This document shows positions 1-64,000 of a stretch of 64,000 nt of DNA, one piece after another. The position numbers and the translations under genes were made by a program. The notes below the pieces were generated by a model that saw nothing but the letters and a program-made list of their open reading frames with translations, made no database searches and was not told the origin of the DNA. Every line of letters begins with the position of its first letter. The stretch's first letter is position 1. The stretch is from Balanoglossus misakiensis (lineage: Eukaryota; Animalia; Hemichordata), in NCBI GenBank assembly GCA_040954595.2, contig CM082584.2:5956110-6020109 (forward strand), written 5' to 3'.

Positions 1-3000
1 AGGCAGATAATGGAGACAATGCAGCCCACGTAGGTGATAACGGTCAGAGCGGTGTTGTGACTCTCTGAAAGCTGATTTGAAATGACAGATATCAATGTTT
101 TAATGTAGGCTACGACTCCGCTGGCCGCCATAAAATGAGCGATCACGCTACAAATCTCATGTCTGGAGAAAGCTTTGTATGCCACGAGAAGCTGAGATAA
201 AAGTTTTGTTATCAAATATTTTAAAGGTCGCCGTGATTTATTGTCCTTGACGTTATCATGTCAATGCCTTGTTGGTTGAAGTCATGAAACGATAGATACA
301 TAAAGAATGTCAGGAGACTCACTGATGGATGAAACACACCATGAATCATTACACAAAACGTTACATGCGCTGAATTCTACTTACAACACACTTTACACAG
401 CTGGGACCGTGAACATTGTGTGTACTCCGGTGTTTCAAAGTATTGTACCGGGGTGATCGTAGACTTACATGTACATTATATATATAGGCAGCTCAGTACT
501 TGGTGTTTACAGCATAGAGTACTACAATGTGCCAGCAACTAAATACAACGAACAGGACTACACCTCCTATAGTAACGTGGCCAGTTTATCATCCTAGCTA
601 TGATAGTCAGGAGTGTATTTTTTATATTCCTGACAAAGATTATCGTACTCTCCTGTACCAGCTAAATGTGGATTACTCATCATGATGCAACCACTAGCTA
701 ATTACCGTTGGATTCTTCAAACCAGTGACTTTTGTGGCCAGTAATTTTAATGTTTTTTGCTTTCTTTCAATACCCACCTTTGTTCCTTGAACATCCATCA
801 ACACAGCGAAGTTAGTGAGGTGACTGCATGCACATTCTGTGTGTGTCGCATTACTGGTAATGCTGCGGCATCCTTCTGTCGACCACTGCCCTTGCTTTGT
901 CCTGTGTTAGAAGATGACGGGTGATAGTCACGCATGATATGAAGGCGGGGTTCTACTCTAAATTGAAAATATTGCCATTTTTCTGATTTATATACTAATA
1001 AATACTGTATATCTATCAACCGAAGAGTTGTGGAACAGAACAGGTCAAAGTGAAGCGACGGAGGAACATGTCGGCGGGACAAAAAAAACTGTGACCATTA
1101 ACCACTAAACATCATCGCAGATGTGTGTTTGTCATATCGGCAAATATTGGAATGATTGCAATCGCAATGTAATGTGCGTATTAGATAATAAAAACAAAGG
1201 GTAGTAGGCATAACCCAGCTGGTACACAGTAAAGGGCATAGGTGGTTATGATTGTGCTTTTACCTTTGTGAATACTTCCAGAAAGCACAAGTCGCATTTT
1301 CCACGTTGTCTGTCTGAAATGTATAGAAAGATAACCTCTGTCAGTTTGCGAATATGGCCCACTCTATGTGACAAAACTATTATAGAAACTACAGACAGTG
1401 CCGCGAGAATGACATCAGAATATGTATTTGTCGAAAATTGTGAATTGCAAAGATATTAATCTGCAGGATTCTGATAACGATTGCAATGAAATTGCCGACA
1501 TATGGAAACCGATCCATATCAACAACTTATTCCATAAAACCTTATTACACAGTATCTCCAATCACCTACTAACGTATGTGCACACGTGGCCACGTACCAG
1601 TAAATGTTTTAAGATAAAAACGACTTCTTCGCCCAAGACTTTGTATGACATGTCATTGATTGAGGCGGCGATAACCATTGAATTGACTACTTTTGACGAG
1701 GCTTCTGGTTCATCCTCATCTGCCATTTTGCCTTCCGAGTTCAATAGACTGCCTAAATTTTTGTAGGCTATGAAAACGACTCTAGCTGGGGCTGAAATAC
1801 AAAAATAATATTACACGACGTTGTACTGAATGCCGCTTAGAATGTATTGTGAATTAACACAAAGACCATTTTTCAAGAAATGATAATAGATTGATCATAT
1901 ACAATAAATATTACATGGTCGCTTAATGAACAAATTTCCCATTAACGAATTTATTTTATACGCTTTAATACTTTATTACATGGGATATCATTCATTGGGA
2001 AATATTGCGATTTTAGTAAAATCAGAAGGTTTTGATAAATCGTTTCCATCGATCAGAAATTCATCCGATATATTTTCGTTTCCAATATACTTTCGCATCA
2101 ATTAACTTGTCTGATAATATTAGTACATGGATGAAAATCGCAGTCAACTAAATTAATCAAACATTCCCTTCATCCTCTTTTAAATTTTTGATGAATGGCA
2201 TAATTTTTTTCTAGGTTACAGAAAAACAGATTTTGGCAAACACGTCACGCAGATAATATCGTGCAACTGTCAGAAAGATAGATGTTTCGAGAACTTACCA
2301 GATTCATTGGAGTTCTGACGCAGAGCAGAAGTTGGTAAAGTGATAGCGCCCTCACCCACGGGCGATTCATCAGAGCCGTCGCCTCTGAATTCGAAATGGA
2401 CATCTTCGCTATTTCCATCGCCCGGCTTCCACAGTAATGCCTCAAGAACTGAAGCGATGTAAATATAGAAACATTCATGCTCGGTTCAAAGAAAGAATTC
2501 AAATAATAGCAAATCAAACCGGTATCAGAGACTCACCTATATTTGGCTTTTCTATGGTGACGGTGTCTTCGTTTTCTAGTTGCTCGGTTAACATCAATGC
2601 ACTGGACTCGACACTATGGGTCAGCAACGTTGCCGAGGTTGCCTGTCCCTGTTATGCACAGATGCATACATCAAAGAAAGTAATGTTAGTAACACATTGC
2701 ATTCGTGGGTTTCAACATCATGTTTGATCCATTTCCGATAAAAGTTAACAAAAATGCCTCTTTGCTATAACGTGATCGATTTCAATAAATTTGGAAATTG
2801 ACGTATATATCACGTGATCTTCTTAAAGACAATTAAGTGACTTGGGCAGTCGGAGGATGTATAAAACACATAGCGACTTGTGATGTGATAATGACTGATT
2901 TCTTACCTCAGGGATATTCGACCACTCCCCAATATTGGCGTCTTTCAGTAAGTTACTTCCAACACTGACAATCTCCTGCGAAGCAAATAAATACATTGGG

Positions 3001-6000
3001 AAACAATAGTAAAACACTTTCAAAACGAGTATACATTCAGACAGAAGTGCATTCTCCCTTGTTATACAACTTAAATCGGTCAAACGTGCACCAAAAATAC
3101 AAAGAATCCTGATTGTCTATACCTCAGTGAAGTTTTTAGTACTCCTTTCCTTTTCATCTTCGTTCATACCCATCAGCTGCGAAGCTTGAAGATCGACCAA
3201 GTTCTCCACGACGTCAACGGTTTCTATGATATCTCTGCTGCTTATGGACGTATCCTTGTCCGTGTTCTTTTCCACGCCGGCCGCAATTTCTGGCGCCGGA
3301 ATATTATCTTCGATCTGAAAGATGGGGAATCATGGAACGGAACTGATTTCGTTTGCCATGCTCGGCGCGTGTTTTTATCATCCGCGGCCCCTAAGAAAGT
3401 ACCGATTTCATCAGTGCGCTAAAACCACAAGGAGATAACTTGATATCAAAAGCCTGTATGAATCTGTGATCAGTTTGACTGTCTGAGAAATAAGCCTTGT
3501 TGCAGGAGCCGAAAAAAATTGCCAGAGTCCAGGGCTGAGGCCTGAACAGTTCTGATAGTACGTGAGTGTATGATGTGGTGTAGTTTCTACATGTGCCCGC
3601 CAAATAATTTAATGTCTTTGGACGGGAGGTATCGTTGGCAAATTTACAGGGAATGTTACAGGGTGTGTAAATTCAGTATACATTCGTGTGTGTGTGCCAT
3701 GTTTTGATACAGAAATTAGACAGACCACAGTTACCACGCATACCTTTGTCCACGCACAATGATCATATAGATACAAATACCGTTTATACAGTAATTACGG
3801 CAAGCCCAGCAACACCCCCATGTATACTCAGCATGATTGTAAACACCAGTGTTCCCACTGGTGTTTATAGACACGGGTTAGCAAATTAGTCACAGCAATG
3901 TGCCTAAAGCCTTTATTGACGCAGACCTGTATTGTTCAGATCTCATACAGCCTGAGGAGCGATTCCTTACACCACAAACAGATATACAAACGTACTGCTG
4001 CGATGCGTATCCACTCAGGGCTTAATCAAGTCTTCTATACAATTTTTGACATCGAGGGCAATTAATTTAATTTCGTTTGAGCGCCCAAAACTAATTAAGA
4101 TATATGTATCTTGTCAAAGCGAATTTGGACTGTGTTTTCTTACCATTTCATTGGCTCTGTTTATCCATGCAGAAATACATCGCGAATAATCCGGTCCTGT
4201 GGGGTCCCATTGATGTTCATCAACTAAGCAGTTCCAATAGACAATACCTGAAATAGAAAATTGTAATGTTATGTTTCCATAGTGACAACATTTGTAAAGA
4301 AAAGTAAATTTCACGGTCGCGGCATCAAACATTAATTATCGCTTGTAATTTAGAGAACTGGCAATCGACGCGCGTCATTAATTTGTTCCCCGAACTCTCA
4401 ATATCATTAGTGTCACGGTGACCTCGACGTTTTGTCCTAGATGGTGGTCACGTAAAATCGAAATTTAATAGCAGTCGTCAAGGGGATGATTGTGTTCGGC
4501 TCAGAAAATGCCCACGCAAGAAGCCATACCGCCACAGGGGAAGCCACATATGCATGTCCACTAACCACACAAACAAACGAAGCAGGCTAACAGCGAGAGC
4601 AGGCCTCACCATCACTCCACTTCAAATCGACACACGTCAGGGCATTGTAACAACCGAACAAAACACGTTGGAATTCAGCAGCGTTACGCACCTGCGCACT
4701 CATCAGACATCCGTTGATATTTTTTCGCCGCAAGGCAATCTAGTTGCTATACACAAACGGCAGATCTTTCATTTGGTTTGAATAAGAGCCAACTTTCCAA
4801 GAAGATCTAAACTTTCTAAACCCCAAAAGATCCTGCAGATGTTGTCCGTTCTTTACACAACTCGATGATTCAATCACTTGATAGAATAGCACAGAAGTAT
4901 CATATCATTCGCAGACTTGTAATTAATGGCGCCACGCGGTTCGTTAAATCATACCCACTGGCGTCATGTTAAAAATCCTATATCTCTGTAAACTTCAAAG
5001 TTACAGAGATAGGGGCTGATATTGCATGTAAGCCCCCAAGCTCTCGTCTTCACACTAGGGATGTGTGAGAAACAACAGCACTGATACGGCTTGGAGTCAA
5101 ATGACGCATTGGTCCCCGTATAACGAGGTTCATTACCCCTAATTGGCACCTAAGCTCGAAGTTCAATTTGTGATTAGAGTCCACGTTTACGTTTGATGTG
5201 AAGCCGTACCGGCAATTGCATTATTCACTTCTGGTCACAACATGTCTAGGGACATGTCATGATTCTGGCAAGGAGAGGGGCAGTCGTCCTGCTATAAACT
5301 TTGCAGATTAAATATTAACACTGAATAATTTACCTATGGCCCGTTTTCGTGTTAATGGTCTTATTTTTTGCTTTTGTTTCACATGTGTGACGTTTGGTGT
5401 TGCCTGTGAGTTACTGATAGTATTATCTTTTTTTTTTTTTGCATAATTCTTCTCGCATACAGTAGTATTGGCTTGAGGGAAATCCAAATACTTGTACATT
5501 GAAGTGTAAACTGATACGGTCGGCTAGAGTTTCCATGGGAAGGCACTCAGATGCCGTATACAAATTGATTGGCATATGAGCGATAAGGTACTTGAAGCAC
5601 TCATATATGCTACTTCACAAACCACGCGTGTCGCGTGAAAGTTAGCGTAGCGATCAGATATTGTAATCTGTAGACGTGCCTTCTTTGCCGTCAGGACAGA
5701 CAGCAGCTGCCGCTTGTCCCACTAGCGTCCTCTGCCATACAATTCCATCTCTCGTAGTAGACTCGCAATACACAGGGGACCGTATCTCGGGAAATCCGAC
5801 GGGAGCCGGGTACCAGTCTTGCGTTGGAACTGTCAAATTTGCGAAAGAAATAGAAGTCAGTTTGTAAGAACAACATTCTTGGAATCAGCAAGATAATATG
5901 AAACTGGAACATACATGTAGTAAATACATTTGATTTTTTTTCGGGTGGCAATATTTATAAAAAATGTCCCGGAAGGTTCCATTGAGTAAGTTACCTTGAT

Positions 6001-9000
6001 TGGTACACCTATATCTGACTTCGAGGTATTTGTATGCCCCTGTGCAAGGGTCACCAAAGTGAATGTTATCAGCTGATAGACGACAACTCTCTTTACCATT
6101 GCACCTGTCGGAAAAAAAACACCAGAAAGATTACAAAGGGTACGGTGAAAATAAACGTACCATGCCTTGACCAAGAGGCGAAAACAAAACATAATTTGCT
6201 CAACAACCGAATCACTGTTATATCGTGGCTATGTAGAAACCGCACACTGACAACTTACAGTCAACTGACAACTTATTGTATATTTTTGGAATCTCGTTTG
6301 TGAGGAAATCGATTATTTTGGAGACGGTTGACATGCAACTAAACGAAATAGAAACCGAAATCACTCCACTCACCATTCTGAAACCACAGCGAGTGACGTC
6401 ACTGAGCGACACTGGTTGGCAGGCGTGCCCAGAACGCTTGTACAGATGCTGTCGTTCATTCTCCCGTAGTTCGCATATTCTATGAATATATACGGGTTGT
6501 CCGAATTGGATGAACAGCTTATTTCCTGGCCACGGTCTCGCTCGCATTCAATGGTAGGTAACGCATTTGGCTCTGAGATAAACAAAATAAAGACAATATA
6601 AGATTTCTCTCGACAAGATTGGATTCCACGCATTTCGCTCTCGGGGGCTTTGGGTATGTATTTTTTATGGAGGCCTCCATTTTCGAGTTGCAACTATTTA
6701 ATTATTCATTTATTCGACCAGTTCTGCGACAGTGTTTGATAACAAGTTGAAATTCACCCCCTCGATAGGCACGATTACGTGAGACATGCAAGACATGCAA
6801 ATAGAGCGAAAGGGGTTCCGCCGTACAGTGTACGGTAGATGTTATACTTTGCGCAATTCCTTTAGTGAGCTCCTTCGGAATACAGAGTAAACCGCAAATG
6901 GGACCTAACACACGTTCAATCAGGTAATGACATAAGCTAACAGCTAAGTACGAAATCGGAGCACAAAATGGAGACAGATGAGAAAAAGCCACCCCCTTTC
7001 CTGTGCACATTCATGAGAGTAATGAACAAAACTTCTTTAGAAACCCCAGCGACGCGTACAGCCATTAACTCCTATCCGGTTGACAAGATTTTGAAAGACG
7101 TGCAATATCAATTGCGAAGTCGCACGAGGAGTGTTCCCCTCGGGGTATTTTTACAAACTGGCTGTGTTCAGAAATTGGTGCATCATGGGAAGGTCGAAGG
7201 TGTAGGACACTTGATTTCACATCACATCGAGAGTTGAGCTTTAGGTTAACACTTGATGTGCTCATTTACCGTGTTCAATAACCACAACACGCGACCGTGA
7301 AATGACCGAACCGAACAAGCCAACGACCACAAGTGCCTTGTAGAAGTAAATGATAATGAAGAGAATCAAATAGTCAAGGGATTAAAATTTCATCTCGCGG
7401 TGAATGGAGGTGTCATCAAACGTACTGAGCCGTATAAAATAGCAATTCTGGTGTAATTGCTTAACTGGGTTTTCTGCATGCCACCTGACAGTCAAACATG
7501 CGCCGAGAGACATGGGCCCTTGGTGAAACTTCATTTCCCAACTCTATGGAGTAGAATGCAGTGTTTTAATCAGTCAATTGTCTGCCATATAGGCGATACG
7601 GTTTTCATAACAAGCAATGTCTTCCCAGCGAATTAAGCGACAAACACATCCATCGAACCTCTCTTAATCTGTCGCAACTCAGATTAACTAAACTCGTCAA
7701 TGAACTGCTATATAGTCAACCTGATGACGAAAGTCGACGGTGTTTGCAAACAAATTAGTTACAGGATATGAACGACACAAACCGCAGCTGCTGCAGGTCT
7801 TTGAACAATGTTTCAATAGACATTTCTTGGAGCTTAAAAGTGACAGATGGATATGAATGGGACATGTTCTGGGTATTATGAATGAGGCGTTGAATGCAGA
7901 GCCAAACTGTGACTATCAAAGGCATACGTCACATAAATCGGGGACATGCTGACAGATTTAGGCCTAATGGACGTTGGAAACAGTTTTCTACTATAACTTT
8001 CTATAAGTGAAACACCGTGTGTGACGTCATTTAGCGCTGATCTTCAATGAGTAACTGGATTCCGTAAATCTGCTGATAATAGCAAAAATGCATCGAAGTT
8101 ATTGTGATTATTATGTGCAATTAAGTTACCCGTATTTATTTTATCAGAAACACAGTTAAACCACAGACAATTCTAAGGGGTCCTGTTGGTGATACATACC
8201 GCGACATTCGTGAACGACCTCGGCATATTTCGTCGTTTCCGGGCAAACATCGGACGTGTAGCCCATCGTTGGACGAGACACGCCGAAGGAGCATTCCTGT
8301 CGTCCCTCGCAGAACACCGACACCGCCAGCTTGGCTCGGCTGCCGTCGAATCTGCAGTCAGACCCGGTGTTGTCGAGAGCGCCGGCAGAGCAGATTGTAG
8401 CGTCGTGGTGCCAGCGGCCGTACTGGGCAGACAGCACGTGGATCTGACTCAGCTCGGCGTCCCCGGTTTCTTCGGACGTCGTCGGACAGCGAAGTGTCAT
8501 GACGTCATCATCGCACGCACGAGTGCGGTACGGCTCGGCCACTGCGTGAGCACAAATGAAACAAAAATAATAGAAAGTTATTGATTTAGGCTCAACTTGG
8601 AGTAAAAGCACAGCGAGACGCCAGCACGCATATAAATAGACAAAATCCAATACTGTTTTCGACAAGATCAATTTTTGAGATGGATGTGTTTACAAAATAC
8701 ATTACAGAATCGTCCAGGCTAATGCTAACAGAAGCTATCTATATTCCGATAAATCGCTAAACAATTAGACGAAAGAAGAAACAAACTATCTCAAGAGTTT
8801 GTGTCAATTTATTTATACTACAAACTAAACTATGATTTCGTGTCAGTTCTTCGTATAATATGATTTGCGCGAACCCAGTGGCATCAAGACCATGTATCAT
8901 TTGTCTTTCCACAGATCAGTGGAACAGAATTCACGATCAATCATTATGATACAAAGCTGACATTTAATGATTCTTTTGATGAATTTGAATCTATTAATTA

Positions 9001-12000
9001 CATTACACACCGGTCTGTTTGGTTTCGCAATTGTATCCGTGAAATCCAGGGAGGCAGAGACATTCATATGTTCTGTCTGTGCCGAGAGAAAAGAATGAAA
9101 GTCAAGTAAGTTGTTTTATCAGATCACATGAACTCAAAGATGATGCGTTTGTCGGTTTTGTGAGCGTGGCCATAATGTCGAGATGGACAGATGGCAAGTT
9201 GCCGAGTCGCTCAACTGATGCCGTTCCGTGAACCTGTTACTTTGAAGTACACACAGAGAGATGTTCGCTATCAGGCCTGGGTGATGATTAATCGTCAAGG
9301 GAAATGTTTTCGCGTATATGTTATTACAGTTTGTCTGTCGCGTCTTTTCGTGTCGTGTCATGTCTTATCATATCATGTCATGCGATGTGTTGTATTGTAT
9401 TGTGCTGTGCTTTGATGTTATGCTGGACGTGATCTTCGAAATGGCCTCCTTTAGCACCCTGTACAGAGAGAGAGTCTAATTAGTCTCTATGTATGAACTA
9501 CTGTATACAACAGACATGGCCACAGTTCTTCGACGAAGCGTATTGTTCATGAGTGCATGTCAGATAGATAGCACACCTTGCATTAAATGTTGCATCGGAA
9601 ATTCACAGATGAAATACTTCTCATCGCTGCAGCGACTGGCTCTCCACTTGAAGTCATAGTCCTCTAAGTACTGCGTATTCAACTCAAGGCAGTCTTGCAG
9701 GCGTTGATTTCCTCGGCCGCTTGATGACCTCGGCGCCCAGCTCGTTATCTGTCTGTCAGATCCTGCCCAGACCCATAAGCCCTCCCTGGAAATGTCGTTC
9801 CCTCCCGTCCAAAATCCTGTGGTTTTCTCGTCGGTGGAGCCTAGAATACACAGAAAAGAAAACACCAAATTGCTTGTTAACAATGTTTGATGCTATATGG
9901 TGGAGTTGACAATTTTTTTGATCGCTTCAGGAGCGAAAATTGCCCGACTACTCTATTAGCATACATGTAGTTTCCCCGCCACATGAGTCTGTTAACACAT
10001 ATTCAATATATTAATTTAATTCTGCCCCGCAGGTTAAAAATGACTTGCCAGTTTGTGAATTTCAAAAATAATTTCTAGCAGATTAAATGCACTGGTGATG
10101 AGGATCAGGCATAGGTAATCAATGTCATAACGAAAATAAATTTTCTGGCTACAGACCAGTTAGGCTGGCGTAAAACATCTGATGAGCGCGTCAAACAACG
10201 CAAAATCGAAGGAAATGACTCGAATTATAAATCATGATGCCGGTGCTTAAATTTATTCTTAAGTAACCCTAATCAGTCGAGTAATCCCATGGGATATAAT
10301 GTAAGCACACTAAAGGTCACACCTGAAGGTCGTTAATTAAATATCTGAGACGACAGATCCCGGTGACTTACCGTATAACTCGTGATTTATTATGTAAGAC
10401 TTGACTGCGTCCATTTCTGCTCCGGTTTCCAGCGCCACTAGGCTGGCCGACATGTTGTAGCAGGCCAGGTTGGCTTCGTGCCAGTTGGCCAGTGTCCTCA
10501 CAAATTCCAAGCACGAGTCGCCGCTGCACATCACAGGATTTTTGTAACCGTGTGCTGTCAGTTAAAATGAGTGTCGCTTAGAGGAAACTACGAGTCTTTG
10601 CCAATTTAGCATTTGTCTGTCCGAACTACAGTTTCCTGATTGACTGTGTGTATGTGTGTGTGTGTGCGTTCGTGCGCGTGTAATACACGCCTTTCCCTCA
10701 TTGTAACATAATTAATGACTTAGACATATAATAAAAAAAATGTTAGTTCAGATTGTGGAATGAAGTTGTCACACCCATATATGTGTCGATGACTAAGAAT
10801 ATTTCGAGATATGTTTCTGTCATACACCTTCCACAAAGTTAAATGCCAACTAGTTAATTTACCTGGTGTTTGAGTGGCTAATTTCCGCTCGAGAGACTCG
10901 ACTGAAGACAATTTCAGCGACATGTATGCACTCATCTGAAATGTCTTTGGGTCATTCTACGATTACCATTATAAATCATCAAAATTACTCTTTTAATCTT
11001 AATTGATTTCTCATATATGTTAGTACATTAATCACGTAAGCACAGTAAAACGATTTAGGGAACGATAATTCACGTTTGGAAGTGATGTTTCGTGAAATAT
11101 GGCAACCAGACAACAAGCCGAAAGGCTGCACCTTGGTGGTAAATTATGTCTACAGTTACTTAGAATGTAGTTAAAATTCAAAATTGGACTTACCTCTTTT
11201 TGTCACTGGAGCGTGAAGTAAAATAAATAGAGACAAGCATGATAAAGCACTTTAAAATAATAAAATATTATACATTTTATTTAAGAGTGAAAGTCTAATT
11301 TCGCACACAGTACAACAGTACAGTGTTTGTGTGTGTGTGTGTATGTTCTGATATACATATTTTCTCTGAGTTCTTAGGTAGTATGGAACAAATCATTTTA
11401 ACATGTTAAAACGCCAATATGGCTAAACAAGGGTAGTCATCCATGAATTGGGTGTGAGAGTAGGAGACTATCGCTCAGGCAAAAATGCTCACTTCAAAGA
11501 ATAATTTGAATGATGTGTAAAGTGAAATCATAAAAGTGTGAAAAAATCGTGCAAGACTGAGACGTCAGTCTCTCACGCCACCCGAGCTTCAAACTTTGCA
11601 TTTATTTATTTTTGCTTGGAATGTTAAGGAAATTGTGCCCATTCATATGTGGAGTTATGAATTTGTGCTGGTTGAACAGATACCTGAGAGAAAGCGTTCT
11701 GTTTAGAGCTATACAACACGATTCTGCAGCCGTCCGTTCACGCGACGACACATTTGTCGAATGCATGGGGTTGAATTGATATACAGAAACTTCACGTTTA
11801 AATTTTTCCGATCTGCTCATTTGGCTACAAAACATCTGAAATGACGTCTCTTGTTGTTTACCCACCCTTCAAATGAAAATATTTCAAACCTCACATGCAA
11901 TTAAGACTTCTGCAAGATTTAAGCGTATTATTCACTTAATGCCGGGAAATATTACTCTAATCCGAAATGTTATTTTTTCATTAAACTGGAAATTAATTTT

Positions 12001-15000
12001 GCAATATTGAGAAAATATCTACATACACGTCTATCGGACTAATTGAATTATTGGGATATAAACTCAACTGTATTTCTGTGAAACGTGTTGCCATTGTATA
12101 TGTTTGAGGGAAGTAAGTCGAGATTATCAGTATTTTATCTGCACCTGATTGACATTCCAAAGGTAAAAAACGTTAAGTCGTTTCCAGCGATTCCTAAATA
12201 TGCAATTTTATTTGATGAAAATACGGATGCAACTGATCAGCCTTGGTCGATGGTGAAGGTGTAATTGCCGTCTTGAAGCTGAACTTGATTCAAGCAGAAT
12301 AACTCTAAATTACGACCACCCCCCCCAGTATGTTTCACAATAGATAATCCAAATACACGGGAATACTAATAACAGACTCTTATATCCGAACTTTTGTATG
12401 CGCGAGGGCGTTTCAATCAATAATTGTAATACATAATTATCGCTAATATCCTCGGATATCAATTTTACATAAACAAATAAGCATACCAGTATTTGACTTT
12501 GACACATGGAATATTATTGAAAGATTATTGAAACAAATCAATGGTTTAACTTTAAACGAGAAACATTGATTATCATCGCTATATACCTTAGTGCATATGC
12601 ACACTAAAATTGACACCAGAGAAACGTCTGATCGCGTGTATTCCTCTGATTTGCCTTTGCTATACGTTTTGTTTCTCAAAGCGACAATTTTTGTTAAAAC
12701 CGCAAATTCATAGTTGATAACTGATTCCGAGCACGAACGGACCGAGTGCTTTTTATTAGAAAACGAATGGGGTGTGTTTCTGGCTACTAATAACAACCGG
12801 ACAAAAGGTTAATGTAACATCAACATTTTCAGACCGCGCGCTCATTTGCAAAACCATCTTTTATTGACTCGGTATAATTAAACAGCGACACTTACCCAGC
12901 ATATTGATGCAAGTACCGTCGTTCTCACACGGGTTGACGGTGCACTTTACAACGTTGGGATCATAATCCAGGCCTGTCGAGAGGAACATTATGATCAAAG
13001 TCACAAATACCTATACTCCAAATCGACATCAGTCGTAAAACGAAAAAAAAGACTAATGAACCCCGTTATAGTTAAATGCACTTTCATGGTTTTCAATTTC
13101 CGTTTGGTGGGGAAAGGACATCGTTTTCATCGGCATTAATTTCGAAGTGGCGAATTTTGTTATCACTGACTAAGAGTTTTCTCCTTGCCGTCTGCTACAA
13201 AAGTGTCTGCAGGCAAAAACAGCGTTAGAAAAAATTATGTACAATACGATAATGCGTATTTTGACGTGCAGAATGTGTAATGCTGATATTAAATAATTTG
13301 GTTTATTCCACAAATCTTAAATGTAACAAATTGTGTCAAATTTGATGTTATTTAATGCAAACGCGCGCGCCATTATGGATTAAGTACAGTTCGTCACGGT
13401 GGTGTAATCGACCAATGTAATAATTCTAATAATGAAAGTGTACGGTTGTGGAAATGTAATAGATAGTTATTTCCTTGTTATTAACCTAGAGGCTATAGCT
13501 CAGGTAACTGTACAATTATCGAATACATACTTTCAACCCTATGTGTTGAAGGCACACTAGGGCAAGTGTGATCGTTCTGAGTGTGTTAGTCCGTCCGTCC
13601 GTCCGTCTGTCTGTCTGTCTGTGTACAAAAATGTGAACTACCTCATACTTTTAAATAATCTGACCAAATGTGGCAAGTTTAAGGGTATTGAATATTTTGG
13701 TCTAATGGACTAGTGGGCGAAAGGTGCTAAAGTAAAGAAAATCGAATAATCAGTAGAAATGTGGACAAATTCTCCAGGTTTGTACAAAGGGAAGTGATTT
13801 ACAGTAGTAAGGAATTCATTTTATGGCATTTTAACTGTACTGTATTTATATATGCATGTAAAATCTAAGCTAATATATCAAAACTACCTGTATTTACTTA
13901 AATCAAACCATTAAACACATTTCAATTATTCGTATATGGGTTAATGTACATGGTATGATGTTTTTATTACTTCATCAATTAACAAAATTCAACATCCATT
14001 ATGAAATCCAGGCGTGGATCAAGGGCCCTGAAATATTTACTTTGCTTGAAAAGGCATGAAAATACAGTATGTTTCACATTGTAATGTTCAGAAAACTGTA
14101 TTACGTAGAATAGGCGGATGACAGCAAATAAACTTAACATGTCAGCGAACTCAATAACATCACCTGGAGCTAATGCTCGTTTGCAAGAAAGCAATTCTGT
14201 TAATAGACGGAGTTTTTATTGTACGAAGTCCAAAGCTATGGCTTTTATTGTTTCGGCACGGATGACGTCATAAACAGATCAAGCTGTTGGACTGATGTAC
14301 TTTTTATGTTATATTCTGTAATTTTAATGGGAAGAACCATAGTAGTAGAATTCGAAATTAAGAGGTCTGAATCGACATTTTCTACGTGATCACAGACTGT
14401 GTGCATTTAATTTTCGAGTTTATGACCCATAAGTTATATGCAGAGGTACAGCTAATACTCAGTCCGTCAGAATTTCAACAAAAATGTACACAATAATCGA
14501 ATGGCAATTTATATACATGTATATGTATATTGTATGTGTGACCTCTGAACTCGAAACTTATTCTTTAGTATAGGAATTTACTGCGGTGCACAGTACTTTG
14601 TATACGAGAGCATTGCAACCACACATGCACCGTATGGATGCCATTAGAAATGAAATTTCCATTTCGATTGAAATCCGGCTTAGGGTGTTAATAGGTATCT
14701 CCAGCATAAACTTTATCGCAGCATTAAATACGTTTCCAATAACAGGTTTCCCAGACTACATTTCTTGGGGGTTTAAATTTCAAAGCTGGGCCGATTTGTT
14801 GCTGTTCATCAGGTTAACGAGAATTTCGCTGATTCTCTCATTTCCAAAAACATTTGACTGACTTAACGGTTTTACGGTTATCGTCCACTGAAATGTTCCA
14901 CTGATGATCAGTTTTTGCCTAGATTTTTTTCTCATCAAAAACCATTTCGGAGATGATACATATACTATGTGAATGCCCTGTGCCCTGTGTTGCGCTATGA

Positions 15001-18000
15001 GGCTCGAGAGAGAAAAAATAACCAACATAGATTGTGTGTACGTGTAGATATGTAGATACATGCAGATGAGTCTCGATCCAACCCAAGAAACTCACCCGAC
15101 CGTTAAATTGAAGCGGGCAAGCTCGAACATAACTCTCCCGGGCGACAGTTCACATGTGACTTGTGACATTTCAAAGCTTACTAGTAAGTGCATTAGAATA
15201 GATATTTCTAGAACTAGGGACACGTTTTCCTACATTTATTTTCTTGACACTTTGCATTGCGTCAGTCATGTTTTGCACAGGAATGCTTTCAAATCACTCG
15301 AACATGCCACGAAGTTGATATCCAGAGTTTAGTAGTCTTTTCATATCATATAAGAAGCAAATATTTGGTAAACACATTTGTGTGTCCAGTTTGAATGAAA
15401 ATTGTCATTTCAAATCTATAATAATGTTTTATCGATGTTTTGTTAATCCAGAGGAATATGTTATTGCTGGCAAGACAGCTAACGATTCTACACCAATTAC
15501 TGTCTGCCAAATATACGTTCAAGCCAAATTCTTAAAATATTCGAATTTGTTGAAATTATTGCTCTGTTGAAATCGCGATTAAATATATGATGTCAGTGAA
15601 TCAACGGAGCGCCCCAATAATTTAAAATGTATGCTCAAAAGCATTAAAAGTGTTTGCGTAGGTTTATTCCCCCATGGTCTGTTTAATTGGAAAAATAGAC
15701 TTGCCCCGTTGACTATCAGAAACCACGCCTATAGAAAAGTCATGAAAATATCATAATGATAGTTCGAACTCTAAATGTATGTCAACGAGCGTATTGTTGA
15801 GTTTACGAGCGACTGGAACGCTGGTCGATTGGAAACAGGTCACGTTTATTCGGAAATTACTTTAAAGAACATGTTTATTTAAAGACATTAAAGAAGTCGT
15901 ATATTCACACGTGTCACATGAAGTATTGAAAAGAGGCGGGGTGGCCGTGTTTCCTTGTGTCATTATTTGACTTTTGAATCTCTGTTGAGAATTCAATGTG
16001 AAGTTTTAGATGACTTCAGATTATGGGTCCATTTTACTTGCGTGTCAGTAGCGATCGTAATGCAGCGATCGTAAAGTTTAAGCGAGAAGAAATTGTACAG
16101 TAAATGTGATCGCGTACCGTTCATTAGTCTCAGAACGCACACTTCTAGTTGACATTTGCACTGTTTGACAGTTACACGCTGGACTCATGTGAACGCACAT
16201 GAGTATAATTATCAGTGTAAAAGTCTCGCACATAATCGATCTGAAAGGCCGTTTTCATCTACCTCCTACCTCATAAGCAAATGTGAGCAGTATACCTTAA
16301 GGATTGCAGCCATCACTGATTTTATCGTGTTCAGGTTTACACAGTATCAACCCTACAGTTAAGCCACACAATCTAGATAAGTAATGGTCACAGAATCTCT
16401 CTTCTGGAGTCTTTTCGAGGAATCTTTTTGGAAACCACGCGGACTTCCTGTGGCCACAAGCGGTTGAACATAGCAAAAGCCCAAACAGACATTAGTTTGC
16501 AATGACGAATTATTTGCTCAGGATACTGGAGTTTGACTTTACGTATTCCCGTTATTTCGAGTGATGTCACCACTTGGCTGGGGCAGCCTCATCCTCGTGT
16601 TAGCCTAACATAATCATACAGTATATTGAAATTACACACTCCCAGTAGTCGTAGACTCTGGTCTAAAGGTTAATTTAAAATATAATCTTGTTTACCAGGC
16701 GTGAAAACGGAACACACGGTGCAAGGTGAGTCACCGAGTTCTGTGCACTTTGTTGTATAGAATTGTAAAAAAATGTATTTGGAAATTATTATCCTCGGTG
16801 TAAAAAAACACGAACTGTTTCACATTATCCATGTAACATCACTGTGATGCTACCTTTAATTGCTACGCACATTCCCATAAGGGATATCCAGTTTAGCCGG
16901 GGTAGAGTTAAAAGAAGCAGGGTTACTATTATATATCATTTTGTAGGCCGGAGGGTTGGGGAGGGTCGTGATATTTACTGAAGGATTCGCGCGTAAAATT
17001 TCCCTTAAATTTGAGCCGTTCTTACACAATGTTCCGGTTTTCCGTGTCCTTTTGATCTTGATAATTTTTTTACCTTTAGGGAATGTGTTACCTGAATAAA
17101 AGGACCCATCTCTCCGCCCGATTAAAATCGAACAGTCCCTGATTGGGTTATTAATATCACTTTATATCCAATTACCTTGCGTTTGTCTCTAAGGATAAAT
17201 GGAAACATTTATGATTACATTGTAAAATGAATATACAAATATTTAAATGTGAGAAAATTAGCGACGAATATTAGCCATCACTCTCGTTACTAGATCAAAT
17301 TTCAAGAAACCAAACGAATTATCACATAGGTGAGAATGATGCATCATCAGGAGACGGTTCAGAGATTTCGGTGTGATTTAGAACGTGAAAAAATGTATTT
17401 TCTACATTTATGATATATTGCACAGTATTATGTTGATATCACGCGAGAGAATGCGAGATCAGGTCGTCATTTCAAACTTAGGCACTATATATAGGTGCTG
17501 ATCTAACGGCAATGTACCTCTACACCATTTATGCCGGAGTTAAACACTACTCAGGCTCCCGGGAGATATGGTGTATTACTCATGGGCAAATGAAGTCCCT
17601 GGGACCTGGGGACCCCTGAGGACACCCACGAGTAATACAAGGCAATTCTCTGGTGAGCCTCTCCGTCACGGTGTGCTAGTCTTCTGCGCTTTGACTTTCC
17701 TCATGCGTAGTTTGCTTTAGGGCCATCACAAGCAAAGTTGGATCATTTCAATTTCTGGTTACATTTATCATCACGAATCTGTGACAACAGTTATATGAAC
17801 TCTATTTTTCAATATGACTGAGCAACATTGTGTGTGAAAATGGCAATCGAGTCCTCTCCGTTGACCATTACGTAATGATATTTAATTCATTGCGACACCA
17901 GGCACGTCACGAGATGTAAAGTAAACGTATCATTTAGGAAACTGTTTTTTCAAAGCAATTTATCAAATTACTGTGGTTGATTGCACAGTGGAGTCTAAAT

Positions 18001-20691
18001 ATTTCGTTGGTTATATAGAATGAAGAACAAAATAAATTGCAGCGTTTTGCAGCGTGATAGCTCTAATTAGTCTGCGTGAATGGTATATTAATGTCTACTA
18101 AGGCATTCCTTTGTGATATGAAAATAGACTTTACAACGTCTGAAATACATTCTGTCGATTCTTGACGCGGTTCTTCCATACACTAAAAGGATCACACACA
18201 CAAGCGCCTTTCAAATCAATATCGTGTATTATACCCAATCCATTTTACGGAGGATATATTCTACTATCGACTCGAGAAAGATTTTACATTAAATATTTCT
18301 GTATTAAATTTAATTTGGATTATTCATCTAAATACAGAAGATTCCTATATTTGTTTTCTTTTCCATCTAGTATTCAGTAAAATTTTAAAACCATCGTATC
18401 CAAGTTATTTCCTACTCCTAGTTTGATGAGCAGAAGTGTGGAGTTTGCCTTTACCAGGTAATTCACGCCGCTAGCCTTTTATATTGTTGCGGCCTCTTAA
18501 TTAATCTATGTGACTTCTTTTGTGAGAGTCCTTTACATATTGAATTACGCTGAGGCAGTGTATCCATTTTACAATTTTTAAGTTTACAAAAACTTAATTT
18601 TCTAAAAGGTATAAATCGATTAAACTTAAAGAAATTTTCAGGCAGAGTTAAGTCAAACAAAGTCACAGTTTCTTCACACATATTATATCTCTGCTAAATT
18701 GAACAGTTGTGTTGACTATACCAGTACCCCTACGGCGACACAGAATGAGTCTGCGAATATAGATTATACACGGCGGAATAAAAGCAATCGCTGAATGAGC
18801 AATTTATTACGTGGTTGAAGTTAACTTTTTGCTGTACGGTAAAATCGGCTTGAAATAAACACAAAAAATGTTGCATTCATTACTGATAAGGACCATTGTA
18901 AAGGAATTCGCAAATGTGTGGCGCGTCTTTTCCTCTTGTCCACCTGACAAACGGTCACACACCATCTGCCGGAGTGCTTATTATTTTCATATGCAAGTAC
19001 ATGTATAAGGGGTTTGTGAAACGTCTTGCAGAGTTAACTTTTGTCGCAATATGGCAAACATTTCCCAAACTAAATTTGCCTTATGTAGCATAACACACCG
19101 CGGTGTGTTAGCCGAGTGACGACTTCTGCGATGCTTGTATTAACCACAGAATGATAGTTATAACTTTAAAACCTGTTCAGCTCCAAGCAATATCGATATA
19201 TTGACTTGCACCATTTAATTGACATCGTGCTACTTCTTCGGTCAGTTCTTTGTGCCAAGAATAATGTCAGCAACAATATTCTATGATCCACATAATTAAC
19301 GCCAAAATTCCAGCCTCAAAAATGCTGGAAATCGATAAGAAACCTCAGGGTTATCCCTTTACGAAGTACCGCGCTCGACGATAATCAGGAAACCCTTTCT
19401 GTATACACTCTTCATTAGCACTCCAGGATAAACAAATAGAACCATAGTACCTTTTATCCACTCCGGAGCGGTTAAGGTCATGAGGTAATTAAATACAAAC
19501 ATCTAATTACGGAAACGCATACATATTATTTTTGCTTGGCTGAGTATGAACGGAATCCGGTGCTTGTTTTGTATGCTTAGACGATATCATAAAGCACGTT
19601 GATCAATGACATTGCGCACACTGAAGGAATCAATGCATTCAGATAACATTTTCGCCGTCTCGTACGTTTACTCCCGGGGTTCACTCTCGCCGTCATGCAA
19701 ATTTTCCCCGTAGTCTCGTCTGATATTAAACATACTGTAATCATCACCATCACACATCATGGAATGCGTGTGTTTACCGGTTTGGGGTTCCCTGGCAGAT
19801 GGATCAAACTGTATCTATTGCCGTCTCTCCCAAATTTTAGTCTCGCTTTGTAGCACAAAGTTCCACGTTATGCATATTCACTTCAGTGTTTAGCTTCATT
19901 GTCGATTTGACACATATACTGTTTATATAGTACGTTATTTCCTCGATGGCAACAATAGATAGTTCCGGTAATGCTCTTTGTAACAAACGAATAGCTACCC
20001 TGGTGCGTACGAGTACATGTCAAATAGCTTTAGGCACAGAACATGTGTGCACCAGCTATAAGCCACATATCTCTTGTCATATAAACATTTCGATATAATC
20101 TTTGCTGGCTGTGTATTGTCAGTGACGATTAATTTATGCGAAGTTGGTGTTACTATTTTGCAATATTGTTGTGAATATGAAACCCTTTTTGACTAAACTG
20201 TTGAAATGTAGCACATATACACAAAATGATATTTTATTCGAAAATATTTTGATTCAATATTGCTTTTCCACACCTAAGATTCCATTGCAGTATATTTGCA
20301 TGTTTCTCTGTGTAAATAGTAACTGAGATATTCCTATACCCATATAAGGCAGACTGGTGTAAAATGTTTCACATTTCTCGCGCGAGGAGTCAGTAAACTC
20401 TAGACAGTATGAAATGAACGTCCCGGCATGAAAACAAAAGCAAATGTTCAAACCTAATTACAAAGCATTTGTGGTGATTAGTGTCGCCACGCTCTGAGGA
20501 AACCCACAAAACCAACAATTGGTTGATTGATTGCTTAGTTGATCGTTCAAGAAATTAATCCACCTCACATACATATCTTTAATGACAAGGATGTTGCTCT
20601 GGTACTTACCCAGCGAAAGATGCACAACTGTCAGAAAGTAGAAACTGCAGACGATGCAGAACCAATGCCAATATGGTCCTCCCTCGGCCAT
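1..20691 (-). CDS. Latrophilin-like adhesion GPCR (SP, partial EGF, C-type lectin, 2x SUEL/Gal-lectin, HormR, GAIN/GPS, 7TM); multi-exon, 3' part beyond left edge
   Basis: Phase-consistent exons in transcript order: 20610-20691 (signal peptide [28 protein letters not shown]), 12896-12973, [11194-11205 micro-exon], 10372-10554 and 9577-9840 (CTL: [25 protein letters not shown]....C....YFICE), 8200-8541 (SUEL1), 6374-6572 and 5995-6104 (SUEL2: [31 protein letters not shown]), 5680-5829 and 4144-4247 (HormR: YC..GIVW....CP...WNC...PDYSRC), 3123-3314, 2907-2975, 2537-2648, 2299-2448, 1598-1791 (GAIN), 1264-1313 and 778-901 (GPS: [27 protein letters not shown]), 1-71 (TM1 [17 protein letters not shown]). 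Confidence 0.93.
778..901 (-). CDS. aGPCR GPS exon with HL|T autoproteolysis site and Stachel peptide TNFAVLM
   Basis: Translates [42 protein letters not shown] between cag| and |gtgggt. Confidence 0.93.
11194..11205 (-). CDS. Candidate 12-nt micro-exon of the aGPCR (adds VTKR)
   Basis: ctatttattttacttcacgctccag|TGACAAAAAGAG|gtaagt; phase 1-1 and frame-preserving. Confidence 0.55.
13590..13621. repeat. (GTCC)n/(GTCT)n microsatellite, possibly within an interspersed element
   Basis: tccgtccgtccgtccgtctgtctgtctgtctg. Confidence 0.6.
17572..17639. repeat. Short inverted repeat / MITE-like hairpin
   Basis: tgtattactcatggg ... cccacgagtaataca, 14 of 15 positions complementary. Confidence 0.55.
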
Positions 20692-23600
20692 GTCTGTACA
20701 CGACGTTCCTACACGACCACTTACAATCCCCTTTTAGTCAGACCTAGTGTAGGCATAGAGGGACAGAAAAATGTAAGAATACGAATAGGAATAGGAATAC
20801 TAAAAAATCAAGCGACGATCTGTTCCTGGGAAAGATCCAGATGACAAAGTCATTCCATCATTCACAGAAAGAATACAGTGACACAAATAAAATGTAGGAT
20901 CGAAAAAAGTGAAGTCGATTTTCAGTAGTGTTTCACTTACATGCGCCAAATTTCACAACTCGAGGTTGTAATTACTTAGTTCAGATTATTGCCCGTGGAG
21001 CGTTGCTGCGCGACGTGTGTGCAGCGTAATACACAGCGTCCTTTGACGTGAAAACAGTTTCCAGCCGCTGCTTGCAACCACCGTAATGTTCAACTCATTA
21101 GCATATCAAAAGGATGACTGCGTATGTAAATCTCTGGGTAGTATACATTGTCAGTTGAACGCAGCGAGGGTGTAACCACAATAAAACTCCCCGATGTACA
21201 GGTTTTATTTCTTTCAATTGTTTGCTTGTTTGTTTGTTTGTTCAACATTCTGAGTATAATTCTGACGTCATACCGTCATATGGTCGTAAGCTATGTGTCC
21301 ATGCGGTATTTCCTTTCTTATAATATAAAGGAGTTTCTGTATTCTTTTTCCACAGAAGTATATTTAATGAATAGGCGCAGCTGTGTACCATGCAATGTTA
21401 TTGAGTTGGTTTCAAAATGCACGCTGTGTTATGGATGGTGATATATAAGGAAAAAAAACTAGCGGATCGTTTTCAATATGAATCCACAATTAACAAGTTC
21501 AGGTCAACAGTCTGTGTCAATTGAAAGGGCTCGCAGTCACGCAGACCAATGGAATTACAGTCTGTCGGTATTCATGTCACACCTCGACTGTTCCTGTCCT
21601 ATAACGGTTAGATCAACAGGCAACTGACGAACAAAATGTAAGATATCCGGACAGCCATGTTGAATATTTTGCCTCTACATTTTATCATTCGTTGTAATCG
21701 CAGAGTTATATGGAACGCATATTGAAATGCCACGTGTTGAAAGGGATATTCTTACAGTGTTTTCGACAGTTTGTGAAATACGCAATCCTCACGGACGAAG
21801 TGGATTTTGTGCACTGCTTCCGTATTCGCCTACCCACTCGTGCTCCATGGCCGATACTTCGATATGTCTGATCAGATTTCACTCAAAATTTTCATAAGAC
21901 CACTATTCTTACTTTTGTTGTTGAGTCTGCGTTACACATTTGAGGCCATAATCAATCATTGGTTCAAGATATTGCGCAATGTCCTTGCTATGCGTCTCAC
22001 ACTTGTTACATGTATTTTACAGACGTTTCATGTGCGTTTTACTGGTGGCCTTTAATGCAGCAAAGATTATTATTATTTTACAAACACTCAAAAATCTAAT
22101 TTATACTATTTATTTAAAACGGTATTATTTTAGGTAATCTTTCATTGTGGCATTGCCAGCAGCGTATAACTGGAGTTATTTTGCAATTCAATTAATTTCA
22201 ACTTTATTCGTCCCTATTGAATTTCACTCTGGAGTTTTTATGTTATAAGACCACCAATTTTCTACAGTGAATTTATTTTTATCGCGCTTCTGAACATTTA
22301 CTTCTTTTTCATTCCTTGCCATAAAAAATCAGTCATTATAACAAAATAGTGAAGGTGACAGATGACATACCTGACGATGGATCTCAACCGAAAAACCGTC
22401 CGCGCAGAATTCGTTATTGTAGCCTTAATGGCATTTTACCGGAATTCCGAACAATTTCGTCTTCACTTAAAGTTGCAACGGCATCTCTCAATTATAGCTT
22501 TAATTGACAACAATCGTCAGCCGCGCGAATGAAATTTATGTATAGAATTGCGAACATTAATGGATCGCTGGAAACGGCACGAAGAATGCAGCCCAGATAT
22601 TCATTAAATTTTCCGCAAGAGCCATTGAGACTCCACGGGCAGAAAACATCCAGTCGATAAAGTTTGCCATTGAAGTGAGGAGGAAGCTGGTGTAACTGAT
22701 ACGTGGCGATGAAAAGGGTTGCGCATCGTACCAGTACGAAACACAATTAAACACTCACTTAGTTATTTTAGTAGTAAGCCTACTTCGAGTATTTGACAAT
22801 GTTTATATATGCCCACGCCATCCTCGTGTGCAATGAATCTGATGAAACAAAACCTATGAAAGACACATAGCAAGTGCCTCTTCTATGAACGCTCGTCATT
22901 TCAAAAGATAATCTGGCAAAACATGCATTAGCTACTCAAATATGTTTATGTAGTGTAGCTAATCCTTGATAGATTAAAACTATTACCACTCAGCGAGCAA
23001 TCGTCTAATGCCTGCGAAAAAGTTTACTTTACTGTGTAATGTACTACTAGATACATGTACATTTTCAATTTTAAACGAATGGTTGCCATTAAGAAGCACC
23101 GCAAATAAAATGTTGTACGCAAACACGAGAATTATTCCAATTATACTTAACCATTTAGCACACGTATTTTAATTATAAATTTTGCAATATGTGAATTATA
23201 TTAATCAAGAGCTATGTGTCACATTTTCTAAGCAGGATGAGGCTATTCACGATTCACTATATTATCTTGAATACTCTTGTCAATCGTTAACAGTAACTGA
23301 AACTTTATGTGGACACAATTAACATAATTTATATGATGGGGTAGTAAATGAAAATATTTGAAAGTTCTCCCTTGCCATCAATATTCCTTCCTGCGATGAT
23401 ATAATTAACATAAATGTTATTTTATGTCTTCAGAATTTACAGGTTCGTAAATTTCTATAACGGCAAAACTGTAAAGGTGTTCAGCTTGAGGAAGTAATTG
23501 GGGTGTTTATTATCTCACGTTGAACTTAAATTACTGTGACAAATCGCGCAAAGCTATATAATAGGTTAAAGTTCTTGCAGCCGTTTGAAATATCAACGAT

Positions 23601-23959
23601 CACTACAAAGATCGGCCGGCGCCCTTCTCTTGGGTTTAAAATAGAATCGGATAGAACTTTCTTAAAAGGTAAACCAGGAATTGGCACATCTTCTAGCGGC
23701 GTCGAAGTATCAATTAAGCAGAGTTGAGAACACACATGCAAGAAGCATGAGCAAGACAATACATAAAACCACTTGCTATATCTTAGTCAAGATACTGGAA
23801 GTAGGCGGCCACACTCTAGACATATTTCATCAAAGCCGTCTGTCTTAGTATAGTGCGTTGTACTTGTCTACCAGTCATGATACAATGTCGTGCCGAATAA
23901 AGCGTAACAATGTAGCAAACAGTGCAGTTTTGTATTATGGTAAGCATGATGTATACATT

Positions 23960-24215
23960 TACGGGAGAGGTCGTGTGTCTCCCAGCTGCAAAACCAGTAT
24001 ATGAAGTGCATACTTTTGCACAAAGAATAGGCTGCCACGTGAACATGTTTACCCCGTAGCCTATAACGAGTGTGCAATTTTTGATGACTATCCAGTAGCA
24101 CAAGGCAGCTGATTCTGTAGTTCCTGTAATCTCCAATTTGGGAGGATAAATCATCTATGGGGAGATAACCGCTGAATAAAATATGACGGTTGAAAGATGG
24201 TATCTCGTGTCCATT
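23960..24215 (-). mobile_element. Degenerate Penelope-like retroelement reverse-transcriptase fragment
   Basis: Frameshifted pieces IYPPKLEITGTTESAA, LDSHQKLHTRY and QPILCAKVCTSYTGF resemble, in order, the PLE RT C-terminal motifs IYPxELEIKDTTES, GxLxTxLY and QLIRYARACSxYxDF (recalled, not aligned). Confidence 0.65.
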
Positions 24216-27200
24216 CTGTTCCACATGTTACCTCAGTGCTACTTGCAATTACATGAAAGTACACTGCGGCGACGTGTAAAAGACGCTTATGTGTACTGGA
24301 GCATTCTGAATTATTCACAAGAAACGAGACCTTTCCACAGGGTACAGCTGATCCTGTCCGTAAGACTTCTTTTTGATGATGTCGGACTTTCTTTAAGGTT
24401 TTCTTTTATCTAAATTAACTGCTGTGAGTGTTTGTCGCCGTCATCCAAATAAGGTCAAATTAATTGAAATGAGGTTGCGGCTCGCTACAAAGCTGATGGC
24501 GAAACGTTTTTCATGCGAATACAAATCTTGCTGCAACAGTCCTGCCTGCGCAGTTATATAACTCTGCCACTGAAAACGGATTAAATTCCACCGTTAAAGA
24601 TATCAGCATTTTCGTCAAATACACCAAACAGTATCCGAAAAATAGGGTACTTTGCTAATTTTCCGGCCTGCCAGAATATGCAGCTGAGCTTATAGCTATT
24701 CCTTGACATAATTAGAATCTTGCGGTTTTGTTGTCACTTAAAGGTTGTGGTGTCAATCTCACCCAATTTTTATCTTATATACAATTAGTAACGTTATGAG
24801 CAAATTTTCATAGAGGTTCTTCCAACATGATAATCGTGGAAGACGATCAAGCGTAAATGGCCTCAAACGACTCATTAGATGTGCATTAGTAATGCTATGA
24901 ATTCTTCACTTCATCCTCTTTGAGATATTGTCGAAATATTTTAACAGCATTGATAGTTACAGAAAGCCATGGTACCAGTCACGACTGATTATTTGCCTTG
25001 CATTTGTTTTCAAATGCAAAATTTTATTTTTCCATTTTCAGTTTGCTTCACTTTGCCAATATTTTCGTGTAATTGCAAGTGCCATTTTGCGGATGAATGT
25101 TATTGATGGTATTTGTTTGACTCTTGTAGTCAATAATATCGAAAATGTGAAGTAGATGATGCCCAGTCTGTGTTTACAGGTGGGTGAATCTAGAGGTAAT
25201 ACCTGGGGCCAGAATCGTTCTTTCGGGAAAATGCCATCGATGCGTGTTACCTAAATGTCAAGTTAAAAGTAAACGCTGCCTCATGAGAATATAAAATAAC
25301 TCGGCATGTACGGGATCAAAATTAGATCCGCGGGGGTTCCTCATTTCCTGGAAAAAATGTATACCCTCAAAAGTGAACCGCGAAATGTTTTGCCGTTAAG
25401 AATGTCAAGCATATTGATAATACTAGTATCTTTTTCTGTTGTAAATTTTAATTATTAATACATATTGACCGAGCGTTTTGTCAGGTCTTGCAATCCTTCC
25501 TCCACCAAGACATCAAATTTGTAAATTTGTAATCGACTCGATAATTAGATAAATTAATTACAAAGGGAAGTATACATTAACCCTGAGGTGCGTTTCATCA
25601 ATGGAAAATTACTTGAAGTGTTGCATACACTCTCGCGGTAAACGAGAAGCCATCGAAGGAAAACTGACTCTCAATTAGACACTTTAACGCATATCCTTAA
25701 GAAATGTTCACTTTCAAATTAAGTTAGATACACGGCGCCTGTTTGACGGAGCGTGCGGACAACATGAAGCGTTTTTGATTAAACTTGGTGAATGCCATCT
25801 CTTTCATTAGTCAACTGAGACGGTGACATTCAAGACTAGTTTTTTTGGAAGATAACCCTGGCCTGCTCAGGTGTTGCCACGGGACCACCCGAGGTTTATT
25901 CAAATAGGCCGCTGTCCGAACTCCACGAGGTCCTGCGAGATCTCGCGTGGTTAGGCAGTTTGTATGGGAGGATATTCTAACGTGACACAGGACAAACAAC
26001 GCATGGCCCATCGTGTTTAACGACACAAAAAGTTAAATTGTTTTGTTAAACTTTGCACCTATTTTGTTTCACACGAATGGTGAATTGTATTACTTGGCCA
26101 GCAACCCATTGCTACTGTAATTGATCAAATCTCACGAGATCCGGCAAAATTATATATTGCGTCATTTGCATCCAGTGACTGTATATAGTCTTCACGCGAA
26201 TTTTCTTTCAACATATCGTCGCTAATGTTTGCTGTACATATAAGGATTATGGTTGATGTTTTGTGGTTAGAGACAAGTCTCCTGCGGATTCGAATGGAAC
26301 GCAAATATTAATATATGATATTTATGGCCGGGGTGTTATAGATCCTCATACAAATGCAACATAAGTTACATGCTATATTAGATTCACCTACGTAATTTCA
26401 AGCGTAAACCTTTATTCGGTTAACGGTGAAAAGTGTTAATTGCTAATTAACATCGCCTGATGCAGCTGCACTCCCGGGGTCACTCTGGATGCCGTAACCG
26501 GTACACAGAACACCAGTTTGGGGAATCAGCATTCTATTACGAATTAGAAGTGTTTAGTGTTTTCCTGTAGAGGATTGGGCGATAATCCGCTTAGAGAGGC
26601 AGCTATACGCGTAAAGTGAGCAACTCGAAAACACCGTAACAGTTTGTGTAAGCCCAACGCAGTAATTAGGGATTTTTTCCCCCGAGTGTAATCCCAAATG
26701 ACGCCGAACGAACGTTGATCAGGTGAGAGAGGATTTAGCGAGACGTTTACAAAGCACGCTAAATATCCGTCAAAAGTTTAATGATGTCACAAGGACACCG
26801 CAAAAGTTGTGACGTGAATATTGATTATTCACACTTTGAAGTTATGTCACTTAATATTCATGTATTTCAATAGTGGCCACTTAGATTTTTAACAACGGAC
26901 ACTGAGGCAAGGTGCAAGCTGTGACGTAATCACTTATCCTATAGCTTGAATACTTTAATCTTGAACTAGAGATTCATATCTGAGCTCCCGCGTTGTCTTC
27001 GACGAGAAATGTGGCATTGAAAAATTATCGTGCACGTAAACATGCAGTGCTCGTAGCTACATTTGAAAGTTCAACCAATTTTCATTCGTTTTACTTTACC
27101 ATGGAAACACCATATAATGCTAATACACACTGAAAGTACAGGCAGTCTTGAAAATCCATTTAGTAATATCCTTACCTGGAAGCGAAAAGACAGATCCCTG

Positions 27201-30200
27201 CACGGGATATTATCTGCCATGTTGTCCAAAAATCATGGCATGAGTTGCCCACTTCAAAGTATCCTTGACTTGCCGGCGGTTACAGTCCCTCTAATAGATC
27301 AATGGCGCCGATGTATCAGAAGAGGCACGGTGATTTCGTATTACTTAAATTGACATTGATTGTTTCTGATTTGGGAAAGGAAAACAGATGACCGGATATC
27401 CCCATGTGGAGTGCATGGTATTTGGTGCATATTCAGTTAAATTATTGTTACCTCTGGCAGGAATGGAGTTTATCTTGATGGAATGGTATTCCGACCCACC
27501 AAGGCAAATTTATGGCACCCAATACGTATCCTTTGTTCTTCATATTGCGTAACTGATATATTGTAAAATAGTTTATTGCGTTTCCGATTTCAAAATAAAG
27601 TACATTGTTAAATGATTGATATTTGTTTCCTTAAACTCTTAGTTTTTGGTGATCAAATAATACCAAGCGGCGTGTGTTGTTAAGAACAGGTAATCGCTTT
27701 TTGTAACAGTCAAATGCTGATACTTGACTGATTGCGTCATCATTACGTCATTCCTTGAGTGGGAAACGTGAAACATAATACTACGAACCAATTATCTTGT
27801 TAGTTTTAAAGCCAATGCAGGAGAGGGCAGGAAAATACGGCCGCAATCCAAGAAATTAACAGCTCCACTCATGGGTAGCACTGGGTTGATGTTCCGTGTT
27901 ATTTGTTCGCACACGTATCTCTAGTTTCAGCAACCAACACAAACCGCTCCGAATCACTAAGTCAACACAGCTGTTTGAATATGGAGCTTAATTCTATTAA
28001 ACTAATGTATGCAGAGCACGCTGCGGCTATGAAGTTAATTCAGTGATTCCCTGGGGCGGAATGAAATCAGAAACACGAAATGGTCTTTCAACACCCAATA
28101 ACAGGCCCAATCTAAAGATAATGGGAATATCGGTGAAATATTTCTGGTGTATTCTCAAAAGCAGCCCTCGTCTTTAATGTTATTAGTTCTCAAGTAAATT
28201 GCAATGATGTTTCGAGGTGACTAGATTTCGCTTGCTGTACGCGTTTGATATATAATAATCAGGTTAGTTTTAAGGTATAGGGTGTTTTCCATGCCCGACC
28301 TTTCTCTGTGTTCGTTTGTATGCGCGTGGCAGTCGATGTGAAAAGTTAGCTGCTCTGTTGCCAGTGTTTCCTAGAGTGATTGGTAATTACCACCGAAACG
28401 AAGGTGATCGAGTGGGCCATGTCTATCCATTTACATTCGGAGGTTGTAAATTATCTGAAAGAGGTTTGCTTTTGCGTCGATAACGAATTCAGTGTGAAGG
28501 TGAGATAGTAGCATAGCGTTTTATCAGTACCTCTCGTAGGCGCATCACCGTCACGCTGTGGTCATCATTTTTCACAGCACGTCCGAAGACAGTCGTCAAT
28601 ACGTTACCGTCTCGAGTAAATTAAACAAACACCCTGTTATGTTCGGAACGAGGATTCATCCGCGCACAGATTCCAAATGGCGATATTGCGCGAACCTCAA
28701 TTCTCCTTGTCAGCAAGGCATCCATTATCGAATGAGAAATGTCAACTGATCGTCGATGTCACACTTCCCCGAGATTCATGCAGTTCACACGACACCTATA
28801 TCTGAGAGTAAATGCACCATCTTGAGTCCGTTGTTGAACGTCATGCGTACCGTATCCTGATCCATTTGTGGCGGGATTGCCAAGCAGAAAATGGCGGTTT
28901 CAAGTTGAGATCTTGCATGTTACTTTTTCACATTTGGCAAATTTTACTTCCAATGATTAGCTGAACTGATAATTGTTAATTAAACCCGTCCACAGCCGTG
29001 TAAGTCAGAGTTGACGCTGAGAATTTACTTACTGTATAATTTCGCGTCATGGAAGCCATGATGACGATGCCGCTGGTATGATTATAGGAAGATTACACGT
29101 TATTGAGTTTGGTAATGGCGATAATGGCAGAGGCAATTTCATGGTCAATTACCAAGTTACAATAATGGTAATGGCGATTTTCAGTGCTGTGTGGCGGAAT
29201 AAAAATTACATCTTATTAGTGACCAAATGCTGTGGTGGCGATATAAGCTGTCTGCGCCGGAAGACGTGTGAGTCGACGACGAAGAGAATAGTGATTTGAT
29301 GATACTGCAGTTTGTGACAAGTTGAAAATCTTGATAACGGTGATTGGGGTCAGACGGGTGTGGCTCTTGCATTAATAAAATCAAGAAGTCGCAGGTGAAG
29401 GGCGGATACAACAGAGCAAAGAAGATTCGTATGCATTATGTAGGCCTGACTAACTATAGTCACACTAAGGGCATACGAATGTCACACACTTCGCCTAACA
29501 GAACATCTCAGCCTATTAACTGGTATAAAATGCATGTTTACTTCGGGCAAGTTACCTATACGTGAATGTTGATGATCCACCGCCGAAGGCTCATGTAAAA
29601 TCAAGATCCTTGGCTATCGGTACGATGTTTTGTGTTGAGTGCCTTGCCCTGAAATTGCGTCGTTAAATAATGCCTATGAATCTGAAAAGGATACATGTAT
29701 TACAACAATACATACACCACGGTTTAGGTTAAACACCTAACTATACAGGCACAACCTTAAAACACGCCAGTGCCTAATATTATCCAAAGATCCCTTACAG
29801 TATATATGAGACATCTGGTTTAGCCTATCATAGACGGGAGTACGGCCTGTCGTCGGCGTTCCAAATAGGTCGCTATAGTATTATGTAATTACGTCAGGGA
29901 ATTTATCTTGATATTCAACAGTCTGTCTCGTCGTAGATGTCACCACGATATTGTCACAAAATTAAGCTGTCTTCCCATCATTTCGTTAATAGCAAAAAGG
30001 AAGAAAAATGAGCCATGCGTCACGTTTTGTAAAGAACAAACGTAAACGAAAAATGTTGTTTCGCTTGGCCAAGGGTTTTTGTTGTCTTTGAAGCCTTCCA
30101 TACTGTAAGTTACGTATGTGCGTTGTGTGATGCATCATATTTAAATAGTCTACCCCAGTTACATTAACAGCTCCATTATTATTTGTAGACACATGATTTC

Positions 30201-33200
30201 GTACCACTCATATATTTTCATAACCGTATTACATGTCGTTCAGTTTGAAGGCTCCAGAGGATAACTGTATCACACTGTCCAAGAGTATCACTGTATAACA
30301 CTTTCTGTGGAAAACCGACGTGAAGCAACTTGGGGAATATCACACTCTGGCAAATTGTAAGTCGAAACGGAAGCAATAGGAATGAGGCGGTGGAAATTAC
30401 AAAGGAAAAATTTAGCTCTTATATACGAGTACATGCACTTGACAAGAATTAATCGTTACCGAAGCATATGATAACCGCGCCGTCTATACTCATCGTATAC
30501 GATCCGTGATAAAGTACAGGAAGTACATATACTTGATTTTTTGGACTGCAGAGGCATCTTCTCTGATGATGGTCACATGCGACAGACTGCAGTAGACACG
30601 ACTTTGGCATAAACAGCATGATACGCAAATAATGATACGTGTTTCACGGTTTCCTGTTCGTCACTGCAGCTTTGGGACGAAACCATGGCAACAGCAATCT
30701 GAAATCTACCCCCGGGCTTTGGCGCTGTGTGTCGGGTCGCACACACTTGTCGTCAGGTACGCATACATGTATCGATATCCGATAATTTACCCGGCATAGT
30801 TGCATAGCTATTCAGACGGCGTAATAACCCGCAAACCCGCGTATTAAAGTTTACGACACTACAGTTCAAATAAAAACTTTCAATTAATCGTCGTAAAGCT
30901 TTTGACGTAATGCCAACGAAATCAATAAACAGATAATGGATGTGGCTGGCGCTCTCTTGCGGTTTAACAGCCGAGCGGGCATAACTACCCGCAATTTATT
31001 TCCAAAATCGTATATCAAATTTTATTTTCGCCATAGCAACTACAGATCAAGAGTTCCTAGCGACAATGCGAGCGCGGAGCACTGGGAGTAATGAGTAGAT
31101 TGAGCGTATCAAGTTGTATCAAGTTACGCGAATCCTCTACTTCCAGAAATGGCCTCAAAAGAGCTGTTCTGGGTAGATTTCATAAATTCCAATTACCCGA
31201 AGTCGGAGATTAGATATACTGTGCGTATCAGGACAGCGGGATTTGCTGACTATTGTGCTCTGCAGTGCATTTGTATAATGAACGTTAGGTTTAGACCCAT
31301 TTGTATCTGTTAATCTCATGATGTCCATATGCTATGCCTGCGTCTCATTCTGTGAAACAATGATATACCGGTAGGTGACACCTCGTCATGACTACGTCAC
31401 TGCTACTTGTCTTACGCTCGTCTAGCGCGCGGCCGTTACATCTAACAGCCTTATATATTAAACGTGACCGTTTCTCGCATGTTTCATATGAATCTTTACC
31501 ACTCATGTACACCGTAAAGAGTAATTTATGCCCACAATCATTCTTTGCTAGACCATAGACCCTGGCAGAAGATATAATGGCATTAAATGCTTGAAGATAA
31601 GGGGACGGGGGGGGGACTTCATAACTAAGCTTATAGTTGCACCTTTTATTATGCATTCACATCAGAGTCATTCGGAAACCCACCCATAAGAAGTCATTCC
31701 AGCAAGCGAGATTTACAAGACAGCGTAGATAAATCCAAAAAGTGGACACAGTTCTTCATTATCAGTCCGCGCAATTTGCAATGATTGTCAACACATGGAA
31801 GCATTTGGTTATCCGCGAGAGTGTAGATACAATTCATTCGTTATCAGATGCACTGTCGTTTCGAATGACCGAGGTAGAAAATCTTTCGATCGAGCAATCC
31901 TACATTTATCTGAAATGTAGGAGAAATAACAACTACATGTAGGTCTTATATGACAACTCCAGAATTTCAATTAGGATTGTGTAACATGTTATCGCTGTCT
32001 TATACGTAATGCGTATGTTTTCTAAGCGGAACCAGCGGGAAAGTGTTGTATACGAACACAGTATTACGACCTGTATGGACATACATGTATGTTTTAAAGG
32101 AAGAGTGACTGAAAATGCCCATGATAAATGATAACATGCAAGTTAAGCATAACTATGAACCCATTAGTTAAACGGTAATTGTACCAAAAGTGTTGACTAA
32201 AGACGTAAGCGTAAAGGTCATTTATACACTGGACCCCACCGATGGCTGATTGGAAACAAATGCGATTTTGCCTTGAGAACCAATCGGATGTCTTAAGAGC
32301 ACTCTGATCTACCTCATAACCAATTCCAAGCTTAAGTAAGTGAGAACTGCGTCTTACAAAGTCGTGAGTACACGATGTTAAGGATAATGTTCCAAGTGTA
32401 TATTCAACTGTCCGATGCATAATGTGTAGTGCCTCATCGAAGATCAAGATTTTCTCGACAGGAATTCTAAACGGCGCAAGAATTGTGTATCCGCTCATTG
32501 TGCGTTACGTTTCGTTTGTCATGACGTTTGTTCTATACTATGCATTCACAACAACATCTTCTGTATGCAGAGTTTCCTACCTGCATGACAAGCAAGTGGC
32601 ATTTGGTAAAGGATTCTCCAAGTAAATTACTCAGTACGGATAAAGGTAACTGGTACATATATCTAGTATTTGGTTCGTTCTGCAATTTATATGTTAAATT
32701 ATTTTAAAGCGACGCTCCCCCAAAAACTGGCCACGCTCTGAATCATAGAAATACAAACTGATCTTCAAACTCAAAAACTAATAAGGTTCAAGACGTTGAC
32801 ATAGATGAGTCAAATATCTTACTCTTTGATTTAGTCTCTAAGCAGAAAATGTCATTCATTAGTAAAGCCATACTAGGAAATAACAAAGCTGTCAGTCTAC
32901 GTATATATAACAGACGACAAAATGTGGCAGGCCCCAATATGCGCAGAATGTTGGCGCCATTCAGCCGACCAGGGTGTGCATGTGACTTCGTGTATATCAA
33001 TGTATTTTCCTGTTGATATTGAAATCAAAACGCACCGGTACGATTGATCAAATTTCAATCAAAAGTTTTGAGTAAACTATGCAGTTTTTTCGACTGAATT
33101 GCGATCATGCTATAGCGTGCACAGCGTGAGGCATGGAAAATATATCGCTTTCATTCGTACATTGTAATGACCCAAACCCCGATGCTTGAATTTCGTCTTG

Positions 33201-34798
33201 AGTATAGGTTTGCATGCGACGGCAACGAAAACACACACGGTGAGCAAAAAGAGAAAATATTTTCTGACGATAAAGATTCGATTCTATTTTGGTTGCGACT
33301 CTGTACTGATTCATAGTTATTCTCATAACAGACATTACTCAATGAAGGCGATGCAGGCTTGACACGAAACTCCCGACCGGAGAATCACGTAACGTCGGTA
33401 CAAAACGACAGCACATACTTATACATGCGCATTGCAGTGCGCGGATTTATGGTCGTTTGAGCGGTTCATTGAGCGGTCCATTTACTCCTATTGAAACGTG
33501 ACTATGCGAATTGTATTGCCTGAAATGAGTGATTCACGCAGCCATTATAAGTTTAGTACCTGATATAGAATAACATTGCATTATATAGAAAGAAAAAATG
33601 AATGCATGGAATTTGGAATCTTACTCAGGAAGCAAAGCGTTATGTAGTGTGAATGACTACCGAATAAGCAATCAAGTCAATGGGATGGAAAATTTGGTCA
33701 CAACGGACTAATGCTAGAAGGACCCTTAACGCCGCGATTCGTTAAGACGTGATTCATAGCGAAGCAATTCAAAGAGAATGAAAGAACAGCAGATGACTTC
33801 GTGAAGGAGAGGTAGATAATACTGTCGCCATTTGTAAATAAACATCAAGAAAACTGAGATAATGACGGTTTTGTTTGTCCAACAGACATATCGGTAAATC
33901 CCACAGAGTGACATACCTCATTAAGTATTTCTCCACTATGCACGGTACACGTTTTCTGTGAGTCCCATCGGAATTTCAAGGCTAAGTCAGTCATAAAACA
34001 GAAATATCACAACGGGTCACTATATCATACTTTATCTAATAAATTAGTTCCCTCGTGCTTCTTCTGTCAAATCTGCTCGAGACAGCCTGTAAATATTTCA
34101 TAACTGATCATAACTGCTCATGCAGTCATACCTATGGAGGTGTCTCAGTGGTTGATTCCGGTGCTGCCACGGCAGAATACAGGCAGAGTGATATTCTGAT
34201 ATAGGTTGCACTCATTGTAGTTTGGGTATGCATACTCAGTGTTTGATGTTCTAAACAAAGATGCCGTATTCATAAAATAAGAATTTAGCGTTGCTTGATC
34301 ATGAAACGCGCATGTGCGAAAAATAACTACTGGGCAGTGTTGCATGACCATATCGTTATGCGTATAGGTTGCTTGTGTGCTAACGCTGCTGGTAAACTGA
34401 CGACAATTGTGAGGAACCGTCGGCATTACTGTGAGAGATAACGATTTGCTAACCTGAAGCCATAATTGGTTAACTTGCACAGTTACAAATGAGTTGAAAT
34501 AACAGTAGGGGTTTGACCATAGTTATTATCTCAGTATGATTATGAATCTAATAAAATAAATAATAAGAAAACAGCCTTATTCTTGGGCGATTGACAGATT
34601 AATGATTTAAAAAATGACTGAAGATCGCAAGCAAACTATTAAATACATTTAACAACACCGTTAGTTGCTTTGCTATTCCGTGGAAGAGATTCTTCACTAT
34701 ACATGCACACGTTGGGTAAGTGGATTGTGGAAGTCTGGGGGGGGGGCAACGTCCATGTGGTGCTTGTCGGGATGTGGCTGCATCAGGTGCAGCTCTGT

Positions 34799-34894
34799 CT
34801 GCCAATTTTGCTGTCGTCTGCCAATTTTTGCTGTCGTCTGCTAATTTTGCTGTCGTCGGCCAATGTTTGCTGTCGTCTGCCAATTTGCTGTCGA
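34799..34894. repeat. Minisatellite, about 5 copies of a 19-20 bp unit
   Basis: Unit CTGCCAATTTTGCTGTCGT with minor variants. Confidence 0.9.
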
Positions 34895-37738
34895 TCTCTA
34901 AAGAATTGAAATTCACCCTTCATACATCCCGGCTAGTGTACACTCGACCCACCTCGGGTAATCGTTGGACGACCTTTTTTCTACCGTGCACGTATTTCTG
35001 GATCAACTGATCTTCATCTAACGAGACACAAGAGAGTATCTCTGATCGGAGAAAAATGATGGCCAGAAATCGAAACGATTACGTTAATCCTCGCCACGCT
35101 TGATGCTTTTCACCAAGAGCCTGTTCATTTTTTCCGGATATTTTCATTTCTTTTATGTTTCTAAAACTGTGATTACTGTAGCTGTTTTGAATACACAATT
35201 TCTGGAAGCTATTAGTTTGATATCAATAATGTCATTCTATGAATTCAACACCTGAAATTTCTTGGGTTTCAATGGCAGAATTTGCGTGAAATATAATGAG
35301 TGTTACTGCCATCTCCCCGCCTGAATCACAACGCCCCCAAAATTCGTCCCGAATAAACCCTCATAACTGCCGAATAAATGAGTTTTGGCTGCACAGGTGT
35401 TTATGAAAATTCTCGTGATGTGTTATTGGAAACAGAGTATTGTGTTTTGACACAACATGCAGGTACAATAAGCAAAGGGGAATCGATTTATATGTATTCT
35501 GTAGGTAATCTCACATCAGAATTGCGTCTCCGTTATATTTTATGGTATTTTTTACTTCGTGTAAATATTTTATCCATGTCATAAATGCTGGGCGCTGACG
35601 TGTTCGTTTTGATGACAAAGAGTAAAAGGGCTTACAGTGAGCAACTCAATTTTCTGCGATTTCTATCCCGCAGACTCCATCTATTCACGGGCGGGGATTG
35701 TGGATGCAACCCCAGACAGCGACCTTTCAAAGATTGGTTTGCTCCCGTGGTGCCTATTTTGGCTCCAACAGGGTAAATGTCTTTAGGTTATAAGTGGCTG
35801 AATATCCATCTTTTCCGCGCGCACAAAACGCCGATAATGAGAGATTTTCCAGACCAGATGGCATCACATCATGAAATCGTTTCAGGAATGCAGCTGGAAT
35901 ACTTGTATCTCCAAATAATCCTAGAATGCATTCTGCTAGAAAAGTCGCGTAATAAATGCAATGGAAGAATCGTATTTAATACTTCACGGTTTAGCCTTAT
36001 GCTGGTTTTGTAACAAAAATATTTGGTATTTACGAAGCAGGCAAAATCTTATCACGTCATTTATCGTCTTCTCTCGTGTCAAGTGTCCCAGTTAAAACGA
36101 CTTGCAGAAATATTGGAATTTTTCATTGCTCCCCGTTGTCTACATAAAATTTCACGCCTCGTTTAACGGTCGCAGAGTCGTAAACTCGACCGAAACATGT
36201 CATTTTAATTCGCCATTTCATCTATCACGCAAAAAATCATTCATAACACCTTCAGAATCTGACTGCGTCATTGCACCACTGCGCGCCAAGATAATCGCTC
36301 ATTTATTTGCATATTTGTACCTGATTATATATTGTGTTGGCGTTGAGCTGTTTTCTCTTCAAAATAAAAATGATTTATTATACACTTGTATATTCCCTGG
36401 TGTCCAATATCTGTTTTTGAGTATTTGTTTTAAAGTTACACAGTCACCTACGCTAATGGAATGTGGAGAGCCAGCCAAACACAAATTTCAACATGATGCG
36501 CCATCAAACGGTTATTTCAAGACTTGGACGCGCTCTTTTAACCATATATGGGCCTATGTAAATTAGGGGCGATGTTATAAATCTTGTATTGCCGTTTCTG
36601 TATGCCCGTTACACTCAATGCAACAGTCGGTAATGTACGGAAAAGTCAAAATTCACTTTAGAATACTGTCAAATAATATTAAGTTGCAGTGCAATAGGCT
36701 AACCTGTCATGGACACGATACCTCAAAATATGTGAAAGTAATCAAATGATACCACAGGTACCGTCACGGTGAGGCAGGGGGATGTTTTCATGTGTAATTG
36801 TAATTCCTCCAATTAACTATTCATCGACCATTGTTCCGATAATGAATATATTAGAATAGGGGTGAACATTACTCTCCAGATAATATATGCCTGGCTCATA
36901 ATTACACGACACTTTGAGAAATGTTGCACATACGGCGTACAAAAATTGCCAAGACCATGCGACAAATAAACTTTTCCAGTAAGCTTGATAGCATGCAGAT
37001 AAAGCATTCTAGACTAAAACATACGAACCTTTTTCAACGCAATGACATGGTAAGCAAGCGGGTAGATCGCCACCAGAAGACGTAATGAACTGCCGCCAGA
37101 TTGGAGTTAAATGAATACCCCGGCAAACGTTGCTATTTTTGGTCGCCGCGCACCTGTAATCTAGCAAGCATGCGCAGAAACTGCCGCGAAGTAAACTGTT
37201 GAGCTTGTCCGGCAGTGAAACGATGTACGTGCTCTGTTTTCATAGACATGTGTGCGAGATCCAGTCATGCATATACATATACCATCACTGCCTATCAAAA
37301 CAGTGATAAACTATAGCGGGCGCTATTGGAATGTCTTGGATGCGAATACGAATAGAGAAGTAATGCATGTACATGTACAGGGCTTGTGTGAGAACTTTAT
37401 TTTATTTGGGAGAAAACGAGTCCCGGTGACTTGCCGTATCAAGGCATATAAAAATACAATGAATGTCATAAAAAAACACGATTATTGATGAATTAACGAG
37501 AAACATAACATGTTTTCATGGTTGTGATGATCCACTAAAATAGCAATAATTACAAGTTGGCGTTGGCAAAAAAAGTCTTTTCCAGCTGATGCAGAACATT
37601 ATAAAAGGTAGAATATAGACATGGACGAAATTCTAGACTCTCTGTCCAAAAGCGCACCCATTGAGCTAACTGGTATGAACCAGTGCTGACAGAGAGAGAA
37701 AGTGAAAAAAGAAGTCAGTCGTCATGACCTATTGATTT

Positions 37739-40700
37739 CTATTGAATATGCAAAGTAGCAGTACTGCCCGCCGCCATTTCTTCTCCATTTGTCGCCGAGA
37801 TCACTTCCGGTTGGTTTTCTTTGGCTTTGCTCTGCCTGTACACAATGTACGCCACGCCGAGACCCACGGCTCCTAAGAAGACAAGTACGGCCAACACAAT
37901 GCCAATGATTGCACCGACACTCAGACCAGATCCTGTGTAGTTGAAGTGAAACAAAACATTGGAAAAATAGGGAATCTTACAAGGTAATGGATCGAGAACT
38001 TCAAAGCATTGTGTCGACAGTGGATCAGATAGTTTTGGTGTGGTAGGTCAAAATCACTTTCAGAATTGATAGTAACTGTATGGACATCCTTTAATAATGA
38101 ATGATACTGAACAGTTTACCAGTAAACATCATCGACGTTCGTTTTCAGTAACGAACTACTAGTATTCAATTATATTTCTGGACTGTATATTAACACAAAT
38201 CAAGAATTAGTTTCCTTGGTGAGACAAACGTATAAGAAAATCTTGGTGCGTTCGAAAAGGGTCAAAAATGGAAAATGATCTCAAGTACTCATGAGTGACA
38301 ACACTATGAAATGCAGGCTAAGATTATAGCTTCAGCCCTTTCACCGCCAGTTCCCTCTATAGTGGTCCAAACGTACCATAGAAAAACTGGGTTTAGACTG
38401 AACCATGGTGGTGAGAGGGTTACTTGAAAATTGGACGTCGCAATACCCTGCGTGAATATATGCCTATAGAATGCCACATACCGTATATCTCATCAGTCTT
38501 ACATGTATCGCAATACTTTTCATCTCCCCCGTCACCGCAGTTGTCCTTGCAGTCGCACTCAAGAGATTTGTCAATACAGTAATTCGGACCAGTACAGTGG
38601 TATTTATTAGAAGGACAGTCCGTTGCTGAAAGGTAATGAGATTAGTATATTAGTAAATGTATATGGACAAATCCAACATGATGCATGATACGAAAGGCGC
38701 GTAGTGCACTGCTCTACACGAAGAGCGCACAACTCATAAGCACAGCAGTCAAAGACCAGGCTGTTGTTCATGATATTTCCCATGATCCTTTTTTACAGTG
38801 TCACAGGTTTCTTTCTGGTGTACGATAAAGAATGACAGTAGTCCACGAAAATGTGTAAATCGTTCCACATCTAGACTTAATTAAACTTACTCTAAGTATT
38901 GCATCCAATAGAAGTAGCATATATTAAAACATTGGTTTGCAGTGTTCTTCTATCACAGTGGAGAAGCGAAAGAGAACTTTTTGATATCCACAAAATAGAA
39001 TGCATCCCCGGCCGAAAAAAACTGGCCGGTCCCTTAAACCAAACATGATACACACCAGATCGGTTGACTGCGGTGAATACCAGTGAAAATCCCCGCGACG
39101 TTATCAATTCGTTTGTAAAAAGCAATAGTGACACGGTCGTCGCCTGGAAATGTCGGGAAGACGGCGGCGATGTGCCGCACCACTCGTGACTTGGGTCTGT
39201 CTCCTCCGTGCCTTCGTACATTACAAGATAATCGATGCATTCAACCGTTTCGTCATCTCTTTCCAAGTCGATCCAGTCAAACTGTAAGCACACATTGACA
39301 TCAATTTAGTGCACATATTTTTCAGTTCAAGACACGGTGTCGACATTTCATACTAACGCGGCTCAGCGATACTGTCATATAAATAAGGTAATGACAAGAT
39401 AAGATTCAGAATAATTATAAGCGTAGATCACGGATCTTAGGATCATTCGGCTACCGTGTAAGGTACCAATCGACATTCCGAAATGTCCACACAGAAGCAC
39501 ACAACTATATGAAAAGCCTTATTTCCTGCGGTGACGGTTTAGACTGGGCAGTCAAGGGTCGAATTACTTACATCGAGGCGAATCTCTTCGAAACCAGCGG
39601 GCGCTTGTAATTGCAACCAACAATCTATGTTATTCTGGTAATACTCATCCTTTTGGGATCGAAGTCTATCACCGGCTATTGTAATCTTCTTTTCACAGTG
39701 ATCTGTCATATACACTGCAATAAAGACAAATGAATTTAGTAGCAGGTGTTAAGTGTACGCGAAGAGAAACCTTTCTTTTCATATACATGTATGTAGCTAA
39801 TACACAAACGTTCTTAGACCGATTCCACTCAGACGTTAGCAAGTCAGTTTTTGTGTGATGTGATCCAATATGGCTGCCAGGTGGCCATTTTGTTACAACG
39901 TTTATCATGTCTTGAGACATTACGTACCATACTTTAGCATATTTCAGGGTACTTCAAGGACAATGTGTTTCTCTATAATCACGACACGATTGCGGTTGCT
40001 CGTGTGTGCCACATCATTTCACTATGTTGAACATACGTAGGGAATTTGTTCTTTTGCATGTGGCTGCAAAATATTTTTGATATGCTCTGAATTTTAGTAC
40101 CAGGTACATTCTACATTTTCGCTAGACAATATTTCTTGGTTGATTTTATTCCACCAAGATTTCTGCTAATGTTTGCACAACCAAGCAGTGAATAGAGTCT
40201 TTTTACGCACTCAGGGAAATTGCAACACGCACGGAGGGGAGGGGGGGGGGGGGTTATGCACGGGTCGGACGCGATCCTGCTACTATCACTAACTCGGAAA
40301 GTGAGGGCGCTGCCCTAGAAAGGCTGATAGTATCAACTGCGTGATTTTCACACAGTAGCCGGCCCTTCTGCTGTTACCTGTCACACGCAGACGACATGAC
40401 ACAACATTAGTGGGCTTTATATATAACACTGACATGAAATATTACTTTGCAAATAGCTGAGTTGCCACGTACTGATCTCTGTCACAAGTTTAACTGCACG
40501 GTATTGATAAGCTCACGGTCCAAAGTTTGCAATAAATTCGCGGTCTATTTCCCCCACTGAAAATTATTAAATTCAATTTCCTCTTAAACGGTTTCGCCCT
40601 TACGCAAACGTTGACCTTAGTCACTGCAATAATAATTAAAGCTTGTTACTATTCATTATAATTACATTAATATGAAGAACGTGTTTCGGTTACATAGAAC

Positions 40701-40835
40701 ATTTTTGTAAAGAACCATAAAGACGAACATGGGCATGTATCAATCATAAAACTCACCGGTTCCATTTGACTCTATGGTAAAGAGAATCAGTACCGCTACT
40801 GTCACTAGCACCACTGCGGACGTCCTTTCGTCCAT
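37739..40835 (-). CDS. CUB + LDL-receptor class A domain single-pass membrane protein, paralog A
   Basis: Exons 40757-40835 (SP MDERTSAVVLVTVAVLILFTIESNGT), 39572-39714 and 39056-39281 (CUB: HCEKKI..YYQNNIDC..CIDYLVMYEG..WCG..RGFSLVFTA), 38482-38625 (LDLa CPSNKYHCTGPNYCIDKSLECDCKDNCGDGGDEKYC), 37739-37932 (TM GLSVGAIIGIVLAVLVFLGAVGLGVAYIVY plus tail). All introns GT-AG and in phase. Confidence 0.9.
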
Positions 40836-41905
40836 GTTCGATCCCAGATCGGTACACGAGTGTCCACAGTTGATTAGCAACCTATGTTTTGAATAGTTCG
40901 CTATCTTGCTACCATGGTTACCGGTACATTGTTTGACAAACAAAACCGTTATCCAACGCCCTGTACTGTATGATCTTTCACTTTGTGGCCACATTGAATA
41001 ATTATACTGTTTCCTGAACTTGCAGGTATCAAAAACACAACGTTGTTATCGATATAGGCCTACATAATGTTAATAATTAAAACCGAAGTTTCCTGTAGTT
41101 GTCCCGTGAGTTGGTCCGTTTACTTATTAGAATTAGCAGAAACAACTTATCGAATTACACTCTACCATTTGAACTTGGACATAGGCCAGTTGACATTATT
41201 GTGATCTTGTTCTAACACAATTTCTCACAAAAAACTGGTGAACGATTTGTGTGAAAATCAAACCGTCTATGGCTTATTTCCATATGTCACTATGGCAACC
41301 ATTTCTTAAAACTGTTAATCTTCTAAACAAAAAATGTCAGACTAAGTGATAGTCATGATGATTCCAACAGAAGGAACTGGCCGAATGGCATGATATGTGA
41401 ATAACCCCGGTAATGTTGAAAATGATGAGACACGTTGTTGTCATCTTGGCTGTTGTTCTTTTTTATTGTTGTTTACCAGAAGTACAATAAACCACAAGCA
41501 AAAAAGCAATCGACAAAACGTTACGGCTGTAGCTTTTGCCATAAAGAGGCGCGTGATTTATGACGATGCTTGACAACAGGTGGAGGAAACGCGACATCGT
41601 TGTAAACCACATACATTGTACCTCTTTACGGCAAGAATTTCTGGTTCGCGAGAATAACACACAAAGGCCTAGTCATGTCTACAGACGCTAGCAGAATCAG
41701 TGAGAGATTGGAGCAACATGGACGTTAATTATCTCTCGTTCCAGATCTGATCTGATGGTCAATAACATTTCCGAGTATGCTCAGGGTGCTAATATTGATA
41801 CCATACGCAAACGAATGATTAGTGAATGATAAAAAAGGAAGACTTTCTCCAAAGAATCAGTAGCCATGCGGATGACGTCAGAAGACAGGCCACATTTTAA
41901 AATTG

Positions 41906-42405
41906 TTAGTGTCCGGTTGGTCTCGATCCTTGGCTTTTAGTCTTTACGCCGCTGATTGATACTGCCACCGTAGCAGAGTGTTGGCCTTCTGGTGCTGGGG
42001 CAACGGAAGTGCCTGCTCTTCTCTGCGATGGGGTTTGCTGATGGTGACCTTTGACCTCGGCGTCTTTCCCGTATTTGCGGTAGATCACGTACACAACAAC
42101 TGCGATGAGTGCCACCGCGAGTAACACTCCCATCACAATGCCAACGATTGCACCGGCCGACAACCCGGAACCTTGACGAAAAATTTTAAAATTACATAAT
42201 GTAATCGTTTAAATGGTTAAATCATCCGCATATTGATTTTATGTATGTATGTATGTATGTATGTATGTATGTATGTATGTATGTATGTATGTATGTATGT
42301 ATGTATGTATGTATGTATGTATGTATGTATGTATGTATGTATGTATGTATGTATGTATGTATGTATGTATGTATGTATGTATGTATGTATGTATGTATGT
42401 ATGTA

Positions 42406-42494
<89 letters not shown>

Positions 42495-44832
42495 ATGTAT
42501 GTATGTATGTATGTATGTATGTATGTATGTATGTATGTATGTATGTGTGTATGTATGTATGTATGTATGCGTGTATGTACGTATGTATGTATGTATGTAT
42601 GTATGTATGTATGTATGTATGTATGTATGTATGTATGTATGTATGTATGTATGTATGTATGTATGTATGTATGTATGTATGTATGTATGCATGCATGCTT
42701 CAATGTTATATTTACTGAAATAATCTATCTTTATTAAGTCCTACTTCGTTTGCTGATCACTCTAGCTGATCGATATATACATCATATATAAACACTCTAA
42801 CAGTTTTATTATTCTATTTCCAAAAGTTGCGACATTGAAGGCATTAATGTTGTGGAATGCTTACTGTAGATGTTGTCTGCCTTGCAGGTTGAACAGTATC
42901 TTTCATCATTTCCATTACCACAGTTGTCTTTACAATCACACAACAGAGTGGTGTCTATGCAACGCATATCTTTACAATAGAATTCGTTGTTTTTAGGGCA
43001 CATATCTGGAATTGAACACAAACATGTGTGTAACACATACGGAGAAACTACTGAATGCACGGCCAACCGATCTATGTGGACTGCTATAACCTGGTAAGTT
43101 TATGTTTTTTTTAGCAAAATGGGTTGATTTGCATACATACCTGAGACTCCAGCAGGACTAAATGATGTAAATATCAACACAAATCCAACGTCATCATCCG
43201 TAGGCGTAGGATCGGTAAAAAACCTAAGAAGCATCGCGTCACCAGTACTGGTAAAGGTTGTTGAACTACGCGTACCGCACTCATGGGCTTTCCGACTCGA
43301 ATAATACATCTGGTCGCCGTCGTAAATGTCTAGGTAATCCGAACAAACTCCGCCCTCCGGTTGAGCTAGATGGAGCCATTCGAACTGCCAAAGAAAAAAA
43401 ATTGTGAATAAAAAAAATGTTAACCCCCATGACAGCTCAGTAGTCAAGTTTATGCAGTACAGCACGTGAAACAAAACTCACTCATCAACACGGCATTCAA
43501 ACATTCACACGTAATGTTTGGCGTGTACGTCTTTTTGTGTGAAAAGTTTCCCGGCATTCGATCGATGTGTGTAGCATAGCAACGAAATTCAAGGAAATAG
43601 GTTTCCAGTGTTATTGTTCAGTGTAAAACATTTTGTGACCAAGACATTTGCGATTTACTATATGTTGTCACGAACTTCCCAGGTGTCCTTGTTTAATATG
43701 TACATTTTTTTCGGTGAACCACAAATTCACCAAATTCTAAATTTTGACCCAAGCTCCCCTGCGAGAGATTTGAAAGGTGTGACCCTCTCTCTCTGGAACA
43801 GGTAAACTGCAAAATTCCCTCAGAATTCCTCCAAATTTTGATAATAAACGAGAGCTCTCTGATTTTCTGATGTTGTCGTTCAGATGACGTCATTGTCTTG
43901 TGCGTTACTCACTCTCAGGTCTAGCTTGTAACGAGGGAGAGGCGCCTTCAACACGACGCGGCAGTCGAGACTACGCGGGTAGAATTCGCCCCTTTGCGAC
44001 TTTATTCGTTCACCATGCAGAGTTATAGTCTCCCCGCAATGGTCACTCAAATATACTGGAATGTAAACAAGAGAAGAGATGTCATTTGAAGAAATACATT
44101 TGTAGAACGTGTAATTTGAACAAGACCAGCATATATCACAGAAGAGATTATGAGACGAATCATGACCGAAAGACCAAAGTGCAAATATGTGGTATGTGTG
44201 ATTACACTCGTGTAAAAAGTACACTCAAAAATGTGTTCTGTCATAATAGTCCTGATTTCTTTGTATGCGCATTTGCTTTCGATTCAGTGGTTATTTGTGC
44301 TGTGATACGAAGGGTCCCTGAGAAAGACAAACAGTGCACCGTTGCTGCCTATCCACTTCTTCACCCAAGGTCTAAGTATACGACAAGAAATATGTCCCTT
44401 TAACGTGTAGTATACTAAGAGGCAGTGGTTCACTGTGAGTTCGCATAGTAAACACATTTCAATAATCGTCCGCGATCAGACGGTTAGCTGACGGTAGCAT
44501 TCCTATGTAGACCCCCGCCGCTCGACACCTACAACGCTCAACTCGGATGATCTCAACGACGAAAAGCTTGTTGGTCCCGTCCGTTTTTCTTAGAAATGTT
44601 GCGATGCGATGCCAGTGTTAGATACAGAATGCAGATAACATGACTCAAATTTCACCACAAAACCACTAATAACGGCTAATTTAAAAGGCCCATTTCTCTC
44701 TAAAGTTGAATTGGGATCATAGACACGTGCATGGTCTCCTGGAAGAATAAACGTGTCCCACTCACCTGTAGCTTCGGCTGACTTCAACAGTACACACATG
44801 ATGACGAGCGCTGTATACACACAACCCTCCAT
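41906..44832 (-). CDS. CUB + LDL-receptor class A domain single-pass membrane protein, paralog B
   Basis: Exons 44766-44832 (SP MEGCVYTALVIMCVLLKSAEAT), 43913-44055 and 43141-43384 (CUB: CSDYLDIYDG..CG..VGFVLIFTS), 42865-43005 (LDLa CPKNNEFYCKDMRCIDTTLLCDCKDNCGNGNDERYC), 41906-42171 (TM GLSAGAIVGIVMGVLLAVALIAVVVYVIY). Same five-exon layout and intron phases as paralog A. Confidence 0.9.
42240..42698. repeat. Compound microsatellite (ATGT)n-(GT)n-(ATGT)n in the last intron of paralog B
   Basis: Directly visible; it produces the MYVC/HTYI artefact ORFs. Confidence 0.98.
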
Positions 44833-45981
44833 GATGCTCACACTCTACCAATATCGGTAACTGCCTGTTAATTTTTTTGCGAATACAAAGAGTCAACAAC
44901 AGTTTCATTTTGTGGCCATGTAAAGGAATTGTTTAGTTTATCTAGCAGACGCTGATTGGTGTACATGTATTGTAAAAACGAAAGAAGTATTAGACGACTC
45001 TGTACTTAATAACTAACTCAGCAAACGCATATATCAAAATGTATGATATTGTGCGTTGGCACCTCTGCAGATTGGACAGCTGACTCTTAAGCAAATATTA
45101 CAACCAGCCAATTAGTTTCTCATTTTCATTGTCGGGGCTGTATGCTCCATTAGACTTTTGAGGGTTTGGGCAAACAATACAACCCCCTGGTAAGATGTTG
45201 AGCGTTTTCGGAATTTATGTAATGTTCAATAATAGCACCCCACAGCAAAGAGATTCTGGCGCGCCATCTTAACGCAAAGTCTCTTCTGTTGGTACGGTCA
45301 CGCAAGAATTATGATTTGCACACGCTCATTAAATATCATTGTCTCTATAAATTACACTGACTGGAATTTGACAGCTTTAAATTGTTGCGATCATATCATC
45401 GATTTATTAACATATATACCATGTACAAAATTAGTTTAAGGCTGAATATTCGACGTAATCGGCATTTGGTTCCATTTACAGGAATCACGTCTTGCTTTTT
45501 TTTTACCCAGTCACATCACGCCTCACGAATCATACTGAAGTAAACGTGTACTCGATGAATAGTCAACATTACATATATTTCTCTGTGTAAAGTTCATATC
45601 ACCATTCAAGCTCTCTACCGTGAAATATCCCATAATTCAGTATGATGATTGATACACACGAAGATCAAGCATTGAAGTGCGATAACTCTCTGTGATGATG
45701 ATTTTATAGGGACTGTGACCTAACACGGCGCATAGAGCGCCCCCACGCAAAGAAATTTGAGTATGCATTTCAACTATATGTAAATTGTCCTATTAATCGG
45801 TAGCCCGGGCACGAAATGTGCCCTCTCTGTCTGAATTTACCATGCGTGGCATGTATTCACACTTCAACCAAACGTTGTTCTTATACAAGTAAAATTATAG
45901 TCACTACACGTCAATTCATTCCAAGTTCATCGTGTTTGAAATTGCGGCAAGCGCAGTTGTTGGAAGCATGATCGGTTCTGT

Positions 45982-46521
45982 TTAAGTTAATGCCGCTAAA
46001 GGCTGGATATGAAAAGGTGATTCAGCGAACAAGGAGCACGTTTTCAGCTCGTGTATATTTGATATTGCAAGTGCGGGGCGATCCAGCCGCAACTCCTGTC
46101 CAACAAACAGAACGTCTCTGACCCTCTGTGGTGAGGCTACTGGCTGTGGCTGATGTTCTCTGGACGCTGGTTCATCCACTTCATGATGTACGTTGCTTAT
46201 TCTTTTCCTGGTAGGGCGTGAAACGTCATGCCTCACAAGCTGTCTTCGTGCCTTGGGTTCTTTACGGGCGTACCCCATGTTAAGCAACGGCAGTGGGTTG
46301 CCATCGGTGGGTTCTCCGTCGACGAAATGCCGGTCACAGACACGCGTGTTTTGCGTAGCCTTGAACGGTGGCGCTCTCCTTATCAAATGGATCCACTGCT
46401 GTCTCAACCCCGGTTTTCTCGACGGTGCAGGAACTCTGAAGAACCTGTGATGTCCTGAAGATTTGCGTTTACTGTTGCTGTTACACCCGACAACGCAGCA
46501 GTGATAACCACTTTTGGGCAT
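45982..46521 (-). CDS. THAP domain-containing protein (possibly transposon-derived)
   Basis: N-terminal C2CH THAP signature: CCVVGC..FFRVP..RQQW....RR.....RVCDRHF......P.P; 179-aa single ORF with no DDE domain seen. Confidence 0.8.
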   Translation of the reverse strand: MPKSGYHCCVVGCNSNSKRKSSGHHRFFRVPAPSRKPGLRQQWIHLIRRAPPFKATQNTRVCDRHFVDGEPTDGNPLPLLNMGYARKEPKARRQLVRHDVSRPTRKRISNVHHEVDEPASREHQPQPVASPQRVRDVLFVGQELRLDRPALAISNIHELKTCSLFAESPFHIQPLAALT

Positions 46522-47640
46522 GGTTGTAAACTATATATCAAAAAGGGGAAAGGGCAACACAGGTCAGAAAATACACTGAAAGGAAGAAAAAAATCCGACA
46601 AAACACTTGGTCAGCTGCTGACGTCCGGTTTAGTACCGAAACGACCTGTTACCCGCACTTTTTTGTCTTTATAAATATTCTCAACAATTTTCTTTTGTTT
46701 GCTTTCTTTGAGCGAGTTTCTGATACTGAGCTGAGTTTCGAATTTGAGGCTGGGCTTCTGGTTTCGGTCCTCCACACACGCTACATAGAGAGACTCGGAA
46801 CAAAATTTTCGGAAATGTATTAATTATGAAATGAAACCAATAGACTTGGAGCAAGCCCAGCTTAATCCGTGAAACTGTAAACTGGACTAACGCAACGCAG
46901 AAAGCATATGTTACAGAAAGTACCAGCACTGCATATAACATTCATACACAACTTCATGTACAAGTACATGTACAAGTGATACACATCCTGTTGTTTGTTA
47001 TGCTAATTAGTGTCACACACGCCTGAAGAAAGTGTGAACCTGTGCTTTCGAAGTTCACAGCCAAGCTGTCAAAAGTCGAACTCGCTGTTGTTTAAAAAAA
47101 AATCACGAGAAGAAAAAAACAAAAGTGTTGAGGGAAAATGTGACGTGTTTTTGAACTTTTAGTCAAGTGATATAGAACGGGCTGTGAAAAGTGGACGCTC
47201 AAAGCCGAAGACTACTATCTAGAACGGAAAGAAAACAAAGGTACCATCGACAAAATGACTGAATCAACGTGTTCGAATGCAGAAACATGGCAAACTCAGA
47301 CATACACAAGAGTTAGAACAGGTTCGGACGAGCGAAAGTTGAAAGCATAGTGGTGTACAACTTACCTCCTGATGTGCAGCGCTCGACTATCTTTGGCTTT
47401 TAACTTTGAAAATCTTCAAGAAAAACGATTACAGACGACGATTGATACGACAGACGAGAACTACAAGAAGGTATGGCGAGCGTAAGCGTTGGCGATGTGA
47501 TGTTGACGAGGGAAGGTGAACATCACAAGTGGCGTCTTCCGCGAGTGCCCCTCCAGTTTATAGCCTTGAGCTATCCCACAACCCACCGCGTTTCCAAGAT
47601 GGCGGAAAAGACAAACCTCGCCTGTCATTCTTTTGTTAGA

Positions 47641-47733
47641 ATTGTTACTGTGAATTGTTTACTAGTATATCTGATAGGACTTCAGTTGTTATTGTTACTG
47701 TGAATTGTTTATATCTGATAGGGCTTCAGTTGT
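47641..47733. repeat. Imperfect tandem duplication of ~45-50 bp
   Basis: attgttactgtgaattgttta...tatctgatagg.cttcagttgt occurs twice in tandem. Confidence 0.75.
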
Positions 47734-48505
47734 AAACAATAGTTGTTTTTGAACAATAGAACAAAAGATCTGGTACTTTCTACACATTTGTTGTATACCG
47801 TAGTAAATACTGGAATATATACCTTCATGTAAAAATGGAGTCCAGTTTTCACGGTATCCTTTGGCTGTACTCGCAATAAAGTCGCCTGACTGTAACTTCA
47901 CAAATTGATGTTCCCGTTGCCGTTTCTCAACTCCCACGCACGTCACTCAACACGTGTCCGTTCAGTCGTTTCCCATAATTTATAACGTGTCCAGACCGCC
48001 ATTATGTCTGTTTCAATAGACTGATAAATCAATCAATTGACTGAAAATGCAGACTCTGAAATGTTTTTGTTGTTGAGGAAAGTCTTGCCTTAGGGACACT
48101 ATACATGTATATAGTGGAGCAAGTCTGAAACAAAACGTGATGAGAACATGCGTACGATGGGGAAGATGAGGGCGTATTTTGCTGCAGCCAAACTGTCTGT
48201 CCTTTGAGGGCGTGATCAAATGACGTCAACTCTGTCCCCCCGTACCCGAATATTTGGTCGATAATATATTTTTATTACATACCCGAGCTACCGACACTAT
48301 TTTTTCGCTAAAGCGTTACTCATGGACCTATTTATTGAAATGACATATGCATGTTCATATGCATTTTCATAATACTCGAATGAGTGAACGAGCCATAAAC
48401 TGCCACCGGTCGCGTGATGTCAGAATAACAGCATTTTGGATGTAAAACTAAACAGGAAAGAAACTATGGTTGTAAACTTATGAACGAATAGCACGGAACC
48501 GAGCT

Positions 48506-48577
48506 GGGGATGTAGCTCAGTGGTAGAGCGCTTGCTTCGCATGCCAGAGGCCCCGAGTTCGAATCTCGGCATCTCCA
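48506..48577 (+). tRNA. tRNA-Ala (anticodon CGC)
   Basis: GGGGATG TA GCTC AGTGGTA GAGC G CTTGC TTCGCAT GCCAG AGGCC CCGAG TTCGAAT CTCGG CATCTCC A; G3:U70 Ala identity pair, intact A and B boxes, oligo-T terminator immediately downstream. Confidence 0.95.
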
Positions 48578-48965
48578 TATTTTTTATTTGGTCAAACTCA
48601 AACTACCTAGCCACACTTGCTTGCTGAAGCGAGATGGGAGATCTTGAACTGAAACTATGATAATACAGTTGCTGACCTTTTATGTCAGCAAGAATCCGTC
48701 GCGGTATTTCCCCAATGTGATCAATTCGGTGAATCTTCCCCTATCATTAGCATGTTTTTCTGTTGTAAAAGCGGAGTTTTGTTTTTATTTGATTCACTGT
48801 ATTCAATGGTTGACATGACTGCTTTCACAGATTCAGCGAAAGATGGGTTCGATCATGATATCAACTCATGCTGTGGTTGACTTGAGGTCGCCTGTCAGGC
48901 GCATGCGCATGTCCCCTCGAACGACTTTCGTTTCATCGTGTGGTACATGGTACCAAGAACTCCTC

Positions 48966-51900
48966 GGAAATCCCCGTCCATTCTATTGTATGACAAACAG
49001 ATCGGTTCTGTGTATGTAATTTCTTTTTGTAGCTAGCTGTTGCTGCGTAAGGCGTATTAATAGACGTTGACTCCTGAGAATCTGATGACATGACATTTAT
49101 AAGCAATCGAAAATAAACCGGACGATGCACTTCACAATCCCCGCCGGGCCAAAATGACTCCTGATTGGTTGCCGCTGCAAAGGGGTTTACCGTTGCGCGC
49201 TTGGCTGTATCGAGCATTGGACCAATCGGGTGGTTTCGCTGGAAACGAAAGTGCACCGGTGCTGTATATGAACGCGCGAGCATACGGACTCCGCACAGTC
49301 AGACGGAGATAGGACTGGACGACAGACACTGAAGAAAAACCAAGAATGACTGACCAAGCCGTGCAAGAAAGAATGACATCAGCTGTTGTCGGAGCAGTTG
49401 TGGCCGATAGCGCTGGTGAGTATAACGCTGCTACTGCCATCATGTCATTCAAATTTTACATAACTACACTACATTTGTATAAATTTTTTGAGCAGAAGTA
49501 TATTCCAATGTATTATGTAACCATGGCAACAGTACGTTGGCACATTCGAAGTACATGTATATATTTTGAGCTAGACGTGTAAGAATTATTTTAACGAGAG
49601 AACTCTGTCGTTGCATTGATGGACTCAGTATTAAAATGTGTGCGAAACGAAACTGACACGGATGATCAGAGTTCGACCTTTGACCCATCCAAGTCGCGCG
49701 TTGACCTGTAATCTGTCCTCGTGCAAGGTCACCGCCGAGGAAACACAGCTATGCAAGTCACTTTGTGTGCAGTCAAACCAATAAAGCCGATCCGGCCAGA
49801 GAAAAACAGACTGCCTGTAAATTAGGTCGCGTTCTTACCTGCGTAGTATGGAACTGACTCAGCAAAATGCAATACTTCTTTAAATATATATATATATATT
49901 TTAAATGGGATTGCGTGGATAATAAAGTATAATGTTATTCAAATTAATACCGATATTATTCGTGTCATTATAATCAGAACTCTTAGACTGAAATTGCACG
50001 ATTGCTCTCTCAGTTGCTTTTCCGCATTGCTGTCGACGTCTGTATAAAAGCTGGTGAGTTCATTGACCTTATGTGCTGCCGTAGTCTAGAACCGAGCCTT
50101 TTGCGATTTTTCGCTTTTTACTTACTGTGAGTGGGCGAAAGCGAAGATACCCGAAGGCTATAAGTTCTAGACGAATGCTACCGAGACGTTCTCTCTGACG
50201 CATCGGCGATCTTGTTTCTCATGAAATGGTTTATACGTCGCTGGACGGTAAAAAAAACCAAGAAGGGACAGTTCAGTGTGTAATGATTTACGTCATCACC
50301 ATATCAGTACTATATATATCGCGCACTTTCGTTTTCACTTTCGTCAAACGTGAACAAACAATAAATCTATCTCTCATTATGCTAATTAGGTGTTGTGGGT
50401 AAAATAAAATTAAATGCGAATACATCGGCAGGTGGAAGCACCGTATTTGTCATGAGCGCACATGAAAGGATTGTACACGAAATTGAATGCATACATACAT
50501 AAATACACACATACATATGGATGAAAGGCGAGGGAAAATGCTGACTCGGCAGTTTTCTTCGGAACCTTCAAGGACGGCTGACTTAGCGGATTTCCCCAGG
50601 GAAATGTCCAAGTTTCACTCTAAACCTGATGACAGCAATTTATTTAGTCAGAGAGACCAGTCTAAGGAAATTGTGACATTTTTAATTTTTTTTTAGTTTG
50701 CATTGGTATTTCGGGTTAAAAACCTTACTTGCCTGGTCACGGTGAACTATAACTCAAAGTTTCTCTTTGTGGTGTCGCAATATTGTAACTAAAATTACAG
50801 CACATTTGAATTTCATTTCAGCGCAGTTCAAATTAAACTTTGTGTTCAGCCTTTGGCTTTCAATTATCACCTGTGACGTTACGCAAAACGTCGTTTACCA
50901 TAAGTTCGCGAGTCATGTTTTCCAAGTATATGAAATGAAAACATGTTGTATTGTCTTTCTGTTTCGATAATAATTTCCCTTTCAATATGATACAAATGGA
51001 ATTTCCCCCCGAGTCAATTTCTATAGCATCTGGCCGGCAAATTGTTGTGGCGCTACGCGAACGCGAGGGTTTCCGCAGCGGCTGTAAATTCAATGTCACG
51101 AGCATTCTTGACAGCGCTATTTAAATTTGCATCTCTCTTTGACACCATTATCGGTCTATTATCGCAATATGTAAACACACACTTGACCTCTTCGTAGAAA
51201 ACATGACGAAATCGCCTGTTTTATTTCAGACGAACAGAGTTACACCTGAGTATGCTAAATTTCAAAACCGAAAATATGCGGGGTGATCTTTCTGTTTCGA
51301 ACTCAAATTCTCGTTCAATGTGTAACTGCAGTGTATCCTTTGTTGTTTTAAAGGGCATTCCCCTCCTCGATTATTTCAGAAGTTAGGCACATTTATCTCA
51401 TTGGGTACTTCCCCAACACATTGTTTCCACTAATAGCATTACTAACCAAAAAATGTATAAGTGATTTCCAAATAATCCGCTCCTTGCGATATGACTAAAC
51501 GGCAGCAAACAGCGATGACATCACTTCAGTAGTTTCACTTTCGATTCACGTGTCGCGGTAGATAACGTGGCCAGATCGCCCCTTTCCTTTGCCATTCCGC
51601 CATCAGCAGCAGAAAGATGAAGTCAGAGAGGCGAACACTGGCTTATATTGTCCTCGTCCCCATTTCCCTGGCCTACCTGGGTCTCCTGGTCTGCTTTTAC
51701 CCCTCCCGATACCCTTCGGAGTACGAAATAAGCGAGGCGGCCAAGCGTCGAGCTCAAGCCGCGGTCCTCGGCGCAGTTGTCGCTGACGCAGCTTGTAAGT
51801 AGCCGCCGAGTACCTACACGGCGTCACACCGGTCAAGATCGGAAAGCCTCGTGCATGACTTGGGGGTTTAGTCACAGGCTGTCATCCCCGTCATACAATT

Positions 51901-52043
51901 ATGTTCTACGTTAGCACCGATGCCACTATAGGATTAATACATTCAACGCCTGTTTTTGTGGTAGTGACCATTCATTACGGCTTACAGATACCTGCCACGA
52001 GTAATTCTATATGAACTTATCGGTCTGCAGCCGGAAAAATCCC
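48966..52043. promoter_or_regulatory. Cluster of IRF/ISRE and NF-kB motifs plus CCAAT boxes around the two SelJ-like first exons
   Basis: IRF-type: 49242-49253 GAAACGAAAGTG, 49644-49654 GAAACGAAACT, 50324-50343 CACTTTCGTTTTCACTTTCG, 51531-51542 AGTTTCACTTTC. kB-type: 48966-48975 GGAAATCCCC, 50588-50597 GGATTTCCCC, 50998-51007 GGAATTTCCC, ~52033-52043 GGAAAAATCCC. CCAAT/ATTGG boxes at ~49164-49226. Confidence 0.55.
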
Positions 52044-54655
52044 TGTTCATTTCCACGATGTCCATATCGCGTTGACGTGTACTTATCATTTTCATACTTT
52101 CAGAGCAGAAAAAATGTTGACCGTACTTAGGCCCTGCAGTCTATTCTCGCCACTTCTTGTTTTACATGTACTATATTACAGCAGTTCCAGCATCTCATTG
52201 ATTGATTCGATGGTGTCACCTGACATTTTTAACTTGAGCATATGCATGTAGGAGAAATAAAGATGAAATACTTAATAGTAGTATAACATTTTTGTGGGCG
52301 TTTTTCTTTGTAGCTGTTCCATTGCACTGGATCTACGATGTTAGAGAACTCGACAAAGTGCTTGACGGTTGCACCAACCCCGAATTCAGAGATCCGTCCG
52401 CCAGTCCATTCTATGATATCCCCACCGGAAGTAGCAGTCTCTATGGCGACCAAACCCTCGCCATGTTGGAGTCCCTGGTAGAATCCAACGGTAGGTGAAT
52501 CTCTGCATTTTCAAATTGGCGAATTTCAGCACCTTTTCCCGCCACTCGTGAACCTTGAACCCAATTCGAATATGACCATTGCAGTGAACTTTTGAAATTA
52601 TCATTGAACGCAAAAACAATATTCTGTTTTGTGTGTGTGACAAAGGCTTGGACACAAACGACTACGCCGAACGTCTCTACAAGCAGTTTGGACCAAATAC
52701 AGAATACGACAACCCGGAAAATGCTAAGCATCGCACACCGGCCGAGGACGACATGAAATTGCCGCTGAAGGGACCATGGAAACCGCAGGTTATCAAACAC
52801 TTCGAGGCGAACTGGGTGCAGAAGAAAGAAGTGACAGGTGAGAATCTCCCACAATGCACCTGTAGGTAGGCCTGCATGCTTAGGTTTTCGTTGCTGCCCT
52901 CATAACGCAATGCAAATAAGTCTTGTACTTCACACCTATCAGACTGAGTGAAAAATGGCAAATGAACATGTTGAAAAGTGATATCATGTGACAAACGAAC
53001 ACATTTTGACACAACCACGCAGGGACGTGCAAACGGATACTGACGGTTGATACATGTACGTAGGCCTTAGATTTATCTTTGTAAAATTTGTTGAATTCAA
53101 AACAGGATCTGAGGTGAAAAAGGACATGCACGCCGTTTGCATCGTACCACCGCTCGTTGCCAAGTATGCAGGTGACCCTGAACTCCTGGCAAAGGTCAAG
53201 TTGGCCATTGAAGTCACCACAGTCAACCAAGAAGCTGTCGCAGTTGGTATGACAGCTGCCAGGTGAGTGCTTACAAGTCACATCTTACTTCAGATTTGCG
53301 CGTGCAGCTCCATGCTATGCATTGTTTCTTGAAAGAGAGAGGGGAGAGAGGGGGCGAGGAGAGGGGGGGCAGACAGATGGAGAGGGAGACAGAGAGACAA
53401 ACAAACAAACAAACAAACGAACAAACAAGCAAACAAACAAACAAACGGAGAAAAGAGAGACAGTAACATTTTCCTCGTTTCATCCAAACTATATAGCTTA
53501 CTTTCTGTAAGGAAAACAAGAGACATGCTTGCCATTAAAATCCTGCAAGAAAAGCTAAATAATCTAATAAATCGTTTACATTTTAGGTTATTGGAACATT
53601 ACGTCTTACATGGCCCAGACGACAAAGCAGTGGACAAAGTGATCGCAGACTTGAAAAGTGCTGACAGACGACATCCACATGACAAAGATGGCGTCCTCGC
53701 AGACGAACTACAAAAAGTGATGCAAGCCAAGAGCAAGTCCAACAGGGAAGCTACAAACGAATTTGGACTGAGTTGTGGTAAGCAACTTCGTTATTCCGTA
53801 GAAAAGTCACGGTCATTTATTGTTTCCTGACATGTCAAATTAAAAAAAAAAAACAGAAAATGAAAGTTCAACTAGTATTTCTTTGAATATGTACATTTCC
53901 AGTACGGGGCTCCTGGTTGAACGGGATATTAACTTATGAGTATGTCCCCATAACCAGAGGTACATATCCTAGGTGAGATCTAAACGACCAGTGATAATGT
54001 TCCAAAGCGATGGCGGTCTTGGAGATCCCAAATCGTGTTGCAGGACCCGTATATGACCAGAGAGTTTCACACAAGTGCGTACATGTACTCTAAACTCGTC
54101 CTTTTATTACTTCGCAGAGGTTCCCGGTGCCTTCCAGGCAGCTGTCCATGCAGTGGTGACCAACCCCGACTACACATCTTCAGTTCGTGCTACCTTGTAT
54201 GCTGGCGGCGACTGTGTCGGCCGGGCTGGTTTTATCGGTGCATGCAGTGCAGCACAGGTAAGTGCGCCCTCAACGTAAAACACAACACCCCAAGTGAACA
54301 GTGAAAAAAAATTCACTAGTCGTCCAGTGCGTTCTTTTTCATTTACATCTCATATCGTTTTCAACATTTTTTGGTATTTTTTACTATAATTAATAACACA
54401 TATCATCGATAGGTACCTCGAGACAGACACATTAACTTGATCAATGATTCGATAGCAGGATAATGCTTGTATTTGAGGTCCACTTGTAGGTGTCAACCAC
54501 TGAGGATAGAAATAGCAATGCTGATCTAATGAAATTTCTTAATTCGTTATTTGTGTTGGTTACAGAAAGGACTGCAAGCAATTCCTGAAGACTGGACAAA
54601 GAAGACGTTCAAGTACGCCAGAGCCTTGGACTTGGCAAAGCGTCTGGTCAAGTAA
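49346..54655 (+). CDS. selenoj: Selenoprotein J / crystallin J1-like ADP-ribosylglycohydrolase family protein (Cys homolog), soluble isoform
   Basis: Exons 49346-49415 (MTDQAVQERMTSAVVGAVVADSA), 52314-52490 (PLHWIYD..PEF...SASPFY....G....YGDQ), 52646-52837 (FGPNTEYD..LPLKGPW), 53106-53262, 53587-53777, 54118-54257 (VPGAFQAAVH..GGDCVGRAGFIGAC), 54566-54655 (IPEDW..TAA). All GT-AG and in phase; motifs are colinear with fish SelJ as I recall it. Confidence 0.92.
51617..51794 (+). CDS. Alternative first coding exon of the SelJ-like gene with an N-terminal signal-anchor helix
   Basis: MKSERR-TLAYIVLVPISLAYLGLLVCFY-PSRYPSEYEISEAAKRRAQAAVLGAVVADAA then T|gtaagt; phase 1, joins exon 52314 in frame, homologous to exon 49346-49415. 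Confidence 0.85.
53336..53446. repeat. GA-rich and (AAAC)n microsatellite in an intron
   Basis: gagagaggggagagag...acaaacaaacaaacaaac. Confidence 0.85.
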
Positions 54656-56147
54656 TCACCTCATGATTTCTACGGCGAAGGCAATCACAGATGATAGTAG
54701 AAGTATGATAAAAAGTGTTTGAGGCACGATTTCAGAACCTTAAAATTAAACAAAAAATTGACACGTTTCAGTTTTATGGCTCGTAGGTTTTTTCACCCTT
54801 TTTTACCGTTTTCGTGTTTATAACTGCGCAAATGTGTAAGCTCTGATGACAGCACCCTGTAAAATGCAAGTACGTATTGCAACCACTACAGATATTTTAG
54901 ACATTAAAACCAACCCCAATGATGGCTGCTGTGTATCAAAATCAACACGTCCGATCTGAACAATCTCTTAACACTTATCATTATCCCTGGTAAAATTGAT
55001 ATTGTTTAAGCCCTCCATGTCGATTTTATTCGACGTTATCAGTCGCTGCATTCATAGCTATTTGTGCTGCGTTCAACTTCTGTCAGGTTGCCAAATAAAC
55101 AATTCAGTCGATTGTATGTACAAAGGTCACGAGTTAGCCTCTTCGTCCCACGTAAACGTTTTTTAATTGTCCCCAAGAGCATGAAGTGAGAACAGGCTTA
55201 ATACTGTTTTATTTTCGTTCACTTGCAGATCGAAAACATTATTGGTTTCGAGACTTTAGTTAAAATCGTCTTAAATTCAGTACATGTACTTTAGATGAAA
55301 GGAAGCAGTCACGATCTGAATTGAAAATCGAAAAATTCAGTGGTTTCTGACGCGGAAAACAGTGTTTGCCTTTTTCAGACGAGGTGTTTGTCATGAGGTT
55401 ATATGGGGTTTCTCTGTGTGGTTGTGTTTTCAACTTTTCTCGTACAGAACTCTAAATTTTATGTAAATATTACATCTTATTATTCAATGCAATGAAAAAA
55501 ATGTGTTTCTATGTCATATTATTATCTGCCGAAATTGACGAGAATGGAAGCCCGGCGACCTGGTATTACATTATGGTACAGGATTTACCGAAGCAATATC
55601 ATGACTAACTAAGACAAAAACGGGCAAAATGGAATAGTAGGAGAGTAGCCTTGTCCTTTTGGATACTACTTTTTTTTAAACTTTTGCAGCCACTAATATG
55701 ATCACGACGAAAATCCCAGTGTTCAGATTATCAAAAATGCTCGATGTTTTTACTGTGTGAGGTTTAGTCAAGCTCCGGATTTCCGAATACGTTGCCCCGC
55801 AATTCCTTCTATACACTAGTTTTGTTGACAAGCAGAATGACAGAAAATGTAAACATGGTGTAGAGCAGAGCAAGAATCTGTAATCGATTACGTGGCTCAA
55901 TAAAAAGCAAAGTGTAATTTGATTAAATGTTTTACGTATTTTGATTTATCGGTTTTATTTTAATTTTGTACATGTATTGGCTACACACCTACTTGCTGTA
56001 TGTATTTGGTTTTACCAAAAGAAAAAAATAAACATTTGTGAAACATGTACAATGTATATAAACGTAGTGTTTTCTGTCACACAGGCTTTGTATTGAGCTG
56101 TTGCATTTGATTGTGACATACAAATGTATTTTAATTTGTCTGTAAAC

Positions 56148-56243
56148 GATGGATGGATGGATGGATGGGCGGACGGACAGACGGACGGAGGTATGGATGG
56201 ATGGATGGATGGATGGATTGATAGACGGACGGATGGATGGATG
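56148..56243. repeat. (GGAT)n/(GGAC)n microsatellite
   Basis: Directly visible. Confidence 0.92.
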
Positions 56244-57204
56244 ATACGAACATATTTTTCATATTCCGCATCTTATATAATGCTACTTTTGTGTACCTGT
56301 GTGTGCTACACAAGCTAAAGTGACTTCTGCCACACTCGTACTTACCGTATCCATCACTACTGCGACCTCCTTTTTCAGCTCTCTGATCTGATACGTTCAA
56401 TGACCCGGATCCCATTTCAAAATGTCAATAATTGTTCGCCTGTTTTGGCACAAAATCGTGATTATTAGCATTTTATCTCCTAAGATTACCAAGGGCTTTG
56501 TACTAGAGTTTCTCATGCATGCTGCCGCTAGGGGGACATTAGACCAGTTTGAACTACTGACAAGTCAGCGATAAGATAGAATGTCGAGAGTTTGTATAAT
56601 AGTGGTGTTTTGAACAAATGTACTGAAGTTTTAGCAGTTCCATGTGCATGATGGCCCACTGCTTATACCAAGCATGCACAAAGAACGACAATGGCAGTTT
56701 TACTGACCAAGTCTTTCCATAAGGCTTGTCCGGTACAGATGCATGGCATCATGTATGAAATTGCGCAACATCCATGACACCACATCACTTCTTATCAACC
56801 GAGTAAAGTTCACTCCTTATTAACTGTCGACATTAGCCTAATCTCGCCGAACTTTGAAATGGAAAACTTTTATCGAACAGTAAAGGCTAAAGGTCTGTAC
56901 ATCGGGCACAAGATAGACAGTTTGTATTAGTGACCCTGGACAGGTGAATTCGACGCTGTACGAGCTTAATAGCAGGAAATTGATTCACCGAACGTCGGTG
57001 GATCTGACGGCCATATTGTTCTGGTCGACACGGTGGTGGATCCCTTTCACTTGAAATGTTTACGTAAAAGCTATAGAGTTCTACCACGTAAGCGAAATTC
57101 GGGTGCCCATAACATCATGAGCTGGACTTGCTATGGTCCGGTAGAATAGAAAAAAAGTGACAGGGTTCCTTTCGTGTAAAGCCATGGGGGGGGGGGGGGT
57201 TCCA

Positions 57205-57280
57205 TTAGGCCAAAAAATATGTGCTGTTCCGATTACCCGACCTACCCTAATTTTAATCCGCCGACGCTAAATGTTTTTAA
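57205..57280 (+). mobile_element. Possible terminal fragment of a non-autonomous DNA transposon
   Basis: ttaggccaaaaaatatgtgctgttccgattacccgacctaccctaa resembles repeat ends I recall from marine invertebrates; no partner end found in the window. Confidence 0.3.
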
Positions 57281-57617
57281 GTTTGTACATGTACATATAC
57301 ATACATGCATATACATACAGACATGCATCTGTCCATCTATCCATCCAGCGGATAGCTAATTACCGATAAAGTCCCATCAATCAAATATGTATCCCTCGAG
57401 CTAACCGGTGCAGTTTGATGCGCGTAGACACATGTACGCATGTTGTCGGTCGGCAAGTTATCTTGATTGACGGCGCGGCAACCAATGCGCGAGCGAATGT
57501 GCCATTGTGGAGCAGCCCCTCGTTTTGAACGGCATAGATATCTGTCTGAATTTTAACATCGACACCACAACTCGGCGGAGGTTCCCATCGACCGCACACA
57601 CACTGGGACCGCTAAGG

Positions 57618-60600
57618 ATGATTCGACATAAACTGCCCTTGGCAGTGGCGGTGTTTCTTTCAAGTAAGTGATTTCCACCTTCCCTAAAATGCAACTGACT
57701 ACTTCATGTCGACATTACTTTGTACTGAAAACAGCTATGGGTGTCATCCGATCGAAATACCTGTTAAAAGTAGTTCCGATTCTTCTTCGCGTTATTTTAC
57801 CTTGGCTCTAACATGATCTGATCACATACATGTAAATTTTCCATCTCCTTTTATTGTTCTTCTGCATGTTATTATTGATATTTACTAATTTAGACAGGGT
57901 GCATTTTACTTTATTCAATCTTTTATTCAATTTCGGAGTTCCAAATGATGCACATCTTTATTCCGAACGATCCCGAATTCCTAAAAGTACAGAATAAAAC
58001 CAAACCACGCAGTTGTGCGTTTTTAGAAGAAGAAAACAAGTTTATTCTAAGATATAAAGGGATGGTATTCATTTGCGCAGTTGAATTTTACAAGTAAAAG
58101 GTAACACTGACATATTCGTGTTGAAATGATGAGGTCATATCTTTCATCTCTCTATGTCCCTGTGTCTGTCGTTTCCCTTGTTCCCCCTGTCTGTGTGTCT
58201 GCTTGTGTCTCTGTGGATGTCCACCACTAACTTTCTGTTTGTCTATCTGCTTGTCTGTATATAGTTTTCGCTCATCCTGGGCTGGCCGGAAAAAGCCAAG
58301 CGGAATGTCAAACAACAGGTAAGACACTTTGCAGTTAGGTTAAATGTTATAACAGTATGTCAACGAAATATTATAGATGAGTATGGTTAGGTGATAAAGT
58401 GTGATAGCGGGGTATCTTTTGAATTAATGTTATCTATTTCCTCGTTTGCGGGGGCCATCATTTGCCCTCGTTCTATTGACAGCAGACGCCGCGCTTGTAG
58501 GCACCTGGAAATCGTCTCATAAAAATTCCATTTAAATCTGCGAGATATTTCTGAGATTGTGAGTCTGGTTTTGCTCGTTTAGCTTTGCAAATATTAATTA
58601 TTAACCATGCATGAACTCCTATAAAGAGACAATGATTGAATACACGGAATGAGTGGGCAACGCAAAAATGGTGAACTTAAACCTGAAAACACCAGAAAGA
58701 GAGTTGAAATTCTTATCTATTCTTGGCGTACGGTAAAATTGAAATTGTTATAATTTCTTTTAATTTATGGATTTTCGATTGTCCTTTGTGAGTATAATCA
58801 TACAAATTCGTCATAAAAAAATAACGGCCATGATCGCTCTTGTTTTTGAAGAACAAGACCGGCATTCATTTAGTCGCTAATGATGGTACAAGCTGCTGAG
58901 TCAGCATATTTTCACCTATGGCATGTCTATGAGCAAATACCTCTAATTATATTTATCTTAAAATTGAGGGTCGGAGACCATACGATTTGATTCGACCGCA
59001 GAGTAAGATTTTCGTTTGGTTAAGGTACGTGTAAGACGTCATTAAATGAATGTAGTAGACGTGTGTTTTCAAGCAATTCTCTATGTTATCACCCCTATAA
59101 TGTGCGTACATTTTTAACACTGCTTCAATATGGTCCTACTGTGATTGTCATATTTCAGCTTGTGTCGGACCAGGCAATTCGCTTACCTGGAATGACCATA
59201 ACTGTTGAATCTATGTTGATGTTTTACTAAGTTACATTACTTTGATTAGAAAGGGAATAACGTGATAAAAAAATACAGTTTTTTTCGTCACATTTAATAG
59301 AGTTTTAATATGTACACTTCTTGTGAATCAAGAATTGTTTAAATTGTGACGGAGCGTTGTCAAAAGAGCGTGGTGCCAACAATACCTAACAAACCGGTTG
59401 TTTCTACAGGTGTATATCCTGACGTGTTCATTGACGCCAAAGTCGACGAACGATGTGTGGATTACATCACCATAAGTTGGTCGCTGGATCCCTGCGTGAA
59501 TCCTGTGTATGGCGTTGGAAGTTACGTCATCACCATCGATCCCGCTACGGTGGAAGGCGTGACACAAATTGACCTCAAAGGGACGGAGGTTCTGATTGGA
59601 CTGTACGACCCCGTCACTGGGCGGATGGTCTACACCATTCAAACTATCCAACCCGAATTTTCGTATGAAATCACTGTTCTTGTCCGAGATCAAAATGATG
59701 TCAACGAAGCGACAATAAGTATCATAAGTGGTAAGTTACCGGGCTTTGACAGTAATATCCATTCTTTTTATTGTAAAAGAAACTAGCTTGAGTTATAATA
59801 TACAAATAACGGCGCGCATGCGTTCAAGGCACACAATACTCTTCTCAATCATAAACATCGTGACAGAGACGGATTTATTCGTCACTGAGATTAAAGCTCA
59901 CAGAATTAATCACGCCAGTTTCATTTATAAATCACTGAAATATCACTTCAGTATTGATTCTTTTATAGTTACATTTCCAGAACAGGTTTTGTTCTGCCGC
60001 CATACCCCTACGCCCAGCTGACCAACATTGTATACCCTAATATATATTTTGACGGTATAAAACCGAAGGGATTGTCTATAATGGCATAGCGTTGGATTCG
60101 TTGCACGATCGCTAGTACAGTACGGCCACCCTTATGCTTTCCTTGTAGATGACATCTGCTTCCAGGTATTAAATCCATGTCAAAATGGCGCCACGTGCTG
60201 TGATGATGGTGTGACCTATGAGTGCCGATGTGCAGGTGATTATGAAGGAGTGCACTGTGAAGACTTAGGTAATCCATGTGACCCAAATCCATGTCAAAAT
60301 GGTGGATTGTGCATTCGACAACATCCTGGATTCGTATGCAGCTGTGCAATAGGCTATAGCGGTACCTACTGTGAGACATGTAAGTACGAATAGGCCATCT
60401 TATTTTAATTTCAAAGAAGTATTTTGCGTACTGTTTGTAAGTTACTGCCTTTTGTTATATGATTATAATTACATATAATCCCATGATATCTTTCTTTGTT
60501 TGACGTCATCGTATACGAGTGGTTTTCGCGGAGCAGTGCAACTTCGAGCCGCAGGCGAGAAGTTGTACGCTTCCGCGAAAACCACGAGTATACGATGACG

Positions 60601-63600
60601 TTAAACAAAGAAAGATATCATGGGATTATATATTTATCACATGAACAGTCTTCTTATTTTTCGTTAGAAGAGGCAGGACTAAAACAATTCAGTACCTTGC
60701 AACAATTTTGGAGCGGTGTCGTATTTTACTGAGCGGGATTATGTCCCCCAGGAGATATATGTTGGGAGATTTTATGAATGATCAGCGATAGTTCATCATT
60801 TGCATATACGCAAATGGTGAACTATCGCTGATCATTCATAAAATCTCCCAACAAGTCGTCCCGTTGAGTTCCGTTCGCTCGAAGTTCGGCCTTACACAAA
60901 TGTAATCGATTCTCTAACAATTTTACTGCAACCTGTTGCCACGTCTTATACATTTCGTTGACCGGTGCAATAGAGAGGTTCAGTCGTCACGCTGAACTGG
61001 CTCGAAACAATTCCCCACGCTGATTCGACTCGGAACGTACCGGACTTGCGCCTAGCCTAGGCTATGTACACCTGACCCAAAACTTTGACAGCCACGATCG
61101 TCCATGATCGTTGCGTCGACTGTCTTCTTTCCAAATTCCACCTTTCTGTTTTGAGCTTACAAAGCGTTATTGTCATGGAACCGTAATTTTTTTATTTCAT
61201 TTCTGTATTGTAAATGCCGCGCGCTACACGTACTGTTTCTGTTTGACAACAAAGCTACGGCGAATCGGTGGAAATAGTTCCGGTTGATGACGTAACACAG
61301 GGGTGATCAGGATTTTTGATCTGTCCTGGTCTACGTCACACAGGTGGTGATCAGGGCCAGTTCATGTGATAATTATGTGTATTCTGTAACGTGGTAAAAT
61401 GCATAGTTTTTCAATACTAATTGGCAATCCCAGTGCAAATACTCAGAGTGATTCACCATTCGATAAACTAAAATTCAAGTATTGTTAGAACCACAGGTGT
61501 TCAGTATATGTTTTACAGGATGTTTTAATTATTACCACCGTCAAGTAAAAATGAAAGTTTCAATGATTAATAAGAATAATTTCTTTCGTGCTGCAGTGGT
61601 ACAGGTTCCCGTCGATTGCTCACTGAACAGCGTTGAAGCACATTGTACATCAGCTTTGATAGACTGGGAAGAAAGTGGAGTTGGTTTACCACCGGAAAGG
61701 TATGAGGTGCATGGAAACGTAATCGGTGAAACTGGAAAACTCTTCTTGTGTGGATGTGACTACCCGGAAACATCGTGCCTGGCAGATAACTTGGTGAAAA
61801 GTGCGACGTACCTCTATGAGATAGTGAGCATCGAGGGAGAGGACAGTGCAGCCTGTGATGACCTTGAACTGTTCACTCTAAAAGGTGAGGAAAGTTCGTG
61901 AAAGAACTTTTATTTGTCGGGATTCGAACCCAGGAACCGCCCTACCTATAGGAGTTGCAGCGATTAGTAGGTTGGATATTAACATATGGCTCCGTTACTT
62001 TGAACGGTGCGTATTTGATTGTTGCAAATTAAACGGCACAACTCTTTGCCACGAGAAGCAAATCTTGATTACACAAGTCATCCTTTCCAACTTGGCAGAT
62101 GTATATTACAGCTACAATTAAGGAATATAAAAATACAGCTTTCTAAAACACATTAAAGGAAATTTATATGTAAACTTCCTCTTCGTCATGGAAATCTATA
62201 TTTTTCTACTTTTATTTTTTTATAATTTATCAACAAATACCAATAGATGAACCGGCATACACAACATGCCCCGATGACCCAGCTCCTGTGAATGCAGGAA
62301 GTGAGGACCAAGCACGGGTTTGGTGGGAGGAACCACAGGCTGAGTGCGTGGGACCAGACACATATGAAAGATCATCACACATTCCCGGTGACTACTTCCC
62401 CGTTGGAACTACAACAGTCACTTACGAACTGATTGACAGCGCTGTGGTTGTTGACTCATGCGAGTTCTTTGTCACTGTGGAAGGTAAACTGTCTACAAAC
62501 AATATCTGTAACGCTTGTTTTTTATGAGAGTTACAAGTTCAACAGCTAATGGGATTAAAGCTTTGATAAAATGGCACATAGATATTACGCAAGAGTGGCA
62601 TTTTCGTAGTACTGAAATGGAACAAGCCCCAACTTAACTAAATTGTTATCCCTACACACAGCCTGAATGTCACGAAACGTTTTGTGTTTTGCTTGTCCTT
62701 GAGACATCAGTTCCAATTGTCCTGGGGACTCTTTGGGTTTCCACCATTAAGCTTTAGGACATTGCTTGACCAACACGACTTTGGTTGGCGACGAAATGGT
62801 ACAAGATCAAAAGCGTTTATGGCCATTTGAGTAATTTGAATTTTGATGGAGTCAGCCGTTATACTGTGGTTGCTTCCAACCATATATCTGTATGTTTCGA
62901 TCAATGTTTGATACCCACTCGACACCCACCCCCTTCCATTCCTGCGGAGAACGTAGAAACACCTCCGTACCATGGGGCTTTCATCCGGGAATGGACCACT
63001 TAAAGCATTTGCATTTTGGCAAGGAACTCCTCTGGACTCAACTTTTTGAAGCCCTTCTGAGTAACTTGCACGACTTGCAAGGCTGGTCATTCATATTAAC
63101 ACCATTCAAATCCGAAACCTTGTGTGATTGGAAATGCATATTCATTCTTTCCCTGCCATATTGCCTGGAAAACATTTTTTTCGGGGACTGCCATGTTTAT
63201 CCTTGTCAGCGAATACTAGTATGTACCACGATTGTTTTAGCTTTCGCTTTCCTTCACAGCGTCAACGAACAATGGCAGCCCTAACATCAAATGTGAAAGC
63301 AAACAATCTGGTAAGTCATTGTAAAATTTACATTGTTGTTACTGTTCAAATGAGCACTTCTAATATAGGTTATAGCTCTTTAAACATTTTCAAGACACGA
63401 AAAATACTGTGATCCCAGCTTTTCCATCAGTGTGAAGAGTGTATTTGGTGCGACGTTTCGCCGTAAAATTAGCGTTGTTTACGAGTGTGGTAAGATGCCA
63501 AAAACACCTAACAAGTTTCGCCGTAAAATTAGCGTTGTTTAAGAGTGTGGTAAGATGCCAAAAACACCTAACAAACCCGTCGTCTCCGCAGTTGTTTTTC

Positions 63601-63912
63601 CTGACGTGTTCTTTGACGCTAAAGTCGACGAACGATGTGTGGATTACATCACCATAAGTTGGTCGCTGGATCCCTGCGTGGATCCTGTTTATGAAGTCGG
63701 AAGTTACACCATCACGATCGATCCTGCGACGGTGGAAGGTGTGACACAAATTGATCTGCAAGGGGAAGAGGTTCTGAATGATTTGTACGACCCTATCACT
63801 GGACGAATGGTTTACACAATTGCAACCATCCAACCTGAAGTTTTTTATAACATCACTGTTCTTGTCCGAGACAAAACTGGTGCCAACGAAGCGACAATAA
63901 GTATCATAAGCG
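57618..63912 (+). CDS. Signal-peptide-bearing modular protein (FN3-like, EGF x2, FN3-like, HYR, FN3-like ...), hyalin-like; continues beyond right edge
   Basis: Exons 57618-57663 and 58265-58318 (MIRHKLPLAVAVFLSIFAHPGLA-GKSQAECQTT), 59410-59730 (FN3-like: ITISW..SYVITI..QPEFSYEITVLV), 60149-60379 (two EGF: NPCQNGATC..YECRC..YEGVHCE; NPCQNGGLC..CSC..GYSGTYCE), 61597-61884 (FN3-like), 62247-62483 (HYR: CPDD..VWWEEP..PGDYFPVGTTTVTY..CEFFVTV), 63260-63310, 63592-63912 (copy of the first FN3-like exon). All introns phase 1. Confidence 0.88.
60473..61372. mobile_element. Palindrome-rich non-autonomous element in an intron
   Basis: Long hairpin 60473-60631 (loop GAGCCGCAGGCGA), inverted repeats TTATCACATGAAC (60634-60646) and GTTCATGTGATAA (61360-61372), second near-perfect hairpin 60760-60853. 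Confidence 0.75.
61917..61965 (-). repeat. Degenerate tRNA-like / SINE remnant
   Basis: B-box-like GGTTCGAATCCCG on the minus strand without a complete cloverleaf. Confidence 0.3.
63455..63574. repeat. 60-bp tandem duplication, two near-identical copies
   Basis: gtttcgccgtaaaattagcgttgttta(c/a)gagtgtggtaagatgccaaaaacacctaacaa twice. Confidence 0.95.
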
Positions 63913-64000
63913 GTAAGAAGTTACGTTTTACCACTAATCACCTATCTTTTATTGAAAAAGCAAAATGCCATTATTTTGCGATTCTTTGCCTTGTTCATAT

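What the first reader, a model, noticed from the sequence alone, without database searches (positions are those of the whole stretch)
49346..54655. SelJ/crystallin-J1 ADP-ribosylhydrolase-fold gene with duplicated alternative first exons: soluble versus membrane-anchored (ecto/lumenal) isoform
Seen: two homologous ATG-starting exons (49346-49415 ERMTSAVVGAVVADSA; 51617-51794 RRAQAAVLGAVVADAA) each encode the first conserved helix, each end in a strong phase-1 donor, and each join exon 52314 in frame. I see no remains of a second gene body between them. Exon 1b adds basic MKSERR, a ~22-residue hydrophobic stretch and a short stalk. Established: ARH-family proteins (ARH1-3, DraG, SelJ, J1-crystallins) are described as intracellular, while ARTC transferases act at the cell surface and secretory pathway. 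Inference: by the positive-inside rule 1b is a type II anchor placing the ARH-fold domain in the lumen or outside the cell, so promoter choice would switch its compartment. I know of no described ecto-ARH.
Basis: partly seen in the sequence, partly recalled or inferred. Interest (0 to 1): 0.85.

Follow-up and report, generated by a model that had tools for sequence, protein, structure and literature searches.

The report
Soluble or anchored SelJ-like protein isoforms
A gene of the poorly understood SelJ/J1-crystallin family, likely from an acorn worm, has two alternative starting exons, conserved in the acorn worm Ptychodera flava, that are predicted to give a soluble form and a membrane-anchored form likely facing the inside of the secretory pathway or the cell exterior, but it lacks most metal-binding residues of known ADP-ribose-removing enzymes, so it is likely not the missing cell-surface eraser.

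Summary
Observation confirmed. Both first exons have an ATG and a phase-1 GT donor and give stop-free 338/374-aa proteins. The Ptychodera flava ortholog (body 76% identical) is annotated with the same two isoforms, 336/372 aa, and each exon pairs with its counterpart, so neither is a relic. The anchor is older than this gene: 4 of 5 genes of an acorn-worm clade (support 100/98) carry it with Pro15, Ala19 and Tyr20 in register; the fifth is 5'-partial. Flanking charges favour a lumenal domain; this is untested, and a cleaved signal or a cytosol-facing domain remains possible. 'Ecto-hydrolase' is not supported: the fold is ARH, but the Glu flap, both TDD aspartates and the bridging aspartate are replaced here and across the subfamily by a His/Tyr/Cys/Arg set. 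A secreted ARH-domain protein is already reported in Chlamydomonas. Extra finding: IRF-type and NF-kB-type motifs cluster upstream of both exons. Verdict: new variant of a known kind, interest 0.5.

The parts
49346..49415 (+). Exon 1a coding part (23 codons + 1 nt): start of the soluble isoform, first core helix with invariant Asp
   Evidence: 14/23 identical to P. flava X2 start
51617..51794 (+). Exon 1b coding part (59 codons + 1 nt): basic N-terminus, hydrophobic segment, stalk, first core helix
   Evidence: 32/59 identical to P. flava X1 start
51635..51700 (+). Hydrophobic segment, residues 7-28, with Pro15, Ala19, Tyr20 shared by all four acorn-worm anchors
   Evidence: 13/22 identical to P. 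flava against 2/10 in the stalk
51728..51730 (+). Ile38 codon (ATA), where two anchored paralogs have an in-frame Met
52314..52490 (+). Exon 2 (shared): His64, Ser101, Tyr103, Asp105 (1b numbering)
52646..52837 (+). Exon 3
53106..53262 (+). Exon 4
53587..53777 (+). Exon 5; Cys298 (TGT, 53774-53776) at the near-invariant Cys column, recalled as the Sec position of SelJ
54118..54257 (+). Exon 6: Asp330-Cys331-Val332-Gly333-Arg334, aligned to the GGDTD(T/S) motif of solved ARH proteins
54566..54655 (+). Exon 7 with stop codon; candidate poly(A) signals at 54745 (ATTAAA) and 55094 (AATAAA)
48899..49253 (.). Putative promoter of 1a: the window's only NRF1-type palindrome (48899), kB-type site (48966, minus), CCAAT boxes (49162, 49220), IRF-type sites (48924, 49243)
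   Evidence: motif matches only
50324..50343 (-). Tandem IRF-type sites between the two exons
50998..51007 (-). kB-type site about 610 nt upstream of the 1b ATG
   Evidence: fits the wider recalled consensus, one mismatch to GGGRNYYYCC
51516..51552 (.). Putative promoter of 1b: CRE-like site (51516), the window's only ISRE core (51531-51542, 75 nt upstream of the ATG), E-box (51547)
51578..51606 (+). Pyrimidine-rich stretch ending in CAG: possible acceptor for 1b (out of frame with 1a) or transcription-start region

Best explanation
One SelJ/J1-crystallin-type gene carries two alternative first coding exons that likely come from two promoters and are predicted to give a cytosolic 338-residue form and a 374-residue form likely held by an uncleaved type II anchor with its domain in the secretory lumen or outside the cell, where a His/Tyr/Cys/Arg pocket would likely act on an ADP-ribose-like ligand by cysteine chemistry rather than by the two-metal hydrolysis of ARH1/ARH3/DraG. 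Shown: exon anatomy and open frames; conservation of both exons in P. flava; the anchor in four acorn-worm genes; ARH fold of the P. flava model; loss of the acidic metal ligands; motif clusters. Inferred, with my odds: both isoforms expressed (0.9); secretory-side topology (0.7, of which uncleaved anchor 0.5); not a canonical two-metal hydrolase (0.85); nucleotide or ADP-ribose-type ligand kept (0.5); IRF/NF-kB induction (0.5). Inferred history: the clade's ancestor made both forms from one exon through an internal Met behind the anchor (kept in two paralogs). In this lineage that position is Ile, and exon 1a supplies the soluble form.
For: Open 338/374-aa models with GT-AG introns. P. flava X1/X2 differ only in the first 60/24 residues. 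Exons pair by orthology: 1a to X2 13/21 against X1 7/21; 1b to X1 14/21 against X2 9/21, with bodies 238/312 identical. Five acorn-worm genes form a clade (100/98; 40 of 156 sequences used, exon 2 onward). Four of them have the anchor with invariant P15/A19/Y20 (shuffle P 0.0011 on three paralogous genes). Net charge C-side minus N-side is -3, -4, 0 and -2. The AlphaFold model of P. flava X1 has pLDDT 94, pTM 0.90 and a low-confidence N-terminal helix at 15-27 outside the core; all listed Foldseek hits are ARH-fold proteins. Against three solved ARH proteins (S/T)DD aligns without gaps to Ser101-Leu102-Tyr103, and GGDTD to GGDCV. Among 154 homologs (gapped rows left out): 151/151 have S/T at 101; 0/151 have D/E at 102 or 103; 0/125 at 332; 3/150 have Glu at 64. 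His64 is in 143/150, Tyr103 142/151, Cys298 122/131, Arg334 118/125. IRF-type motif: 8 of 23 window matches lie in 48800-51620 (4.4% of the window; at most 3 in any equal stretch elsewhere; scan P 0.0008), with both kB-type sites and the only ISRE core.
Against: No transcript evidence was seen for the window; the P. flava isoforms are automatic annotation whose read support I could not view. Topology rests on a charge rule, and one of four anchors is neutral. The window and P. flava proteins have no N-glycosylation sequon, and sequons are not enriched in homologs with hydrophobic N-termini (0.54 against 0.37 per 100 aa, p 0.38). Two anchored paralogs keep an N-x-S sequon in the pocket loop, awkward for a lumenal domain. 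P15 and A19 also fit a signal-peptidase pattern (recalled rule). No ARTC-type or PARP exon was found among 135 long window frames. The motif scan used recalled consensus patterns, some chosen after seeing the sequence. The two first exons are no more alike (11/21) than each is to amphioxus (12/21), so the duplication order is unresolved.
Confidence: 0.5

Rival explanations
1. Exon 1b encodes a cleaved signal peptide (cut after Ala19), so the long isoform is secreted rather than anchored.
For: Pro15 and Ala19 are invariant in four genes and sit at the -5 and -1 positions of the recalled signal-peptidase rule. Several distant homologs have N-termini that look like plain signal peptides (P0086, P0091, P0092). 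A Chlamydomonas ARH-domain protein with PredAlgo 'SP' is the top secretome component.
Against: The hydrophobic run continues nine residues past the supposed cut in the window and in P. flava. The 22-residue segment is long for a signal peptide and more conserved (13/22) than the stalk (2/10).
Confidence: 0.2
2. Exon 1b is an N-out/C-cytosol anchor (ER reverse signal anchor, or mitochondrial or peroxisomal outer membrane). Both isoforms then work in the cytosol, and the choice is free versus membrane-tethered.
For: No sequons in the window protein; two anchored paralogs keep a pocket sequon; one anchor is charge-neutral. A free-thiol Cys/Sec pocket suits the reducing cytosol (inference). Known ARHs are cytosolic, nuclear or mitochondrial.
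Against: Basic residues lie before and acidic ones after the segment in the window and P. flava, the reverse of the recalled pattern for such anchors.
Confidence: 0.2
3. One reading: 1b is a true ecto-ADP-ribosylhydrolase that removes ARTC-type marks by the ARH two-metal mechanism.
For: ARH fold, Pfam PF03747 at E 4e-35, two retained aspartates (57, 330) and Ser101. How extracellular marks are erased is posed as an open question.
Against: Glu flap, both TDD aspartates and the bridging aspartate are missing subfamily-wide, while all characterized ARHs need the binuclear centre. Far below the DraG and Tri1 cut-offs (15 against 337 bits, 20 against 490).
Confidence: 0.07
4. One first exon is an unused relic of a duplication, or 1b is an annotation artefact.
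For: No transcript was seen for this window; gene predictors can extend frames.
Against: Both exons keep ATG, length, frame and orthologous sequence in P. flava despite 24% body divergence. The anchor recurs in two more genes, which hit exon 1b at E 7e-5 and 4e-4.
Confidence: 0.04

Closest known systems
Ptychodera flava crystallin J1-like gene, RefSeq XP_070563742.1 (X1) / XP_070563743.1 (X2)
   Same: Ortholog: body 238/312 identical; the same two N-termini, anchor and pocket residues.
   Different: Automatic annotation only; my nine paper searches found no paper on the anchor or the isoforms.
Selenoprotein J (SELENOJ) / jellyfish J1-crystallin subfamily
   Same: Same subfamily pocket (Asp57, His64, Tyr103, Cys298, Arg334); a shark protein named selenoprotein J is a top hit.
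   Different: Cys codon and no SECIS hit; Cys331-Val332 where most members have Asn-Cys/Ala; N-terminal anchor, absent from the amphioxus, brachiopod, bivalve, crinoid, shark and eel hits. The family is described as functionally uncharacterized.
ARH1 / ARH3 / DraG / Tri1 ADP-ribosylhydrolases
   Same: Fold (Foldseek E 2e-11 to 1e-7, 13-18% identity), helix-1 Asp and the GGD motif.
   Different: Lacks Glu flap, TDD aspartates and bridging Asp; those enzymes are intracellular and need two metals.
Chlamydomonas Cre11.g477950
   Same: ARH-domain protein predicted for the secretory pathway and found as the most abundant mating-secretome protein (PMC6313938).
   Different: 94 kDa and algal; no isoform switch in the passages read; I did not test its subfamily.
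Compartment-switching isoforms such as human PARG
   Same: One gene gives isoforms in different compartments by N-terminal choice (PMC7050489 passages).
   Different: PARG is a macrodomain, and its isoforms stay in nucleus, cytosol and mitochondria.

Membership tests
ARH / ADP_ribosyl_GH fold superfamily (PF03747) | Profile score above the curated cut-off and all-helical ARH fold | tested here: met
   P. flava ortholog 122 bits against cut-off 26.2; single window exons 2 and 6 hit below cut-off; fold search on the ortholog's model
SelJ / J1-crystallin subfamily | Closest named homologs are J1-crystallin-like/SelJ, and the subfamily pocket residues are kept | tested here: met
Selenoprotein J in the strict sense | In-frame TGA (Sec) plus SECIS | tested here: not met
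   TGT at 53774-53776, no internal stop; no SECIS match in 47000-58000. That this column is the Sec position is recalled.
Catalytic ARH (ARH1/ARH3/DraG type) | Binuclear metal ligands: TDD motif, Glu flap, DTD(T) motif with bridging Asp | tested here: not met
   TDD reads Ser-Leu-Tyr, the Glu flap is His64 and the bridging Asp is Val332 (requirement). Mapping by sequence alignment, not by superposed coordinates.
Catalytic ARH (ARH1/ARH3/DraG type) | Hydrolysis of ADP-ribosyl-acceptor bonds | not testable with these tools
   needs an enzyme assay
DraG or Tri1 equivalogs | NCBIfam cut-off | tested here: not met
   15 against 337 bits and 20-22 against 490 bits
Type II signal-anchor membrane protein | Single N-terminal hydrophobic segment of about 20 residues, basic before, neutral or acidic after | tested here: met
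   residues 7-28, charge difference -3; P. flava -4; paralogs 0 and -2
Type II signal-anchor membrane protein | Uncleaved, with lumenal C-terminal domain | tested here: inconclusive
   no sequons, no sequon enrichment; possible peptidase pattern; no predictor available
Alternative-promoter gene | Separate transcription starts in front of each exon | tested here: inconclusive
   motif clusters in front of both; possible acceptor at 51606; no RNA data

The most novel reading that the evidence does not exclude
Acorn worms have an immune-inducible (IRF/NF-kB-driven), membrane-anchored ecto- or lumenal SelJ-type enzyme that strips or processes ADP-ribose marks on the secretory side by a new Cys(Sec)/His/Tyr/Arg mechanism, with a second promoter supplying a cytosolic copy. 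It would be the first animal eraser on the same side as ARTC enzymes and the first activity for the SelJ family.
Probability: 0.12. Interest if true: 0.82.

Novelty: new variant of a known kind. Interest (0 to 1): 0.5.

Why it matters
SelJ is a selenoprotein family with no known function, often thought structural because of the jellyfish lens crystallins. A conserved anchor, a two-compartment isoform switch, a near-invariant His/Tyr/Cys/Arg pocket and immune-type promoter motifs argue for an active role. They also give a Cys-containing member that is easy to express for assays. If the domain is lumenal and acts on ADP-ribose, it bears on the open question of how secretory-side ADP-ribosylation is reversed. 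Interest is tempered: alternative first exons that add an anchor are a common device, both isoforms already stand in RefSeq for the ortholog, secretory ARH-fold proteins occur elsewhere, and the canonical hydrolase site is absent.

Tried and rejected
No whole genome is held for the window. No RNA holder was listed, so no reads were laid; this is no evidence either way. Exon 1b alone found no homolog among 336 candidates of 105-2000 aa; the ortholog came through exon 2. First exon boundaries were off by one and were corrected. My first mapping of the TDD motif onto Tyr-Gly-Asp (note 2) was wrong: the ungapped alignments and the 151/151 S/T column put it on Ser101-Leu102-Tyr103. The idea that the 5' leader of 1a is a decayed anchor was rejected (12 protein comparisons, best P 0.21; DNA P 0.48). 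A second gene body between the exons was rejected. Productive 1a-to-1b splicing was rejected: all 6 AGs within 56 nt upstream of the 1b ATG are out of frame, and the 4 nearest, translated, run into stops. No SECIS. The sequon test of topology was uninformative (7 of 16 against 46 of 98 at the pocket). The Atlas search on residues 1-42 gave no usable hit. The Saccoglossus poly(I:C) paper has no mention of crystallin or ADP-ribos- in its text or in the one supplement file held as text; I saw no expression tables, and they may bear on induction. The original SelJ paper is not held. Passages of 10.1101/574913 and PMC9503650 had nothing on this. No earlier findings. No complex prediction was run.


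Full report
Observation. The sequence shows both exons as described. Exon 1a (49346-49415) and exon 1b (51617-51794) begin with ATG, end in phase 1 before GTGAGT and GTAAGT, and join exon 2 at 52314. With exons 52314-52490, 52646-52837, 53106-53262, 53587-53777, 54118-54257 and 54566-54655 they give 338 and 374 residues with only the terminal stop. Their 3' ends are 71% identical over 41 nt. A family profile run over all six frames of the window finds the seven coding exons and the extra first exon; the best hit elsewhere has E 2.2. Ten homologs gave 9 weak hits between the two exons, none better than E 0.066. All six AGs within 56 nt upstream of the 1b ATG are out of frame with 1a, so the exons are mutually exclusive in coding terms. 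One AG (51606) follows a pyrimidine-rich tract, so 1b could be reached by splicing from an unseen non-coding exon instead of from its own promoter.

Both exons are conserved. Exon 2 found one protein among 24 candidates, Ptychodera flava crystallin J1C-like isoform X2, 336 aa. Its cluster has two members; the other is isoform X1, 372 aa. They differ only in the first 24 and 60 residues, the lengths of 1a and 1b with the split codon. Bodies are 238/312 identical to the window. 1a matches X2 (14/23) and 1b matches X1 (32/59; hydrophobic segment 13/22, stalk 2/10). Over the last 21 residues each exon is closer to its counterpart (13 and 14) than to the other isoform (7 and 9). An unused exon would be unlikely to keep start, length and frame over that distance (inference). 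The P. flava models are automatic annotation, and I could not see their read support. The window is therefore likely from an acorn worm related to Ptychodera (inference from homology).

The anchor is clade-wide. Further searches gave two Glandiceps talaboti proteins and a second P. flava gene. A tree of 40 of the 156 sequences then aligned (the window and 39 high-ranking hits, exon 2 onward) joins these five genes at 100/98. Four carry an N-terminal hydrophobic segment with Pro15, Ala19 and Tyr20 in ungapped register (shuffle P 0.0011 over three paralogous genes). The fifth is 5'-partial and begins with a 1b-like stretch. The amphioxus, brachiopod, bivalve, crinoid, shark and eel hits start directly at the first helix, like 1a. 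Two anchored paralogs have an in-frame Met seven residues before the conserved Arg of helix 1; the window and P. flava X1 have Ile there (ATA in the window). The second P. flava gene has two annotated isoforms, both anchored. I infer an ancestral single exon with two starts, later split into two exons in this lineage. The order of events is not resolved, since 1a and 1b are no closer to each other than to amphioxus.

Topology. Residues 7-28 are the most hydrophobic stretch. Net charge after minus before is -3 (window), -4, 0 and -2, which by the recalled positive-inside rule favours a cytosolic N-terminus and a lumenal domain. Against certainty: there is no N-glycosylation sequon in the window or P. 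flava protein; no sequon enrichment in homologs with hydrophobic N-termini (p 0.38); two anchored paralogs keep a sequon in the pocket loop; and Pro15/Ala19 fit a signal-peptidase pattern. My odds are 0.5 uncleaved type II anchor, 0.2 cleaved and secreted, 0.2 cytosol-facing, 0.1 other. Hydrophobic N-termini are not rare in this subfamily: 15 of 112 full-length database homologs, 12 of them outside the acorn-worm clade and not looked up by name; one of those in the tree (P0059) falls far from that clade.

Active site. The P. flava X1 model is confident (pLDDT 94, pTM 0.90), and all listed structural hits are ARH-fold proteins. All characterized ARH enzymes use a binuclear metal centre with a bridging Asp, and the Glu flap is crucial in ARH3 (PMC7050489, section 22 read whole). 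In alignments with three solved ARH proteins, (S/T)DD falls on Ser101-Leu102-Tyr103 and GGDTD on GGDCV; in two of them the Glu after helix 1 falls on or next to His64. Among 154 homologs, gapped rows left out, none has Asp or Glu at 102 or 103 (0/151) or 332 (0/125), and 3/150 have Glu at 64. Asp57 (141/144), His64 (143/150), Tyr103 (142/151), Cys298 (122/131) and Arg334 (118/125) are near-invariant. The pocket is rebuilt rather than decayed. I commit to cysteine-based chemistry on, or binding of, an ADP-ribose-like ligand; this is inferred, not shown. The Cys codon is TGT, and no SECIS was found.

Regulation. An unplanned result: 8 of the window's 23 IRF-type sites lie in 48800-51620, against at most 3 in any equal stretch elsewhere (uniform-placement scan P 0.0008; local Markov expectation 0.6-1.2). 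The same stretch holds the only ISRE core (51531-51542, 75 nt before the 1b ATG; 13 of 14 letters of the consensus in PMC6543449, passages), both kB-type sites (48966, 50998), the only NRF1-type palindrome and 2 of 6 CCAAT boxes, the last two kinds upstream of 1a. This supports promoter activity in front of both exons and hints at immune induction; acorn worms have IRF and NF-kB (PMC10210618, passages). The patterns were recalled and partly chosen after seeing the sequence, so this is a lead. No ART or PARP exon was seen among 135 frames of 75 aa or more elsewhere in the window.

Literature. SelJ with J1-crystallins forms a distinct subfamily and is functionally uncharacterized (10.1101/2025.05.29.656587, passages). 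Mammalian ARH1 is cytosolic, and how it could reverse marks made by extracellular ARTs is an open question (PMC7072381, passages); ARH1/2 are cytoplasmic and ARH3 nuclear/mitochondrial (PMC8003356, passages). Chlamydomonas Cre11.g477950, an ADP-ribosylglycohydrolase with PredAlgo call SP, is the top component of the mating secretome (PMC6313938, passages and one supplement row). Nine searches (listings seen, nine papers opened) showed no paper on an anchored or isoform-switched SelJ/J1-crystallin in animals. The library lacks most subscription papers, including the original SelJ paper.

Verdict. The feature is real and conserved. It is a member of the SelJ/J1-crystallin subfamily of the ARH fold; it is not a selenoprotein and not a canonical ARH. 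The soluble-versus-anchored switch is well supported, a lumenal domain is likely, and the ecto-hydrolase function is not supported. New variant of a known kind; interest 0.5.

Noticed in passing
window 48800-51620: Dense cluster of IRF-type sites with an ISRE core and two kB-type sites around both first exons; suggests immune regulation of a SelJ-like gene.
   Followed up: partly
window 48505-48578 (+): tRNA-Ala(CGC) gene about 770 nt upstream of exon 1a, the only tRNA in the window.
   Followed up: no
window 45985-46530 (-): Open frame with a THAP zinc-finger domain (E 6e-13); a THAP gene or transposon piece.
   Followed up: no
window 1565-9892 (-): Exons with C-type lectin, SUEL lectin, HRM and GAIN domains: likely an adhesion GPCR.
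   Followed up: no
window 38895-43477 (-): Exons with CUB and LDLa domains and a transmembrane-like segment.
   Followed up: no
window 60082-62524 (+): Exons with EGF and HYR domains.
   Followed up: no
P0004 (Glandiceps XP_077986655.1) and P0007/P0155 (P. flava XP_070532727.1, XP_070532728.1): Anchored paralogs with an in-frame Met right before the core helix: possible dual start from one exon.
   Followed up: partly
P0048, P0059, P0066, P0071, P0072, P0077, P0080, P0086, P0091, P0092, P0106, P0152: Distant unnamed SelJ-type proteins with signal-peptide-like or anchor-like N-termini; secretory targeting may have arisen several times in this subfamily.
   Followed up: partly
PDB 6sga/9hny chain FP (mt-SAF23): An ARH-fold protein named mt-SAF23 matches the subfamily profile (E 4e-15) and also lacks the DTD motif, an example of a repurposed ARH fold.
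   Followed up: no
window 49869-49914: Near-perfect 46-nt palindrome around an AT repeat in the intron after exon 1a.
   Followed up: no
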